A stretch of 61,484 bases of DNA, filler included, from Jimgerdemannia flammicorona (lineage: Eukaryota), in the NCBI GenBank assembly GCA_003990765.1. It is 2 parts of 2 records of this genome, joined end to end, with 100 filler letters (N's around TTAATTAATTAA, not from the genome) between each part and the next. Parts side by side here need not be neighbours in the genome. Positions count along the whole stretch, not along the records: positions 30,812 to 61,484 come from RBNJ01000431.1; 1 more part is not named here. One strand, written 5' to 3'. How positions within the stretch are numbered: the first letter of the stretch is position 1; each line of letters begins with the position of its first letter. A program made the translations under genes and the position numbers. Below the pieces are notes generated by a model. The model worked only from the letters and a program-made list of their open reading frames with translations, did not search any database and had not been told where the DNA came from. This document shows, piece after piece, positions 1 to 61,484 of this stretch.

Positions 1-43
<43 letters not shown>

Positions 44-664
44 GATAAATTTATCTATAAAAATAAAAATATTTAAAATTTTATAAAAAATTAAATTTAT
101 CTATAAAATATTGTTATATAAGAACTAAGTAAATAAATGAAAAATAAACATATTTCTTTTTCTACATAGATTTTGAATTTTGATTATGTGAGATATGCCC
201 CAGCCTACTGTTAATAATATATTCTTTAGTTCTCTACAAGTAGCATATGTGATGTCACAGCATGTGATCACGCCGAATGCTAGGGGGGACGTCATACATT
301 GGCCCACGAAGAAAGATTTTCACCGCCCAATATTTCAGTGTTTACATCTTTTCCGCGGTCGTCGTCCTCCCAACCTCAAATCCGTCTCAAACAAAGAACG
401 AGAACACCCTGCAATTCCCGTACAGACACTTGGCATATACCATACGCGGTTCTGGGAAGAGTGTGTGTATCTATCCTTTCACCAGGAAACCAATAATAGG
501 TGGCACCAGCTAATATTACATGGTGGCCTTCGGGTGGCTCCGAAGAGAAAAAAGAGGCACGCCGACTCTAGAGGTAAGGAGTGTGGTAGGTCCACCGCGC
601 GGGACGAGCAAATACGCGCGGGTGGCGAGTTGGGAAGGCGACGACCATATGCGCGAAGTTCGAG

Positions 665-672
665 TATAAAAG
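665..672 (+). promoter_or_regulatory. TATA-box-like element upstream of the ribozyme
   Basis: TATAAAAG followed by a pyrimidine-rich stretch, ~115 nt before the cleavage site. Confidence 0.4.
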
Positions 673-780
673 TCAGTAGGCCCCTTTCCAATTCTGAATT
701 CTGTTATCGTTGGTTTTTGAGTTTGACACCCGTTTGGAATACTCTTTCTAACAAACTCTGGCCGGTGCGCCATGCGCTGC

Positions 781-840
781 GCCGGTCTTGGTAGCTTCTT
801 AAGCCAACTGATGAGCCCCTTGAGCAAGGGCGAAACCGGT
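781..840 (+). ncRNA. Type III hammerhead ribozyme (predicted cleavage after GUC at 787)
   Basis: Core CTGATGA 808-814 and GAAA 832-835. Stem II GCCC 815-818 / GGGC 828-831. Stem I TTGGT 788-792 / GCCAA 803-807. Open stem III GCCGGT 781-786 / ACCGGT 835-840. All conserved core positions are present. Confidence 0.9.
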
Positions 841-954
841 CCATAGTACCGAGCAGATTACTGTTGTCAAGCATACAGCGAAATTTTATGAAGATATGTA
901 AACTTTATAATTTATTATAAAATATAATAAAATAATAAAACAAAAGTGAAGTGA

Positions 955-1418
955 ATGATAACACGTATCCCTGGGTTTAACGAAAACTGGCGTGTCCTGC
1001 GATTCTATGGTCCACCATTCCGCGTTCTCTCTTCATTCTGTAGTCTATCCAAAACCTTGAGAATGACTAAGTACCATTTAATGTTCAATTCCCGTCAAGG
1101 GGCCATGCCATTGCTACTTGGCTTATGCCAAGGGGTACTTTCTCGAAGTCATATAATGTGTTTATTAATATTTTATGTGATACTTATTGATTCCGCAACC
1201 GCTTTCTGTTTACTTACATCCATCCATCCATCCAGAGAGTCTCCAAGTAGATAGCCGATATCAACCGCCTCGGAGTGTCCTCCTACTCTAGTGGGTGCCA
1301 ATTTCCGAAGGAGTGTGCGACACCAAAATGGACGTGGTATAATTTGAGGAGACCCGGCACGTAAGTGGATTTTGAAGGATTGAGGTAGTGGGGAATCTAG
1401 TAGGTTTGACGGAGACAT
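955..1418 (-). other. Possible small spliced gene or gene fragment, unknown product
   Basis: ATG ORF 1418->1173 with a GTAAGT donor near 1217; CpG retained. No recognisable domain. Confidence 0.2.
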
Positions 1419-2128
1419 GAGTCATTATAATAATTCATATATACTCTACACCAATTGTTATTCAATTATATCAACGACGCAGTGCTACAACTGGGCCGTT
1501 CACTTGCTTGCCACTCACCTGCTCGCTATTACTTGTTCGTTATCACACCGATCATGCAGCAGGCGACACGGCGAAACAGCCAAATTTGGGTGCGCCACAA
1601 TCCTGGAAACCGATGGCTGCGGGGAATGAATGCCACATTCCGTTGAGGCAGGTGAGAAATTGTGGGCTTGAGTGGAAAAAAAACATGGTTACGGTGATGG
1701 TGGACAGATGGGTCGAGTTCGGGCACTTGTAACCTGCGATGAGCTCCGAGATGGTGGTGCAGATACTAAGGCTTTGTCCCCTCTCTCTCGACAGTCCACA
1801 CATTGCCGCCGACCCAACTTTCCCCTCCTGTCGTTTCTTTCGACAACTACTCTTCCATCTTCTGGGCAACCCTCCCAACTTTTTCCGGGTATTACACAAC
1901 CGGGTCCGACGACCATGATTTCCCAACACTCACAAGATCCTGTGGCAGATCTTTCTAAACATCTGGGTCGTCGTCGTCGTCAACCTCTTCCTCTTCCTTA
2001 CTGCCAACACGGCGCCGATCGATGTAGACGCCGAAGTCAACAAGGCCGCAATGCCACTGGATGGATATGTGGGGAGTGGTCGCGTCCTTAGTTGGAAGTG
2101 CCGCTCAGGGTGGGGTTCACCTCGAGTC

Positions 2129-2665
2129 GGTGAACGGCGTGCAGGTGTGCGGCGGCGAGCAGGTGGATGGTGAGCAGGTGGATGGTGAGCAGGTGAATGA
2201 CGTGCAAGTATACGGCGACGAGCAGGTGGACGGTGAGCATGTGAACAGCGAGCAGGTGAACGGCGGACAGGTGGACGGTGAGCTGGTGAATGGCGTGCAA
2301 TTGCACAGAGGCGAGCAGGTGGATGGTGAACATGCAGGTGAGCGGCGAACAGGTGGACGGTGAGCAGGTAAATGGCGTGCAAGTGTACGGCAGCGAGCAC
2401 GTAGACGATGAGTAGGCGAACGGCGAGCAGGTGAACGGCGGGCAGGTGGACGGTGAATAAGTGAATGGCGTGCAGGAGTACGGAGGCGAGCAGGTGGACG
2501 GTGAACAGGTGAACATCGAGAAGGTGAGCGGCGAGCAGGTGGACGGCGAGCAGGTGAATGGCGTGCAAGTGTACGGCGGTGATTATGTGGACGGTGAGCA
2601 GGTGAGCGGGTGAATGGCAGCGAGACCACGAGCAGGTGAATGGCAGCGAGACCACAAGCAGGTAA
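2129..2665. repeat. 15-bp minisatellite (GGCGAGCAGGTGAAC/GAC, with periodic GGCGTGCAAGTGTAC variant)
   Basis: Roughly 35 degenerate units; inverted copies of the unit (CACCTGCTCGC-like) at 1496-1547. Confidence 0.9.
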
Positions 2666-3679
2666 ATCTTATGATCCTGCACCAGTCTGACGGTTTGCGA
2701 AAGTGGGTGTGCTATTTGATGCGCTAAGAGCGTCCACAAATAACATCATGTTTCTGAAACACTCTAAATGACCTTCACCTTCTTTCCGTAGTGCTCTACA
2801 CAACAATCTAACTCCAAACAATCTGTTGAAATTGTTGAAATTCTTATTATTATGCATCTCGATAATGTGGCTTAGACACGTGATTCTTTGACTACGTCAT
2901 CGTCACTCGATGCATAAAAACGCGAGCAATCAATAAACAACGATGCTGCTCTCCATATTTCCAATAAAGTTACAACAAAGGTTATGAGTCCTTCTTAGTG
3001 GTTAAAAAAAACACCTCTCTAATACTGTACACTACTCTACACTAAGATATCACAAGAAATTAATTAAGGAGCCAGTATGTCAAATATAGTCAAGAGGTTA
3101 ATCCTAATATTTGACAATAAGAATTATGACATTTGGACATTCTATATAATGAATCTCCTGGAAGAATGCAGCTTGGCAGAATATATGAAACTACAAGCAT
3201 GTTTACTATGATTGAGGAAGTATAGTTTCTTTATAGTAAAAATAATAGTATTACTCTTCTTTAGTAACTATAGTTGTAAAAGACTTATTCTTACTATATA
3301 TAGACTGAATATCTTATATTTTAGATTCAAAGAAATTTTCCTTTTAGCTTTATATACCAGTTACTAGTTTTGGTAGAAGTTAACTAGTCTTCTGAAGTTT
3401 AGTCAATTTATAAATATAGTAAAAACTAAATAAGATCAAAACCAATTACTATTATAGCTATTATTACTCTTAGAGTATATTATTATTAATCTTACAGAAT
3501 CAGATACTGATGAAAATATACTGGTTCATTTTAACTATAATGTTAACTTTATACTAGTATATCTAATATGGCAGCTTCTTATTTTACTACTGAGACAAAT
3601 CTTTTATATCAGTATAGCTAATAATTTAATTAATATATTCTAGCTTATTATCAATCAGTTTGTACTAACTGAAGATTTC

Positions 3680-4271
3680 TTTTATATTAAACTCAAAAGA
3701 GATAATTACAAAAATAGCTTTCAATATATATAAGTAATTGCCTATAACTATATATACAGATATCTTCAAACCTAAGACTAAAGTTTCTGACAAGACTGTG
3801 AGAAATAGAATTTCTAAGAAATATAGTTGTAAGTAGTTTATTTATCTCAATTATAATAATAAGAATACTAAATATATGATCTTATATATATTACTTACTC
3901 ACAACTATAAATCTCTTCTATCAAAGCTCATATACTATATTTCTGCTAATTATAAAGCCTCTAAATATATATATGTATATATTAAGAATAAGATTTATTT
4001 TATATAATAAGTCAGAATTACTATTAGTAATATTTAGTTATTACTTTTTATCAAGTATAGTACTGATATAAAGAGTTAAATCATTAAGAATATTTATAAT
4101 ATTATTATTAGTAATCAGTTAACTTGATAGAATTTTCAAGCATAGAACATTCTTATACTCCTTAAGTATAAATATAATAAGAATACTAAATTTGCTTACA
4201 AATTTGAGCTGAATGATCAATAATAGCTCATATATATCATATGGACATTTTTGTAATAAAAATAAATATAT
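3680..4271 (+). pseudogene. Heavily decayed MULE/FAR1-like transposase remnant (target of element A)
   Basis: Manual translation gives a C.WFI...THN(Y/H) FAR1-like motif and KFAYKFELNDQ..LIYIIWTF. Appears to continue for a few codons after 21627. Confidence 0.4.
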
Positions 4272-4436
4272 TGTCATGTAGTGGTCACTGAGTCCTTCAA
4301 ATATACCAAATTCTCTTCAAGGTGTATCTCTTAGACTAACTCAAGTTTGTTATAAGTAAGTTCTTATTGGAGTGCCTTCCCAAGGTCTTATAGTCCTCAA
4401 ACTTCTTATCTTTAACTATCTTGTTATCTGAGATAA

Positions 4437-5078
4437 TAGAGAAGGAGGAAGGCCCAGCAGGAGCCAAGGGAGCAAACCTAGAGCCAGTGTCAAAGTGAAC
4501 AGAAGACATGTGGAAAAGCATGTATAAGGGGGACAAATAAAGAATGTAACCGAAAATACATCAGCTGTTTATTGCCATATAAAAACGTAGTCCTTATATA
4601 CAAAATACAACATCTCAAAAGGGAGGATGTGCCATAACTCGAAGTGAACCAAATTAGAAACCATATGACTGCTGGAGATAAGTAGAGATAAAGAGAGAAC
4701 CAATCCCAGTTGTAGGATAAAAATCACAAACAAACACAAACAAAACAAATCCAAATTGGTATTTGTTTTATTTGTATTTGTTTGTAATTTTTATCCTGTA
4801 ACTGGGATTGGCTTCTCTTTTATCTTTACTTATCTCTGGTGGTCATGTGGTTCCTAATTCGGTTTGCCCCGAGTTGTAGCACATCCTCCCTTTTGGGACA
4901 TCATATTTTATATATAAAAACTGCATTTTTATATGGCAATAAATGGCTGATGCATTTTTGGTTATATTCTTTATTTGTCCCCCTTATATGTACACACTCT
5001 TCCATATATCTTCTATTCACTTTGACACTGGCTCTGGATTTGCTCCCTTGGCTCCTGCTGGGCCTTCCTCCTCCTCTA
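4437..5078. repeat. 642-bp near-perfect palindrome (foldback/MITE-like) inserted in LTR1
   Basis: TAGAGAAGGAGGAAGGCCCAGCAGG...CCTGCTGGGCCTTCCTCCTCCTCTA, centre ~4755. Arms differ mostly by transitions. Absent from LTR2 and LTR3. Confidence 0.92.
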
Positions 5079-5388
5079 GTGCTCCCAAACAAGTCAAATC
5101 GAGTTGGGGATTTTTCAATTCAAATCAATTCGAATTAAATTAAAAGTCAAATCAAATTGAGGGTCTGATTCGAACCCTAATTTTCAAAATGCAATAACTC
5201 AGCGTAAACTCATCCAAATCTAACTTACTTTAGCTTGTTAGAATCACATTAATACAGTGAATCTAACAAGCTAAAATATGTTAAATTTAGATGAGCTTTC
5301 GTCGAGTAATTACATTTTGAAAATTAAGGTTCAAATTAGAATTAAGTTTGAGCCAAATTTGATTCAATTCGATTCATTGGGAGCACTA
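5077..5388. mobile_element. hAT-family MITE, copy 1
   Basis: TIR TAGTGCTCCCAA / TTGGGAGCACTA, AATCG/ATTCG-type subterminal repeats, internal ~140-bp hairpin. Confidence 0.88.
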
Positions 5389-5559
5389 GTTATCTCTTAG
5401 ATTGCTTGCAAGGAAGTGTGTATTTGTGAACCAGAACTGACTTTATTTCAGAGGAAATAAGAGGGGTATTTATATAAAATATAATTCAATAGTTGCTAAG
5501 ATATAAAGCTAAATATAAATTCCAATAACTAAAACTACTAAGTTCCAGAGTTGATACTG

Positions 5560-5705
5560 ATGGTTGTACAGGTTCAGGATGCTGGTATAATTCAGTGTTA
5601 TGTCAGAATACCAGTGCTGGCATTATTCAGTATTATCTCAGAATGCTGGTGTTGGTATTATTCAGTATTATCTCAGAATGCTGGTGCTGGCATTATTCAG
5701 TATAA
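5560..5705. repeat. ~30-bp tandem repeats in the family A LTR, upstream (element sense) of the TATAAATA box
   Basis: GAATGCTGGTGCTGGCATTATTCAGTATTA-like units; copy number differs between LTRs. Confidence 0.7.
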
Positions 5706-7081
5706 TAAAGAACTTAGAGTAGAAAGTTTAGGATCATGGGGGCTTCATCCTCATTATTACTGAAGGAGATGATGAGATCCACAAATTCATCATTGTCATC
5801 ATCATATAGGTCATGCATCTCATGTATATTGTGCAGAATGACATCATCACCGATAACATCATCATGTTCAGCAGCGGGGAAATCAGGGGCTCTCCAATCT
5901 ATAAGGTTCTCTTCTACAAAATAAGGAACAAATGTGGGGTCTTGGGGGGGTCTAACCTGGATGCTTGGGCCTTAGAATACTGAGATCAATCCTTATAGGA
6001 ATTGGTCTAGGTTGTCCTGAAGGATGGGATGCCAGAAGTCTTCTACTTCATCACTATTGAGGGTGATAGTGGACTGGACTTCTGTAGCCACCCTGGCTTT
6101 TAGTGCATTGATATGGTGGAATAACAGATCTCTGAAATCTGAGACTCTAATATACTTCAAGTTGGGGATTGACCATGGTGCATGCCTGAAGATCTGATGG
6201 ATCTTCTTAGCTATCCTCATTTCATATATATCCATAGGAGTGGCATCTTGTAGCTCTTGAGTGCTGGCCTGTGGGAACTCCTGGTAGAGGAGGTTTCCTA
6301 TTTCATACTCCTGCCACATTTGGAGATATTCAGTAGCAATAGTGATCTTGGTTTCCATTTCATAACAGTAGAGGATATAGTGATAAGGGTCACTAGTACC
6401 CAGGTTGATACTAGGAGTCCTTCGTGAGTGAGTTCTCATAGTTCTTCTGATGTCTTGGAACATCCTTTCTTCAACTGAAGTACCTTGGTGGTTCCTTGAT
6501 CTTGAGATTTGGCAGACAGCAGGAATTTTATTTGTGGTAAGTCTTTGAGCTATTTTGGGATTAGTGGGTCTTATTGATTGCTATTACTGTAGTTTCTTGA
6601 TCCTTTTTTTATATTCCTCAAGATACTCATACTGTGGTCACAATGACTCACAGTTGGTCATCATTGCTCATCTTGTATGCTATATGATCTCCTTATACTT
6701 CAATCTGGTGACTTGTGAGAAAAGGCTGTCTCCTGTACTGATGTTATCATTCTGAGATCACCATTATATCTTCCTTCTGAATAAGGATCTTCTTGAGCAT
6801 CCTTATTCATTAGTCCAGTCCTGAAAAATTTGCTGATCCTATAACCTCTGGCAAGGAGTTGAAAAGTGATATTTATAAGCTAGCATCTTCTCTTTGTATT
6901 TTGGTATGATGGTGAAGAGTCACTCCCTTCATATAGAGTAAGGGCCTGATTCTGATCTTGACCAATCAGTTGACAGTTTGAACTCCTCTAACTTCAAAAG
7001 TCTCATAGATAAGTAGTTGCCAGTGCTATATCCCTTAGAGAATGGTCCAGACAGATAGCCTGCTGGTCACAGGACATGCTG

Positions 7082-10000
7082 TTACAATTCACAGACTAGA
7101 ACCTCATGAGCAGTCATTATATTTTGCTTCTCTTGTATAGGTTTGTGGTACTTCTTGAGTCTGTTCCTATATACTATGGTAGGCAGTATGGTCTCTGAGA
7201 TTTTTCTAAGCCAGAAGGTAGTTTTCTTGATATCTTGCACATAGAAGGGTCCTTCCCATTTGGGCTCCAGTTTTCGTGACCATGAGGTTTCTATTATATT
7301 TCAATATAGTAGAATCTTTTTCCAATTTGGATGGGGTCTAAAGTCTTGTGATTCTTTTCTGCATTCTTCCTTATTAGCACTTATAACTTGGTGATATAAT
7401 CTTCAGCCTTCTTCCTAATTTAGTATAGTCTTCAGATTTCTGCATCAATCTGTCTCCAAGTTAGTTCTAGATTTGTAGCTGAGGTTCCATTAGAATCTTC
7501 TTCTCCAAAGAGTAGCTCCCTTAGGGTAAAGTGTATGCTCTGTAACTGTATGTCTCATAGGACAGAGAGAGCAGTTGGGAGATAGTTATCCCAATTCTCA
7601 TATGTCTCTGAAATCTTTGCTAGAATGTTCTTGAGGGTCTTATTAGTTCTCTCTGTTTGTCTATTTTCTTGAGGGTGGTACATGATGGTCTTGATGTGCT
7701 GGATCTTGTATTTCTGATACATTATCTCATAGAATCTATTGACAAATTCTGTGCCATGGTCTGTTGTGATTTGCTTCAGTATCTTGTAGTGGCAGATGAT
7801 TTCTTGGTATAGAAAGTCAGCTATAGAGAGAGCATTGGCTTCTTGTAATGCTCCTGCCTCTATCTATTTGGTGAAGAGGTCTACAATAACTATAATATAA
7901 CAGTTTCCTGATAGTATTACTGGTAGTGGCCCAATGATATCTATTGTAATGTGGTGGAAGGGGATAGACTCAATTCTTGATGATCCAGGTACCTGGTCTT
8001 GCTGATCTTATTTCTGTTTTTGGTACTTATCACACCCTTTGACAAATTGGCACAGGTCTTCTTCCATCTTGGGCCACCATATGGTTCTTCTTGCCTTGTT
8101 ATATATGTTGGTTCCTCCTAAGTGTCCTTGCTTGTGTACTTCCTTCATTACTTAATACTTTTTGTATTTGGGTATTACTAGCTTTCCTCCTTTTCTGAGT
8201 ATAGTGTTGTCTAGTTCAAACTATTTCCAAGTCTAGTTGATGATGGTGATTGTCCAGGGTTCAAGGTGGTTGGGCATCTTTTGCTACCCAAGGTAGCTGA
8301 TTAATCTATAGTATAGCTCCTTATTTATGTTGAATAGTCTTGATGGGGGTGTTTCAGGGTATTCTTGAGAGTATATCAGTATTGGTATTAGTTCTTTCTG
8401 AGCCAGTGCTTGACAGTATAGTCATACTCTTGCAGCCTGTAGATTTATCTGGCATATATTCCTTTGGAGTTCAGGGTGTGGAATAGCCAGGCAAGGGTGG
8501 AATGGTCTGTTTGAATAGTGAAGTGTTTCTCAGCTAGGTAGTAGTGGAACTTGTCTACTGCCCAAACTACTGCTAAGCATTTGAGCTTGCATGACTTGTA
8601 GTTCTATTCTGCTCCACAGATACCTCAGCTTACATAGGAGATAACATATTCATCTCCATCTTTCTTCTGAGCTAGGACTGCTCCAAGTTCTATAGCACTT
8701 ACATATGTCTGCAGGATGAATTCTAGGTTCCAGTCTGGTCTTCTGAGGATAGGTGCTTGGATCAACCTGGTCTTGAGTTCATTGAAGGTTTCTTGGTACT
8801 CCTTAGTCTATTTGAATTTGGTTTCCTTCTTCAGTAGCTCATAGATAGGTGCTACAATATTGGAATATCCTTTGATGAATCTTCTATAGTAGCTGGCCAG
8901 TCCAAGGAAGGCATAGACTTCTGTAGTTGTTCTGAATCTTGGGTAGACTACAACAGCCTTGATCTTCATAGGGTCTGTGTGGATTCTGGTCTGGTTGATG
9001 AGGTGTCCTAGATAGGTGATTTCTTGAGCTGCAAACTTGCATTTCTTAGGCTTGATGTAGAGGCCATGCTCCTTGAGCTTCTTGAGGGCTAGCTGTATAT
9101 GATTGACATATTTCTGTGCAGTGTTGCTGAAGATGATCACATTATCAACATAGACAAAGAGCCATTTTCCAATCTTGTTGCTGAAGACTCTATTCATCAT
9201 TCACTGAAAACTTGCTGGAGCATTGTACATTCCAAATAGCATTCACAGGTAGATATAGGTGGTATTAGGTATGATGAAGGCTGATTTCTCACTGGCATCT
9301 TGAATGAGACCAATCTGATGGAAGCCTGAGAACAGATCCAAAGTGGTGTAGTATTTGGCTTCACTTCCAAGGGTGGTAAGGATTTCTTGAATATTTGGTA
9401 AGGGCTGCCTATCCTTCTTGGTGATGGTATTGAGCTTCCTGTAGTCAATGCAAAGTCTTGGCATGAACTCTTCAGGCTTGCTTCCTTTCTTTGGGGCAAG
9501 GACAATGGGTGAGGCCCAGGGGCTGATAGCTTGCTTGATAATTCTGGCTTCTTCTATTTCCTTGAGTTCTGCTTGCAGCCATTCTCTGTAAGCAGGTGGT
9601 ATGGGTCTGGCTTTCTGGTAGATGGGCTTGGTATCACCAGTGTCAACTTCATGGTAGTACTTGAGTTCTTGATTGTGGATATCCCTAAAGTCTGTAGCAA
9701 GTATTCCTTTATTCTGGTGCAGGATCTTGAGAAGTTGTTTCTCTAGGGGAAAGTTTTCTCCAATAGTATGTATATGCTTGTTCTGGTCCTTGTCTTTCTT
9801 GTGCTCAAGTTTGGTAATCTTAGTGGCAGTATAGGCTCCTCTTCCTATAGATCCAAAGCCTTGTTCTCCTCTCTTGGTCTTGATGAGTTTGATGGCTTCT
9901 ATGATCTTAGGCTTCTTGATTTCGTGGATCAGCATCTGGCCAATCCTGTCATGCTTCTTGACTTCAAAGGGAGTGGTGTAGTTGTGATTTCTGACTATGA

Positions 10001-12775
10001 GAAAGATCTTGCCAGTGTAATCAGGGTCAATTACTCCTCCTTCAACTGAGATTTCGCTTTTGGCCAGACTGCTCCTGGTCTTGATAATTTCGGCATGGTT
10101 CTCTGGCAGCTTGACTCCAATTCCAGTGCTAAGTAGAGTAGTGGTCTATGGTTCAAGAGTAGCATCTTGAATGCTGGCAAGGTCCATTCCTATGGCTCCT
10201 TTGGTCTTGTATTCTGAGATCTTGGCTTTGGGGTGAAACTTCTTGACCTTGAGAGTGATGTCTGATTCTTATTCCTCCTTGTCATCACTGTCAGCCTGAA
10301 GCTCTGGGGGCTGGTCATCTTCTTTGGCTTTCCTTTTTGCTTTGGCAGCTTCTTGCTTATATTTTTATTGGCAGATTTTTCTGACTTCACTGATATAGGA
10401 CCAGCAGTCATTCAGTTGTTCAGAGCAGTACATTTTAGTACTATGGGGGCATCTTTCTTGAGGGGCATAGCCATTGATGATCTTGTTGTACCACTGCTCA
10501 TCTGTGAGCTTGGGTGTCTTATTCTTATTCTTGTTCACTGAGTGCATAAAGACCTCTGTATCCTCTTCATCTTCTTCCTCTATGTCTGGTAGGACTTCTT
10601 TGTGGACATTGATAGAGACTTGTACCTTTCTTCCTCTATAGTTGATCTGTATCTTCTGGGCATTGAGATCAATGATGGCCTTGGCCTTGTGAAGCTATTG
10701 GTTGCTAATAAGGATGTCATAGTTGGTGGTACTTATGACAATCATGTCTACTGGGATGATAGCTCCTCCTATCTTAATGGGGACTTCTCAGATTTTGCTA
10801 AGGAGGGTAGCTCATATACTATCTGCTGTGACATAGACCATCTTGATAGACTCTTCAATGTCCCAGCCTAGGTGGTCAATTGCCTTCTTACTCATGAGGC
10901 ATTCTCCAGCACCAGTATCAATGATGGCATCAAAGATACAGTCTTCAATCTGATATGGGGTATAGGCTGATGTCTTGTACTGGTCTTCAGATTCTTCACC
11001 TGAGTTCTTGGATTCTTTCTGTACATTGTGAGCTTCTACAATCTTATACTCTTGATTCTTGGCAGTAGTTATAAGTCCTACTCTCAACTGCTGTCTGAAT
11101 GCAGAGACTTCAGCTAGTTGTCCAAAAGTAGCATTGACCTTCTGTTCCTTGAGGTTCTTGTAGATATCATACTGGTGGATCTTGGTCTTGCACAGCTTCT
11201 GTTCCTTCTTACTTTTGCTTTCTTCTGAGACTGGAGTAGTACCTTCAATGATTTAGCAGGCAGCTTTATCTAACTCTATATCTTGATCAATCTCCTCAGG
11301 TTGGGTCTTGCTTTGAATAGTGATAGCTGGGGTCTTTTTTGGTCTTCTAACTGGCTTGATGTTGCTCTTCCTGTCATAAGGCTTGGACCAGGTTCTGGTA
11401 CCTTCAGTAGTAGGGTAGAATTCAAGCTTCTCATAGTATTCTTCATTATCAGTGTCACCAATCTTCTCGATGACTACTGTATTGGTTTGTTCTCTGGTTC
11501 TGCTAGCATTGCTTGGTTGAGTTTTGTGTTTTGTTTCAGTCATGCAATTCTTTGCATAGTGGCCTTCTCTACATCTGAAGTATGTGATATTGTATTCTTC
11601 TGTAGCAGCTGCAAATCTCTGCACTGGTCTCCTATTGGTGCTTCAGACTTCTCTAACAACATCACCAAGGTGTACAGTCATCTCAGCAAACTGCTTGGTG
11701 AGTTCTTCCACTGGGTCAGCTTTGGTTGCCTTAGGGGTAGGTGGGGTTGATTGTCTGTTTACAACTATGGCAATATGATACTAGTTGACTTTGATGGCTC
11801 CATCTTGATATCAGTTATTTTCTCCATTGAGTGTTCAACAGGGTATCTGGCAGTCCAATATCTCTATACAAAGACTACTTTCTGATCAAGGGTCAGTATA
11901 GCTAGAGTAGACCAGATTGCTAGGGCAATTTCAGGGTAAACTCCTTTGAGAAAGGTTGAATCCACTATTTGTTCCTTGAGGTGGTCATCATAGCCAGCCA
12001 AGACAATCTGGTGACAGATTCAGGTATAAAATGAGTTGGAATCTTCACTAAGTCTCTAGCAGATAGTATTGAGTTGATCCTTGAGAGCTTGCTTGATCTC
12101 TACAATATAATATGTTGTTCTGAGAAAGATCTTCATGTTGGCAAGTTTGGCTGCACCAGCATCAGCAATAGTGGCTGTATTGAACTTGTCTCTGGCAAGT
12201 CCTCTGAGGCTGACTGGTAGAAGGGCCAATTGAGCATCCACACCAAGGGCTCATACAGTGGTGAATTGTTTAAAGTCTTCAATAAAGATCAGAATTGACT
12301 CTTCAGTAGTATATAGTGCTCCCAAACAAGTTGAATCAATTTGAATTGAATCGAATTGAGAGTTAAATGAGTCGAATTGAATTGGGGATTTTTCAATTCA
12401 AATCAATTCAAATCGAATCAAAAGTTGAATTGAATTGAGGGTCTGATTCAAACCCTAATTTTTAAAATGCAATAACTCAGCATAAACTCATCCAAATCTA
12501 ACGTACTTTAGCTTGTTAGAATCACATTAATATGATGAATCTAACAAGCTAAAATACGTTAAATTTGAATGAGGTTTCGTTGAGTTATTACATTTTGAAA
12601 ATTAAGGTTCAAATCAAACTTTGAATCGAATTGGACCTTTGATTCAATTTGAATCAAATAGAATTGGACCCTTGATTCGATCGAATCAAATTGAGTTTGG
12701 GCCAAATTCGATTTGATTTGATTCATTGGGAGTACTAGTAGTATATCCATAGAATGTGGGGGGACATATTTCCAT
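7082..12775 (-). pseudogene. Family A copy 1 gag-pol (gag, CCHC, protease, dUTPase, RT, RNase H, integrase), many stops
   Basis: AIIDTGAG, SPWASPIVL, RLCIDYRKLN, VYVDN (YxDD mutated), WEGPFY. Confidence 0.95.
12314..12737. mobile_element. hAT-family MITE, copy 2, inserted in gag
   Basis: Same TIRs. 8-bp TSD GTAGTATA at 12306-12313 and 12738-12745; the empty site is visible in copy 2 at ~19989. Confidence 0.95.
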
Positions 12776-12895
12776 CTTGTCTTGAATTCTTGCAGGGGTG
12801 ACTCTTGTAGTCAGGGTAGTTTTTGTGGGGATTGTTCATTTTTTAGCTTAAAAGTGAGGGATTCATCTTGAATCACCAGCCAATAGGTACCAAGT

Positions 12896-14447
12896 TGTCA
12901 CATAGTGGTCACTGAGTCCTTCAAATATACCAGATTCTCTTTAAGGTATATCTCTTAGACTAACTCAAGTTTGTTATAAGCAAGTTCTTATTGGAGTGCC
13001 TTCCCAAGGTCTTATAGTCCTCAAACTTCTTATCTTTAACTATCTTGTTATCTCTTAGATTTCTTGCAAGGAAGTGTGTATATTGCACTAAGAGGAACTG
13101 ACTTTATTTCAGAGGAAATAAGAGAGGTATTTATACAAAATACAATTCAATAGTTGCTAAGATATAAAGCTAAATATTAATTCCAATAACTAAAACTACT
13201 AAGTTCCAGGGTCAGTACTGATGGTTGTACAGGTTCAGGATGCTGGCATTATTTAGTGTCACATCAAAATACTGGTGCTGGAACAATTTTGTATCACCTC
13301 AGAATACTAGTACTGGCATTATCCAGTGTTACATGAGGATACCAGTGCTGGCATTATCCAGTGTAATAAAGAACTTAGAGCAGAAAGTTCAGAATCATGG
13401 GGGCTTCATCATCATCATCATCATCATCACTGAAAGAGATGAGATCCATGAATTCATTATGTAGGTCATGCATTTTGCATATGTTATGCAGAATGATGTC
13501 ATCACCAATGACGTCATCATATTTAGCTATGGCAGGGAAATCAGGAACAAGGAGATCTGGAGCTCTCCAGTCTATGAGGTTCTCTTCCACAAAATAGGAA
13601 ACAAATGTGGGGTTTTGGGGAGGTCTAACCTAGATGCTTGGGCCTTGGAATACTGAGATCAATCCTTGCAGAAATTGATCTAGATCTAGGTTGTCTTGGA
13701 GGATAGGGTGCCAGAAGTCTTCTACTTCTTCACTGTTGAGGGTGATAGTGGACTGGGCTTCTGTAGCCACTCTGGCTTCTAGTACATTGATACAGTGAGA
13801 TGACAGGTCTCTGAAGTCTGAGACTCTAACATACTCCAAGTTGGGGATCAACCATGGTGCATGCCTGAAGATCTGATGGATCTTCTTAGCTGTTCTTGTT
13901 TCATATATATCTATGGGAGTGGCATCTTATAGCTCTTGGGTACTGGCCTGTGGGAACTCCCAGCAGAGGAGGTTTCCTATTTTGTACTCCTACCATATTT
14001 GGAGGTATTTAGTAGCAATGGTGATCCTTGTTTCCATTTCACAGTAGTAGAGAATAAAGTGATAAGGGTCTGCAGTACCCAGGTTGACACTAGGAGTCCT
14101 TCTTGAGCAGGTCTCTATGGCTCTTCTGATGTCTTAGAACATCCTTTCCTCAACTGAGATATCTTGGTAATTCCTTAACCTTGAGGTTTGGTGGGTAGCA
14201 GGCATTTCATTTGTGGTAAGTCTTTGAGCTATTTTGGGATTGGTGGTTCTTGTTGGTTACTGCTATTGCAGTTTCTTGATCCTTCTTTTATATTCTTCAG
14301 GATGCTTGTGCTGTAGTTACAATGACACACAGTTGGTCATCATTGCTCATCTTGTATGCTGTATGATCTTCTTATGCTCTGATCTAGTGGCTTGCAAGGA
14401 AAGGCTGTCTCCTGTACTGATGTCATCATTCTAGGATCACCATTACA
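12896..14447 (-). repeat. Family A LTR (shared middle copy)
   Basis: TGTCACATAGTGG...CATTACA, with a PPT on one side and a PBS-like site on the other. Confidence 0.95.
13375..14205 (-). pseudogene. Uncharacterised ~277-codon ORF inside the family A LTR (also 5714-6526 and 20556-21384)
   Basis: MPA..QTSR...MFQDIRR...EAPMILNFLL*. One frame is kept in LTR1 and LTR2 despite an 18-bp net length difference. The stops seen are transition-derived. Confidence 0.75.
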
Positions 14448-14760
14448 TCTTCCTCCTGAATAAGGATCTTCTCAAGTATCCTTATTCATTGGTCCAGTTC
14501 TGAAAAATTTGCTGATCCCATAACCTCTGGCAAGGAGTCGAAAAGTGGTGTTTATGGGCTGACATCTTCTCTTTGTATTTTAGTGTGATGGTGAAGGGTC
14601 ACTCCCTTTATATAGAGCAAGGGCCTGATTCTGATCTTGACCAATCAGTTGATGGTTCGAACTCCTCTGACTTCAAAAGTCTCATAGATAAGTAGTTGCC
14701 AGTACTATATCCTTTAGAGAATGGTCCAGACAGATAGCCTGCTGGTCACGGGACATGCTG

Positions 14761-17700
14761 TTATGATTCATGGACTAGAACCTCACAGGCAGTCATCACA
14801 TTTTGCTTCTCTTGTATAGATTTGTGGTACTTCTTGAGTCTGTTCCTATGTACCATGGTAGGCAGTATGGTCTCTGAGATTTTTCTAAACCAGAAGGTAG
14901 TTCTCTTGATATCTTACACATAGAAGGGTCCTTCCTATTTGGGCTTCAGTTTTCGCAACCATGAGGCTTCTACCATATTTCGATACAGTAGAACCTTTTC
15001 TCCAATTCAGATGGGTTCTAGGGTCTTGTGATTCTTTTCCGCATTCTTCCTTATCAGCACTTGTGACTTAGTGATGTAATCTTCAGCCTTCTTCCTGATT
15101 TGGTATAGTCTCTAGATTTCTGCATCAACCCATCTCCAAGTTAGGTCTAGATTTGTGGCTGAGGTTCCATCAGAATCTTCTTCTCTGAAGAGCAGCTCTC
15201 TTGGGGTAAAGTGTGTGCTCTGTGACTATATGTCTTGTAGAATAGAGAAGGTAGTTGGGAGGTAGTTATCCCAATTCTCATATGTCTCTGAGATCTTTGC
15301 TAGGATGTTCTTGAGGGTCTTATTGGTTCTCTCTGTTTGTCCATTTCCTTGAGGGTGGTACATGGTGGTCTTGATGTGCTGGATCTTGTATTTCTGATAC
15401 ATTACCTCATGGAATCCATTGACAAATTCTGTTCTGCAGTCTGTTGTGATTTGCTTTGGTGTCTTGTAGCAGCAGATGATTTCTCAGTATAGGAAGTCAG
15501 CTATAGAGAGGGCATTGGCTTCTTGTAATGCTCCTGCCTCTATCCATTTAGTGAAGAGGTCTACAATAACTATAATATAGTGGTTTCCTGATAGTGTTAC
15601 TGGTAGTGGTCCAATGATATCTATTGTGATGTGGTGGAAGGAGATAGACTCAATTCTTGATAATCCAGATGCCTGGTCTTGCTGATCTTGTTTCTGTTTT
15701 TGACACTTGTCACACCCTTTGACAAATTGGCACAGGTCTTCTTCCAGCTTGAGCCACCACATGGTTCTTCTTGCCTTGTCATATATGTTGGTTCCTTCTA
15801 AGTGTCCTTGCTCATATACTTCCTTCATTACTTGATACTTCTTGTGTTCAGGTATTACTAGCTTTTCTCTTTTTCTGAGTGTAGTGTTGTCTAATTCAAA
15901 CTGTTTCAAAGTCTGGTTGATGATGGTGATTGTCCAGGGTTTTAGGTGGTTGGGCATCTTCCACTGCCCAAGATAGCTGATTAATCCATAGTATAGCTCC
16001 TTATTCATGTTGAGTAGTCTTGATAGGGGTGTTTCAGGGTATCCTTGAGAGTGTATTGGCATTGGTGTTGATCTTTCCTGAGTGGTGCTTGACAGTACAG
16101 TCATACTCTTGCAGCCTGTAGATCTATCTGGCATATATTCCTTTGGGGTTCAGAGTGTGGAATAGCTAGGCAAAAGTGGAATGATCCATTTGAATAGTGA
16201 AGTGTTTTCTGGCTAGGTAGTAGTGGAACCTGTCTACTGCCCAAACTACCACTAAGCATTCAAGCTTGCATGACTCATAGTTCTGTTCCGCTCTGCTGGT
16301 ACCTTGGCTTGCATAGGAGATGATATATTCATGTCCATCTTTCTTCTGAGCTAGGACTGCTCCAAGTCCTATAGCACTTACATCTGTCTGTAGGATGAAT
16401 TCTAGGTTCCAGTCTGGTCTTCTGAGGATGGGTGCTTGGGTCAACCTGGTCTTGAGTTTATTGAAGGTTTCTTGGTACTCCTAGATCCATTCGAATTTGG
16501 TCTCTTTCTTCAGTAGCTCATAAATAGATGCTGCAATGTTGGAGTATCCTTTGATGAATCTTCTGTAGTAGCTGGACAGTCCAAGGAAGGCATGGACTTC
16601 TGTAGTTGTTCTGGGTCTTGGGTAGGCTGCAACAGCCTTGATCTTCATGGGGTCTGTGTGGATTCCAGTCTGGTTGATGAGGTGTCCTAGGTAGGTGATT
16701 TCTTGAGCTGCAAACTTGCATTTCTTGGGCTTGATGTAGAGGCCATGCTCCTTGAGCCTCTTGAGGGCTAGCTGTATGTAATTGATATATTCCTGTATAG
16801 TATTGCTGAAGATGATCATATCATCAATATAGACAAAGAGCCATTTTCCAATCTTGTTGCTGAAGACTCTGTTCATCATTTGCTGGAAACTTGCTGGGGC
16901 ATTATATATTCCAAATGGCATTTGCAGATAGATATAGGTGGTATCAGGTGTGATGAAGGCTGATTTCTCACTGGCATCTTGAGTGAGACCAATCTGATGG
17001 AAGCCTGAGAACAGATCTAAGGTGGTGTAGTATTTGGCTTTGCTTCCAAGGGTGGTAAGGATTTCTTAAATATTCGGCAAGGGCTGCCTATCCTTCTTGG
17101 TGATGGCATTAAGTTTCCTGTAGTCAATGCAGAGTCTTAGTGCAAACTCTCCAGGCTTGCTTCCTTTCTTCAGGGTAAGGACAATGGGTGAGGCCCAGGG
17201 GCTGATAGCTTGCTTGATGATTCTGGCTTCTTCCATTTTCTGGAGTTCGGCTTGCAGCCACTCTCTGTAGGCAGGTGGTATGGGTCTGGCTTTCTGATAG
17301 ATAGGCTTGGTATCACTAGTGTCAACTTTGTGGTAGTACTTGAGTTCTTGATTATGGATATCCCTAAAGTCTGTAGCAAGTACTTCTTCATTCTGGTACA
17401 GGATCTTGAGAAGTTGTTCCTCTAGGGGAAATTTTTCTCCAATGGTATATGTGTGCTTGTTCTGGTCCTTGTCTTTCTTGTGCTCAAGTTCAGTAATCTT
17501 GGTGGTGGCATAGGCTCCTCTTCCAGTAGATCTAAAGCCTTGTTCTCCTCTCTTGGTCTTGATAAGTTCAGTGGCTTCTATGATCTTGGGCTTCTTGATT
17601 TCGTGGATCAGCATCTGGCCAATCCTGTCATACTTCTTGACTTTGAAGGGGGTGGTGTGGTTGTAATTTCTGACTATGAGAAAAATTTCGCCAGTGTAAT

Positions 17701-20026
17701 CAGAGTCAATTACTCCTCCTTCAACTGAGATTTCGCTTTTGGCCAGACTGCTCCTGGTCTTGATAATTCTGGCATAGTTTTCTGGCAACTTGACTCCAAT
17801 TCCAGTGCCAAGTAGGGTGGTGGTCTGTGGTTCGAGGGTAGCATCTTGGATACTGGCAAGGTCCATTCTTATGGCTCCTTCAGTCTTGTATTCTGGGATC
17901 TTGACTTCAGGGTGAAACTTCTTAACCTTGAGGGTGATATCTGATTCTTATTCCTCCTCATTGTCACTGTCAGCTTGAAGCTCTGGGGGCTGGTCATCTT
18001 CTTCAGCTTTCCTTTTTGCTTCAGCAGCTTCTTACTTATGTTTCTGTTGGTGGACTTTTCTGACTTCACTGATATAGGACCAGCAGTCATTCAGGTGTTT
18101 GGAGTAGTACATTCTAATACCATGGGGGCATCTTCCTTGAGGGGCATACCCATCAATAATCTTGTTATACCACTGCTCATCTGTGAGCTTGGGTGTCTTG
18201 TTCTTGTTCTTGTTCACCGAGTGCATGAAGACCTCTGTATCTTCTTCATCTCCTTCCTCCATGTCTGGCAGGACTCCTTTGTGGACATTGATAGAAACTC
18301 ATATCTTTTTTCTTCTGTAGTTGATCTGCATCTTCTGGGCATTGAGGTCAATAATGGCCTTGGCCTTGTGAAGCCATTGGTTGCCAATGAGGATGTCATA
18401 GTTGGTGGCACTTATAACAATCACATCTACTGAGATGGTAGCTCCTCCTATCTTGATGGGGACTTCTCGGATTTTGCCAAGGGGGGTAGCTTATGTACTG
18501 TCTGCTGTGATATAGACCATCTTGGTGGACTCTTCAATGTCCCAACCTAGGCAGTCAATTGCTTTCTTGCTCATGAGGCATCCTCCAGCACTAGTATCAA
18601 TGATGGCATCAAAGATACAGTCTTCGATCTAGCAGGGGGTATAGGCTGATGTCTTATGCTGGTCTTCGGATTCTTCACCTAAGTTCTCAGATTCTTCTTG
18701 TGCATTGTGAGCTTCTACAATCTTGTACTCTTGATTCTTGGTGGTAGTTGCAAGTCCTACTCTCAACTGCTGTCTGAAGGCAGGGACTTTAGCTAGCTGC
18801 CCAAAAGTGGCATTGACCTTCTGTTCCTTGAGATCCTTGTAGATGTCATACTGGTGGATCTTGGTCTTGCACAGCTTCTGTTCCTTCTTGCTCTTGCTTT
18901 CTCCTGAGACTGAAGTAGTGCCTTCAATAATTTGGTGGGCAGCTTCATCTAACTCCATGTCTTGATCAATCTCCTTGGGTTGGGTCTTGCTTTGAATAGT
19001 GACAGCTAGAGTCTTCTTTGGTCTTCCAACTGGCTTGCTGTTACTCTTCTTGTCATAGGGCTTGGACTGGGTTCTGGTACCTTCAGTAGCAGGGTAGAAT
19101 TCGAGCTCCTCATAGTATTCTTTGTCATCAGTGTCACTGATCTCCTCAATGACTACTGCATTGGTTTGTTCTCTGGTTCTGCTAGCATTGCTTAGTTGGG
19201 CTTTGCATCTTGTTTTGGTCATGCAACTCTTTGCATAGTGGCCTTCTTCTCCACATCTGAAGCATGTAATATTGCATTCTTCTGTAGTAGCTACAAATCT
19301 CTACACTGGTCTCCTGTTAGCACTTCAGACTTCTCTAACAACATCACCGAGGTGTGCAGTTATCTTAGTGAACTACTTGGCAAGTTCTTCCACTGGGTCA
19401 GCTTTGGCTGTCTTGGGGGTAGGTGGGATTGGTTGTCTGTTTATAACTGTGGCAGGTAAGATACTAGTTGGCTTTGATGGCTCCATCTTGATGCCAGTTA
19501 TTTTCTCCATTGAGTGTTCAGCAGAGTGTCTGGCAGTCCAATATCTCTGTACAAAGACCACTTTCTGATCAAGGGTCAGTATAGCTGGGGTAGATCGGAT
19601 TGCTAGGGCAATTTCAGAGTGAACTCCTTTGAGGAAGGTTGAATCTACTATTTGTTCCTTAAGGGTATCATCATAGCCAGCCAAGACAATCTGGTGACAG
19701 ATTCAGGTATAGAATGAGTTGGGATCTTCACTAAGTCCCTGGCAGATAGTATTGAGTTGATCCTTGAGAGCTTGCTTGATCTCTTTGGTATAATATGTTA
19801 TTTTGAGGAAGACCTTCATGTTGGCAAGTTTGACTGCATCAGCACCAGCAATGGTGGCTGTATTAAACTTATCTCTGGCAGGTCCTCTGAGGCTGACTGG
19901 TAGAAGGTCCAATTGAGCATCCACACCAAGGGCTTGTATGGTGGCAAATTGTTCAAAGTTTTCAATGAAGGTCAGGATTGACTCTTCAGTAGTATATCCA
20001 TAGAATGTGAGGGGACATATTTCCAT
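14761..20026 (-). pseudogene. Family A copy 2 gag-pol, many stops
   Basis: Zinc knuckle CFRCGEEGHYAKSC, VYIDD, LQTDVS RNase H, HHCC integrase region, IDIIGPLP. Confidence 0.95.
17525..17925 (-). CDS. dUTPase domain within family A pol (second copy ~9845-10245)
   Basis: Five motifs in order: GAI(R/G)MDL, TRSSLA, GGVIDSDYTGEI, DRIGQM, RGEQGF(G/R)STG. Confidence 0.93.
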
Positions 20027-20121
20027 CTTATCTTGAATTCTTGCAGGGGTGACTCTTGTAGTCAGGGTAGTTATTGTGGGGGTTGTTCGTTTTTCAGCTT
20101 GAAAGTGAGGGATTCATCTTG

Positions 20122-20143
20122 AATCACCAGCCAATGGGCACCA
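20122..20143 (-). promoter_or_regulatory. Primer binding site of family A (TGGTGCCCATTGGCTGG...)
   Basis: TGG 3 nt from the LTR end, with the same site beside the middle LTR. Loosely resembles a tRNA-Gly(GCC) complement with a 2-nt bulge; tRNA identity is uncertain. Confidence 0.6.
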
Positions 20144-20146
20144 AGT

Positions 20147-21626
20147 TGTCATGTAGTGGTCGCTGAGTCCTTCAAATATACCAGATTCTCTTCAAGGTGT
20201 ATCTCTTAGACTAACTCAAGTTTTTTATAAGCAAGTTCTTGTTGGAGTACCTTCCCAAGGTCTTATAGTCCTCAAACTTCTTATCTTTAACTGTCTTGTT
20301 GTCGCTTAGATTGCTTGCAAGGAAGTGTGTAAGTGAAACCAGAACTGACTTTATTTCAGAGGAAATAAGAGGGGTATTTATACAAAATATAATTCAATGG
20401 TTACTAAGATATAAAGCTAAATATAAATTCCAATAACTAAAACTACTAAGTTCCAGGGCTGACATTATTTAGTATCACATCAAAATGCCAGTGCTGGCAT
20501 TATCCAGTATTACATAAGAATACTAGTGCTGGCATTATCCAGTATAACACAGAACTTAGAGCAGAAAGTTCAGGACCATGGGAGCTTCATCCTCATCATC
20601 ATCATCACTAAAGGAGATGAGATTCGCAAATTCATCATTTTCGCGTGCTTTGTTATGCATCTCACATATGTTGATGTTGCATGGGATGACATTATCACTG
20701 ATGACATCATCACATTTGGCTGTGGCAGGAAAATCGGGAATAAGATCTAGAGCTCTCCAGTTCTCTTTCACAAAATAGGAAACAAATGTGGGGTCTTGGG
20801 GAGGTCTAACCTGGATGCTTGGGCCTTGGAATACTGAGATTAATCCTTGCAGGAATTGGTCTGGATTGTCCTGAAGGATAGGGTGCCAGAAGTCTTCTAC
20901 TTCTTCGCTATTGAGAGTGATAGTGAACTGGACTTCTATAGCCACCCTGGCTTCTAGTACATTGATATGGTGGGATGATAGGTCTCTGAAATCTTAGACT
21001 CTAACATACTCCAAGTTGGGGATCGACCATGGTATATGCCTGAAGATCTGATGGATCTTCTTAGCTATCCTTATTTCATGTATATGTATCTATGGGAGTG
21101 GTATCTTATAGCTCTTGGGTGCTGGCCTGTGGGAACTCCCAGCAGAGGAGGTTTTCTATTTCATACTCCTGCCACATTTGGAGGCATTCGGTAGCAATAG
21201 TGATCCTTGTTTCCATTTTATGGTGGTAGAGAATGAAGTAATAAAGGTCTGCAGTACCCAGGTTGACACTAGGAGTCCTTCTTGAGTGGGTTCTCATGAC
21301 TCTTCTGATGTCTTGGAACATCCTTTCCTCGACTGAGATACCTTGGTAATTCCTTGACCTTGAGGTTTGGTGGGCAGCAGGCATTTTATTTGTGGTAAGT
21401 CTTTGAGCTATTTTGAGATTGGTGGTTCTTGTTGGTTGCTGTTACTGCAGTTCCTTGATCCTTCTTTTATATTCTTCAGGATGCTTGTGCTGTGGTCACA
21501 ATGACTCATGGTTGGTCATCATTGCTCATCTTGTATGCCATATGATCTTCTTGTGCTCCAATCTAGTGGCTTGCAAGGAAAGGCTATCTCCTATGCTAAT
21601 GTCATCATTCTGAGGTTACCATTACA
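20147..21626 (-). repeat. Family A LTR (5' copy)
   Basis: TGTCATGTAGTGG...CATTACA. Confidence 0.95.
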
Positions 21627-22779
21627 ATATATAGCTACTACTATAATATTATATATCTCAGAGAGACCTCTTATAAGGACCAGAACCTTGTCTTTATTGC
21701 TGATATACTTTTAAGAAATTCATCTGATTTATCAGATTATTGAAATGCTTAGTATATTTATAAATACTTTTCTTAAGTTTTATTCATAAATTAAATAGTT
21801 GAGATTTAAGATAAAATTAATTTGATGAGAATGCTTTTATATAATAATTATATAGAATCTTCTATACATTATAGACTTTTATAATATATATATATTATAA
21901 GCTTTATTTGCTAGTTTAATAATATAAAAGTAATCTCTCATAATACTCAATAGTTATTTATAATATTATAATCTTGAATCTATACTTATAGTTTTATATA
22001 CTCTATCAATCTATACTTCTTTAGAAGATTACTTATATGAAATATCCAAATGATATAATCCTTATCATCAAAGACTGGGATGGACCTCTTGACTATATTT
22101 ATGCTTACTGTGAGAACTGTGGCTACCATTATATTTATATTAAAAGTATTCATACTAGCTATATTTGATATTTTAGTATAGTATATATATTTAGAAGATT
22201 ATATTATAGCTACTTAGTACTAGTAGAACTCATAACTTTTGTTATAAATATGAAGTAAATATTGAAGAAAAGGAGGAGGAGGAGTATTATTTATTATTTC
22301 AGATAGTATTATAGAGGTATATATCTAAAAATTGATGTATTTTAATAGATGAAATTCTTATATAACTCTACCATTAGCCATTAATAGAAGAAGTCTACTA
22401 TGAGCTACTATATACTTAATAATTAAGTATATAGAAGCTTTTAGTAGACCTTTTCTACAAAGATTACTTAGATATTATAATAGAATTTTCTAGTAAATAG
22501 CAAGAATATATATAAATAATAAGAGGTTGAGAATGACAAAAGTAGTTCTGAAATCTTGAATAAATATATATATATTACCAAGGATTAGATATCCAAGGAA
22601 TATCACATATGATAAGTTACTTTTCAAGATTTCTCAGTAGTCTTCAGATATATTTTTTAGTAAAAATTCTTAGTAAGCTATTCATATATCCCCAATAAAT
22701 TCTTTCTAATAACTGCTTATTTCCATGCTCTATTTATAATTATTTTCTTATCAATAATTTCTGTATAATTTTTATATTG

Positions 22780-24900
22780 ATAGAGATATTGAGGAAATTC
22801 TTCAAAATCAAATATTTGTAAGCAAAACTTACAACTATACCAAGATGTTATAAGGAATACTACTATATTATACTAGTATATATTATAAAAATATCATCTC
22901 ATTTTTCAAAGATCTGGAGATATATATAGTCAATTACTATATCTGTGTTATTAATGAGAAGGTTGAAGTACTCAAGGCCTATCTGTATAATGAGACCTTA
23001 ATAGTGACCAATAGTATGATATCCAGTATGGCTAATCTCTTTAGTTTGGCCACTGGACCTATCTATGAAGCCATCAAAAACTATGTTATCATACATTTTA
23101 CTCAGAATCAAAGTCTTATGGCTCTCAACATTGGCCTTAACAATATTCAAATTAGCCCAGGAGAGAGTTCTGTTATATTCTAGGTCTATATATAGAAGAA
23201 CTATAATCTATATAGTATAACAATATAGGAGTTAAGAGAGCAAGCCTTCTATCAGAGAGCTATGAAGGTTTATGATAGTTAGATATGACAAAATTACCAG
23301 AAAGGCTTCAATGAGATACTCTTAGTAGCCCAGAATGTATAAGAAGACTATACTAAGTAGATGGATATATTCAGACCTACAATTTATACCCCAAAGCTAC
23401 CTCTCTTTATTGCTGACTCTATGTCAATACTAAGAATACTAGTGAACTCTTTGATGGCTTACTTAATAGAGCTCTAGGTAATAATAGCAATAACTAGTAC
23501 TTATATAGTCTAACTAATAGCTATACTAAGCAATGATAACTTAATAGAAATAATCAAGAAGGCTGCCAGCATTACAGTAAGTAATAAGATATAGTAGATT
23601 GATAATAGGTTACAATAGATAGAACAAAAGCATACTCTAGTTGGTATCTTAAAATGCTACAAATATAGAGAAATTGATTATATGACCAGGTTCTATCTTG
23701 CTTATAATTAGAGAGACAACAAAGGTAAAGGTCTTACTACTGGCAGTAATATCATCTCAGTTCAAACAATGTCCACAGCTAACTATATGAGAGATATAAT
23801 GGAGGTTTATCTCATTAAAAAGAATTTCTGCTTCAATCCGATAGCCAAGAGGATATATAGAGTAAAGGTGGTAGCAGCTTTAGCCAGCTAACTAAAAGAA
23901 TCAAATGAGATCAAGGCAGAAGATATTATGATGAAAGAAGAAGTACCATGGAGTAAGTCAGTCACTGAGATATTCTTTCTTCCTGCCCCAAAGAAAAAAA
24001 AGACCCAGGGACCCTGTCAGTAATATAGTATGATCAGTATGATAAATGATATAGAATCTTACTCAATTATGATCTTTTTGGCTAGAATACCTACTGATAT
24101 CACCTATGAATAACTTCTGGCTCTTTTGTCAATTGCTTATAAAGAGTTCTAGCAAGGGTTATAAAGGAAAAAAAAAAAAAAAAAAAAAAAAAAAAGGTTA
24201 TAAAGGAGTATCATTATAGTAGAACCAGCAACTAAACCTGAACTCATTATAGAGCCAGAATCCATAACCTCTATATAGCCTACTATCTCTATAGTAGGTA
24301 CTCCAAAACTGACCATGGCTCTGTATAGTGATATAAGATTAGTAGTATGAAATATGAGATAATCCTCAATACCAAGGCTTTGGAGAACTGCATCCTAGAG
24401 CATATATGTAGCTAAAATAATAAAATGAGCAATCAAATCTACAAACCTAGTAGTAAGTATAGTCAATAGAGCCCTATACTCATGAGATATAGTAGAAGGC
24501 CTAAGGATAAAGGTCAGTACTAAGAAGTACTATTTAAATACTATTATATTTCCAGATATCTCATTGACTACTATTCTGATTAATACAGTCTGGCTGCAAT
24601 CAAAAGACATAAATATCTGCTTGGATACTATATAGTTAGTTCTTAGAGATAGCAATAATATTTTAGTTTGGACTGACACTCAATTAATATGGGTTAAGGA
24701 TATTGATAATAATGATGGTGATAGTAATAATAACTGAGCATATACTATAACTGTAGATATAGGCTCAGATCTTGATAAAGACTAGTTATATAATCTTATA
24801 TTTATGCTAAATTATACTCTATTTGCCAACAGAATAGAAGACTTCAGATACTATACCCTCATTTAGCATAGATGATGTAACTCCAATTTAGTAAAAGATA
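22780..24900 (+). pseudogene. Extremely decayed Ty3/gypsy gag-protease remnant (family D)
   Basis: Decayed zinc knuckle at ~23653 (CYKYREIDYMTRFY, from CxxCxxxGHxxxxC) and ILNTKA (~ILDTGA) at ~24362. Confidence 0.55.
24168..24195 (+). mobile_element. Poly(A)-only retrotransposition insertion
   Basis: A28 flanked by direct repeat GGTTATAAAGG (24157-24167, 24196-24206). Confidence 0.8.
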
Positions 24901-24930
24901 TATATATCAGCTTAGTCTTAGAAAGTAATT

Positions 24931-27900
24931 ATTCACATCTCTCTCTGCTATAATTCACATTACACACACTTTACAACACACTTTCAAATTGTTTATTGGA
25001 GAAAGATATTAAGGAGATGTCAACCAGCAAGCAAGCCAATGCACATCCTAGGTCGGGTGGACCTGGGGCCTTCGACTGGCAGCATGTCGGGAGAGGGTAT
25101 GGACTGGGGATGGGGTCTTTCGGTGGTTCGAGTGGACTGGGCAGCTCAGGGGGTGGAGGAAGCACTGGTGGGAGGGCTGGAGGGCAGCAGGGAGGGAGCT
25201 TTGCGGATGCACTTAAGGCTGGGGGTTGGCCAAGGGGTGCTCACAGTGGACAGGCAGGAGGAAAGGGGAAGCAGAAGGTTGGCAATGCTGGGGGAGCTGG
25301 GCCTTCACTGGTGGGAGGTGGAGGGAGTGGAGTAGTAGCTAGGGGTAGTGGCAGGACTGCTGATGGTGGTGTGATGGTGAATCTGGAAAAAAAAGAAGAT
25401 GTGACGGCTGATGGCCAGGAGGGGCAGGGGCTCCTGATGCGGAAGGGGGACCTGGCTGATGGTGTAACAGGACTGGTGGTGGCCCTGTTGCTCAAGAAGT
25501 CTATCTCAGAGTTCGCGGCTACCTTGTGCTTCCGGGGCTTGGCAGTGACGGTGAGGATGGTCCTGGGGCTTATCTCGAGGCAGGTGGCTGGTGCGGCCTC
25601 AGTGAAGTTCTTGAAGGGCATGGAGAGAGTTGAGGTAGGCTTTGAGGAGGCAGGCCTACTGGATGAGGCCATGAAGACAGGAGTGGTGGTTGGGGAGGTG
25701 GTGGTCCCCATGGTAAGGTGCTTGAGGTGGGACCCCAGAGTGGTGTAGCTTCTGGTGAGGAGGGTGCCTACAGTGACTAAGGAGGAGACTAAGAGGAGGG
25801 TGGAGGAGGTGATGGTAGAGTATGGAGATGTGGTGGACATTGGATTTCAGTTGTGGGAGGGGACAACTATCAGGATGGGCGATATCGATGTCAGGATTCA
25901 GTTGGCAGGGAAAGAGGCCACAGAGAAGATGAGTGACTGGCCCTCAGTACTGATGTGGGGGGCCGTCATCTGTAAGGTGTCGAGGGTGAAGGAGAGTAAA
26001 GAGGAGGAGGAGGACTTGTTGGAGGCACTGGAGGAGTTGGGTGGTGCTGTGGAGAGGAGGGCAAAGGCCTGGAAACTGTTTGAGGAATCGATACATCTGG
26101 AGGTTGTGGGTGGGAGGCATATCCATATGGATAAGAAGCAGTAGGAGTGGGTCCAGGGATGCAAGAGGCAGAAGGAGCTGTTGGCGGGTATGACAGATGG
26201 GGGGAAGAAGAAGTCAGGTGAAGCTGAGGAGTCTGGAGGTGCTGAGGCCAGTGTCTGGGCTGGTAAAGGAGGAGAGGAGGTGGAAGCAAAGGAGGCAGAG
26301 GCTGAGAAGGGGCTGGTCAAGAACCCATTTGCCGATAGTACCTTTGAAGTATGGGAGCTGGAGTTGGATGCCACCCCCCCCTCACTTATCAGGAGGGGCC
26401 CTGTGGGGATGAGAGGGAGGATAGAGGATACACAGATGCAGGGGGCCCAGCAGGTGTGCTTTGGGGTCCCTGATGTGGCTCAAGGGGGTTAGGTGGTGGC
26501 AGTTGGCGAGGATGAGCTGGTGGATGTCCCTGAGGAGGAGTGGGATGAGGCTGCTAGTATAGGAGCTGATACCATGATGTTGGATGCAGGGCAACTGGAG
26601 ACCCCGGGAGGGAAGGAGGTGGGGAACTTGTTGTGGGTACACAAGGTGATGGATAACCTCGCAGCAGAAGCATTGGGGGAGGTAGACCTGTGGGCGATGC
26701 CTGAGGAGCATTGGGCAAGAATCCTGCATGGGGATGGAATGATGGAGGCACTGAAGGTGGAGATTCTGGCGATTTTGCTAAAGGAGGAGGGATATGAGGT
26801 TGACGAGATGAGGAAGGCAGAGCTGGGGGTGGTCGCCACTGAGTGGGCAGACTACTGTTGGGCAGAGCATCGGGGTCAGCAGCTCTGGCAGGAGGCATGT
26901 CTAGAGTATCATAAGGATTTTGAGGAGCATGAGGATGGGGCAATAGTAGAACTTCTGGGAAAGTTGGAGGCATGGGAAGCTGGGGAGAGGGAACTGGCTG
27001 CTGAACTTAACTTAGACTTAGTGTAGGAGAGACAGGATGCCGACTTATAGAGGATGGGCTCTGATATATATCATTATTCTTTATGAACAGTACAACCAAC
27101 ATTTTTTCCTTGAATGTGAATGGGCTAAGGGAATCTGGGCAGCATAGGAACATTTTTACTTGGCTTAAGGGATTGGAGGCTGATCTCTTTTTATTGCAGG
27201 ATGTTCAATGTAAGGATGAGGATGATTGGGCAGAGTGGACTAGGGAGTGGGGAGGGGCTGCTGCTTGGTTTAGAAAGATAGTGATTCTGGTGAGGAAGGG
27301 CAGAGGAGACTTGGGGGGAATTAGGAGCTGGGGTGATCGCTTGGTCTGGGGAGATTGGCATCGGCCAGGGTGGGAATCAGTGAAGGTGGGCTCTTGCTAC
27401 TGTTTTGCAGCTAGGGGTGAGCAGATTGCATAGATTAGGGGATTGCTGGAGGAGGGTATTCTCTTGGAGGAAGAGTTGATGTTCTCAGTGGGGACTTTAA
27501 TATGGTTCAGGATCAGTGTCTGGACCGAACTGATAGAGGGAGGAGTATCAGGGGTAGGAGTGGAGGTCTGGATGCTTGGGAGGAGGTGGAGACATTGAGC
27601 TCCTTGGGGGATATGGGCAGAACATGGTGGGGTGACACCAGGGTTTACATGTATTGGGTGAATAGCCTGGGTACAAGGATTGACTGGATTCTGATGGCAG
27701 AGTGCTGGGGTTCGGATGTTTGGAAGGCATTGAAAGTAGAGTGGTACCCATGGTCTGATCACTGGGGACTGTTAGGGCAGGGGCAGTTTGGGGGGAGTGG
27801 AGATGGACCTGGACATTGGCACCTTAACTCCTTCCTGCTGACTGAGAAGGAGCTGTGGGACCTGTGGGTGGAGGACATTCAGGCAAAAGTTTTGATCTGG

Positions 27901-30711
27901 AAGCATGAGGGTTTGCCTGTGGCTGACCACTGGATGAGGTTGAAAGAGGCTATAAGAGTTTATTGGGGAGAGGCAGGTAGAGAGGCTGGGAGGCAGAGAA
28001 GGAGGCATATGAGGTGTGCTTCCAGCAGGCTGAGGAGACTACAAATGGATTGGGTGGATTTGCTCACTGTTGTAAGGGTGGAGGATTGGAGGATAGAGAG
28101 GGCGAAATTGGAGATAGTGGAACTACAACAGGTGCTGAGGGGAGAGGAGGAGACCCATATGTGGGGCATGGCTGCTCGGCTGCAGTGACAGGGGCTTGAG
28201 GAGGGTGAGCAGCCTACTAGGTACTTATTGAGACTTCTCAAAGTTAGGAGAGTACATCATCAGTGGGATGGGGTCCTGGATGCTGATGGGAACATAGTTC
28301 GTGGCATGCAACAAATCCTGGGGGTCTTGAAGGAGAGATGGCAGGGTTTGTGGAGTGAGGGAGAAGGGGGTGCAGATGAGGCAGAGATTGTGAATACACT
28401 AGATGAGTGGGGGCTACCGCAGGTTGCTGGACTGAGGGACTTGATCTTACTGGTGCAGAGGGAGGAGATCCAGAGTGTCCTGGCAGCAACTAAGCTTGGG
28501 ATGGTACCAGGGGAGGATGGATTGCCTTGGGACTTCTGGAAGAAGATAGTGAATGTCCCCGGAGTGTTGGGCGAGATGGCTGATCTTTGTGATCATGTCC
28601 TTCGGAGTGGTGAGTGGGTTAGAGAGCAGGATCTGGGGCTGGTGGCCCTACTGTACAAAGACAAGGGAAGGAGAGAAGACTGGAAGAACTGGAGGCCGAT
28701 CATGCTTCTGGATATGGACAGGAAGATAGTGACTAAGGTGATTGTCGCAAGGCTGCAGAAGGTTACCCAACAGGTGCTGGGGGAGGAGTAGAGGGGCTTT
28801 GTTGGGGGTAGGCTAATAAGAGATGGGACTGCATGGGTTTATGGTGTTATTGAAGGGGCCTGGTCCTGTGGACTGGATGGAAGATTGGTCTTTCTGGACC
28901 AGGAGAAGGCCTATGACTGTGTATGGTAGGTGTGGCTGAGAAAGGTGTTGGACCAGATTGGTGTTCCCCCAACATTTAGGGCCTCTATGTTGAGTCTACT
29001 GGAAAGTAGTCGGGCAGCTCTGATGTGTAATGGTCACCGCGGGAGAGCATTTCTCTTAGGAAGAGGAGTTCCTCAGGGGGACCCTCTATCCCCGATTCTC
29101 TATGCCCTATTGCTGGAGCCATTGATGGATAGGATTCCCTGGAAGGTAGCAGAGCTCTCTATATATGATATAGTGTGGAAGGTGGGGGCCTTTGCTGATG
29201 ATATGGTGGTGGGACTTGAGTCTGTAGTGGATGTAGAGGCACTTCAGGAGACTGTGGAATGGTATGAGGCTCACTCAGGGGCGAAATTCAACTGGCATAA
29301 GTGTGAGAAAATGGTGCTAGGGAATGGGCTAGTGGGGGGGGACATCATTGGAACAATTGTCCCTACTGGTGAGGTGGTGCAGTATCTGGGCATCTTCCTC
29401 TCTGTATATGGTTCTGTCTTACCACGAGTGTGGTGGGAGGGCAAGGTAAATAGTTGGGGGAAAGCTCTTCGAGGATGGAGAGGCCACCATATCTCTATAG
29501 CAGGGCAGGTGTCGATTCTGAATGTATATTGGTTCTCGAAGCTGTGGTATGTGGCATATCACCTCGACTTCCCAGCATGGATGGTGAAGAAGCTGACAAA
29601 GGTGGCTAGGGATTGGATTTGGGTGGAGAGAAGGTCCCAGGTCAGTTGGGATACTCTTGCGAGACTGGTAATTAGGGGAGGTCTTGGTCTGGTGGATTTC
29701 CCTAAGAGGCTGCACTGCTTGAGAGTCTGGTGGTTGAAGAGAGCTGTGGATTTGCAGGGCAGAGGTTGGGTGCCTCTGCTGCAGAAGGTATAGGAGATGC
29801 GAACATCCCTCTGAGGGTCCTCCAGAGATCTGCTCTCTTTGGTGGGGCTGAATGGAGTTCAGAGGCTGCAGTTTAAGAGCTTTTGGTGGGGAGTAGCCGA
29901 TGGAATACACCGAATTGGCCTGCAATGGCAGGGTAACGAGGGGGAGGTGGCGTGGGGGCCTAATATGTGGCATTGGGATGGACTGCTCCTGGGGGGTGCT
30001 CTATTGGCTGTGTTCGATATTGGAGAGGGAGTGGAGTGTCAGTGGGGGCTTGGCCAGAACCTTTGGCTGAGTAGCTGGCAGGCAGTTGGAATTGGAGAGG
30101 AGTGGGACTGAGCAGACATCTGGTCTTGGAGTGCTGAGGTATGGAGGTGGCTTCCTCCCAAGTTCTGGGTGGTATGGTAGTGAATGTTGCAGAGGAATGT
30201 CATGCTGAATTTCCACTTGGGGCATTTAGTAGAGGGTGGACAATTTGACTACAAGGAGTGTTATGATGTTGGACAGGCTGGGGGTCATATACAGATACCG
30301 GAACATTGGCTGGGAGAGTGTGAGGTCTTGGGGGAATTTTGGGCTGAGATAGGAGATAGACTGGGTGTGGGGCATCAGCAGGTGGGGGAGGGGGGTCGCT
30401 GGGAGGACTTAATATCTTGGCTTGTAGGTGGGGTGGGGGATAGTTGACTCACTGTAGGATGGGTGTTAGTAGTATGGGTGGGGCTAGCAGGCCATTGGCT
30501 TTTTGTATTTGAGAAGGGGCAGTGGTTGGGGCTGCTTGAGAAGGTGTCAAGGTGAGAGGAGCTGGTGGGAGATCTGCTGACCAGATGGTGGGTGGGTTGG
30601 GGTCCTCAGAGAGGATGATGCCACAGTTTGGTGATGAAGATCTATGAGCAGAGTGGTGGGAGGGTGGGGATAGTGTTCGACAAAGTAGTCTTTCACAGGG
30701 AAGGGGTAGGG
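24931..30711 (+). mobile_element. L1/Tx1-like LINE copy 1 (ORF1 25017-27026; ORF2 from 27083), 3' end lost in the gap
   Basis: APE motifs SLNVNGL, GDFN, RIDW, SDH; RT motifs NWRPIMLL, DQEKAYD, GVPQGDPLSP, FADD; C-terminal C..(C)...EHWLGEC. Confidence 0.93.
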
Positions 30712-30811
30712 NNNNNNNNNNNNNNNNNNNNNNNNNNNNNNNNNNNNNNNNNNNNTTAATTAATTAANNNNNNNNNNNNNNNNNNNNNNNNNNNNNNNNN
30801 NNNNNNNNNNN
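30712..30811. other. Assembly gap / artificial contig linker
   Basis: Ns flanking TTAATTAATTAA (30756-30767), which has stops in all six frames. Confidence 0.95.
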
Positions 30812-30999
30812 AAAAAAAAAAAAAAAAAAAAAAAAAAGATATATATGTATATACGCTTACGTGTTGCCAAGGTCTGTTATCCGATAATGTTGACATATGA
30901 CCGCCTTCCTAAACGGAATTACGCCCGCGGTCAGACGTCCGCCGAAACCCATTGGTCCGCCTTTTATATTTATGTCATAAATCATTTGAATGATAACAA

Positions 31000-32640
31000 A
31001 AGTAAAACATTGACCCCTTTTGTCCCTCACTATATTTTTTCATTTGTTACCGAAGGTGCAGGAGCTGAAGTCAACACATCCACATCCAGAAAAAGGTGTT
31101 GCATAATTTCCAACGTCAGCAGTGTATCAACAGCTGTTGCATCTGCATCACAACGGGGCCTTAATTTGATCTTGTGCAACAAGCCCCTGTGAGAGGAATT
31201 TTAGATTTTGATAAGATAAAGCTGCGGTTCTGAATGCCTACCAGGGATGTAGACGATTCATTCCAAGAGGAATACGTAGATGCCACCTAGTGTACCTGGA
31301 TGGTGCAAGCGATTATGAGCTCGGAATGGCAACTTATGAGCAGGCGATGTTTTTCAAATGATTACACTTACTCAACATGCCTCCTACGGACGCCAGGGCG
31401 GATAGCATGGTCACAGACCTGTCCCGATAACTTTGTGAATTATTATGATACGCCAGATTGTTGGTAGGTCTATGAAGGCAAAACTTGAATGACCTACCTG
31501 ACCAGCCTGTTACTCCGTTTCAAATAGTCGGGTGTAATTGTAATTGGCTAATACCATCATAATTTTCGGGTAGTCCTGGGTAGTAAATTCCAACAAAGTA
31601 ATGGTGTCTCGTGGGATGAAAGGCATTCCCTATTTGAATGATATATATGTATGTTATAGCAGAGTAGGGTTTTAGTAAACGTGCTTATTCAAAACTACAT
31701 TAAAATGGTTATAGGAAGTATAAAAACTTACAATTCTGCTAGCCCAACTTTTTTCATTATCAATGTAATCTCATTCGATTGGACGAAAGTCGAACAAGTG
31801 CTTCTTCTGCGGCCTGATCAGCACTGGACGGAAGGAACGGGTTTGTTACACTTGCTAATCTAGATTTGTTATTATATATAATATTTGAGGCTAAGCACGG
31901 AAAAAGATGTGAGTTTCGAAAGTTCAAATCAGCGTTAAACACCATCCGTCTTCCTTCCCTTACCTGGGTCGAAGAGAAAAATGCGTATGCCACGAGGGCC
32001 GTATTGTTGAGTGCTTTGCCAGTTGTCGGATCTGTGAAATTCACGGTTAAATAGTAACTGGTAACGCTGGTATTGAACATAACGCCTGTAGGGCGGACGG
32101 CATAGCAGTGCGAACTATGGACTCCTGGTAGGTTTCCATTGACACTGAAAGGTAGTGATAAATGTGGGAATTCATTGGGGGTTTGGCTGTACCAATTTAC
32201 TTCGCTCTTGACGTTAAGGTAGGGGCAATCGAAGGTGAAGTCAAAGTCACCGAATCTTGAATTTACTGGACAGACGACGACATCTAGTACAAAACAAGAA
32301 AAAATGATGTTAGCACCACGCTGGAGATGATACACGAATGTGTTCAAAATGATAGAGTACCTAGAGCTTGAACGGACGTTACCCTGACGGCGGACGGCTC
32401 TATAGTCAATGTGCCCTTTGACCAATCTTCTACTACGGTGAGAATTGTTTCTAACCCTCCAAGAAAAAAGATTATCGATAAAACTATGCGCAATGAACGC
32501 ACGCTGCTGCCTTCGAAATTCTTGGGAGGGGTTTTTCCAGTTGTGGGCAGTTTTGACCTCGCTTATCTGAGGGGTACGAATTTCGATGGGGATCAACTCC
32601 AGGTGCAGGTGGTTTTGAAGTCGGACCACAATCCCATCGT
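31000..32640 (-). pseudogene. Multi-exon host gene, probably frameshifted; two-TM membrane protein with a large loop
   Basis: Intron 32284-32360 (GTACTC..GCTAAC..TAG) joins LRIVLSIIFFLGGLETILTVV...QAL to DVVVCP...; exon 32283-31964; later SALASVGG and GIYVFL.GMNRLHPW|G segments. CpG retained. Confidence 0.6.
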
Positions 32641-32801
32641 GCTTTCTTGAAGTTTGATCTATAGGTGCGTAGATATTCTTATTGTTTAAGGATGCAAAAT
32701 TTCCCTGCTTAAATTTGTGGTTTTGACAAATTCACTTGGCTCGGGACCATCCAGACCACCCGGAATTGGACTGGACTGCGAGCTGATATAGTTATGGGTA
32801 T

Positions 32802-33263
32802 TGTAACGGTTCTAGTTTCTTTAAGAGGAAGTGGCTTAATCTGGAAGTTCTAGTTGGCCTAAAGTAACTCAAAGAGATACTTAAAGGTTCAAGTGTTCTC
32901 AAAGGATTTCTGGGAGAAAATATTCTGAGCTTTATTCAGGCAGAGAATAAGGATATTTATACATGATCTGAAAGAAAGATCCAGAAGGATCTTGAAAAGA
33001 AAGAGAAATACCAAGAAATAGGTTCTCAGCAAAGCTGACTAATACTATTCTACAATGTTCTAAAAGGTTCCATGACTAGCTAAGACAAGATACTTGGTAT
33101 CAAGGAAAGACAAGAATGTTCTAGTAGTGTCTGGGCACCAAGAGAAGGTTTCTAAGCAAGTAGAAAGTAGCAGAACATAGTAGAATATTCAAGAAATAAT
33201 AAGAAAATACTAACTAAAAGATGTGAAAATATACTAAGACTAAATATGACTGTGAAATTGTTA
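32802..33263 (-). repeat. Family C LTR, isolated copy lacking the terminal CA
   Basis: Homologous to the LTRs at 45512 and 46352. Confidence 0.9.
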
Positions 33264-33350
33264 GTAGTTTGGTTGGTTTTGTCTATCTCAACTTATAACA
33301 TTCAACCTAGTAAGTAATATTGATAGTACTGAATATGACTTCAGTTGGTC

Positions 33351-33356
<6 letters not shown>

Positions 33357-33392
<36 letters not shown>

Positions 33393-33396
33393 CATT

Positions 33397-33436
<40 letters not shown>

Positions 33437-33956
33437 GTCACTTAGACTCCTTTCTTTATTAATACCCATCTATCCTATATAAATATATTGAGACCTCTCA
33501 TTCGATCCCCCTAGGAGGACCCCCCTCCCTCACCCTCACTCAATAAAAGGCTACTTTGTCTAATACCATCTCCACCCATCTACCACTCTGTTCATAGATT
33601 CTTTCCACCAGACTGTGACATTGCCTACTCTGGGGACCTCAACCCATCCACCACTCAATCAGCAGATCTCCCATCAATCTCTCCCATCTTAACAACTTCT
33701 TCTATAAACTTATCTATCACCCCTTCTCAAAAACTAAGAGCCAATGACTAGCCAGTCCTACCCATACTGCTAAAACCCACCCTACAGTGAGCCAACTATT
33801 GTCCACACCACTCACTAGCCAAGATTTCAAATCCTCCCATCAGCCTCTTACACTATTCGGCCTTCTTGCTACACCTAGTCTATTCCCTACTTCTATCTAA
33901 AAGTCCTCCAAAACCTCACACTCTCTTAGCTAATATTCCGGTATCTACACAAATCC
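33357..33956 (-). mobile_element. 5'-truncated LINE
   Basis: Poly(T) plus the reverse complement of the LINE 3' end (AATAAAG..GAGTC.AAGTGACTATA); 15-bp TSD CAGTTGGTCTGCCTT at 33342-33356 and 33957-33971. Confidence 0.92.
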
Positions 33957-35914
33957 CAGTTGGTCTGCCTTAGTATAGTTATTAGTTTGGTTATCTGTTT
34001 AGTCATCAGTTTGATATGTTGATTATTTTCTCACTTATATATATTCATCTATCTTAAATAATATATCTCCTTATCTATTTTATCTCATTTGTCTTATCTC
34101 ATTCATATCATCCTCCTCAGAGAATAAAATCTCTTTAATTCTAATAGTTGGCCAAATATATTATATATATTCTATCAGATTTATTTCAATAAAATCATAA
34201 AAATAATATGAAATTTATTTTATTCTGAAAGTATTATATTGCACAATTTGAACAGAATAATTAATGATTTCCATACAGAACCTAATTTGAATCTTTTGGT
34301 CAAGAAGATACTTTGTGTAAGAAGTAATCTTTCTATATATATATACTCCTTCTCTATTCTCCAGAATCCAAACTGAGATCTCATCGATATTATTAAGAGT
34401 ATTAAAATAGTCTATTATAGTTTTCTTTAAAGATTTGTAACCAAACTCAAAATCTCAATAGATCTCATAAGAGTATCTACTATTCTTAGTAATTCCAATT
34501 TATGTTTAGTAAAAAAAAATATAACTATCTTAAGTAATACTAGATTTAAATAAATAGATACATATATATTGTAACAAACCAAAACATACTATCTGAATTA
34601 TATCTTAACCAGATAATGTGAATAATTAGGCAAGATGATGTGAATAAACAGCATAGTAACTAGCAACCATTGCTATGGAAAACTGTATAAATAGCCAGAC
34701 ATATCAGAAAGGGTCTGTTTACCTGTACAGACTCTGTACATCTGCCATAAGTAGCAGATCTATAGTTAGCCACATAGTAACCAGATAGCAACCACAATGT
34801 ATAAATTACCCCAGAGACAAGAGTGAATAAACCTCAGTCCGAAATTAAATCCAAAAGCAAAAGACAAGTCTGCCTACCACACTTTGAGAAGAACTCTACA
34901 GCCACTGTTAGGAGATTGTGAGCATTGGTCCCCTTTTCCCACTCTGGTCCACTTTCTGATATAAAGAACAAGGCCAGATAAGCCTGAAGATTTGCCACCT
35001 AAGTTCAAAGAGAACTTTGCTGCCTTTTGAGTAATCTGCCACTTAAGAAATAAGCTACTATTTTCAAGTTATTCTCTGCCTTCTCAAGAAAGCCACCTTG
35101 CTCAAGTCAGTTTCTGATACAACTTTGCAGTAGAGCCAGTCTATGACATAACCCTGCACAAATGAAGCCAGTCTTTGATGTAACTTTGCCAAGAGACCCT
35201 TTCCCAAAGAATGCCACCAGTTGTTTATATTTCCAGAAGAGCCTGATCTGGAAGAACCTGTACCATCTGAGTTAATTCCCAGTTGAAGCTGCCATTTTCA
35301 AGAAGTCTGCCGATTTAGGAGAATCCACATCATCCACTGTTTTCAAGTTATCCACATTTCCAGAAGACCCATGCCATCTGAGTAGTATTCTCAGTTGAAG
35401 CTGAACCTGCAACATCTGAGTTATTTGTTGTTCCTAGTGAACTCGTTATAGAAGAATCTATGCCATACAATTCCCAGTGAGCCAAATCAAGTTATCCACC
35501 AAATTATCAGAACATCCACATATGTAAGGAACCCACCATGCTACATAGAGATTATCACACAGAGATCGTCGCACTATACAGAGATCATTATACCAAGACC
35601 GTCATCCAGAAATTGTACACTTTTGGAAACCACTCATACTATATACAAATTCTGCCATTCCCAGTTGACCCAAGAAGGAAACCCATTCACATACACACAA
35701 ATCACCACTACACCCAGAGAACTATCCCAATTAGGAAATCAATATACAAATTGCTTGCAGATATCTAGTTTTGACTATTATACTGCTAAACACCAAGGAC
35801 CTCAGGAATTTTAGAACATTTTGTTGCTTTTTGACAAAGTAACTGGGGGTTCAAGCCAAACTACATCAACTCCCAACCTTGTAATTTGCCTCCATTGAGC
35901 CGGCATGTTACATT

Positions 35915-35931
35915 TGGGGGCTCAACTGAGA
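35915..35931 (+). promoter_or_regulatory. tRNA-Pro-type primer binding site
   Basis: TGGGGGCTCAACTGAGA versus canonical tRNA-Pro PBS TGGGGGCTCGTCCGGGA; most differences are transitions. Confidence 0.7.
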
Positions 35932-35989
35932 AGATTTCAAAATTGATGTGACTTTTCAGCTCACAAGAACCCACAGTTAAACTGGATAC

Positions 35990-38900
35990 ATTTGATACAA
36001 TACTAATCTCTACCACTATAGGAGAACTAGTCATTACTAGTATTTGGACAGAAAGAGAAGTAATTACCTCAAGACTTGCCAACTACCCAGTATCAGAAGG
36101 ATCCCAATCAGAAGCAGGAGGCAGTATAGCCCAAAATCCCCAACCAGACCAACCAGATCAACCAGATCAACCAGACAATACAGGCAGCCCTGTTAGAGAT
36201 TTTGGAGAACTCACACAAGAACTAGAAGACCTTATCACATGGACCCAATACTTTACAGCCAGACACCCCACACCAGTCCCACCAATCTCACCAATAGAAC
36301 CCCTACCACAACCCCTTGCAGAATCAGAAGTAGTTCCTACAAGAATACCTAGGCCTATTCCACCCCAGTCAAGGACCAGAACACCATCTTCAAGATACCC
36401 AAGCACCCCCATCTCTAGTGACAGTTCAGAAAGTGAATCAGAATCAGAATCCAAACTTGAACCAGAATCAGAAGAAAGTGATAATAAAATGGCCACCTTA
36501 TTGCCAACTTTTGCAGGATACCCAAAAGAAGACCCCAGAGAATTCCTTGATAGAATTGAAGGAATTGCAGCCTTGAGAAATCTCTCAGATGAAAGAAAAA
36601 TCACCATCTACAAAACTCAGCTCAGAGAACCAGCTAGAGGAATTTTCCATCGAACAGCAAACAACTGAGATTCAGAACTAGCAAGACAGATACAAGCAGC
36701 AATGTCTGATGAGCTAGAATATGAAGCCATAGTTCACTGGCTCATTGAAAAATATGCAGGAAATGAAACCTGCTATAAGGCTCAGGAATCCATTATAGGA
36801 ATGAAGATGAATCTTGGAGAATCACCTAGAGCCTTCTTCACAAGAATCCAGAAGAGAATGCATTTAGCCAGGTTCAATGCCACCAATCAAGACATCATAG
36901 GTCCAATGACCTTCATGAATGGAATTCTTCTGAATATTGCCCAGTATGTCTGCACCCTAGGCATCAGAAGGTCTGAAGAGCAAGTAGATGCAGCCCAAGG
37001 ATTCTTCAATGTCAGACAAGGAACTACCTGGAGTAATCATAATAAGAAGGAAGATAAAGAAGATATCCTGGTCAAAGCCCTGCAAGGACTCCTTCAAGGA
37101 CAAGAAAGATCTGAGGAAAGAAGGCCAGCCAAGAAGAAAAGAAGAACAGAAGTGAAATCCAAGACCTCAGCTCCAAGTTAGACCAATTGGTTGGATAGAT
37201 TGAAAAACTCACTACATGTGAAAATTGGGACTACCAAAACAACAAAAGGTATCAACCACAGAGGAGCCAAGGTTATCCACCAAGAGATAACAGGAATTAC
37301 CAGTAAGAAGAAAGAAGGTACCCTGTTTGAGACAGAGCCCAAGTCTAATACTTCCACTGTAGATAATTTGGACACTATGCCACTGAATGTAACAACAAAA
37401 GAAGTGACTGAAGGGACTCAGAACCACCAAAACAAAGGAATGACACTCAGTACAAGAAGACTGAAGCCCATCCTGTTGAAGATTTTGAAGAAGTAAGCAA
37501 CAGTGAAGACTACAGTAACCTAGACTTATACCCCACTAGAGTTACATCCTGGAAAACAGTCTATCCAGCAGAGAAAAGAAAGAGACCCATAGGAAGACCA
37601 TCCAGGAACATCAGCAGAAGAATTATCCAAGAAGAGGATGAAGAACATAAGGAGGAACAAGTAGAAACACCTCCCCGAACTCCCTCACCTTTTGTCGCTG
37701 AGACAAATGAGTTGCTACCAGAAGATGAAAAAATGGAACAAGAAGAACAGGAACCTGCTGCTCCAAGGCCTAAGAAGAAGTACACTCTGAAGACCATGCC
37801 TAGAGACATTTACAATGAAGTCTGGCAGAAGATTCAAGAAGCCAAGATGGAAGTCTCTCTCCTGCAGTTCTTGCAACTGACACCAGCTGGAGTCCAAAAC
37901 AAATTGCTGAGAACCACCAGGTCTAGCACTGGCCAAGTTCCAATCCCACAGTAAGAACCAACTTCCATCCTTGTCCAAGCAGCCGAAAGACATGTCAGCA
38001 CCTACTTACATGGAGATATTGGAGGACAAAAAGCAAAAATCCTCATAGACACAGAAGCAGCTATCTGTGTCATTGCCAAACGATTCTTGGACACTCTCCA
38101 ATAGCCCATTGATGGACCATCCAACCTTAGCATCATAGTAGCAGATGGAGCCCAAACTCAACCCCTTGGAGAAGTATGAAATATCACTATTTCTCTTGGA
38201 CACATTCAGTTCTCCATCCCCAAAGCTGTTGTCACTGAAGCTGTCACCTATGACATGATTCTTGGCACCAACTGAATGAAGGAAATGAATGCAGTTGTTG
38301 ATATTAGCTAATAAGTACTCAAGTTTGATTACCAAGGTAAGAAGTATAGGGTTAAGGTGACCAGCTATGAGCAATCAAAGAAGAAGAAGGTCACTATTCA
38401 GGAAGAGTATGCCAGTAGTGAAGAATCCACCACAGAAGAAGAGGAAGAATCTGAAGATGGAAATGACCCCAGACTCAATCCCCAAATCAATCTGGTAAAT
38501 AACTGACCAGAAGATAATGTGTGAGCCAAGAACACTATCCCTATTACTATTGGAGCTATTACAGGAGAAGCCAAAGGGTGCCCTATATGCCTCAAGAGAC
38601 ACAAGTGTCCTGAGCACTCTTCCAAGATCATGGGAACAAGGAAATCACCTGGCACAGCCTGCCTGAAATGCAGAAGGAAGAAGAAGAAATGCAGACATAT
38701 TCCAGAAACACCTGCAACTGAAGCTGCAGAAGTACAAGCAATTTGGGGTCAAGAATTATCTGAGGAAGAAGAAACTTCTGACCAAGAAGTTCCTGAACAA
38801 GAAGTACCTGATGAAGAAGAGGTCCCCGAACTCATTCCCTGGGATGACCCTTACTGGATACCACCTGAAGACAATGACCCTTGGAATACAGAAGAATGAC

Positions 38901-41900
38901 CCAGTACAATCACCATTATTACTAAGAAAGAAACCCACCAAGAGAAAGCTTTTCAGCTAGGAAGATGTCTACATCAAATGATCTTCCACTCTCCCCAAGA
39001 CTACTGCTATCAGTGTCACCTGTTGGACTAATAAGAAAGACAGAGACCCCAGAAACCAGAACCCCCAACTATCCTTGCACACTCTACCACCTTTCAAGAA
39101 GTCACCACAAGGTTACAAAGTCAATTTAGGGGACAAAGCTTCTTTACCTGAACAAAAATATACTCTTTGTCTACCCTTCCCCCAACCTATGATCAAGATG
39201 GGTACTGATTCCCAAGACAATAAGAGATAAATAGCTGGGAACATCATTTTCAGGCAATGGGATATTGCAACCATAGGAGACACCCTGACTGCCAAGACTG
39301 CAAACATCAGAAAATTCACCTCAGTCATGATGTTGCAGTGCACACTTTGAAGAAGAGAGATAACTGAAGCCAGATCCAAAAAAGCCAGATTTGAAAAAGC
39401 CAGACCAAGAAGCCCAGAAAAAGAATCCTCAAGATCTATGATCTGGGAGAAGACATCCTAGCTCTCATCAGACATGCAACTCACCAAGGATGGGCAGAAG
39501 ATGCCACCAACTTCATGGAAGCCCTTGACCCTACAGGAAGGAGGAGAATCAATTATCTCCGAGACCCCTCTACTGGAGCCAGATGGCCACACCTCAACCT
39601 TAGAGCTTGGAGGCTTTCTGCTAGTGGAGCTTCAGCCTTAGGAAAGCCTGAACTCAGCAAGGACATTGCCCAGTATGCCCTGCTGCACCCCAAGGCCAAA
39701 CCCCCGACCAAAGCCCACCCAGAGGATATAGGATATGATCTTCACAGTCTGGAGGATGAATCTATCAAGCCTGGAAAAACCTTCATGGTCAGAACTGGAT
39801 TAGCCATGCAGCCACCCCAAGGAGCTTATATTCAACTGACCTCAAGGTCCAAACTTGCCAGACAAGGGATAACTGTAGAAGGAGGAACTATTGACCCTGA
39901 ATATACAGGCAAAATCAAGATTATCCTACACAACAGCAGTGCAGAATAGCACCGAATCATTAGAGAACAGAAGATTGCCCAAGCAGTCTTCATGAAGGTC
40001 AAGACCCTACAGTTACAGAAAGTCTCTGAACTAACTGAAGGAACAAAACAAGCCAAGAGATTTGGAAGTTCAGACAGGAAGGAGGTACATCTCCTTCAAG
40101 TCAACCACCTTAAGAGGAATGTTCCCCAGCAAGTATACCAGCAACCAGTCAGACTACATAAGAATCTCATCCTGGAGCCTGGAGAACAAACTACCTTCGC
40201 AATCTTTACACCACCTGATTTCAGGAACCTTTTCTTTGAACCCAAGGAAGATATCCCATACCTGGACATAGAGGGACATACATTCTCTGATAAGATGAAT
40301 CCAGTACACTCCCAAGCAACCAACCAAAGTTGGGAGACCATCATCTTGCTGAAAGGAACCATCATAGGACATCTGGTGCCTTTCTCAACCATACTCATAG
40401 GGAAGTTTATGAACTAAACCTATTGGGAAATGGCAAAAGATCCCAGAAGAAAGGAAAGGCCTCTCTGTGACCCAGGAGACAGTGAAGCCTTCCACCAACA
40501 TTAGAGAAGAATTGACACCTCAACAACAGCAACAATTAGTAGAACTTCTCAACAAATATCAAGATATCTTCACCACTGACTATAGCAACCTGCCATACAA
40601 CTCATCATATCACCACAGCATAAATACAGGAAGTGCAACACCTATCTGGCAGAAACCCTATAGAATACCCCATTACTTGAAAACATTCAAAAAAGAGCAC
40701 ATTCAAGAACTCTTAGACAATAGAATCATCCGACCCTCCACTAGTCCCTGGGCCAGCCCTATACTTATTGTACCAAAGAAAGGAGGAAGGAGACTCTGTG
40801 TAGATTACAGGAAACTCAATTCAGTCACTGAGAAGGATGCTTATTTTGTCCAGAATCAATGACCTTTTGGATCAGTTACAGGATACCAGATACTTCAGTA
40901 GTATGCACCTCTTTGCAGGATTCCATGAGATCCCCATGGACCCCAAGGACATTCAAAAGACAGCCTTTCTTGCTCTAGGAAAACTGTTTGAATACCTCTG
41001 AATGCCCTTCGGACTCTGCAATGTACCCCACCACCTTTCAGAGGATTATGAATTCAGTCTATGCCCCCTTGATCTACCACTGCCTGATTGTATACATAGA
41101 TGATTCCAACATCTATTCAGCAAATTTTAAAGAACACCTGCACCACCTAGAGGAATTCTTCAAGCTCACCCACAAGAATCACTTGAGATTAAATGCAAAG
41201 AAATGCTATTTTGGGAAACAGAAACTTAAATTCCTGAGATTCATGGTTTCAAAAGAAGGAACTCACATAGACCTAAAGAAAACTGAGAAGATCAACAATT
41301 GGCCAGTACCTAAGACTCCAAAAGAAACACTATCATTCCTGATGCTAGTATCCTACTACAGAAGATTCATCAAGGATTTTGCCCAAATCACTGCCCTAAT
41401 TCGAATCCTTCTCAAGAAAGAAATACCATTCAAATGGACAGAACTACAGAAAAAAGCCTTCAGAGAACTCAAGAACTACATGACCACAGCACCAATCCTT
41501 ATGTGCCCCAATCTACAGAAGCTATTTATCTTGTATACAGATGCTTCCAAAAATAGCCTAAGAGCAGTTCTAGCCCAAGAAGGACCTGACCAACAGCACC
41601 ATATGATAGCTTATGTAAGCAGAACTACCAATCAGCAGCAGATGAACTATGGTAGCACCAAACTGGAATGCCTTGCAGTCATATGGGCAGTCACCCTGTT
41701 CAAGCATTACCTCATAGGAAAAAGGTTCACTCTGATCACAGACCATGCAGCCCTCAAATAGCTATTCAACCACAAGGAACCCACCAGAATCCTAGCCTGC
41801 TGGATCCTTATCCTTCAGGATTACAAAATCACCATTATCTACAAAGTAGGGAAAGCTCACAAAAATGTTGATGTACTTTCCTGCCAGCCCCAATGAACTA

Positions 41901-42960
41901 GAAGAAGGGTATCCCGAGGAACTATACTCTAAAGGAAGCTTCTCAGACCATCAAGACACAAGAAGATCTCATCCATAAAGAACATTAGAAAGCCCATCAA
42001 GGACAGACAAGTACAGAAGATAAGATTCGAAAACTGTATCAACACTGGCCTCACCTCAGAATTCAAGTCCAAGACATCATTCAGAAATATGACACTTGCC
42101 AGAAGTACCAAGGAAAGAATAATTATCAAGTCCCTCTGCAACTGATTCCCCCACCCACTCACATCTTTCAAAGATGGGGAGTAGATGTAATTGGACCTCT
42201 ACCAGTTATACTAAGAAGAAAAAAATATATTCTTATATTTATAGAACATCTGACCAAGTGGCCCAAGGCTTTCCCAATGGAAATTGCAGATGCCTTAACC
42301 ATTGTAGGCCTCCTCTATAGACTCACACTCAGATATGGACCCCCAGAAGAACTTATCTCTAACCAAGGCACAGAATTCATCAACAACATAATCATAAGTT
42401 ATGCCCAAATTCACAAGATCCACCTCAAAAGGACTACATCATACTACTCCCAGACCAATGGCATGACAGAGAGAATGAACCAGACCATCAAGAAAGGACT
42501 TGCCCAAGTCAATCCTACTAATTGGGACCTCTGCTTACCTGAGATCCTATGGGAAATTCAGAACACCCCTGCCACCTCCATTAAACAAAAGCCATTTGAA
42601 ATGATGTTTGTTAAGAGAACCAGAACTGCTGACCATGAGAATCTTGGAGACCTTCTCAAGAAGGCAGAACAGTTACGTAATTAAGCCCAAGGACAGATTA
42701 TCAAAGCTCAGGAAAGACAAAAGAAGTACTATAACCAAAAACAGAAGGATCAGGAGATCAAGATTGGAGATCAAGTCCTAGTTTGGAGAAGCATAATTGA
42801 AACAAACTTTGCCGCCAAACTAGAACCAAAATGGGAAGGACCTTATCTTGTACACAACATCAGAGGAACTAGTATCTATTTAAGAAACATGGATGGATGA
42901 ACTCTGAGAACACCAGTACATATCAATTACCTCAAACTATATTTCCCCTCTACACTATGA
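35990..42960 (+). pseudogene. Family B gag-pol (gag, CCHC, PR, Cys/His region, dUTPase, RT, RNase H, IN)
   Basis: [58 protein letters not shown], ends VHINYLKLYFPSTL*. Confidence 0.93.
39660..40075 (+). CDS. dUTPase domain in family B pol
   Basis: DIGYDL, SRSKLA, GGTIDPEYTGKI, KIAQAV, AKRFGSSD. Confidence 0.9.
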
Positions 42961-43472
42961 GCCAAAGGATTGATCAGCACCTCCAGACATTGGTCCTCAG
43001 CTCCTTCTAAGCTCTACCAGTCCCTCTACCTCAATTCAACCAAGCCAATAGAAGCCCCCTTCAAAGGATCCAAGCTCATCAAGAAAATCTCACCCTGGCC
43101 AGATGTCTACTACAAGTCCACTAACTGCAGGCCTATTATGCAATTGGTGAACAATTGCAGAACCTTCCAGCCCCAGAATAGACCTACATCAGGAACACCA
43201 CAGGTCTGACCAGAAGAGACACTACTGCTACAGACAGACTATACACTATTTACAAATGAAATGTCACAGCCCTGATACAGACACAATTCTCCCTGAATGA
43301 TATTCAAGGAATGAACCCTATTACCTATTTGAGCATCATCAACTCTGTCGAAATCCTATTCCCTGAAGAAGAAGAAGAGCCCATAGAATAGAGTGACCCC
43401 AGTACAGATAATGAAGATGATGGAATAGGTATAGATGCAGAAGCAGCCTATGCTTATTGAGATGATGACTGA
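42957..43472 (+). pseudogene. Extra 172-codon ORF between integrase and the 3' LTR of family B
   Basis: ATG overlaps the integrase TGA (ATGA). Single frame MSQRIDQHLQ...AYYAIGEQL...DRLYTIY...acidic tail, with only TAA/TAG/TGA stops revertible by one transition. Confidence 0.7.
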
Positions 43473-45511
43473 AGAATAGTCTGAGACAGACTACCCTTCA
43501 GTGGGGGCTGATGTGATAAACCAAAATATACTACCCAAATTATATCTTAACCAGATGACACAAACAATTAGGCAAGATGATGTGAACATACAGTATAGTA
43601 ACCAACAACCATTGCTGTAGAAAACTATATAAATAGTCAGATATACCAGAAAGGGTCTGTTTACCTATACAGACTCTGTATACCATACAGACTCTATATA
43701 CTGTACAGGTCCTGTACACCATACAAACTCTGTACATCTGCCATAAGTAGCAGATCTATAGTTAGTCACATAGTAATCAGATAGCAACCACAATATATAA
43801 ATTACCCCAGAGATAAGAGTGAATAAACCTCAGTCCAAAATTGAATCCAAAAGCAAAAGACAAGTCTGCCTACCATACTTCGAGAGGAACTCTACAGCTA
43901 CTGTTAGGAGATTGTGAGCATTGGTCCCCTTTTCCCACTCCAGTCTACTTTCTGATATAAAGAACAAGTTTGTTTTTAGTTCACTTGCCAGATAAGTCTG
44001 AAGATTTGCCACCTAAGTTCAAGGAGAACTTTGCTGCCTTTTGAGTAACCCACCACTTAAGAAATAAGCTGCTGTTTCCAAGTTATTCTCTACCTTCCCA
44101 AGAAAGCTGCCTTGCTTAAGTCAGTTTCTGATGCAACTTCACAGTAGAGCTAGTCTATGATGTAACTCTGTACAAATAAAGTCAGTCTTTGACATAACTT
44201 TACCAAGAGACCCTTTCCCAAAGAATACTACCAGTTGTTCGTATTCCCAGAAGAGCCCGATCTGGAAGAACCCATGCCATCCGAGTTAATTCTCAGTTAA
44301 AGCTGCCGTTTTCGAGAAGCTTGCCAATTCAGGAGAATCCATGTCATCTGCCATTTTCAAGTTATCTGTATTCCCAGAAGACCTGTACCATCCAAGTAGT
44401 ATTCCCAGTTGAAGCTGAACCTGCAACATCTGAGTTATTTATTGTTCCTAATGAACCTATTATAGAAGAATCTATGCCATACAATTTCCAGTGAGCCAAA
44501 TCAAGTTATCTGCCAAATTATCAGAATGTCTGCATAAGGAACTTGCTATGCTATACAGAGATCATTACACAGAGATTATTATGCTACACAGAGATCATCA
44601 TACCAAGACCATCACTCAGAAATCATACACTTTTGGAAACCACTTGCACTATATATAAATTCTGCTATTCCCAGTTGACCCAAGAAGGAAACTCATTCAC
44701 ATATACACAAATCGCTGCTACACTCAGAGAACTGTCCCAATTAGGAAATCAATATACAAATCGCTCGCAGATATCCAGTTTTGACTATTATACTACTAAA
44801 CACCAAGGACCTCAGGAATCTTAGAATATTTTATTGCTTTTTGACAAAGTAACTGTGGGCTCAAGTCAAACTACATTAACCCCTAACCTTGTAATTTGCC
44901 TCCATTGAGCTGGCACATTACAATATATAATTAGATTATTTTATATATAAATATAAATAATTAAACAAATATATTAAATAAAACCAATCTTTTAATAGTA
45001 TTAATGAAAGATTAATATAAATACAAAAGCTAATCTTTAGTTTTGAAGATCTTGAGCTATATATAAGTAGAATAATATTAATATTATTGAATTCAGATAG
45101 TTCAAAGAGTGCTATCAAAAACTATTAATAGAATAAAATATATATTAAAAATAAATCAAAATCAAAATAAATAATAATAATAATAATATATCTTATATCT
45201 TATATAATAAGAGATCAGATATCTCTATTTATATTATATTCAAACCAAAGATCACCTTTTTCATCAGTATGAGTCTTTATAATCAACTACTTTTGAGATC
45301 CTAAATATTATTTAAAAATAATTAAATAAAAATATATTAATAACTTTAAATATTTAATATAAAATAAATAAATAATATATTATTTATAATATTTATTACT
45401 TACTTGTTATTAATATTCTTAACACATTTCAGAAGAGAATCTCCATCTTGAAATATATGTAGAATAATTGTAACCTGATCATATTTATATTCTGTAAATA
45501 CTATATGTATA

Positions 45512-46351
45512 TGTAATAGTTCTAGTTTCTTTAAGAGAAAGTAGCTAAATCTAAAATTTCTAGTTGGCCTAAAGTAGTTTGAAGAGATACTTAAAGGTTT
45601 AAGTATTCTTGAAGGATTTCTGAGAGAAAATATTCTGAGCTTTATTTAGGCAGAGAATAAGAATATTTATATATAATATGAAAGGAAGATCTGAAAGGAT
45701 CTTAGAAAGAAAGAGAAATGCCAAGAAATAAGTTCTCGGCAAAGCTGACTAATACTATTCTACAATGTTCTGAAAGGTTTCATGACTAGCTTAGACAAGA
45801 TACTTGGTACTAAGAAAAGACAAAAATGTTCTAGTGATGTCTGGGCACCAAGAGAAGGTTTCTAAGTAAGTAGAAGATAGCAGAACATAGTAGAATGTTC
45901 AAGAAATGACAAGAAAAGACTAACTAAAAGATACAAAAATGTACTAAGACTAAATATGACTGTGAAATTGTTATATTCCTCTCTTCTTAAGAATCAATAT
46001 CCTCATTGAGTTCTTAGATAATACAAGACTAGATATATTTAACCAAAATTTCTCAAACTTATATTGGTATATTGATGGGGATTAACCATCCTCATATAGG
46101 GTAGAGGACCTATTACTAGACTAACTAACTGAGAGAGTTTTGAACCCAGCTAGTAGCTTCATTTCAGTAGACTTCTTGTTCATTAAATGTTCTGCTGGTT
46201 CTGGGGTCTCAAAGTAAATTTCTGATACATAAGATACTGATCATTGCCATAGATTGTCAATAATCCAAAAAAGTCACTACAGGGATTGGGCAATACATTT
46301 TGTCTTGAAGTCTTGAACTAGATCTTGAGAGTTCTTGAAATTGACCAGTGG
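45512..46351 (-). mobile_element. Family C chromovirus, 3' end of an older copy (LTR 45512-45975 plus ~375 bp internal)
   Basis: Homologous to 46352-47192; breaks within the chromodomain at ...TTGACCAGTGG. Confidence 0.88.
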
Positions 46352-49300
46352 TGTAATAGTTCTAGTTTTTTTTAAGAAAAAGTGGCTAAATCTGGAAGTT
46401 CTAGTTGGCCTAAAGTAGCTCAAAGAGATATTTAAAGGTTCAAGTATTCTTAAAGAATTTCTGAGAGAAAATATTCTGAGCTTTATTCAGGCAGAGAATA
46501 AGGATATTTATACATGATCTGAAAGAAAGATCTGAAAGGATCTTGGAAAGAAAGAGAAATGCCAAGAAATAGGTTCTCAGCAAAGCTGACTAATACTATT
46601 CTACAATATTCTGAAAGGTTCTATAATTAGCTAAGACAAGATGCTTGGCACCAAGAAAAGACAAGAATGTTCTAGTAATGTCTGGACATTGAGAGAAGGT
46701 TTCTAAGCAAGTAGAAGGTGATAGAATATAGTAGAATATTCAAGAAATAATAAGAAAATACTAACTAAAAGATATGAAAATATACTAAGACTAAATATAA
46801 TTGTAAAATCATTACATTTATCCCTCCTTAAGAACCAATATCCTCATTGAGTCCTTAGATAACACAAGACTAGATATATTTAACTAAAATTTCTCAAACT
46901 TGAATCAGCACATTGGTAGAGATTGGCCATCCTTATATAGGGAAGAGGACCTATTACTAGACTAACCAACTGAGAGGGATTTGAACCCAGCTAGTAGCTT
47001 CATTTCAGTAGACTTCTTGTTTATTAAATATTCTGCTGGTTCTGGGATCCCAAAGTAAACTTTCAATACATAAGGCACTGGTCATTGCTGTAGGTTATTT
47101 ATAATCCAAAGAAGTCACTATAGGGATTGGGTAATGTATTTTGCCTCAAAGTCTTGAACTAGATCTTGAGAGTTCTTGAGGTTGACCAGTGGTTCTCAGG
47201 TAGCATCATATTCAGAATAACCCATCTACTTGACTAAGTATTCAGGACAGTGGTAGCAGATTTGTTTGTCAAGGATTTTCTCAGCTTTATACTTAATATA
47301 GTCTTCAATAATCACAGTGGCAGAAGGCTTAGGAATTCGACCAGAGTAGGGTGGTGACTGATTCCAGGTCTTGAGGTGTGATACATGAAAGACTAGGTGT
47401 ACTCTCATGGTTTCAGGTAGCTTGAGATGGTAGGAGGATGCAGAGACTTATTCAGTAATCTTGAAAGGTCCAATATACTTGAGTTGGAACTTGTTCAAAG
47501 AGTGGTTGACTTGAGATTATATCTTGAGATTCTCAGTGGACAATAGGACTTGATCTCCAATAGTGTAAGTAATATTATAGCATTTCTTGTCAGTATACTT
47601 GGCTTGATGCTGTTAAGCCTTCTGAAGATTCATGGTAGCAATTTTGAATAGTTTGTCCATTTTGTCTATAAGGTTATTGGTAGTTGGGACTTATATTTGA
47701 CTAGTTTTCTTAAAAGGAAATTGACTTGCAGGAGTCTTGGGATCTTGACCATAGAGTAACCAGAAAGGGGAAAGACCAGTAGATGATTGAATAGCATTAT
47801 TATATACAAACTCCACATAAGTCAGATAGATGTCCCAATCATCTTGCTTATAAGAAATATAGTTTTCTAAGCATTTGTTCTAGAGTTCTGTTCATGTGCT
47901 CGGTTTATCCATTAGTTTATAGGTGAAAGATAGTAGACATAGCCAATTGGGTTCCCAGAGTCTTGAAGAGAGTTTGCCAGAAGTAACTAGTGAACTTTGG
48001 GTCACAATTGCTGACAATTACTCATAGTAGACCATAGTGACAGAAGATAGACTTGAACACTCCATCTTTCTCTGGTACCACTCAGGTTACACAATCTTTG
48101 GAAGGCACTCATGACATCGTTTTTGGAGTAAAGTGACTAACAATATGACAACTGATAGGCAACCTGAGGTGCGTACTGGGTAGGGCAGCCCAAGTGCTTT
48201 CGATTGACAGCAAGTTGAGAGGGGCCCAGGCCTGGGGGGGAGTATAAGGGGACTGCTGGTGGGTGGATGAGGACAGGGTGGAGGTACTGGTGGAAGTCTA
48301 GGGTCTGGGAGGGTGAGCTTTGTAGAGACAGTAAAGGAGAGACAGCAGACATTGGGGCTGGAGGGCTGGCTGAGGAGGGGTAAGGAGAATGAGAAGGCAG
48401 TGGGGCGGGGGGGAGTAGCTCTTGGAAGAGAAGGCAGTGAAGCTGGGGGAGTAGTGGCTGGGGGGAGTGTGACTGCTGATGGTGATGGGACTGCTAATCT
48501 GGAAAAAAATCCAGATATGATGGTTGTTGGCAAGGCTGAGCAGCTGGGGCTTGGAAGACAAGGAGATTTAACAGATGGCATGATAGGCCTGGCAGTGGCC
48601 CCATTACTCAAGAAATCGATCTCAGCATTCGTGGTTACACTGTGCTTCCAGGGCTTAGCAGTGACAGCGAAAATGGTACTGGGGCTTATTGCTAAGCAGG
48701 TGGCAGGAGTGGCTTCAGTGAAATTTCTGAAGGGACTAGAGGATGTGGAGGTGGGTTTTGAGGAGGCTGAACTACTGGAGGAGGCACTGAAGGTTGGGTT
48801 GGTGGTTGGGGAGGTGTGTGTGCTGATGGCGAGGTGTTTGAAATGGGATCTGAGGGTGGTCCAACTGCTGGTGAAAGGAGTACCCATGGTGACAGCAATG
48901 GAGACGAGAAAGAGAGTGGAGGATGTCATGGTGGAGTATGGAGAGGTGGTAGATATCGGATTCAGGGTCTGGGAAGGGACCACGCTCAGGACTGGGGACG
49001 TGGATATGAGAATTCAGCTGGCTGGGAAAGAGGCTACTAGGAAGGCGAGAGATTGGCCTTCAGTGATAGTTTGGGGAGCAATCCTGTGCAAGGTGATGAG
49101 GGTGAAAGGAAGTGAAGAAGAGAAAGAGGATTTATTGGAAGCACTGGAGGAACTGGATGGGGCTGTGGAGCAGCGAGCTAAGGCCTGGAAGAATTTCGAG
49201 GAGTCGATGCACCTGGAGATAGTGGGTGGAAAGAGGATTCAAGTGGACAGGGTGTAGTGGGAAAGGGCTCAGGGGTGGAAGAGACAGAAGGATCTGCTGG

Positions 49301-52300
49301 CTAAACTGGGGGGTGGACCACAGAAGGATACAAACAAGAAGACAGGTGTGGAAGGGGCTGGAGCGAGCGTCTGGGCTGGTGAGAGAAGTGGGGATGGTGG
49401 GGTAGAGGCAGGGAAGGCAAAGGAGGTGAAGGTTAGTGACCCATATGCTGATGGCACCTCGGAGGTTTGGGATAAAGTCTGGGAGAACTCCCCCACTCCT
49501 TCTCCTCTTATCAGGCATGACCCAGCTTCCAGAAACAAGATTGGGGAGGACGTGACAATGCTGGAGACCCAGCAGGTGAAATTCAGCATTCCGGAGATAA
49601 TGAATGGGGATCGAGTAGTGGAGGCTGGGGAGGAGGAACTGGTGGATGTCCTGGAGGTGTGGGATGAGGATGCGAGTGCCGGGGCTGACACCATGATGCT
49701 GGATGGAGGGAGGCTGGCGACCCCTAGTGGGAAGGAGGTGGGGAACCTACTTTGGATGTGCTGGATGATAAATAACCTGGCGGTGGAAGAGTTGGGGGAG
49801 GTGGACTTGTGTGGAATGAGTGATGAGCACTGGATGAGAATTTTGCAGGGGGAAGGAGTGGCATTGGCGCTGAAGGTGGAAATTCTTGTGATGTATCTGG
49901 AGGAGGAAGAGTATGAGGTGGATAAGGAGCAGGAGGCAGAGATGGTGGTTATCGCTGGGGAGAGGGCTGAGTACTGTTGGAACAAGCATCATGGGTTGCA
50001 GCTCTGGCAGGAGGCTTGCATCGAGTACAGAGAGGAGTTTGAGGAGAAGGCTGATGAGGAGATGAATGAGCTGTTGGCTGGATTGGAGGCTCAGAGGGCT
50101 GAAGAGGAGGAGGTGATGGTAGAACATAATCTGGACATGGCATGAGAGGAGATGAGTATGGAGCAGTAGAGATCGAATGAGAACAAATAGTATTTCATTA
50201 TGAACAGTACAACCAACATTTTTTCTTTGAACATGAATGGGCTAAGGGGTGCAGTTAGACGTAGGAACATTTTTCTTTGACTGAAGGGATTGGAGGCCGG
50301 TCTCTTTCTCTTGCAGGATGTCAGGTGTGAGGATGATTCTGATAGGATGGAATGGACAAAGGAATGAGGTGGCACAGCGATTTGGAACAGTAAGGTCGGG
50401 ATTCTGGTTTGGAAAGGCAGAGGGGAGATACAGGATATGAGGAGCTGGGGGGAGAGACTGGTCTGAGGTGAGTGGATTCATGCAAGTTGGGAGCCAGTCA
50501 TAGTTGGCTCCTATTACTACCCTGCTGTATGGGGGGAGTGTGTGGATTGGGTGAAAGGGCTCCAGGAGAGTGGGATTCTTGCTAAGGCTGGGATAGATAT
50601 GCTTGGAGGAGACTTCAATATAGTTCAGGATATACAGTTGGATAGAACTGATAGAGGATGGGGTGCTGAGAGCAGGAGTGGGGGGCTGGTGATGTGGGAG
50701 GAAGTCAAAAGGCTTGGAGCACTGGTGGATACTGGTAGGGAGTACTGGGAGGACAGGAGGGTATATACATATTGGGCTGGGGGCCTGGGGACAAGGATTG
50801 ACTGGATTCTGATGGCCAACTGTTGGGGCCGCGATGTTTGGAAGGTGTTAGAGGTGGAATGGTGTCTGTGGTCAGATTACTGGGGCATTTTGGAACAGGG
50901 GTGTTTTGGGGGAAGTAGTGATTGGCCTGGACATTGGCACCTAAATTTCTCCTTGATGGATGATGAGTTCTGGTGGGAGGAGTAGGCGAAAGACATTTAG
51001 CTGAAGGTAGAGAACTGGTAGCAGGAAGGGGCCCCAATTGGGGTTTGGTGGGTGAGGATGAAAGAGATGGCCAGGATGTACTGGAGTGAGGCTGACAGAG
51101 AGGCTGGGAGGCAGCAGAGGCAGAGAGTGCATTGGGCTTCTACTAGATTGGCTAGGCTCCTGGAGGAATGGGCAAGTCTGGTAGTAGTGGCGAAAGAAGA
51201 AGATTGGAGAATATTGTGGGTAAAGATGGAGGTTGAGGAACTACAATAGGTGCTGCGGGAAGAGAAAGAGTCAAGGATGCAAGGCCTGGTGGCACGGCTT
51301 CGTTGGCAGGGGCTGGAGGAAGGAGAGAGGTCTTCCAAGTTTCTCACGAAGACACTTCGAGCAAGAAGGGTACAGCAGCAGTGGGAAGGGGTACTTGACT
51401 CGAATGGAGTACTAGTGCATGGTGTACAGGATATTCTTGGAATGCTGAAGGAGCAATGGAGTGGATTGTGGAGTGAGGAGGAGGGTGGGGCAGATGCTAC
51501 AGCCATTGACTGAATATTAGAAGATTGGTACCCACCAGAAGCAGAGGGACTAGATGACCTGGTGATGCCTGTAAAGGAGGATAAGATCTGCCAGGTTCTT
51601 GCCATGACAGCCTCGGGTACGGCACCTGGGGAGGATGGCCTACCCTGGGACTTCTGGAAGCAAATGGTTGGAGTCCCAGGCATATTGGGGAAGATGATAG
51701 CACTGTGTGATTTTATATTGCAGTCAGGGAGATGGGTGGGGGAGCAGGACCTTGGGCTGGTGATGCTGCTTTATAAGAACAAAGGAAGGCGAGAGGATTG
51801 GAAGAACTGGTGGTCAATAATATTGCTAGATATGGACCACAAGTTGGTAACTAAGGTGGTGATCGTGAGGCTACAGAAGGTAGCCCAGCAAATTGTTGGT
51901 GTTGAGCAGAGGGGCTTTGTAGGGGGTCGGCTGATTAGAGATGGCACAGCCTGGGTACATGGAGTTATTGAAGGTGCTAGAGCCTGTGGACTGGATGGGC
52001 ATCTTGTCTTCTTGGACCAGGAGAAGGCTTATGACCAAGTGCAGAGAGTCTGGCTGGCGAAAGTATTAGATAGAATTGGGGTTCCAGTTCTATTTCAGTC
52101 AGTGATGGTCAGCCTACTAGAAGGGAGTAGGGCTGCACTCTTGTGTAATGGGCATAGAGGGGTAATGTTCCCTCTGGATAGGGGAGTACCCCAGGGGGAC
52201 CCATTGTCTCCCATTTTGTATGCTCTTTCTTTGGAACCTCTAATGGATAGAATTCGGTAGAGGATAGTGGGGCTCTCTATCTATGGAGTTGGCTGGAAAG

Positions 52301-55043
52301 TTGGAGCCTTTGCGGATGACATGGTGGTTGGTTTGGGAGTGATTGATGATATCAAGGAGCTCAAGAAGACAGTGGAGTGGTATGAGGAGAACTCTGGGGC
52401 AATGCTGAATTGGTACAAGTGTGAAACAATGGTGCTGGACAATGGTCTGGTGGGAGGAGAGGTTATTGGAACAATTGTCCCCACTGGCGAGGCGGTGCAG
52501 TACTTGGGCATCTATCTGTCGGTTTATGGGTCTGTTCTGCCCAGGCTATGGTGGGAGCAGAGGGTTGGAATTTGGGAGGAGGACCTGTGGGGTTGGGGGG
52601 GAAGACACTTCTCTCTGGCAGGAAGGATCTCAATTTTGAATGTATACTAGCTGCCAAAGCTGTGGTATTTGGCTTATCATCTGGACTTCCCAGCCTGGGT
52701 GGTGAAGAGATTGGTGAAGGTGGCCAAGGGATGGATTTGGGCTAGCAGACAGAGTCAGATTGGTTGAGAGACTTTGTCTCTACCAGTGGCGAGAGGTGGT
52801 CTTGGGCTGGTGGACTTCCCCAAATGACTACACTGCTTGAGGGCATGGTGGCTTAAGAGGGCAGTGGAGTTGCGTGGAGGGGATTGGGTTCCCCTGCTGC
52901 AGAAGGTCTGGGAGAGGCAGTTATCACCAAGAGGCTTGACTGGTGATCTTCTTTCATTAGTTGGACATCAGAACACTGCACAACTGTGATATAAAGGTTT
53001 CTGGTGGGGGATAGCAGAGGGGGCACACTGTATTGGTATTTGCTGGCAAGGGAATGAGGGAGAGAGGGCTTGGGGCCTGGTGATGTGGAGATGGGATAGC
53101 ATCCTACTGGGCAGAGTACCTTTACCTGAGTTCGACATTGGTGAGGGAGTAGAATGCCAAAGGGGGCCAGGCCAGGATCTGTGGTCTAGTGGTTGGCAAG
53201 GAGTGGGAATTGGAGAGGAGTGGGACTAGTATGGGGTTTGGACCTGGAGCACCGCAGTGAAAAAGTGGATGCCGCTGAAGTACTGGGTGGTCTAGTGGTG
53301 CGTGCTGAGGAGAAATGTGATGCTTAACTTCCACTCAGGACACCTTGTCATAGGGGACTGCTTTGACTGCGAGGAGTGCCATAATGTAGGGTAGGAAGGA
53401 GAATTTGTATAGATGCCAGAACATTGGCTAGGGGAGTATGAGGTGTTGGGAGACTTTTGGCAGGCCATTGGGGACTGCTTGGGGGTGAGGCATAGGGGTG
53501 ATGTTGTATGGGAGAGGTGGGAGGACCTGAGGGATTGACTGATAGGTGGAGTAGGGGTGGAGTGGATTACTTTAGGCTGGGCATTGGCTATTTGGGTTGG
53601 GCTGGCCAGTCACTGGCTATTTGTATTTGAGGAGGAGAGGCGACAGAGCTTGGGGAGCTGGTTATCATGGTGGCAGTGCCTTATGGAGGACACCTTGACA
53701 GGCTGGTGGCTTGGTTGGGGGCTGCAGGGGGGTCGGAGGCACCACTTGGTGGTGAAAATATGTGGTCAGAGTGGTGGGAGAGTTGGAGTCATTGGTGAGA
53801 GGGTGGTCTTTATATGGAAAGAGGTGAGGAGGGGCCCCCCTATGGGGATCGGATAGTGGGTGGTGATATTGTATACTTATTCATAAACTGGTAATAAAGA
53901 TGGAGTCCAAGTGACTATAAAAAAAAAAAAAAAAAAAAAAAAGAAGATGGACTTGAAGAAGATTCTTGCAATCTCAAGTACAGTAGCATTGGTAGTAGTT
54001 GGTTCAGCAACTATAGTCTTGATCAGGTGATTAATAAATATGACAATAGCATCAGTACCAGATTGAGTTCATGGTAGTTGAGTTACAAAGTCATGGTGAC
54101 TTGCTCAAAATTCTTAGTAGAAATTAGCAGTAGTTGTAGTAAACTGGTAGGTACTTGGTTGGTAGACTTATTGTACTGATATAGATCACAGCTGGCAATA
54201 TAGTTCTTGATTTCCTTGACCATATTTGGCCAATAGTAGCAGTGTTGGATGTTCTTAAAAGTCTTCTCAATTCCCAGATGACCAGTGAGAGAGGAATCAT
54301 AATGTTCTTGCAAAATCTTGTAGCATAGGTTTATGTTTTTAGATAGGTAGACTTGGTCTTGATGATAGATCAGGTTGTTCTCAACAGTATATATATCCTT
54401 GAGTTTGTTCAAGAAAACTCTAGTGGCAACTGTGTCTTCTTTATAAGCTTGCCTAATTTGGTCTAGGAATTCTGATATCAAGGTGGCTTGTATGATTGTG
54501 GCGAGATCTGGGTATCTTGATAAGGCATCTGATACTACAAGTATCTTGCCAGGCTTATAGATGATCATTGGGTTGAAGGTTTGAAGCTTGAGGCTCCACT
54601 TGGCTTGTAGATGTGACAGAGTAGGTTGGGTGTTAATGTACTTGAGAGATTGATGATCAGTAATGACATTAAACTCAACACCTTCTAGATAGCATTATTA
54701 GTGATCTAGTGCATGTATTATTGCTAGTAGTTCCTTCTCATGAGTAGCTAGCTTTTATTCAGCTAAGGCTAGCTTGTGGGACTCAAAAGCAATAGAGTAA
54801 TATTCTTTGTCATCATCTTGTGACAGAACTGCTCCAATGGCAAAATTTGATGCATTAGTAGTAACTATGAATTTTAGGCCTTGATCTGCATTATGTAGGA
54901 CTGAAGTATGGGTCAGGCAGTTTTGAGTTCTTGAAAGGCTTGTTGACAGAAGAGGTCCCAGGTGTAGGATATATAGTGATCTGAGTGTAGGGCCTTCCTT
55001 ATGAGGTTAGTCAGTAGCTTGGCAATACCAGAGAAGTTTCTGA
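46352..55043 (-). mobile_element. Family C chromovirus (3' LTR 46352-46816, chromodomain, integrase split by a LINE, RNase H, end of RT)
   Basis: VHLVFHVSHLK, YKAEKILD...EYLVK.MGY chromodomain, GHLGIEKT...YYWP, IYKPGK...DALSR. Confidence 0.92.
48058..53941 (+). mobile_element. L1/Tx1-like LINE copy 2, full length (ORF1 48145-50145, ORF2 50200-53856)
   Basis: 16-bp TSD AGAAGAT(A/G)GACTTGAA at 48042-48057 and 53942-53957; AATAAA and poly(A); APE and RT motifs. Confidence 0.95.
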
Positions 55044-58000
55044 CCGAGCTTTCACCAGTAACATTCGGGTGACACAAGACTCAGACAATACTTTTTACAA
55101 TGTTTTTGGTGTCCGACAACTAACAACATAGACGGCAATGATTGAACTAGTGAGCGTACTGGCCAGGGAGGTGACGGCGCCTTTGGCTGGCAGCAGGTGG
55201 GGAGGAGGAGAGATGGTCTGGGGATGCCAGGGGCCTTGATGGCTGACCGAGGCCCTGGTGGTAGAGGGAGAGGCAGTCTGAGGCAGAGAGGAGGGGAGAG
55301 GTCGACCTTTGCTGACAAGGTCAGAATGGGGAAGATGGCTTCTGGGCTGGATGGTTGGCTGGGCCTGGGGAAGGCACCGATGGCTACTGCTGGGGGTCAG
55401 GAAGGTGCACCCCAGGGTGCTTCTGGTGGTAGGGAAGGGGCCAGAGTAGGGGCTGGAGATGTGACTGCTGATGGGGCTGTGACTGGGGATCTGGCAAAAA
55501 ATCCAGATATGACGGCAGTTGGCAATTCTGGACTTGGAGTGGGCACGAGACCCGGGGACCTGGCTGATGGGGTGATGGGCATGGTGTCGGCCCCATTACT
55601 CAAGAAATCGAGGTCAGAATTTGTGGTCATAATGTGCTTCCGGGGCTTGGCAGTGACGGCAAGGATGATTTTGGAGCTGGTAGTGCAGGAGGCTAAAGGA
55701 GCAGCGTTGGTGAAGTTCTTGAGAGGAAAAGAAGAGGTTGAGGTGGGGTTTGAGGAGGAAGATGTATTGTTGGTAGCCATAGAGAAGGGGGTGATGGTTG
55801 GCAGAGTTGTGGTCCCTATGGCCTGGTGCATGTACTGGGACCCTCAAGTGGTGCAGTTGACGGTGTTGGACCTCCCAACTGTATCAAAGGAAAGGACCAG
55901 GGAGTTGGTTGTGGAGGCGGTCAAGGAGTATAGCGAGATTGTGGATATTGGGTTCAAGGTCTGGGAGGGAATGGAGCTTAGAACTGGCGATGTCGATGTC
56001 ACGGTGAGGCTGGCTGGAAAGGAGAATACAGGGAAGTCGAGGGACTGGCCAGCGGCACTGTGGTGGGGACCGGTGGAGTGTAAGGTCACCAGGGTAAAGG
56101 GGACTCCAGAGGAGGAGGAGGATCTGTTGGAGGCTCTGGAGGACCTGGAAGGGGTAGTGGCGAAGAGGAGATTAGCCTGAAAGGAGTTTGAGGCTAGGAC
56201 AGTGGTGGGGGAGGTGGATTGGAAGAGGATCCAGATGGAGAAAGGGGCCTGGGAAAAGATGCAGGGGAGGAGGATCCAGAAGGAGCTGTTGGTGAAGTTG
56301 GGTGTGGGTGGGGCTGGTGGAAGCTCAGGAGAGGGAGTTGCAGGGTCGTGGGAGAGCACCTGGGCTGAGGGGAGAGAGATGGCCCAGAGCAAGGTTCAGA
56401 TTAAAGGTGGGGAGGGGAGGGAGGGCATTTTGGAGGCAGATGCCGAAATGGGTGAGAGTGCGCACCCTCAGTATAGTGTTCTGGATGGGGCGGAGGGGGA
56501 GGAGGAGTTGATGGATGTGCCAGATGAGGAGTGGGATGAGTTAGTGAGGAGGAGTGTGCTGGTGGACCCCGAGGTGGATGGAGGACAAATCACTCAGAGG
56601 GTGGTGGAGGCAGTTGATGAGGAGAAGTGGATGTGGAAGACCTTGGAAGGGGTGGTGGCTGAAGAGCTGGGGGGTGAGGACTTCAGGGTGTTGGAGGAGA
56701 AGCATTGGGAGGAGATCCTACGGGGGGAGGAGGTGCCGAGAAAGATGAGGAATGAGATTCTGGTGGTCCTCCTGGAGTCGGTTGAATATCAGGTTGATGA
56801 TCAGCGAGAGAAGGAACTTAGGAGGATTGTGAGTGACAGAGTACTTTTCTTGTGGAATTCGAGGAAGAGACTGGAGAAGTGGCATGCTGTCTGCTTGGAC
56901 TATAGAGCTGATATAGAGGAAGTGGACAGAGTGGAATGTCAGGAAATCTTGGGGGCACTGGATGCTCAGGATAATGCAGAGGGTAAATTGGAAGCTGAGT
57001 GGCACTTGGATCTAGTGGGAGATGAGATGAGCATGGAATTATAGGGTGGGGTCTCTATTGCAACATTTCTTCAATATGAACAGTACAACTAGGATTTTCT
57101 CATTAAATGTTAATGGGCTATGGGGGTTGGCTAGGAGGAAGTTTATATTTGGTTGGCTTAGGGGACTGGATGCAGACCTCTTCTTACTGCAGGATGTTTG
57201 TTATGAGGCAGAAGTGGACTTACAGGATTGGACTAAGGAATGGGGGGGTGCAGCAGTTTGGAGGGGGAAAGTGTGTATTCTCGTTCGGAAAGGGATGGGG
57301 GACATTGGGAACATTGGACATTGGGGGTCTCAGGTGGTGTGGAGAGTGTGGAAGAGACCTGAATGGGGCCTGCTGACAGTTGGGTCCTGTTACTGCCCAG
57401 CTGAGAGAGGGGAGAGGGTGGAATGGATCCATGGATTGAAAGAGGCTGGTGTGGTGGGAGAAGTTGGGTTAGACTGTATGGGGGGTGACTTCAACATGGT
57501 ACGGGATAAGGAGTTGGACAGAACTGATGGAGGGAGAGGTGTGCGGGGTGAAAGTGGTGGGTTGGGCGACTGGTTGGAGATAGAGAGGTTGTGTTCTCTA
57601 GTAGACTCAGGAAGACATTTTTGGGCTAATCAGCGGGTGTACACCCACTGGGTGGCAGGACTGGGCTCCAGGATTGACTGGGTTCTAACGGCAGAGTGTT
57701 GGGGAACTGATGTCTGGTTGGTGCTGGAAGTTGTATGGTATCCATGGTCTGATCACTGGGGGCTGCTTGGAGGGGGGAGGTTTGGGGGAAATGCAGATGG
57801 TCCGGGACATTGGCAACTAAATTCTTCCTTATTGGAGGATAGGGTGTTGTGGGAGGGATGGGAATCAGAGGTGGTTGGAAATATCGGCAGGTGGCGGGAA
57901 CAAGGACTGGCGATTGGGGACCACTGGAGAAGGCTGAAGGTGAAGGCACAGGAGTATTGGAGAGAAGCAGGGAAAGGGAAGTGTGCCCAGCGAAGGCGGT

Positions 58001-60831
58001 GGGTGCTGTGGGCCTCACGGCGTCTGGCAGCACTCATGGAGAGATGGGCAGGTGTGTTGGAGGATGGGGCCATGACTGATTGGTATATTGCAAGGATCTG
58101 GCAGGAGGTGGAGGAGCTCAAAGGGGTGTTATGCAGGGAGGAGGAGGAGCAGTTGCAGGGAATGGTGGCCCACCTGTGGTGGCAGGGGCTTGAGGAGGGG
58201 GAGAGGCCTACCAGATTCTTGTCATGGTTGTTACAAGCATGACGAATGAGGCAATGGTGGGAGGGTATTCTGGATGAGAATGGCGAGCTGGTGGTGGAGA
58301 CTCCGGCGATTCTGGGCCTACTGCAAACCTGGTGGGGGAATCTTTGGAGTGAGGAGGATGGGGGATTGGATGCCCTGGACATTGAAAGACAGCTGGGGGA
58401 TTGGTACCCAGACCCTGCAGTTGGACTTGGGGCATTGGGGGACCTGGTGAGTGGTGAGGAGATTTGCAGGGTTGTGGCCTCAATGAGTAAGGAGACAGCT
58501 CCAGGAGAGGATGGACTTCCCTGGGATTTTTGGCAGAAGATGACTGGGGTGGGGGAGGTGCTAGAGGAAATGACTGCTATGTGTGATGGAGTTCTTTGGT
58601 CTGGTGCCTGGATTGGGGGACAGCGCTTAGGGCTGGTCTCTTTGCTCTTTAAGGATAAGAGTAGGCAAGAGGACTGGAAGAACTGGCGGCCAATTATGCT
58701 TCTTGACATGGACCGCAAATTGGTAATGAAAATCTTGGTGATGAGGTTGCAAGGCATCACTCAGCAGGTTCTTGGTGTGGAGCAACATGGGTTTGTCGGT
58801 GGTCAGTTGATTCGAGATGGGACAGCCTGGGTTCATGGAGTGATTGAAGGTGCCCGGGCTATAGGGGTGGATGGCAGATTGGTGTTTCTGGACCAGGAGA
58901 AGGCTTATGATAGAGTGCAGAGGATATGGCTGGAAGGAGTGCTGCAGTGGATTGGTATCCCGCCAGGGGTCCAAAGTTCATTAATCAGCCTTCTGGAGGA
59001 CAGTCAAGCGGCGTTGGTCATCAATGGCCACAGGGGGGTGACTTTTCCCCTGGGATATGAGGTACCACAAGGGGACCCCTTGTCACCCATATTGTATGCT
59101 CTTTCCCTGGAGCCACTACTGGATAGGATTCGGTATAAGATTGGAGGCTTAGACATTTTAGGGGTGAACTGGAAGGTGGGGGCCTTTGCTGATGATATGG
59201 TGGTCGGGCTGGGCTCCTTGGGAGATGTGGAAGAGTTACAGAGGACTGTGGAATGGTATGAGCAGGGTTCTGGTGCTAAACTTAACTGGCACAAATGTGA
59301 GATGCTGGTGCTGGGCACTGGAATTGTTGGTGGCGATGTTATTGGGATGGTGGTGCCGGCGGGTGAACCAGTGCGCTACTTGGGGATCTACTTCTCAGTG
59401 TTCAGATCTCTTCTTTCCCGGGCATGGTGGGACTGTAAACTTCTGGAGTGGGGTAATGTTTTGCTGCGATGGGGAGGCTGGCATATGTCCCTTGCTGGAA
59501 GGGTGATGGTGTTGAATGTGTACTGGATGCCGAAGCTGTGATATGTTGGATATCATTTGGATTTCCCCACCTGGGTGGTTAAGGAGTTGTCGAAGATGGC
59601 GAGGTCATGGATCTGGGGAGGACGGCGAAACCAGGTTGGTTGGGAGGTGCTCACACTATCCTTGGAAAGAGGTGGGCTAGGCCTAGTGGACTTTACTAAG
59701 CAGCTTCTATGTCTGAGAGCCTGGTGGCTGCATAGGGTGAGTGAGCTCAGGGGGCAGGAGTGGGTGCCACTCATGCAGAGGTTGTGGGAGGTTCGGTACT
59801 CCCCACATGGTAGCTCTGGGGATCTGCTTGCAATGGTGGCCATGAAAGAGAGCTGGAAGATGTGATTTACAGGCTTTTGGTGGGGAGTGGTAGATGGTAC
59901 TAAGAAGATTGGACTTCGGTGGTAAGGTGAAGAAGCTGAGGAGGTTTGGGGACCGCGGATGTGGCAGTGGGACAGGCTTCTATTGGGTGGTGTCCTGGTG
60001 GAGGACTTTCAGCTTGGCGAGGGCCTGGAGTATTTGCAAGGCCTAGGTGGGGACCTGTGGCCAGAAGCCTGGCAGAGGGTTGGAATTGGAGAGGAGTGGG
60101 ATTGGAATGGACTCTGGCTTTGGAGCAAATGGGTGTGGCAGTGGCTGCCCCCCAAGTTCTGGGTGGTGTGGTGGTGGGTCCTACGGCAGAATGTGATGTT
60201 GAACTATCGGTCTGGACACTTGGTGGATGGTGGGGTATTTGAGTGCGAGGATTGTTTTAATGTGGGTCAGGAGGGAGGAGTGATACAAACGCCTGAACAT
60301 TGGCTTGGAGAATGTGAGGTTTTGGGGGAGTTTTGGAGAGGTGTTGGGGACAGAGTAGGGCTGAGTGCCATGGAGGGAGAGGTAGGGGGGAGATGGGGAG
60401 AGCTCTGCCAGCGACTGGTGGGTGGAGTTGGGGATGAATGGCTGATCCTTAGTTGGGCTTTGGCTATGTGGGTTGGGTTGGCTGGTCATTGGGTTTATGT
60501 ATTTGAGGAAGGGTGCTGGGTCAGGGTTGGTGATAAGATGGCCTGGTGGGAATGGATGATATTGGATATTTTGAATAGCTGGTGGTGGGGTTGGGGGATG
60601 GGTGGGGGGTATCGCAGGGGTCTGGTGCAACATATCGCCCAGAAGAGTGATGGGAGAGTTCAGGTAGTGGGTGATTGGGTGGTGCTTGGGCAGAGAGAGG
60701 TTGAGAGGGGGGGTTTAGGCCCCCGGGGCATTGGTTGAGGGTAGGGGTGGCATTGTATTGTTTACATTATAGACTTTGGTAATAAAGAGCAGTCCAAGAG
60801 ACTATAAAAAAAAAAAAAAAAAAAAAAAAAA
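55044..60831 (+). mobile_element. L1/Tx1-like LINE copy 3 (ORF1 ~55128-57044, ORF2 57076-60738)
   Basis: APE and RT motifs, CEDC...EHWLGEC, AATAAA and poly(A); no TSD. Confidence 0.93.
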
Positions 60832-60859
60832 TATACTGTACAGCAAATTTGTCTCATTG

Positions 60860-61484
60860 TTGTGGGGATGATCGGACTGATACAACCAGTTTGTATAGCT
60901 TGGAAATTATACTCAGGGCCCCTCCTCTCTTGGATATTTTGTCTACATGTATAAGATAGTCCTGAATAGCAAGGTTCAGTATGTGGGCCTGGCATCATAT
61001 ATGGCAGCTTTCTGTACTGAAGGCCACATTTTCCTGTTTGAGGCTGGCCACTAAAACTTTGAAAAATGTTGAGTTGTTTGTGGTATTATCTATCATAATG
61101 GCCAAAATCTATACTTGAAATATTCGGTTGGCAAATTTTTGTAAAAAAAAATAACCAATAAAAGGTTTGTTTTAGAACCTCCCTCAAAATGCCAACCTGA
61201 TGGCAAGCCCCCCTTTTTTACCTTGGTTGGGATCCCAAGCTCCCGGATACAACTAATAAAAGTATCTATGATGTTGTCTCCAGAATGAGGGCCAGCAAGT
61301 TTGACAAAGTCAAGGGTGAGAGATTTAAGCTGCCAATCGAGGTCAATCCAATGACTGGTAATGCCCAGAAATGAAATTGCATTGGGGGATGTCTATGTAT
61401 TGATCATAAATGAAATTTTGTCTGCCAAATTCTGCTTATTGAATGTGAGGTTAAATTGGTGAGCTCTTTTATATAATTCAGCTT
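60860..61484 (-). pseudogene. hAT transposase fragment with intron 61109-61221
   Basis: ISF..NT*TSPNAISFLGITSHWID...GPHSGDNI...TK|ILAIMIDN...CQAHILNL (CxxH motif). Confidence 0.88.

Follow-up and report, generated by a model that had tools for sequence, protein, structure and literature searches.

A complete hammerhead ribozyme motif of type III lies at 781-840 on the + strand of the window (the whole stretch of DNA analysed here, 61,484 nt). The motif is non-random, it belongs to a sequence family with multiple copies in RNA, and transcription crosses the locus. We consider it fairly probable that 781-840 is a solo and, by prediction, probably active member of a multi-copy, highly transcribed retrozyme-like repeat family. 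In the mechanism that we propose, transcription of the + strand of the locus would yield an RNA that folds into helices I-III, with a predicted pseudoknot between loop 1 and loop 2 (792-797 with 822-827) probably locking the hammerhead fold. This RNA would cut itself between C787 and U788, giving an upstream product with a 2',3'-cyclic phosphate and a downstream product with a 5'-OH, the latter starting with the compact ribozyme. The window locus is a monomer: it could cut, and its one ribozyme alone could not release a unit-length circle. Tandem units such as those of the two relatives described below (L003 and L014) should cut as dimers, as in non-LTR retrozymes or satellite-type units, and could give circular RNAs. 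The family would consist of retrozyme-like, non-autonomous and presumably mobile repeats.

Sequence and fold of the hammerhead motif

Direct reading of 781-840 (+) found every hammerhead core base, the GUC site and three helices, which bears out the intact type III hammerhead seen in the preliminary description of this DNA. The positions of all parts are collected in Table 1. Helix III pairs G781-U786 with A835-U840 through five Watson-Crick pairs and G781.U840, and the cleavage triplet is G785-U786-C787. No core position deviates from the hammerhead consensus (clan CL00010), and both the NUH triplet and the A15.1-U16.1 pair are present. The sequence was then compared with a descriptor requiring CUGAUGA, GAAA, UH and stems of at least 4/4/5 pairs. 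It matched a single place on the + strand of the 61-kb window, 781-840, with helices of 5, 4 and 6 pairs, and none on the minus strand. The same descriptor gave 0 matches in 40 Mb of first-order Markov sequence of window composition and 0 matches in a further 40 Mb of island composition, while the pattern CTGATGA..CGAAA occurs once in the window against 0.10 occurrences expected by chance. Because of these 0 matches in 80 Mb of random sequence and of a 40/41 identity to the relative L003, a chance origin is excluded and 781-840 (+) is a genuine type III hammerhead.

Table 1. Features of the ribozyme locus, with positions counted along the window
Feature	Position	Strand	Evidence and remarks
CpG-retaining island (o/e ~1.0), between A/T-rich DNA and CpG-depleted transposons	195..3000	.	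CpG o/e
Noncoding transcribed upstream sequence, also in other copies, probably the repeat-unit body	362..780	+	RNA contigs; extent uncertain
TATA-box-like TATAAAAG	665..672	+	Sequence; 122 nt upstream of the cut site
Helix III 5' strand and GUC cleavage triplet	781..787	+	Sequence, Rfam alignment, descriptor match; predicted cut C787/U788
Helix I (788-791 with 804-807; U792.G803 optional) and 12-nt loop 1 (792-803)	788..807	+	Sequence, Rfam, comparison
Predicted pseudoknot, loop-1 arm, with loop 2 822-827	792..797	+	4 Watson-Crick pairs, 1 G.U, 1 A.A mismatch
Core CUGAUGA	808..814	+	Sequence, Rfam alignment, pattern count
Helix II (815-818 with 828-831) and 9-nt loop 2 (819-827)	815..831	+	Sequence, comparison
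Core GAAA (832-835), helix III 3' strand (835-840) and C841	832..841	+	Sequence, Rfam, comparison
Spliced downstream RNA, introns 1361-1559, 1652-1794 and 2662-2791 (GT..AG)	1361..2791	+	RNA contigs, splice sites

A search with the Rfam Hammerhead_3 model, which had been suggested as a check, gave a divided answer. RF00008 aligned over its full length (model 1-54 of 54) with 38.0 bits, corresponding to an E value of 8e-07 for 401 nt searched, or of 1.2e-4 when both strands of the whole window are searched. This score does not reach the curated gathering threshold of 48.5 bits, and a default Rfam search reports no match at 781-840. The shortfall is mainly due to a 7-nt insertion in loop 1. Folding energies were also calculated. 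The hammerhead pairing of 781-840 amounts to -15.8 kcal/mol, compared to -17.5 kcal/mol for the minimum free energy structure, so that an alternative structure is favoured by 1.7 kcal/mol. Left unconstrained, 775-850 folds into a structure other than the hammerhead, with a stability no better than that of shuffled sequences (z +0.23). Nearest-neighbour energetics neither help nor hurt the hammerhead reading of this segment.

Tandem relatives and the predicted loop 1-loop 2 pseudoknot

Relatives of the motif were searched in contig collections. Scanning metagenome contigs with the core pattern yielded 12 loci, of which only L003 (contig VFQP010074536.1, 1294 nt) is in the window's family. The 11 others were not counted as family members, since they have only the searched pattern in common with it and differ in loops and flanks. 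L003 is made of two head-to-tail 530-nt units followed by unrelated A/T-richer DNA. Its sequence is identical to window 801-841 at 40 of 41 positions, and the stretch that directly follows its core is identical to window 782-796 at 14 of 15. The match is thus split in two pieces whose order is exchanged, indicating a circular permutation of the module. The second relative, L014, came from a scan of prokaryote contigs. It is a 523-nt contig of a Demequina iriomotensis assembly and holds only 1.3 copies of a 394-nt hammerhead repeat. This repeat has no match beyond the L014 contig in the 3.2-Mb Demequina assembly, and L014 is probably a stray repeat or a contaminant, not evidence for a bacterial host. 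Scans of viral contigs gave 1 and 30 loci, all with unrelated phage-type hammerheads, and two more specific patterns gave 0 and 0. One of these viral contigs (L015) has four hammerhead motifs in a row at 1501-3018, spaced by 423-534 nt and unrelated to the window's family; such clustered arrangements are already known from phages.

L003 and L014 show the same order of parts: helix I 3' strand, core, helix II, GAAA, the palindrome ACCGGU, C and helix I 5' strand. Both are type I hammerheads with a loop-less and palindromic helix III, which can therefore form only between two copies. Pairing of helix III between copies is described for newt, amphibian and Penelope-associated motifs in the cited part of PMC7761336. 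In the window the same palindrome stands on both sides of the motif, at 782-786 and at 836-840, and a loop closes helix I, which results in a self-contained type III motif. C841 is the final base common to the window, its relatives and the other copies. Outside the ribozyme, no alignment is obtained between the unit body of L003 and that of L014, and neither matches the window. Unrelated bodies are usual for retrozymes of different species, as the same source puts it in the part cited (PMC7761336). The arrangement in tandem type I units, which characterises non-LTR retrozymes, is found in L003 (2 x 530 nt) and in L014 (394-nt period). On Rfam models both relatives score below threshold, L003 with 23.6 bits (RF02275) and L014 with 28.5 bits (RF00008), the latter through an imperfect type III-like reading just upstream of its core. 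L003 also has a weak full-length match to plant SRP RNA on its minus strand, at 468-644 and 998-1174 (22 bits, E 1e-3, cut-off 105), which is probably noise. The interpretation of the window and its relatives could be taken further, as the first fungal retrozyme-like family, with a single module (identical in helix I, helix II, loop 2 and pseudoknot) that is type I at the junction of tandem 394-530-nt units and type III in dispersed solo copies, and with the abundant RNAs of organism A (see below) as its circular products. We regard this extended reading as doubtful.

Comparison of the three sequences also bears on the predicted pseudoknot. A contact between GCUU 794-797 and GAGC 822-825 had been proposed at the outset; it turned out to be part of a 6-bp pseudoknot that is kept in the relatives through a two-sided change. 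The window can form 5 of the 6 pairs (one G.U counted), L003 all 6 and L014 5. The exception in the window is the mismatch A793.A826, and the same A.A is found in L014. The two-sided change concerns U797.G822 of the window, in place of which L003 and L014 have G-C. Helix II and loop 2 are identical in the three sequences except for G822 (C in L003 and L014), and helix II is therefore uninformative for covariation. A compensatory change is seen in helix I, whose second pair, U-A in the window as in L003, is replaced by C-G in L014. With one event per element among three distinct sequences, these compensatory pairs lend support to the predicted hammerhead fold and pseudoknot. Other copies in organism A RNA have 5' halves ending with GCCAG before UC, or 3' flanks starting with UGGC after GAAAC. 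Such arms would keep helix III by two-sided changes, which is a hint only, the strings being consensus sequences (agreement 0.54-0.97) of loose contig ends, in which the 5' and 3' arms come from separate, unlinked contigs. Pseudoknots joining stems I and II are reported in about 40% of hammerheads and, from mutation and rescue, as needed for fast cleavage, in the cited part of PMC3088659.

These comparisons help to weigh the reading of 781-840 as an inactive relic or a look-alike, present through family descent or a match to the consensus, with no cleavage or function at the locus. It would account for the Rfam score of 38 against a cut-off of 48.5, for a helix I of only 4-5 pairs with a long loop, for the mismatch A793.A826 and for the more stable competing fold. 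It would also agree with the cleavage in vitro of only 1 of 9 predicted Xenopus retrozyme dimers, a figure given in the cited part of 10.64898/2026.07.22.740005. However, the core shows no deviation and the three helices are intact, the A.A in the pseudoknot is shared by L014, and a look-alike arisen by chance is excluded by the identity to L003 and the random-sequence counts given above. An inactive relic or look-alike is in our view distinctly unlikely.

RNA copies of the family and the CpG-retaining locus

Two runs of organism A, X1 and X2, were available as assembled contigs, not reads. They represent RNA, because their contigs skip the three GT..AG introns listed in Table 1. Summed contig depth over 726-917, which reflects expression and not copy number, was 3268-3784 in X1 and 2667-3329 in X2, compared to 10-25 and 4-8 respectively for unique neighbours. 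At least 13 contigs in X1 and at least 15 in X2 match the ribozyme and then depart from the window sequence at 836-846, and other contigs, among those listed, join the window sequence at 799-805 with 5' halves of their own. Together with the tandem relatives L003 and L014, these many contigs establish the membership of a repeated family that had been suggested earlier. Copies in DNA are also indicated: in X3, a soil run labelled as DNA, a contig matches only 805-841 within different A/T-rich flanks and represents a further copy in DNA, truncated and belonging to a close relative. Assembled contigs cannot show cleavage ends. One RNA contig, 602-828, spans the predicted cut site, so some RNA or DNA is uncut. 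No joint leading from 841 back to 788, the mark of a tandem mini-unit, was found among the joints listed, and contigs can miss such joints.

The sequence upstream of the ribozyme is over-represented as well. Contig depth over 362-631 was 807 in X1 and 209 in X2, compared to 10-25 for unique neighbours. In one X1 contig, 563 is joined directly to 801 (564-800 missing), and 364-587 recurs with 4 differences in a contig from a soil metatranscriptome. From this over-representation and the junction with 801, the repeat unit probably includes the upstream body. The body has no Pfam match, Rfam gave 0 matches in 150-790 and there are no tRNA genes in the 61-kb window; it is therefore without known small-RNA ancestry. 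Other copies differ at 498-520 by insertions of 13 or 23 nt, placed after 498 or 508 and duplicating the local sequence, so that copies or strains are polymorphic for a small tandem duplication.

Since contig depth measures expression, the abundant RNAs could be those of an RNA replicon. The window would then hold an endogenised piece of a circular RNA replicon, viroid-like or ambivirus-like, that is abundant in organism A, and the RNA contigs would be variants of this replicon and not genomic repeats. The very high RNA depth of the core, its many sequence variants and the GC-rich units of 394-530 nt in its relatives are consistent with such an origin. In addition, type III hammerheads are typical of infectious circular RNAs, fungal ones included, in the cited part of PMC13725137. 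But replicons of this kind have ribozymes in both polarities and no DNA template, and a search for all Rfam ribozyme classes gave nothing on the opposite strand in any of the three DNA copies (window, L003 and L014). L003 has a unique genomic flank and the soil DNA-labelled copy has other flanks than the window. The units of L003 and L014 fold into branched, not rod-like, structures whose stability exceeds that of shuffled sequences only weakly (z -2.3 and -1.5), and viral contigs gave nothing but the unrelated phage hammerheads mentioned above (1, 30, 0 and 0 loci). Window 340-880 is not rod-like either (z -1.1 against shuffles). The integrated viroid-like RNA put forward in the preliminary description finds no support in these data, and we judge a replicon origin very improbable.

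The ribozyme lies in a region whose CpG content sets it apart from the neighbouring transposons, as had been observed before: the CpG o/e ratio reaches 1.0 over 195-880 and 0.97 over 880-3000, compared to 0.06-0.28 in six transposon blocks. The ribozyme island is unmethylated-looking and has escaped whatever depletes CpG in the transposons. In these blocks GpC is normal (0.78-0.93). Transcription can be followed in RNA contigs through 812-1262 into the spliced + strand RNA. Once its three placed introns are removed, this downstream RNA shows no clean ORF and no Pfam match. Between 1300 and 3000 (+) it contains a block of 15-nt tandem repeats (2090-2615) whose length varies between contigs. As to the start of transcription, TATAAAAG might be a promoter, judging from its sequence; RNA contigs have their starts further upstream (602 and 535), and it therefore need not be one.

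This arrangement raises the alternative of a domesticated cis-acting ribozyme in the leader of the downstream spliced RNA (~900-3000), or in a small TATA-driven transcript, which would trim the 5' end or control the level of the RNA. The unmethylated-looking island, the TATA-like box 122 nt upstream and the contigs leading from 812 to 1262 into spliced RNA of the same strand would all suit a device of this type, and in X1 contig depth falls from 177 (602-828) to 25 (812-1100) across the ribozyme, although contig depths cannot rank the parts of a transcript. Roles in 5'-end processing and in translation are described for ribozymes, such as those located at the 5' termini of RNAs from retrotransposons and viruses, in the cited parts of PMC13725137 and PMC7761336. 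Yet the same module occurs in many other contexts and is thus no single-gene device, the downstream RNA has no ORF to control that we could find, and the contigs that begin upstream of the TATA-like box also speak against it. A domesticated leader ribozyme appears unlikely.

Known hammerhead-bearing elements and the transposon surroundings

Type III motifs are known from the LTRs of plant retrozymes, and type I motifs from tandem non-LTR retrozymes and from Penelope-like elements (PLEs) of animals, as described in the cited parts of PMC7761336, 10.64898/2026.07.22.740005 and PMC8557442. We looked for the corresponding architectures in the window. No second hammerhead, direct repeat or LTR was found in its 61 kb, and no PBS-like feature was noted; window 150-1000 has no match elsewhere in the window and lies outside all repeat families identified there. 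The plant-type LTR layout has two type III hammerheads in direct repeats a few hundred bp apart, together with TSD, PBS and PPT, and the window has one hammerhead in 61 kb; the non-LTR layout has tandem type I units, and the window copy is solo and of type III. Coding capacity was assessed by a Pfam scan of 51 ORFs picked by hand from the 92 with 110 aa or more, the two overlapping the ribozyme region among them, and of 12 further ORFs. The scanned ORFs gave only Gypsy-type domains (RVT_1, RNase H, integrase, dUTPase) and LINE-type domains (Exo_endo_phos with RVT_1). Neither a GIY-YIG domain nor a Penelope-like gene was found among them, with the limit that Pfam RVT_1 does not separate the RTs of PLEs from others. 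A hammerhead in the pseudo-LTR of a PLE RT-coding element was accordingly not seen in the scanned ORFs, in which RVT_1 is not PLE-specific, and there are no telomeric repeats next to the motif. The window copy thus has the architecture of none of these retrozyme or PLE classes, and L003 and L014 have that of tandem type I units. The suggestion that the motif is a solo LTR of a retrozyme or PLE finds no support at this locus: the window has no second hammerhead, direct repeat or LTR, no PLE RT or GIY-YIG gene turned up in the scanned ORFs, and L003 and L014, the nearest in sequence, are built of type I units in tandem and are not LTR elements.

Compared with the type III hammerheads of RF00008 (viroids, satellite RNAs and plant LTR retrozymes), which is the best Rfam match of the window over the full model length, the topology is the same, with helix III open and helices I and II capped, as are the 11 core bases, the GUC site and the pairs A15.1-U16.1 and G10.1-C11.1. 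The window copy differs by its score below the gathering threshold, by a longer loop 1 with a Watson-Crick pseudoknot to loop 2, and by being DNA-encoded in a non-plant-looking, transposon-rich eukaryote. Plant LTR retrozymes have a pair of ~350-bp LTRs with PBS and PPT, the features listed in the cited part of PMC7761336, and the window copy does not show this layout. L003 and L014 resemble metazoan non-LTR retrozymes and satellite-type repeats in their head-to-tail units with one type I hammerhead each, and the bodies of the former are likewise unrelated between sources, whereas the window copy is solo and of type III. Their units are, by eye, ~60% GC and longer than the metazoan ones, which have less than 50% GC and 150-300 bp in the source as cited (PMC7761336). 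As in the amphibian and Penelope-associated motifs of that source, a weak or absent helix III in L003 and L014 implies cleavage as dimers (PMC7761336).

In L003 and L014 nothing is left of helix III, as in the minimal type I motifs of Penelope-like elements, Athena/Coprina and Terminons. In contrast to these elements, the scanned ORFs of the window hold no Penelope-like RT or GIY-YIG domain and no telomeric repeats adjoin the motif. The window's family also keeps the full tertiary contact between helix I and loop 2, which is given as absent from minimal PLE motifs in the cited part of PMC7761336. Coprina elements occur in fungi and have hammerheads near their 3' ends, according to the cited part of PMC8557442. 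Hammerheads on interspersed repeats of the fungus Yarrowia lipolytica were reported in 2011 (Perreault et al., PMC3088659, in the part cited); like the present family they are DNA-encoded and multi-copy, a likeness drawn from the description only. In the literature searched, outside of which lay most subscription journals, we came across neither retrozymes nor tandem repeats with hammerheads described from fungal DNA.

Repeat-borne genomic hammerheads are already known in animals, plants and one yeast, and the present family opens no new category. Near-identical ribozyme modules in two circular permutations, type III here and type I in tandem units, nevertheless make a clean natural example that bears on the interconversion of hammerhead topologies and on the origin of retrozyme-like elements. 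If true, the type I/type III pair would be a direct trace of such interconversion through circular or multimeric RNA intermediates. A loop 1-loop 2 pseudoknot backed by a two-sided change is a further addition. The finding also points to a very abundant population of ribozyme-bearing RNA in a eukaryote associated with soil and roots; should the organism prove to be fungal and these RNAs circular, retrozymes would be extended to a third kingdom. The permutation and the abundant RNA make the locus worth following up.

The rest of the window consists of degenerate Gypsy elements with dUTPase and of LINE copies with AP-endonuclease and RT. Gypsy-like blocks extend over 5000-21400 and 35000-44500, and LINE-like blocks over 25000-31000, 48000-54000 and 55000-61000. 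The best relatives of the LINE RTs are 60-70% identical and the named ones 25-35% (fish, Mucoromycota), while distant named relatives of the Gypsy/dUTPase ORF are from cestodes and a spider; neighbours in the Atlas are from plants and Basidiomycota. A fungal host is plausible: the short GT..AG introns, the dUTPase-bearing Gypsy elements and the presence in soil and root libraries would agree with a fungus, though not as proof. Small shares of the stretch in the root metatranscriptome runs X5-X7 do not count here as evidence of habitat. Three LINE copies display an extreme skew of G over C on the + strand (0.35-0.58). At 4523-4988 there is an inverted repeat with 233-nt arms, no spacer and 82% complementarity, which scores 81.9 bits on a plant miRNA-precursor model, far under the cut-off of 211. 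It probably belongs to the foldback or MITE-like elements. A run of 40 A (1-40) opens the window, and the two runs of 44 N at 30712-30755 and 30768-30811 are the filler joint between records. Hairpins similar to that of 4523-4988 are present at 5164-5340 and 12394-12666.

Follow-up and report, generated by a model that had tools for sequence, protein, structure and literature searches.

Can an LTR retrotransposon keep a gene of its own inside its long terminal repeats (LTRs), and if so, what would the product do for the element? Extra genes in LTR retrotransposons are known already, as are genes lying in or across U3 in a few retroviruses. In the open-access literature we found no report of a conserved sense gene wholly inside a Ty3/gypsy LTR, though an older report is possible. 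The question is raised by 61,484 nucleotides of Jimgerdemannia flammicorona DNA (GCA_003990765.1; two parts joined end to end, hereafter the window), in which a long frame recurs within the LTRs of two neighbouring elements. We conclude that this frame is a genuine accessory gene of a dUTPase-bearing Ty3/gypsy lineage and that purifying selection has maintained the protein in the lineage as a whole. The best explanation overall, which we regard as reasonably probable, is an LTR accessory gene for a putative nuclear, trans-acting regulator that would be expressed by one of two possible routes.

Two tandem Ty3/gypsy elements have three LTRs between them

On the minus strand of the window lie two tandem Ty3/gypsy elements, A and B, which carry a dUTPase in pol and have three LTRs between them. 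Self-BLAST and a three-way alignment gave an LTR length of ~1.64-1.71 kb and pairwise identities of 84-90%. LTR3 (19988-21626), the 5'-most LTR of the array, is the 5' LTR of element A; LTR2 (12737-14447) is at once the 3' LTR of A and the 5' LTR of B; and LTR1 (4271-6770), the 3' LTR of B, has lost its 3' end and is interrupted by a ~950-bp insertion at 4430-5385. The LTR starts with TGTAATGG in LTR2 (at 14447) and in LTR3, and with TATAATGG in LTR1; its 3' edge is approximate and not placed to the exact base. A purine tract precedes the LTR start in LTR1 and LTR2, with the polypurine tract AGGAGGAAGA at 14448-14457 standing directly before the TGTAATGG of LTR2; LTR3 is instead preceded, from 21627 onward, by AT-rich DNA of unrelated sequence.

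With direct LTRs, a polypurine tract and the order gag zinc knuckle, RT/RNase H, integrase, the elements belong to Ty3/gypsy (Metaviridae). Pfam matches and motif coordinates place gag (zf-CCHC), dUTPase, RT and integrase in internal region A (14448-19987, minus strand), where the order along the strand is zf-CCHC (18629-19300), dUTPase (17066-17947) and Integrase_H2C2 plus rve (15484-16149). Internal region B (6771-12314, minus strand; Pfam and self-BLAST) holds dUTPase, RT and integrase, and it was in this copy that RVT_1 was detected. The dUTPase match (PF00692) reached E 2e-26 in element A and 3e-18 in element B, with RVT_1 next in the same frame, and the spacing within one frame (dUTPase at residues 2-99, RVT_1 at 230-295) puts dUTPase directly N-terminal to RT. 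No protease was matched by Pfam in the frames scanned. Compared with a protein atlas, the RT/RNase H scored equally against clusters from Streptophyta and from Basidiomycota. The integrase C-terminal chromodomain of chromoviruses was absent at E up to 0.01 from the three frames between integrase and LTR in A, B and a second gypsy element of the window, all of them decayed copies in which a degraded domain could escape detection.

That second element also bears a dUTPase and has LTRs at 34570-35912 and 43512-44922. These LTRs contain no such ORF: every sense frame has 18-26 stops, and none gives a profile HMM match to the LTR frame of A and B. The gene is therefore dispensable for an element of this kind.

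LTR2 and internal region B are separated by ~420 bp of DNA foreign to the element (12315-12736, no strand assigned; self-BLAST). This insertion contains an internal inverted repeat (12406-12666 inverted on itself) and a 10-bp duplicated flank; at its borders, 12314 aligns with 19997 and 12737 with 19988, and a second copy is found at 5092-5336. The ratio of observed to expected CpG is 0.01-0.08 in the elements versus 0.99 in the flank. The elements are thus heavily CpG-depleted and presumably methylated. Because CpG loss is near-total and confounding, the context of C-to-T changes is uninformative on RIP versus methylation.

One sense frame recurs in all three LTRs

The ORF starts 243 bp into the LTR, past the polypurine tract; it is read in sense, and the 5'-most LTR3 has it too. 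As the preliminary description had stated, the same sense frame occurs in all three LTRs, each on the minus strand. In LTR2, translation and alignment delimit one frame of 276 codons plus stop (14205 to 13375), running from an ATG at 14205 (MPATHQ...) to a TAA at 13377-13375 and carrying four in-frame stops, at codons 24, 72, 93 and 190. The LTR1 copy (6526 to 5714) has two in-frame stops and a start changed from ATG to ATT, with 195 codons remaining open (5993-6580). In LTR3 (21384 to 20556) there are two stops, and the 4-bp frameshift described earlier proved to be an insertion. A profile HMM scored the LTR2 ORF at 429.6 bits and the LTR1 ORF at 425.0 bits, and it matched both halves of the LTR3 ORF in two frames. 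All three window copies are dead, having acquired transition stops, lost a start codon or undergone a frameshift.

Several details reported beforehand stood up. The lengths from MFQ to the stop are indeed 750 bp in LTR1 (6463 to 5714) and 768 bp in LTR2 (14142 to 13375), and the change between DNLDQF and DNLDLDQF is a 6-bp, frame-keeping difference between LTR copies. The frame had been said to cover over half of a 1.5-kb LTR; its share is large, but the LTR is longer than that and the frame fills about half of it. A supposed extension of the frame upstream to the LTR start had to be given up: all copies share three stops in the stretch that separates the LTR start from the ATG, and all five of the 14 open relatives described below that reach the N-terminus (P0003, P0010, P0011, P0013 and P0014) begin at the same MPxxR, which LTR2 also keeps.

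The view that the stops arose by transition fits the alignment, in which the in-frame stops of LTR1 and LTR2 stand opposite Q in open relatives in 6 of 6 cases (one Q or R), as expected of CAR-to-TAR transitions. At two of the LTR2 stop sites, nearly all soil-metagenome contigs read G, which gives Gln codons. At 14136 the depth of G was 1353.8 of 1380.7 in X1, 211.4 of 230 in X2, 68.7 of 68.7 in X4 and 75.3 of 75.3 in X5; at 13929 it was 878 of 916.8, 107.2 of 121, 4.82 of 9.17 and 36.3 of 36.3, respectively. The window stops at 14136 and 13929 are private to the window copies. Separately, all four runs showed ~2-3x more contig depth, a measure that cannot rank parts of the element, on the LTR with its ORF than on the internal region.

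The frame evolves as a protein-coding gene

We computed dN/dS on the window's three ORF copies only. In frame, the NG86 values for the three pairs were 0.26, 0.38 and 0.36; the two alternative frames gave 0.90-0.96 and 0.60-0.71. Counting transitions only, omega was 0.39, 0.59 and 0.57 in frame (Fisher p 5e-5, 0.03 and 0.02) and 1.4-1.95 off frame. Differences between LTR1 and LTR2 were distributed 39/31/64 over codon positions 1/2/3. For comparison, pol and gag of element A versus B gave NG86 values of 0.24-0.56, and transitions-only values of 0.45-0.66 in three of four segments and 1.18 in the integrase segment. The ORF's dN/dS falls in the same range as that of pol, which means that the two are equally constrained.

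Indels and base composition were also informative. Of 10 indel events within the ORF, nine have a length divisible by three, compared with one of five in the rest of the LTR. Three of the ORF events occur within or next to GAT runs, where slippage goes by threes regardless. The G content of the ORF is 0.285/0.126/0.152 at codon positions 1/2/3 and its third-position C is 0.318, with 0.352 in pol; the LTR stretch 3' of the ORF lacks this codon-position pattern. The proposal of a protein-coding ORF in the LTR is thus upheld by low in-frame dN/dS, by triplet indels and by open relatives elsewhere. The pattern that was to speak against a gene, dN/dS near 1 together with indels of random length, did not appear in these three copies, which gave 0.26-0.38 in frame and the triplet excess just described.

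Open relatives define a new protein family

Metagenome protein sets yielded 14 different open related proteins in four lineages, with 27-80% identity to window-type sequences. They were pooled from 5 of 112 candidates, 5 found among 1.84 billion representatives, 11 matches and 2 further cluster members; examples are P0003 (271 aa), P0002 (247 aa), P0011 (342 aa), P0013 (325 aa) and P0010 (214 aa). A profile built from the close lineage only recovered the distant lineages at E 1.5e-44, 9e-35 and 7e-11. All 14 are known as protein sequences alone, and from none of them is an LTR or retrotransposon setting to be inferred; the contig that encodes P0011 measures 4.8 kb. Because gene callers list only open frames, these relatives represent an ascertained subset of many copies.

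Searches for the relatives' DNA returned 0 of 47 candidates in viral contigs and 0 of 65 in genome contigs. No fused or longer form of the protein was found at E up to 0.001 among 8,000 scored candidates, which is weak evidence. A single metagenome locus from 250 pattern matches (30% identity over 78 residues) was set aside as chance, its ORFs being unrelated low-complexity frames. Within the window, a weak, repeated tblastn match at 46247-46300 (E 2-8) was likewise discarded; it has no profile HMM match, and the sequence around it is an unrelated 841-bp tandem repeat.

The protein is ~250-340 aa long. It begins with an arginine-rich stretch, continues with a helical core and finishes in a strongly acidic tail in which aromatic and leucine residues are scattered; a central motif (FWxPILQDNxDQFLQGLxxxFxGPxI...PQDPxxxPYF) is nearly invariant. 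In the six proteins counted, the first 45 residues have a net charge of +1 to +8 with 4-10 K/R; over the last 70 residues the net charge is -4 to -17 (six proteins; P0010 and P0014 end before the tail). Tail net charge is -15 to -17 in P0002, P0003 and P0013 and -8 in P0011, which continues past the tail, and W/F/L residues occur in all four of these tails. AlphaFold2 gave P0003 and P0013 the same helix order and one beta hairpin, in models that are weak (mean pLDDT 56.4 and 48.0; Atlas model 0.35). The helical core and acidic tail predicted in the preliminary description agree with this secondary structure and with the charge counts.

No known family was recovered. Pfam searches were negative both for two window copies (E up to 0.1) and for three relatives (E up to 0.01), and PDB sequences gave no match at E up to 1. 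Foldseek against the PDB returned 0 matches at E up to 0.001 for the model of pLDDT 56.4, the model of pLDDT 48 being too poor, and the BFVD fold search also returned 0. In VIA-align the best wide row reached Z 6.1 and three chains among 48,161 had Z >= 5, with no family assignable; helix-turn-helix rows at Z 4-6.1 are within the tool's background for helical models. ESM Atlas provided no lead (best feature score 0.83, structure TM <= 0.33). The protein is a new family without a Pfam, PDB or fold match, present in at least four lineages in soil eukaryote DNA.

LTR signals suggest two possible routes of expression

A motif scan found TATAAAAG, a TATA-box motif, at 14285-14292 (minus strand), 80 bp 5' of the ORF ATG. 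It is unchanged in LTR3 (21464-21471) and present as the one-base variant TATAAAAA in LTR1 (6606-6613), and it is a candidate promoter for an ORF-only mRNA. TATA-like words are frequent in this AT-rich window, with 141 matches. Just past the ORF stop, repeat analysis identified approximately four tandem 35-bp repeats (13241-13364, minus strand), which look enhancer-like. Their copy number differs among LTRs and metagenome contigs, with 35- and 31-bp gaps in LTR3 and contig joints that skip 31, 77 and 102 bp. Farther along, TATAAATA (13128-13135) is followed ~20 bp on by AATAAAG (13102-13108), about 270 bp past the stop codon; TATAAATA is kept in LTR1 (5467-5474) and LTR3 (20375-20382). The order along the LTR is TATAAAAG, 35-bp repeats, TATAAATA, AATAAAG, the last two downstream of the ORF. 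We presume that TATAAATA and AATAAAG are the genomic-RNA promoter and poly(A) signal, marking the U3/R border, which would place the ORF in U3.

Because the ORF follows the polypurine tract, both LTRs receive a copy of it during reverse transcription; a solo LTR would retain it. By one route, the gene could be expressed from its own ~1.2-kb mRNA, starting at TATAAAAG and ending at the LTR AATAAA. By the other, it could be read from the 3' end of the genomic RNA as a subgenomic or spliced message, in the manner of retroviral 3' accessory genes. We infer from its sequence that the product may be a nuclear regulator encoded by the element, putatively acting in trans on the element by activating LTR transcription or by counteracting silencing.

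Discussion

Position in the LTR doubles the gene with each integration, lets it survive as a solo LTR and sets it next to the element promoter, the place where a self-regulator or anti-silencing factor would be expected. The protein is thereby a testable candidate for how a retrotransposon family copes with a heavily methylated host genome. A bolder version, which we consider doubtful, would make every LTR of the family, solo LTRs included, a self-contained gene with a TATA box, a 250-340-aa ORF, a poly(A) signal and a trans-activating or anti-silencing product. If it were true, thousands of LTRs left by recombination would persist as helper genes, and the element's regulator would be carried in the one part that survives deletion. 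We found no description of such a strategy for LTR retrotransposons in the literature searched.

Other readings of the locus differ in where they put the gene and in whose gene it is. The same gene could lie in R, with TATAAAAG as the genomic-RNA promoter and the ORF as the first cistron of the full-length RNA; a short ORF mRNA would then come from use of the 5' LTR's own poly(A) signal, and plant Ogre elements, which have an ORF1 ahead of gag, offer a parallel. We judge this placement unlikely. It would account for TATAAAAG standing so close to the ATG and being kept in two of three LTRs with one base changed in the third, for AATAAAG at its distance after the stop codon, and for the three common upstream stops, which suit an untranslated leader. 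However, the 35-bp repeats, TATAAATA and AATAAAG have the look of a conventional U3 enhancer, promoter and start of R. R would also be very long, at ~1.2 kb, and gag would need reinitiation or splicing. It is less probable again, to the point of being very unlikely, that the frame is a host gene or fragment captured into the LTR, conserved through recent copying and useless to the element. The accessible text of PMC7264820 reports that LTR retrotransposons transduce host sequences, and capture would suit an ORF that has no known retroelement domain and that is missing from the sister dUTPase-bearing gypsy element in the window. What weighs against capture is that the frame stays open, with its start and its order of motifs unchanged, in four lineages whose identity falls as low as 27%, conservation that indicates long-term selection on the protein and not recent copying. 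In addition, the 14 relatives are without exception metagenome ORFs in small clusters, and not one derives from the annotation of a named genome; third-position composition is like that of pol; and the 8,000 candidates, weak evidence as they are, included no longer or fused cellular form.

The product could also have another job, as an RNA-export or packaging adaptor (Rev/Rex-like) or as a trafficking adaptor working through its repeated acidic DLISF/DLINF/DLITF motifs, which we take to resemble clathrin-box or SUMO-interaction motifs. For export, the arginine-rich N-terminus would bind RNA and the leucine-rich C-terminal ...ILNFLL would be a putative export signal. Here too our expectation is low, and we would be surprised to see it borne out: although the basic N-terminus agrees with it (4-10 K/R in the first 45 residues of six proteins), as does [DN]LI[STN]F in 11 of 15 alignment rows, nine of which end in ...LN[FI]LL (LNFTI occurs inside the P0011 tail), composition and short motifs are common by chance. 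Moreover, the P0013 lineage has neither DLISF nor LNFLL while its tail is still acidic and aromatic, and an element without known splicing has little evident need of an export factor. Finally, the stretch could be non-coding, its long frame a product of base composition or of DNA-level constraint on regulatory U3 DNA. That all three window copies are broken and that Pfam, PDB and fold searches gave no match accord with this idea, which we nonetheless find scarcely credible in view of the third-position substitution excess, an omega that is low in one frame only, indels that are multiples of three in 9 of 10 cases, codon-position periodicity and open relatives of 200-342 aa at 27-47% identity.

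Set beside known systems, the LTR accessory gene that we favour differs in position from the extra ORFs of other retrotransposons. In the accessible parts of the sources, plant LTR-retrotransposon aORFs (PMC7264820) and brtn, an antisense gene in the Boty elements of Botrytis (PMC8365987), are both lineage-specific extra ORFs of Ty3/gypsy elements, with conservation inside each lineage and a function that is not known. Those ORFs, as described there, belong to the internal region, where they precede gag or separate pol from the 3' LTR, and many run antisense, whereas the window ORF is sense and inside the LTR. A plant-type aORF lies between the LTRs; the window ORF is beyond the polypurine tract and is found also in LTR3, which abuts unrelated flank. 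Among dUTPase-bearing Ty3/gypsy elements, the available portions of PMC2864245 and PMC5408684 cover PosPlaTy3-5 (Postia placenta), Tuber Tmt1 and bdelloid Juno/Vesta/TelKA, and the dUTPase positions reported include one between PR and RT. These elements resemble A and B in having dUTPase directly ahead of RT, a likeness by domain order alone, and the same portions describe no ORF inside their LTRs; the bdelloid ORF3s, unlike the window ORF, are internal-region genes placed after pol, and their products are enzymes or env-like.

Retroviruses provide parallels in layout. Like MMTV sag, the 'LTR ORF' in U3, the window ORF is sense, lies wholly within the LTR and is present in both the 5' and the 3' LTR, at both provirus ends; each is an accessory gene of several hundred codons that is dispensable for reverse transcription itself. 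The two have no sequence homology (Pfam E up to 0.1; PDB E up to 1). Sag is a membrane glycoprotein acting on vertebrate T cells, whereas the window protein, basic at its N-terminus and acidic in its tail, comes from a soil-eukaryote host and a Ty3/gypsy element without env. Foamy-virus tas/bel and HIV/SIV nef are 3' accessory genes that follow pol and env and extend into U3, and they show no sequence or fold similarity to the window protein. Tas is an LTR transactivator with an acidic activation domain and its own internal promoter. Although tas and nef overlap U3 only partly and the window ORF starts 243 bp inside the LTR, the layout of Tas is the one that we propose for the window ORF.

A reading frame inside the LTRs of tandem Ty3/gypsy elements

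The window is a nest of retroelements. Two Ty3/gypsy elements, A and B, occupy the minus strand in tandem between ~21.6 and 4.3 kb and have the middle LTR in common. Along this strand they comprise LTR3 (19988–21626), internal region A (14448–19987), LTR2 (12737–14447), internal region B (6771–12314) and LTR1 (4271–6770), which is interrupted at 4430–5385 and has lost its 3' end. Pfam matches include a zinc knuckle of gag, a dUTPase immediately before the reverse transcriptase (RT) and an integrase (H2C2 plus core); Pfam detected no chromodomain in the gypsy elements. Two papers report dUTPase-bearing gypsy elements from basidiomycetes, Tuber and bdelloid rotifers (PMC2864245, PMC5408684). In a protein atlas, the RT/RNase H matched Streptophyta and Basidiomycota clusters with the same score.

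The LTRs begin with TGTAATGG, preceded by the purine tract AGGAGGAAGA in LTR2 and LTR1 and by unrelated AT-rich DNA in LTR3, which makes the 5' border firm. The 3' border is defined to within some bases only, because LTR1 is truncated and LTR2 is followed by an unrelated ~420-bp insertion (12315–12736) that separates it from internal region B. This insert is palindromic and MITE-like (~250–420 bp), has a duplicated flank of 10 bp, and is inverted on itself at 79% over 12406–12666. LTR1 contains a 90% copy at 5092–5336, within a different insertion of ~950 bp; the gypsy family was thus hit by this small element twice within 8 kb.

A single sense frame occurs in all three LTRs, as the preliminary description had proposed. 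The LTR2 copy runs on the minus strand from an ATG at 14205 to a TAA at 13375 (276 codons, four in-frame stops), the LTR1 copy from 6526 to 5714 (two stops, the ATG having become ATT) and the LTR3 copy from 21384 to 20556 (two stops and a 4-bp insertion); broken frames were read with X only, since the host may be a plant. The previously noted lengths from MFQ to the stop (750 and 768 bp) and the DNLDQF versus DNLDLDQF difference were correct. The frame had been said to fill over half of a 1.5-kb LTR; it does lie in the LTR, but occupies about half of it, since the LTR is 1.64–1.71 kb long. An extension of the frame almost to the LTR start is rejected on account of three stops between that start and the ATG, which all three copies share, and the start used by related proteins, which is that of LTR2, also speaks against it.

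Four kinds of evidence identify a selected gene

Four independent kinds of evidence (substitutions, indels, composition and relatives) establish the frame as a gene, and we hold a real, selected element gene in the LTR to be highly probable. Among the three window copies, NG86 dN/dS in frame was 0.26, 0.38 and 0.36, compared with 0.90–0.96 and 0.60–0.71 when the same DNA was read in the two alternative frames. Since nearly every change is a transition, NG86 dS is inflated, and we therefore added a transitions-only omega that sets observed transitions against possible synonymous and non-synonymous transitions. This gave 0.39, 0.59 and 0.57 in frame (Fisher p 5e-5, 0.03 and 0.02) and 1.4–1.95 off frame. 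Between elements A and B, gag and pol gave 0.24–0.56 by NG86 and, with transitions only, 0.45–0.66 in three of four segments and 1.18 in an integrase piece. The trace of purifying selection in the LTR frame is therefore as strong as in pol.

Frame-preserving indels, claimed earlier from LTR1 and LTR2, were borne out: of ten events in the frame, nine have lengths divisible by three (6, 9, 3, 18, 6, 12, 3, 6 and 3; the other is the 4-bp insertion), against one of five in the rest of the LTR. The binomial chance of at least nine of ten at one third is ~4e-4 (calculated by hand), a figure weakened somewhat by three events that touch GAT runs. Composition is also that of a coding frame, with G at 0.285/0.126/0.152 across codon positions 1/2/3 and C at third positions at 0.318 (0.352 in pol); the LTR stretch after the stop is without such codon periodicity.

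A word-indexed search of metagenome protein sets returned 5 open proteins among 112 candidates (55–80% identity, 161–271 aa). HMMER, run exhaustively against 1.84 billion representatives with a profile from close relatives only, also returned five proteins, three of them distant (P0010, E 1.5e-44; P0011, 9e-35; P0012, 7e-11), and a second profile round returned 11, of which P0013 (325 aa), P0014 and P0015 were new. Including two more cluster members (P0007 and P0008), the related proteins number 14 and fall into four lineages, with identity as low as 27%; they are an ascertained subset in that gene callers list open frames only. They have a common motif order, and all five that reach the N-terminus begin with MPxxR, as does LTR2. 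Frames of 200–342 codons could not remain open at such divergence without selection.

At all six stops of LTR1 and LTR2, the aligned residue of the open relatives is Q (Q or R at one of them). Those at 14136 and 13929, the LTR2 stops among the 40 contig differences listed (1461 more exist), are Gln codons in nearly all contigs aligned from four public runs.

Decay and abundance of the elements

Differences between the window and aligned contigs were overwhelmingly transitions; in sequencing run X1, we counted 238 A>G, 200 G>A, 165 T>C and 152 C>T changes versus 53 transversions. CpG observed/expected was 0.01–0.08 in the gypsy elements, a milder 0.21–0.28 in LINE-like copies and 0.99 in the non-repeat stretch 1–4200. 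C-to-T decay has therefore acted on the CpG sites of the elements, as methylation of repeats would lead one to expect. The differences of P0014 from P0013 are mainly replacements of R by C, H or W (MPPTCRSNQTSHHS versus MPPTRRSNQTSRRS), and the window copies show the same arginine loss (LYRRE to LYYCE, LYCYE or LYHHK). This pattern is that of CGN-codon decay, and some database 'proteins' of the family are thus decaying copies. Soil metagenome runs contain the element in abundance, with 6557 matching contig pieces in X1, 1180 in X2 and 469 in X4; a run of a coded 'organism A' has 601. The run richest in the element may represent the sample from which the window derives.

Other features of the window

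Three LINE-like copies (24900–31000, 48000–54000 and 55000–61484, plus strand) encode an endonuclease (Exo_endo_phos) and RT and show unusually strong strand asymmetry (GC 0.51–0.54, GC skew +0.3 to +0.55). An 841-bp unit is repeated in tandem at 45512–46352 and 46352–47193 (87%), with a third, partial copy at 32802–33258 (89–91%), so placed that the copies flank a second gypsy element. On the minus strand, 1930–2745 holds a 271-codon open frame of diverged ~90–175-bp repeats with a weak extensin-like (proline-rich) Pfam match (E 0.0024); no other part of the window has a normal CpG content, and the frame could belong to a gene of the host. The interval from the gypsy array to the first LINE, 21627–24900, is very AT-rich (GC 0.28, CpG observed/expected 0.02), with many TATA-like words and no recognised ORF or repeat family.

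The second gypsy element (34570–44922, plus strand) has LTRs of 1.35–1.4 kb (34570–35912 and 43512–44922) that are 88% identical, and an internal dUTPase, RT/RNase H and integrase. Neither a sense ORF nor a relative of the LTR protein is present in its LTRs, which makes the gene a lineage-specific accessory rather than a general feature.

A new protein family with a predicted helical core

The product of the LTR ORF is a new protein family in an unusual place. Pfam gave no family for two window copies (E up to 0.1) or three distant relatives (E up to 0.01), and a PDB sequence search gave no match at E up to 1. AlphaFold2 models of P0003 (15-row alignment; mean pLDDT 56.4, pTM 0.48) and P0013 (13 rows; 48.0 and 0.38) have the same predicted layout: an N-terminal helix over the arginine-rich part, successive helices as far as residue ~150 (with the best prediction at ~130–160), a helix over the invariant PDQFLQGL motif, and a beta hairpin over PQDPxxxPYF...IxW followed by a disordered tail. 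Foldseek found no match in PDB or BFVD at E up to 0.001. In a wide VIA-align search the best Z was 6.1, and many matches at Z 4–6 were helix-turn-helix domains (TetR, AraC, sigma-factor region 4) over residues ~56–115; they serve as a lead only, because these values fall within the background for helical models (Z under 8–13). Net charge is +1 to +8 in the first 45 residues; over the last 70 it is −15 to −17 where the tail closes the protein (three proteins) and −4 to −8 in three others, which either end before the tail or continue past it. The tails contain W, F and L residues, even in P0013, whose tail sequence itself is not conserved.

Expression and possible function

In the LTR ORF the element has a protein gene that was kept by selection; since the gene is located past the polypurine tract, reverse transcription copies it, with the rest of the repeat, to both ends. 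Motif positions suggest that the ORF is preceded by a leader of 242 bp, with TATAAAAG located 80 bp upstream of the ATG. It is followed by tandem repeats of 35 bp (about four, though copies and contigs differ in their number), then by TATAAATA and, ~20 bp on, AATAAAG, with ~370 bp from there to the LTR end. The second TATA, which has the repeats upstream of it and a poly(A) signal where transcription presumably begins, resembles the genomic promoter and U3/R border; this would place the ORF in U3, as the preliminary description had it. The ORF could then be expressed from its own message, starting at the upstream TATA and ending at the LTR poly(A) signal, in which case every LTR, solo ones included, would be a complete gene; alternatively, a subgenomic message might derive from the 3' end of the genomic RNA, as in complex retroviruses. 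Should the ORF instead lie in R, it would be the first cistron of the genomic RNA, an arrangement that we regard as unlikely given the apparent position of the promoter.

The basic head, helical core and acidic, aromatic tail of the protein weakly suggest, as best fit, a nuclear trans-acting LTR regulator, and a transcriptional or anti-silencing role is possible, if tentative. A different function for the product, such as an RNA-export or trafficking adaptor, seems to us a rather remote prospect. Comparably doubtful is a captured host passenger, since four old lineages share the start and motif order and no annotated cellular homologue was found. That the region is non-coding is hardly credible beside the selection evidence.

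Comparison with known LTR-associated genes

Phrase searches of open-access papers and preprints for ORFs inside LTRs yielded no fungal or plant LTR retrotransposon with a conserved sense gene in that position, although an older report may exist. Plant aORFs are described as lying in the internal region (PMC7264820) and the Botrytis brtn gene is antisense (PMC8365987). Two papers that speak of an 'LTR ORF' or of what 'LTRs encode' use the phrase in another sense. In layout, the MMTV 'LTR ORF' (sag) comes closest; it has no sequence relation to the protein described here. Foamy-virus tas and HIV nef overlap U3, and these genes are analogues for the proposed way of working.

Follow-up and report, generated by a model that had tools for sequence, protein, structure and literature searches.

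A decayed third gene whose start codon overlaps the integrase stop codon in a dUTPase-carrying Ty3/gypsy family of Jimgerdemannia flammicorona

Additional ORFs in LTR retrotransposons are already known. They are of general interest as raw material for retrovirus-like accessory functions, and very few have been described in fungi. Athila-type plant elements carry env-like ORFs, while the retroviral accessory genes sag of MMTV and nef of HIV lie in or across the U3 of the LTR. For fungal Gypsy elements, an 'add. ORF' of unknown function is listed in the available portion of Novikova et al. 2010 (PMC2864245). The same portion describes dUTPase-bearing Gypsy elements, for example PosPlaTy3-5 of Postia placenta with a dUTPase between protease (PR) and reverse transcriptase (RT), and names elements of Phanerochaete chrysosporium and Tuber melanosporum among them. 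Botrytis Boty/BcGypsy1 elements carry a gene called brtn according to the available part of PMC8365987, where brtn is an antisense gene by the title of one of the references (Zhao et al. 2011). New in the family reported here is an orphan ORF, in the following termed ORF3, with a start that is locked onto the integrase stop. In common with the additional ORFs of Athila, of fungal Gypsy elements and of Botrytis, ORF3 is a lineage-restricted third frame beside gag/pol. In contrast to brtn, which is antisense going by the cited title, it lies on the sense strand between integrase and 3' LTR and, unlike env-like ORFs, it displays neither a membrane segment nor envelope features. Two further differences from the other additional ORFs are the overlap of its start with the stop of the integrase and the restriction of its sequence relatives to its own small family.

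The closest parallels to this junction come from systems with coupled termination-reinitiation. Reinitiation at AUGA and UAAUG stop-start sites after long ORFs is described in the available parts of PMC10275272 and PMC5972666, which give caliciviruses and influenza B (TURBS) as well as the non-LTR element SART1 (UAAUG) as examples, and AUGA termination-reinitiation is also reported for fungal victoriviruses in the excerpts available. The retrotransposon examples contained in those parts of PMC10275272 and PMC5972666 are exclusively non-LTR elements, and among the titles and abstracts retrieved from the literature on ORF3 of LTR retrotransposons with reinitiation, no such case was found. As far as these partial sources go, the junction described here resembles the known systems in that a long upstream ORF terminates in an AUGA overlap and that this overlap is located towards the 3' end of the RNA. 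It differs from TURBS-type systems in the weak consensus fold around the junction and in being known from sequence alone.

The DNA analysed (the window) is a stretch of 61,484 nucleotides, filler included, from J. flammicorona (assembly GCA_003990765.1), in which two parts from two records are joined by 100 filler letters; positions 30,812 to 61,484 come from RBNJ01000431.1. The window is a nest of retroelements. It contains a Ty3/gypsy element with dUTPase on the minus strand (family A), a second dUTPase-carrying Ty3/gypsy element on the plus strand (family B) and, as a separate observation, three LINE-like copies with endonuclease and RT on the plus strand. Family B is bounded by a 5' LTR at 34570..35912 and a 3' LTR at 43512..44922, both with TG and CA ends and 88% identical to each other. 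BLAST alone had placed these LTRs at 34726-35912 and 43722-44922, and it took local alignment to show that the repeat truly begins at 34570 and 43512 (TGTAAC.../TGTGAT...), with about 45 extra nt of the 3' LTR at 43665-43721 missing from the 5' LTR. The internal region upstream of ORF3 (35913..42956, plus strand) comprises a gag-like part, dUTPase, RT/RNase H and integrase and is riddled with stops. Pfam matches locate the dUTPase at 39395-39946, upstream of RT, and RT/RNase H at 40979-41758 (RVT_1/RT_RNaseH). The integrase extends over 41989..42960, as delimited by Pfam (Integrase_H2C2/rve at 41989-42681) and by alignment with a related metagenomic locus (L001, see below), and consists of a zinc-binding domain, the core and a C-terminal GPY/F-like module. 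It is interrupted by TAG/TGA stops in the window, e.g., by a premature TGA at 42898-42900. Two TG...CA LTRs flanking an internal region and the order RT, RNase H, integrase place family B in Ty3/gypsy. The purine-rich stretch AGTGGGGGCTGA (43500..43511, plus strand), which immediately precedes the 3' LTR, resembles a polypurine tract and, going by its position, would serve as one.

Compared with the dUTPase-bearing fungal Gypsy elements in the available portion of PMC2864245, family A shows the same order of PR, dUTPase and RT, and in family B the dUTPase is likewise found upstream of RT. An integrase-coupled gene is not mentioned for these elements in that portion. Among named proteins, those closest to the RT of family B, at about 47-49% identity, come from Rhizopus and Rhizophagus and not from basidiomycetes, while unnamed database proteins match at 77-87% identity. 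A further difference is that no chromodomain was found: read-through translations past the integrase of families A and B yielded no Chromo match at E<=1, and none was present among the 88 ORFs of the window scanned with Pfam.

ORF3 of family B occupies 42957..43472 on the plus strand. Read directly from the sequence, its ATG (42957-42959) overlaps the TGA at 42958-42960 to form ATGA at 42957..42960, and this TGA indeed closes the integrase frame (...NYLKLYFPSTL*), as an earlier sequence-only reading of the locus had proposed. Relative to the integrase, ORF3 lies in the -1 frame. The peptides quoted in that reading (LQAYYAIGEQL, DRLYTIY and an acidic tail) are all found in the frame running from 42957 to the TGA at 43470-43472, which is codon 172 and the natural terminator of ORF3. 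Hence, the accessory ORF it had announced at 42957-43472 stands with respect to coordinates and overlap, but not as an open frame: the window copy contains six internal stops (codons 18, 56, 75, 101, 145 and 168), and the quoted product begins only past the second of them and spans the four others. Only 39 nt separate the ORF3 stop codon from the corrected 3' LTR start at 43512, so that ORF3 takes up all the space between integrase and polypurine tract. Taking the frame, intact relatives and codon-position statistics together, this dUTPase-carrying Ty3/gypsy family has a real third gene of 171-172 codons, and what stands at 42957-43472 is a dead copy of it.

Intact relatives were recovered by two kinds of protein search. 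A word-indexed search of 5.8 billion proteins, using the read-through translation of ORF3 with X at stops as query, returned five relatives at 72-79% identity, two complete and three partial; the complete ones, P0123 (171 aa) and P0124 (172 aa), match the query with 72% identity at 99% coverage. An exhaustive HMMER search of 1.84 billion representatives with an ORF3 profile gave six matches, of which five are true relatives (P0126, recovered for the second time, and P0134-P0137, the latter with 39-68% identity to P0123) and one is a spurious repeat protein (E=2e-4). A link to abundant proteins of Glomeromycotina, brought up in the sequence-only reading, was not borne out by the latter search, as the five relatives form a small family and no large family appeared. 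At DNA level, a metagenome scan identified one related locus, L001, on a contig of 1569 nt that covers the integrase end and the first 118 codons of ORF3. Related-locus searches with alignments A1 and A2 in viral contigs and with A1 in genome contigs gave no relative. Over the 118 shared codons, the ORF3 copies of window and L001 differ at 32, 17 and 64 sites in codon positions 1, 2 and 3, respectively. The resulting pN/pS, calculated from uncorrected proportions as synonymous sites are saturated, is 0.24 in the ORF3 frame compared to 0.97 and 1.73 when the remaining frames are read, while the integrase gives 0.18. Nonsynonymous change is nevertheless about twofold faster in ORF3 than in the integrase (pN of 0.181 versus 0.093 within family B).

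Further copies were found in sequencing runs. Seven runs, no RNA run among them, showed small shares (0.05-0.15), and contigs from four of them (soil or other) were compared at a likeness of at least 80%. These contigs hold many related copies of the ORF3 region, with 398 pieces in X1, and one contig of 485 nt spans 42952-43436 without a gap. Positions 43008, 43122 and 43179 carry T in the window and C in nearly all covering contigs, while 43390 and 43460 carry A in the window and G in nearly all covering contigs. In total, five of the six internal-stop positions are covered by the rows compared, and at all five the soil-metagenome copies read C or G; the stops of the window copy fall on Gln, Arg/Trp/Gln or Trp positions of the intact proteins. 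One candidate feature in these contigs, a joint of 42731 to 42814 seen in one contig in each of two runs, was dismissed, since its ends (TA..CC) are not intron-like.

Whether such a frame might be a chance ORF in a non-coding spacer between integrase and LTR has to be weighed against these data. The six internal stops of the window copy and the lack of a match to any known family would suit a spacer. In contrast, ORFs of 171-172 codons have remained intact in relatives diverged by 25-50%, the low pN/pS of 0.24 is confined to one frame and the internal stops are private to the window copy, which makes a spacer very improbable. The accessory ORF that the sequence-only reading had proposed for the env position of family B is supported as genuine by the intact relatives, the frame-restricted pN/pS and the placement in front of the 3' LTR. 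As far as sequence comparison can tell, ORF3 is thus very probably a real gene under purifying selection.

The intact ORF3 protein has 171-172 aa and is acidic (pI 4.5-4.7). Its first approximately 135 residues are predicted to be helical, followed by a strongly acidic tail of about 35 residues with two conserved tryptophans; summed over the last approximately 50 residues, the net charge amounts to -16 to -19, and the protein ends in WDDD. Regarding the features of an env gene of the errantivirus or Athila type, ORF3 has the position between integrase and 3' LTR and does not have membrane or glycoprotein features. Neither a signal peptide nor a membrane segment was detected in ORF3, and hydrophobic segments are absent as well, the maximum Kyte-Doolittle mean over 19 residues being 0.94-1.14. 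Hence, ORF3 would encode an intracellular accessory protein rather than an envelope. A Pfam search at E<=10 assigned no family to ORF3 at the curated cut-off (best E=0.06, unrelated), and a PDB sequence profile search at E<=10 gave nothing meaningful for ORF3 or for the LTR-embedded ORF of family A described below. The AlphaFold2 model of ORF3 is all-helical and of low confidence (pLDDT 52). For P0123, the ESM Atlas provides a model with a pTM of 0.68, and the structural neighbours obtained there, helical parts of sensor kinases with TM of 0.34-0.37, lie below the same-fold level; no family resulted from the ESM Atlas. By all these profile and model comparisons, the ORF3 protein is an orphan outside its own small family. 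It is a guess that its acidic aromatic tail might let it act as a helper that binds the integrase, or else chromatin or transcription factors of the host.

The unusual start of ORF3 can be followed across copies. At DNA level, this view comprises two sequences, window and L001, both of them decayed copies. In L001 (...CTACCATGACTC...), the integrase TGA again overlaps the ATG of ORF3, with ATGA at L001 1216-1219, and the overlap has thus been kept between copies that share only 63% protein identity. The proteins extend this view. Ten N-termini are covered (window, L001 and eight database proteins), and each of them has N, T or S as residue 2 of ORF3: N or T in the eight database proteins, Ser encoded by AGC in the window and Thr encoded by ACT in L001. 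Since every codon for Asn or Thr has A as its first base, as does the AGC of the window, ATGA follows for all ten N-termini. Seven of the eight database proteins that include the N-terminus begin at the methionine of this ATGA, and translation of ORF3 probably starts there.

Based on these data, the best overall explanation, to which we give a somewhat better than even chance, is that the locus holds a decayed ORF3 copy whose live counterpart encodes an intracellular accessory protein made by coupled termination-reinitiation. ORF3 would then be translated from the full-length gag-pol RNA, with ribosomes that finish pol restarting at the AUG, which overlaps the integrase UGA in the AUGA. The ORF3 protein made in this way would be scarce, and its quantity would follow that of Pol. 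The stop/start overlap of a coupled termination-reinitiation cassette is present as ATGA in both window and L001. In eukaryotes, ribosomes generally reinitiate poorly once they have translated a very long ORF. Neither a convincing conserved RNA structure nor an element complementary to 18S rRNA is apparent beside the ATGA. Folding window and L001 jointly gives a weak consensus of -19 kcal/mol over 191 nt, whose single long-range helix displays zero covariation between the two. A TGGGA motif 125 nt upstream of the ATGA was discarded as a candidate signal, because it is dictated by conserved Trp-Glu codons of the integrase. As a route of ORF3 expression taken by itself, termination-reinitiation is proposed tentatively, at somewhat less than an even chance, although it ranks as the most likely of the three routes considered.

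Next in this ranking, and rather unlikely, is expression of ORF3 from a subgenomic RNA of its own, either spliced, as for the env of gypsy or Athila, or transcribed from an internal promoter, in which case the ATGA overlap would merely reflect genome compaction. Retroviruses and env-bearing LTR elements usually express their 3' ORFs from spliced or subgenomic RNA, and an A at position -3 of the ATG in both window and L001 agrees with it. Moreover, third-position identity of the integrase between window and L001 amounts to 0.65-0.90 at 42702-42880 compared to about 0.45-0.65 elsewhere. Coming from two sequences, this rise is only a hint; an acceptor, a promoter or another cis element could lie behind it. 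By eye, however, neither sequence has an AG dinucleotide in the interval from the pyrimidine run to the ATG, and mere compaction does not readily account for an exact ATGA overlap that persists at 63% protein identity with residue 2 limited to N, T and S. Least likely, with no more than an outside chance, ORF3 might be a C-terminal extension of Pol produced by -1 frameshifting or might start at ATG 42831, overlapping the integrase. Its -1 frame relative to the integrase would fit, and P0126 begins 41 codons upstream of the ATGA methionine, the ORF3 frame being open there for about 41-42 codons. In this upstream stretch, window and L001 have one stop each, in both cases on Gln codons of other sequences, so that an upstream start, a fusion or an ancestrally open overlap is possible. 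Yet the P0126-type upstream ATG (42831 in the window) is dictated by conserved Lys-Trp codons of the integrase, most database proteins start at the ATGA as stated above, and an ORF3-frame stop 54 codons upstream is common to window and L001. In the comparison of these two sequences, a conserved -1 slippery heptamer was not found either: within the last 180 nt, TTTCCCC at 42942 is the sole heptamer of the form X_XXY_YYZ, it is missing from L001, and TTTCCCC is not known to be an efficient slip site.

Family A offers a further comparison, as it also contains an ORF of its own outside gag and pol. It forms a tandem LTR-internal-LTR-internal-LTR array on the minus strand with LTRs at about 5386-6768, 13044-14447 and 20295-21626. 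Embedded in these LTRs, tblastn located three copies of an ORF on the minus strand, at 5717..6526 (E 2.5e-122 with P0130), 13378..14205 and, with a frameshift, 20559..21384. The peptides that the sequence-only reading had ascribed to family A (MWQEYEIGN, AKKIHQIF) were recovered on the minus strand in all three LTRs. With six database relatives of up to 271 aa, and 271 codons in intact relatives, the family A LTR ORF is, on this comparative evidence, a real gene. It starts 242 nt into the LTR, whose beginning TGTAATGG lies behind the polypurine tract, and is contained wholly inside it; therefore, each element has two copies, and the ORF is located at the 3' end of the genomic RNA. In its LTR location, the family A ORF is comparable to MMTV sag and HIV nef, without any sequence relation to them, whereas ORF3 of family B lies outside the LTR.

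The sequence-only reading had further considered ORF3 and the family A LTR ORF to be homologous, and this claim found no support in the comparisons made. BLASTP gave E=6.1, hhalign a probability below 1%, and neither tblastn (at E<=10) nor HMMER produced a cross-match; when all 1.84 billion representatives were searched with the profile, no family A type protein was among the six matches. In the HMM-HMM alignment, which had been suggested as a check, an initial profile gave a probability of 0.3%, and a richer profile gave 0.6% (P=0.09). With the richer profile, hhalign selected the same register as the sequence-only reading (ORF3 25-100 with family A ORF 38-114, 73 columns, 19% identity), and the coincidence of three predicted helices under this register (34-68, 72-81 and 86-101 of ORF3 with 47-83, 89-95 and 100-113 of the family A ORF) gives homology weak support. 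The score of the real pair (17.5) is, however, nearly equalled by reversed profiles (17.3 and 16.9), and among 150 column shuffles, 9 score at least as high. AlphaFold2 models of ORF3 and of the family A ORF, the latter with pLDDT 36, are too poor for a fold comparison. As an observation in its own right, feature matches of P0128 in the ESM Atlas with scores of 0.85-0.86 may serve as leads only. Within the family B LTR, a counterpart of the family A ORF was not found, neither as a long conserved frame nor as a Pfam match, and neither P0130 nor P0128 matched this LTR by tblastn. At the same time, families A and B share only 34% identity in the integrase and 41% in RT/RNase H. Given this divergence and the roughly twofold faster change of ORF3 relative to the integrase, a homologue could escape sequence detection and a missing signal is to be expected. 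Homology of ORF3 with the family A LTR ORF is regarded as doubtful.

A more far-reaching reading would join both families into a clade of dUTPase gypsy elements of soil fungi with one ancestral gene downstream of the integrase. In family B, the gene would be made by AUGA termination-reinitiation after the gag-pol ORF; in family A, it would have ended up in U3 because the polypurine tract shifted, so that every LTR, solo LTRs included, carries a copy; and the acidic, Trp-bearing tail would tether the integration complex to host chromatin or a transcription factor, thereby replacing the missing chromodomain. That all of these parts hold jointly is improbable. If true, family B would represent the first case of termination-reinitiation in an LTR retrotransposon.

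As the copy in the window is dead, the value of the finding lies in the family and not in the locus 42957-43472. ORF3 is very probably an orphan gene kept by selection, with a start tied to the integrase stop across diverged copies, and its junction makes an LTR element a tangible candidate for termination-reinitiation. Partners of the ORF3 protein could show how a gypsy element that lacks a chromodomain handles its host.

The decay of the window copy itself follows a distinct pattern. Between 5' and 3' LTR of family B, 156 of the 158 mismatches are transitions, and transitions likewise make up 546 of the 572 differences between the internal copies of family A. Their context is mostly CpA/TpG, followed by CpC/GpG, and the observed/expected ratio of CpG is 0.21. 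Judged by this signature, the copy appears to have been inactivated by transitions in a pattern that looks RIP-like, i.e., like repeat-directed cytosine deamination rather than ordinary drift.

Upstream of ORF3, the accessory gene of the second dUTPase gypsy element (family B; 42957-43472, plus strand), the integrase end leads into an ATGA overlap (42957-42960) of integrase stop and ORF3 start. Over 42831-42956, the 42 codons 5' of ATGA are open in the ORF3 frame of P0126, a related database protein, while one stop each is present in the window and in L001, a metagenome contig comprising the family B integrase end and the first 118 ORF3 codons; either stop corresponds to a Gln codon in the other sequences. 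Within the integrase at 42702-42880, identity between the window and L001 at third codon positions amounts to 0.65-0.90, compared to about 0.45-0.65 farther upstream. Judging from these two sequences, this region possibly represents a cis element. In both of them, GGGAAG (42833-42838) is able to pair with YTTCCC (42942-42947) located just 5' of ATGA. Covariation of this pairing is absent between the window and L001, and both motifs are under integrase codon constraint.

Downstream, the 3' LTR of family B (43512-44922) contains a TATAAATAG motif at 43631-43639, roughly 120 nt from its start; the motif is kept in both LTRs, with its 5' LTR equivalent near 34689. The 3' LTR additionally carries about 45 extra bases at 43665-43721.

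Repeat copies have diverged almost exclusively by transitions. Transitions account for 156 of the 158 mismatches between the 3' LTR and the 5' LTR (34570-35912) of family B, for 546 of 572 between the internal regions of the minus-strand dUTPase gypsy element, family A (6769-12314 vs 14448-19997), and for 169/192 and 124/138 in the family A LTR comparisons. Mismatches occur predominantly in CpA/TpG context, followed by CpC/GpG, and the CpG observed/expected ratio of the whole window is 0.21. This pattern resembles RIP-like or deamination hypermutation of the repeats.

Family A (5386-21626, minus strand) is arranged as a tandem LTR-internal-LTR-internal-LTR array, in which the middle LTR is common to both internal regions. 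Its 271-codon LTR ORF (5717-6526, 13378-14205 and 20559-21384, all minus) lies entirely within the LTR, 242 nt from the LTR start. The product, Arg-rich at its N-terminus and acidic at its C-terminus with LNFLL as last residues, gave no match to a known family; intact relatives are the database proteins P0128-P0133.

Between a LINE-like copy and family B, a 323-codon open frame is located on the minus strand (31763-32731), for which a Pfam scan gave no match. Weak Pfam matches of extensin-like (proline-rich) type were obtained for minus-strand frames of a tandem repeat array at 2090-2615 (spacing 15 and 48 nt). The LINE-like element itself, encoding endonuclease and RT, is present in three plus-strand copies (25329-30342, 48448-53460 and 55100-60700) which have diverged to about 71-74% identity.
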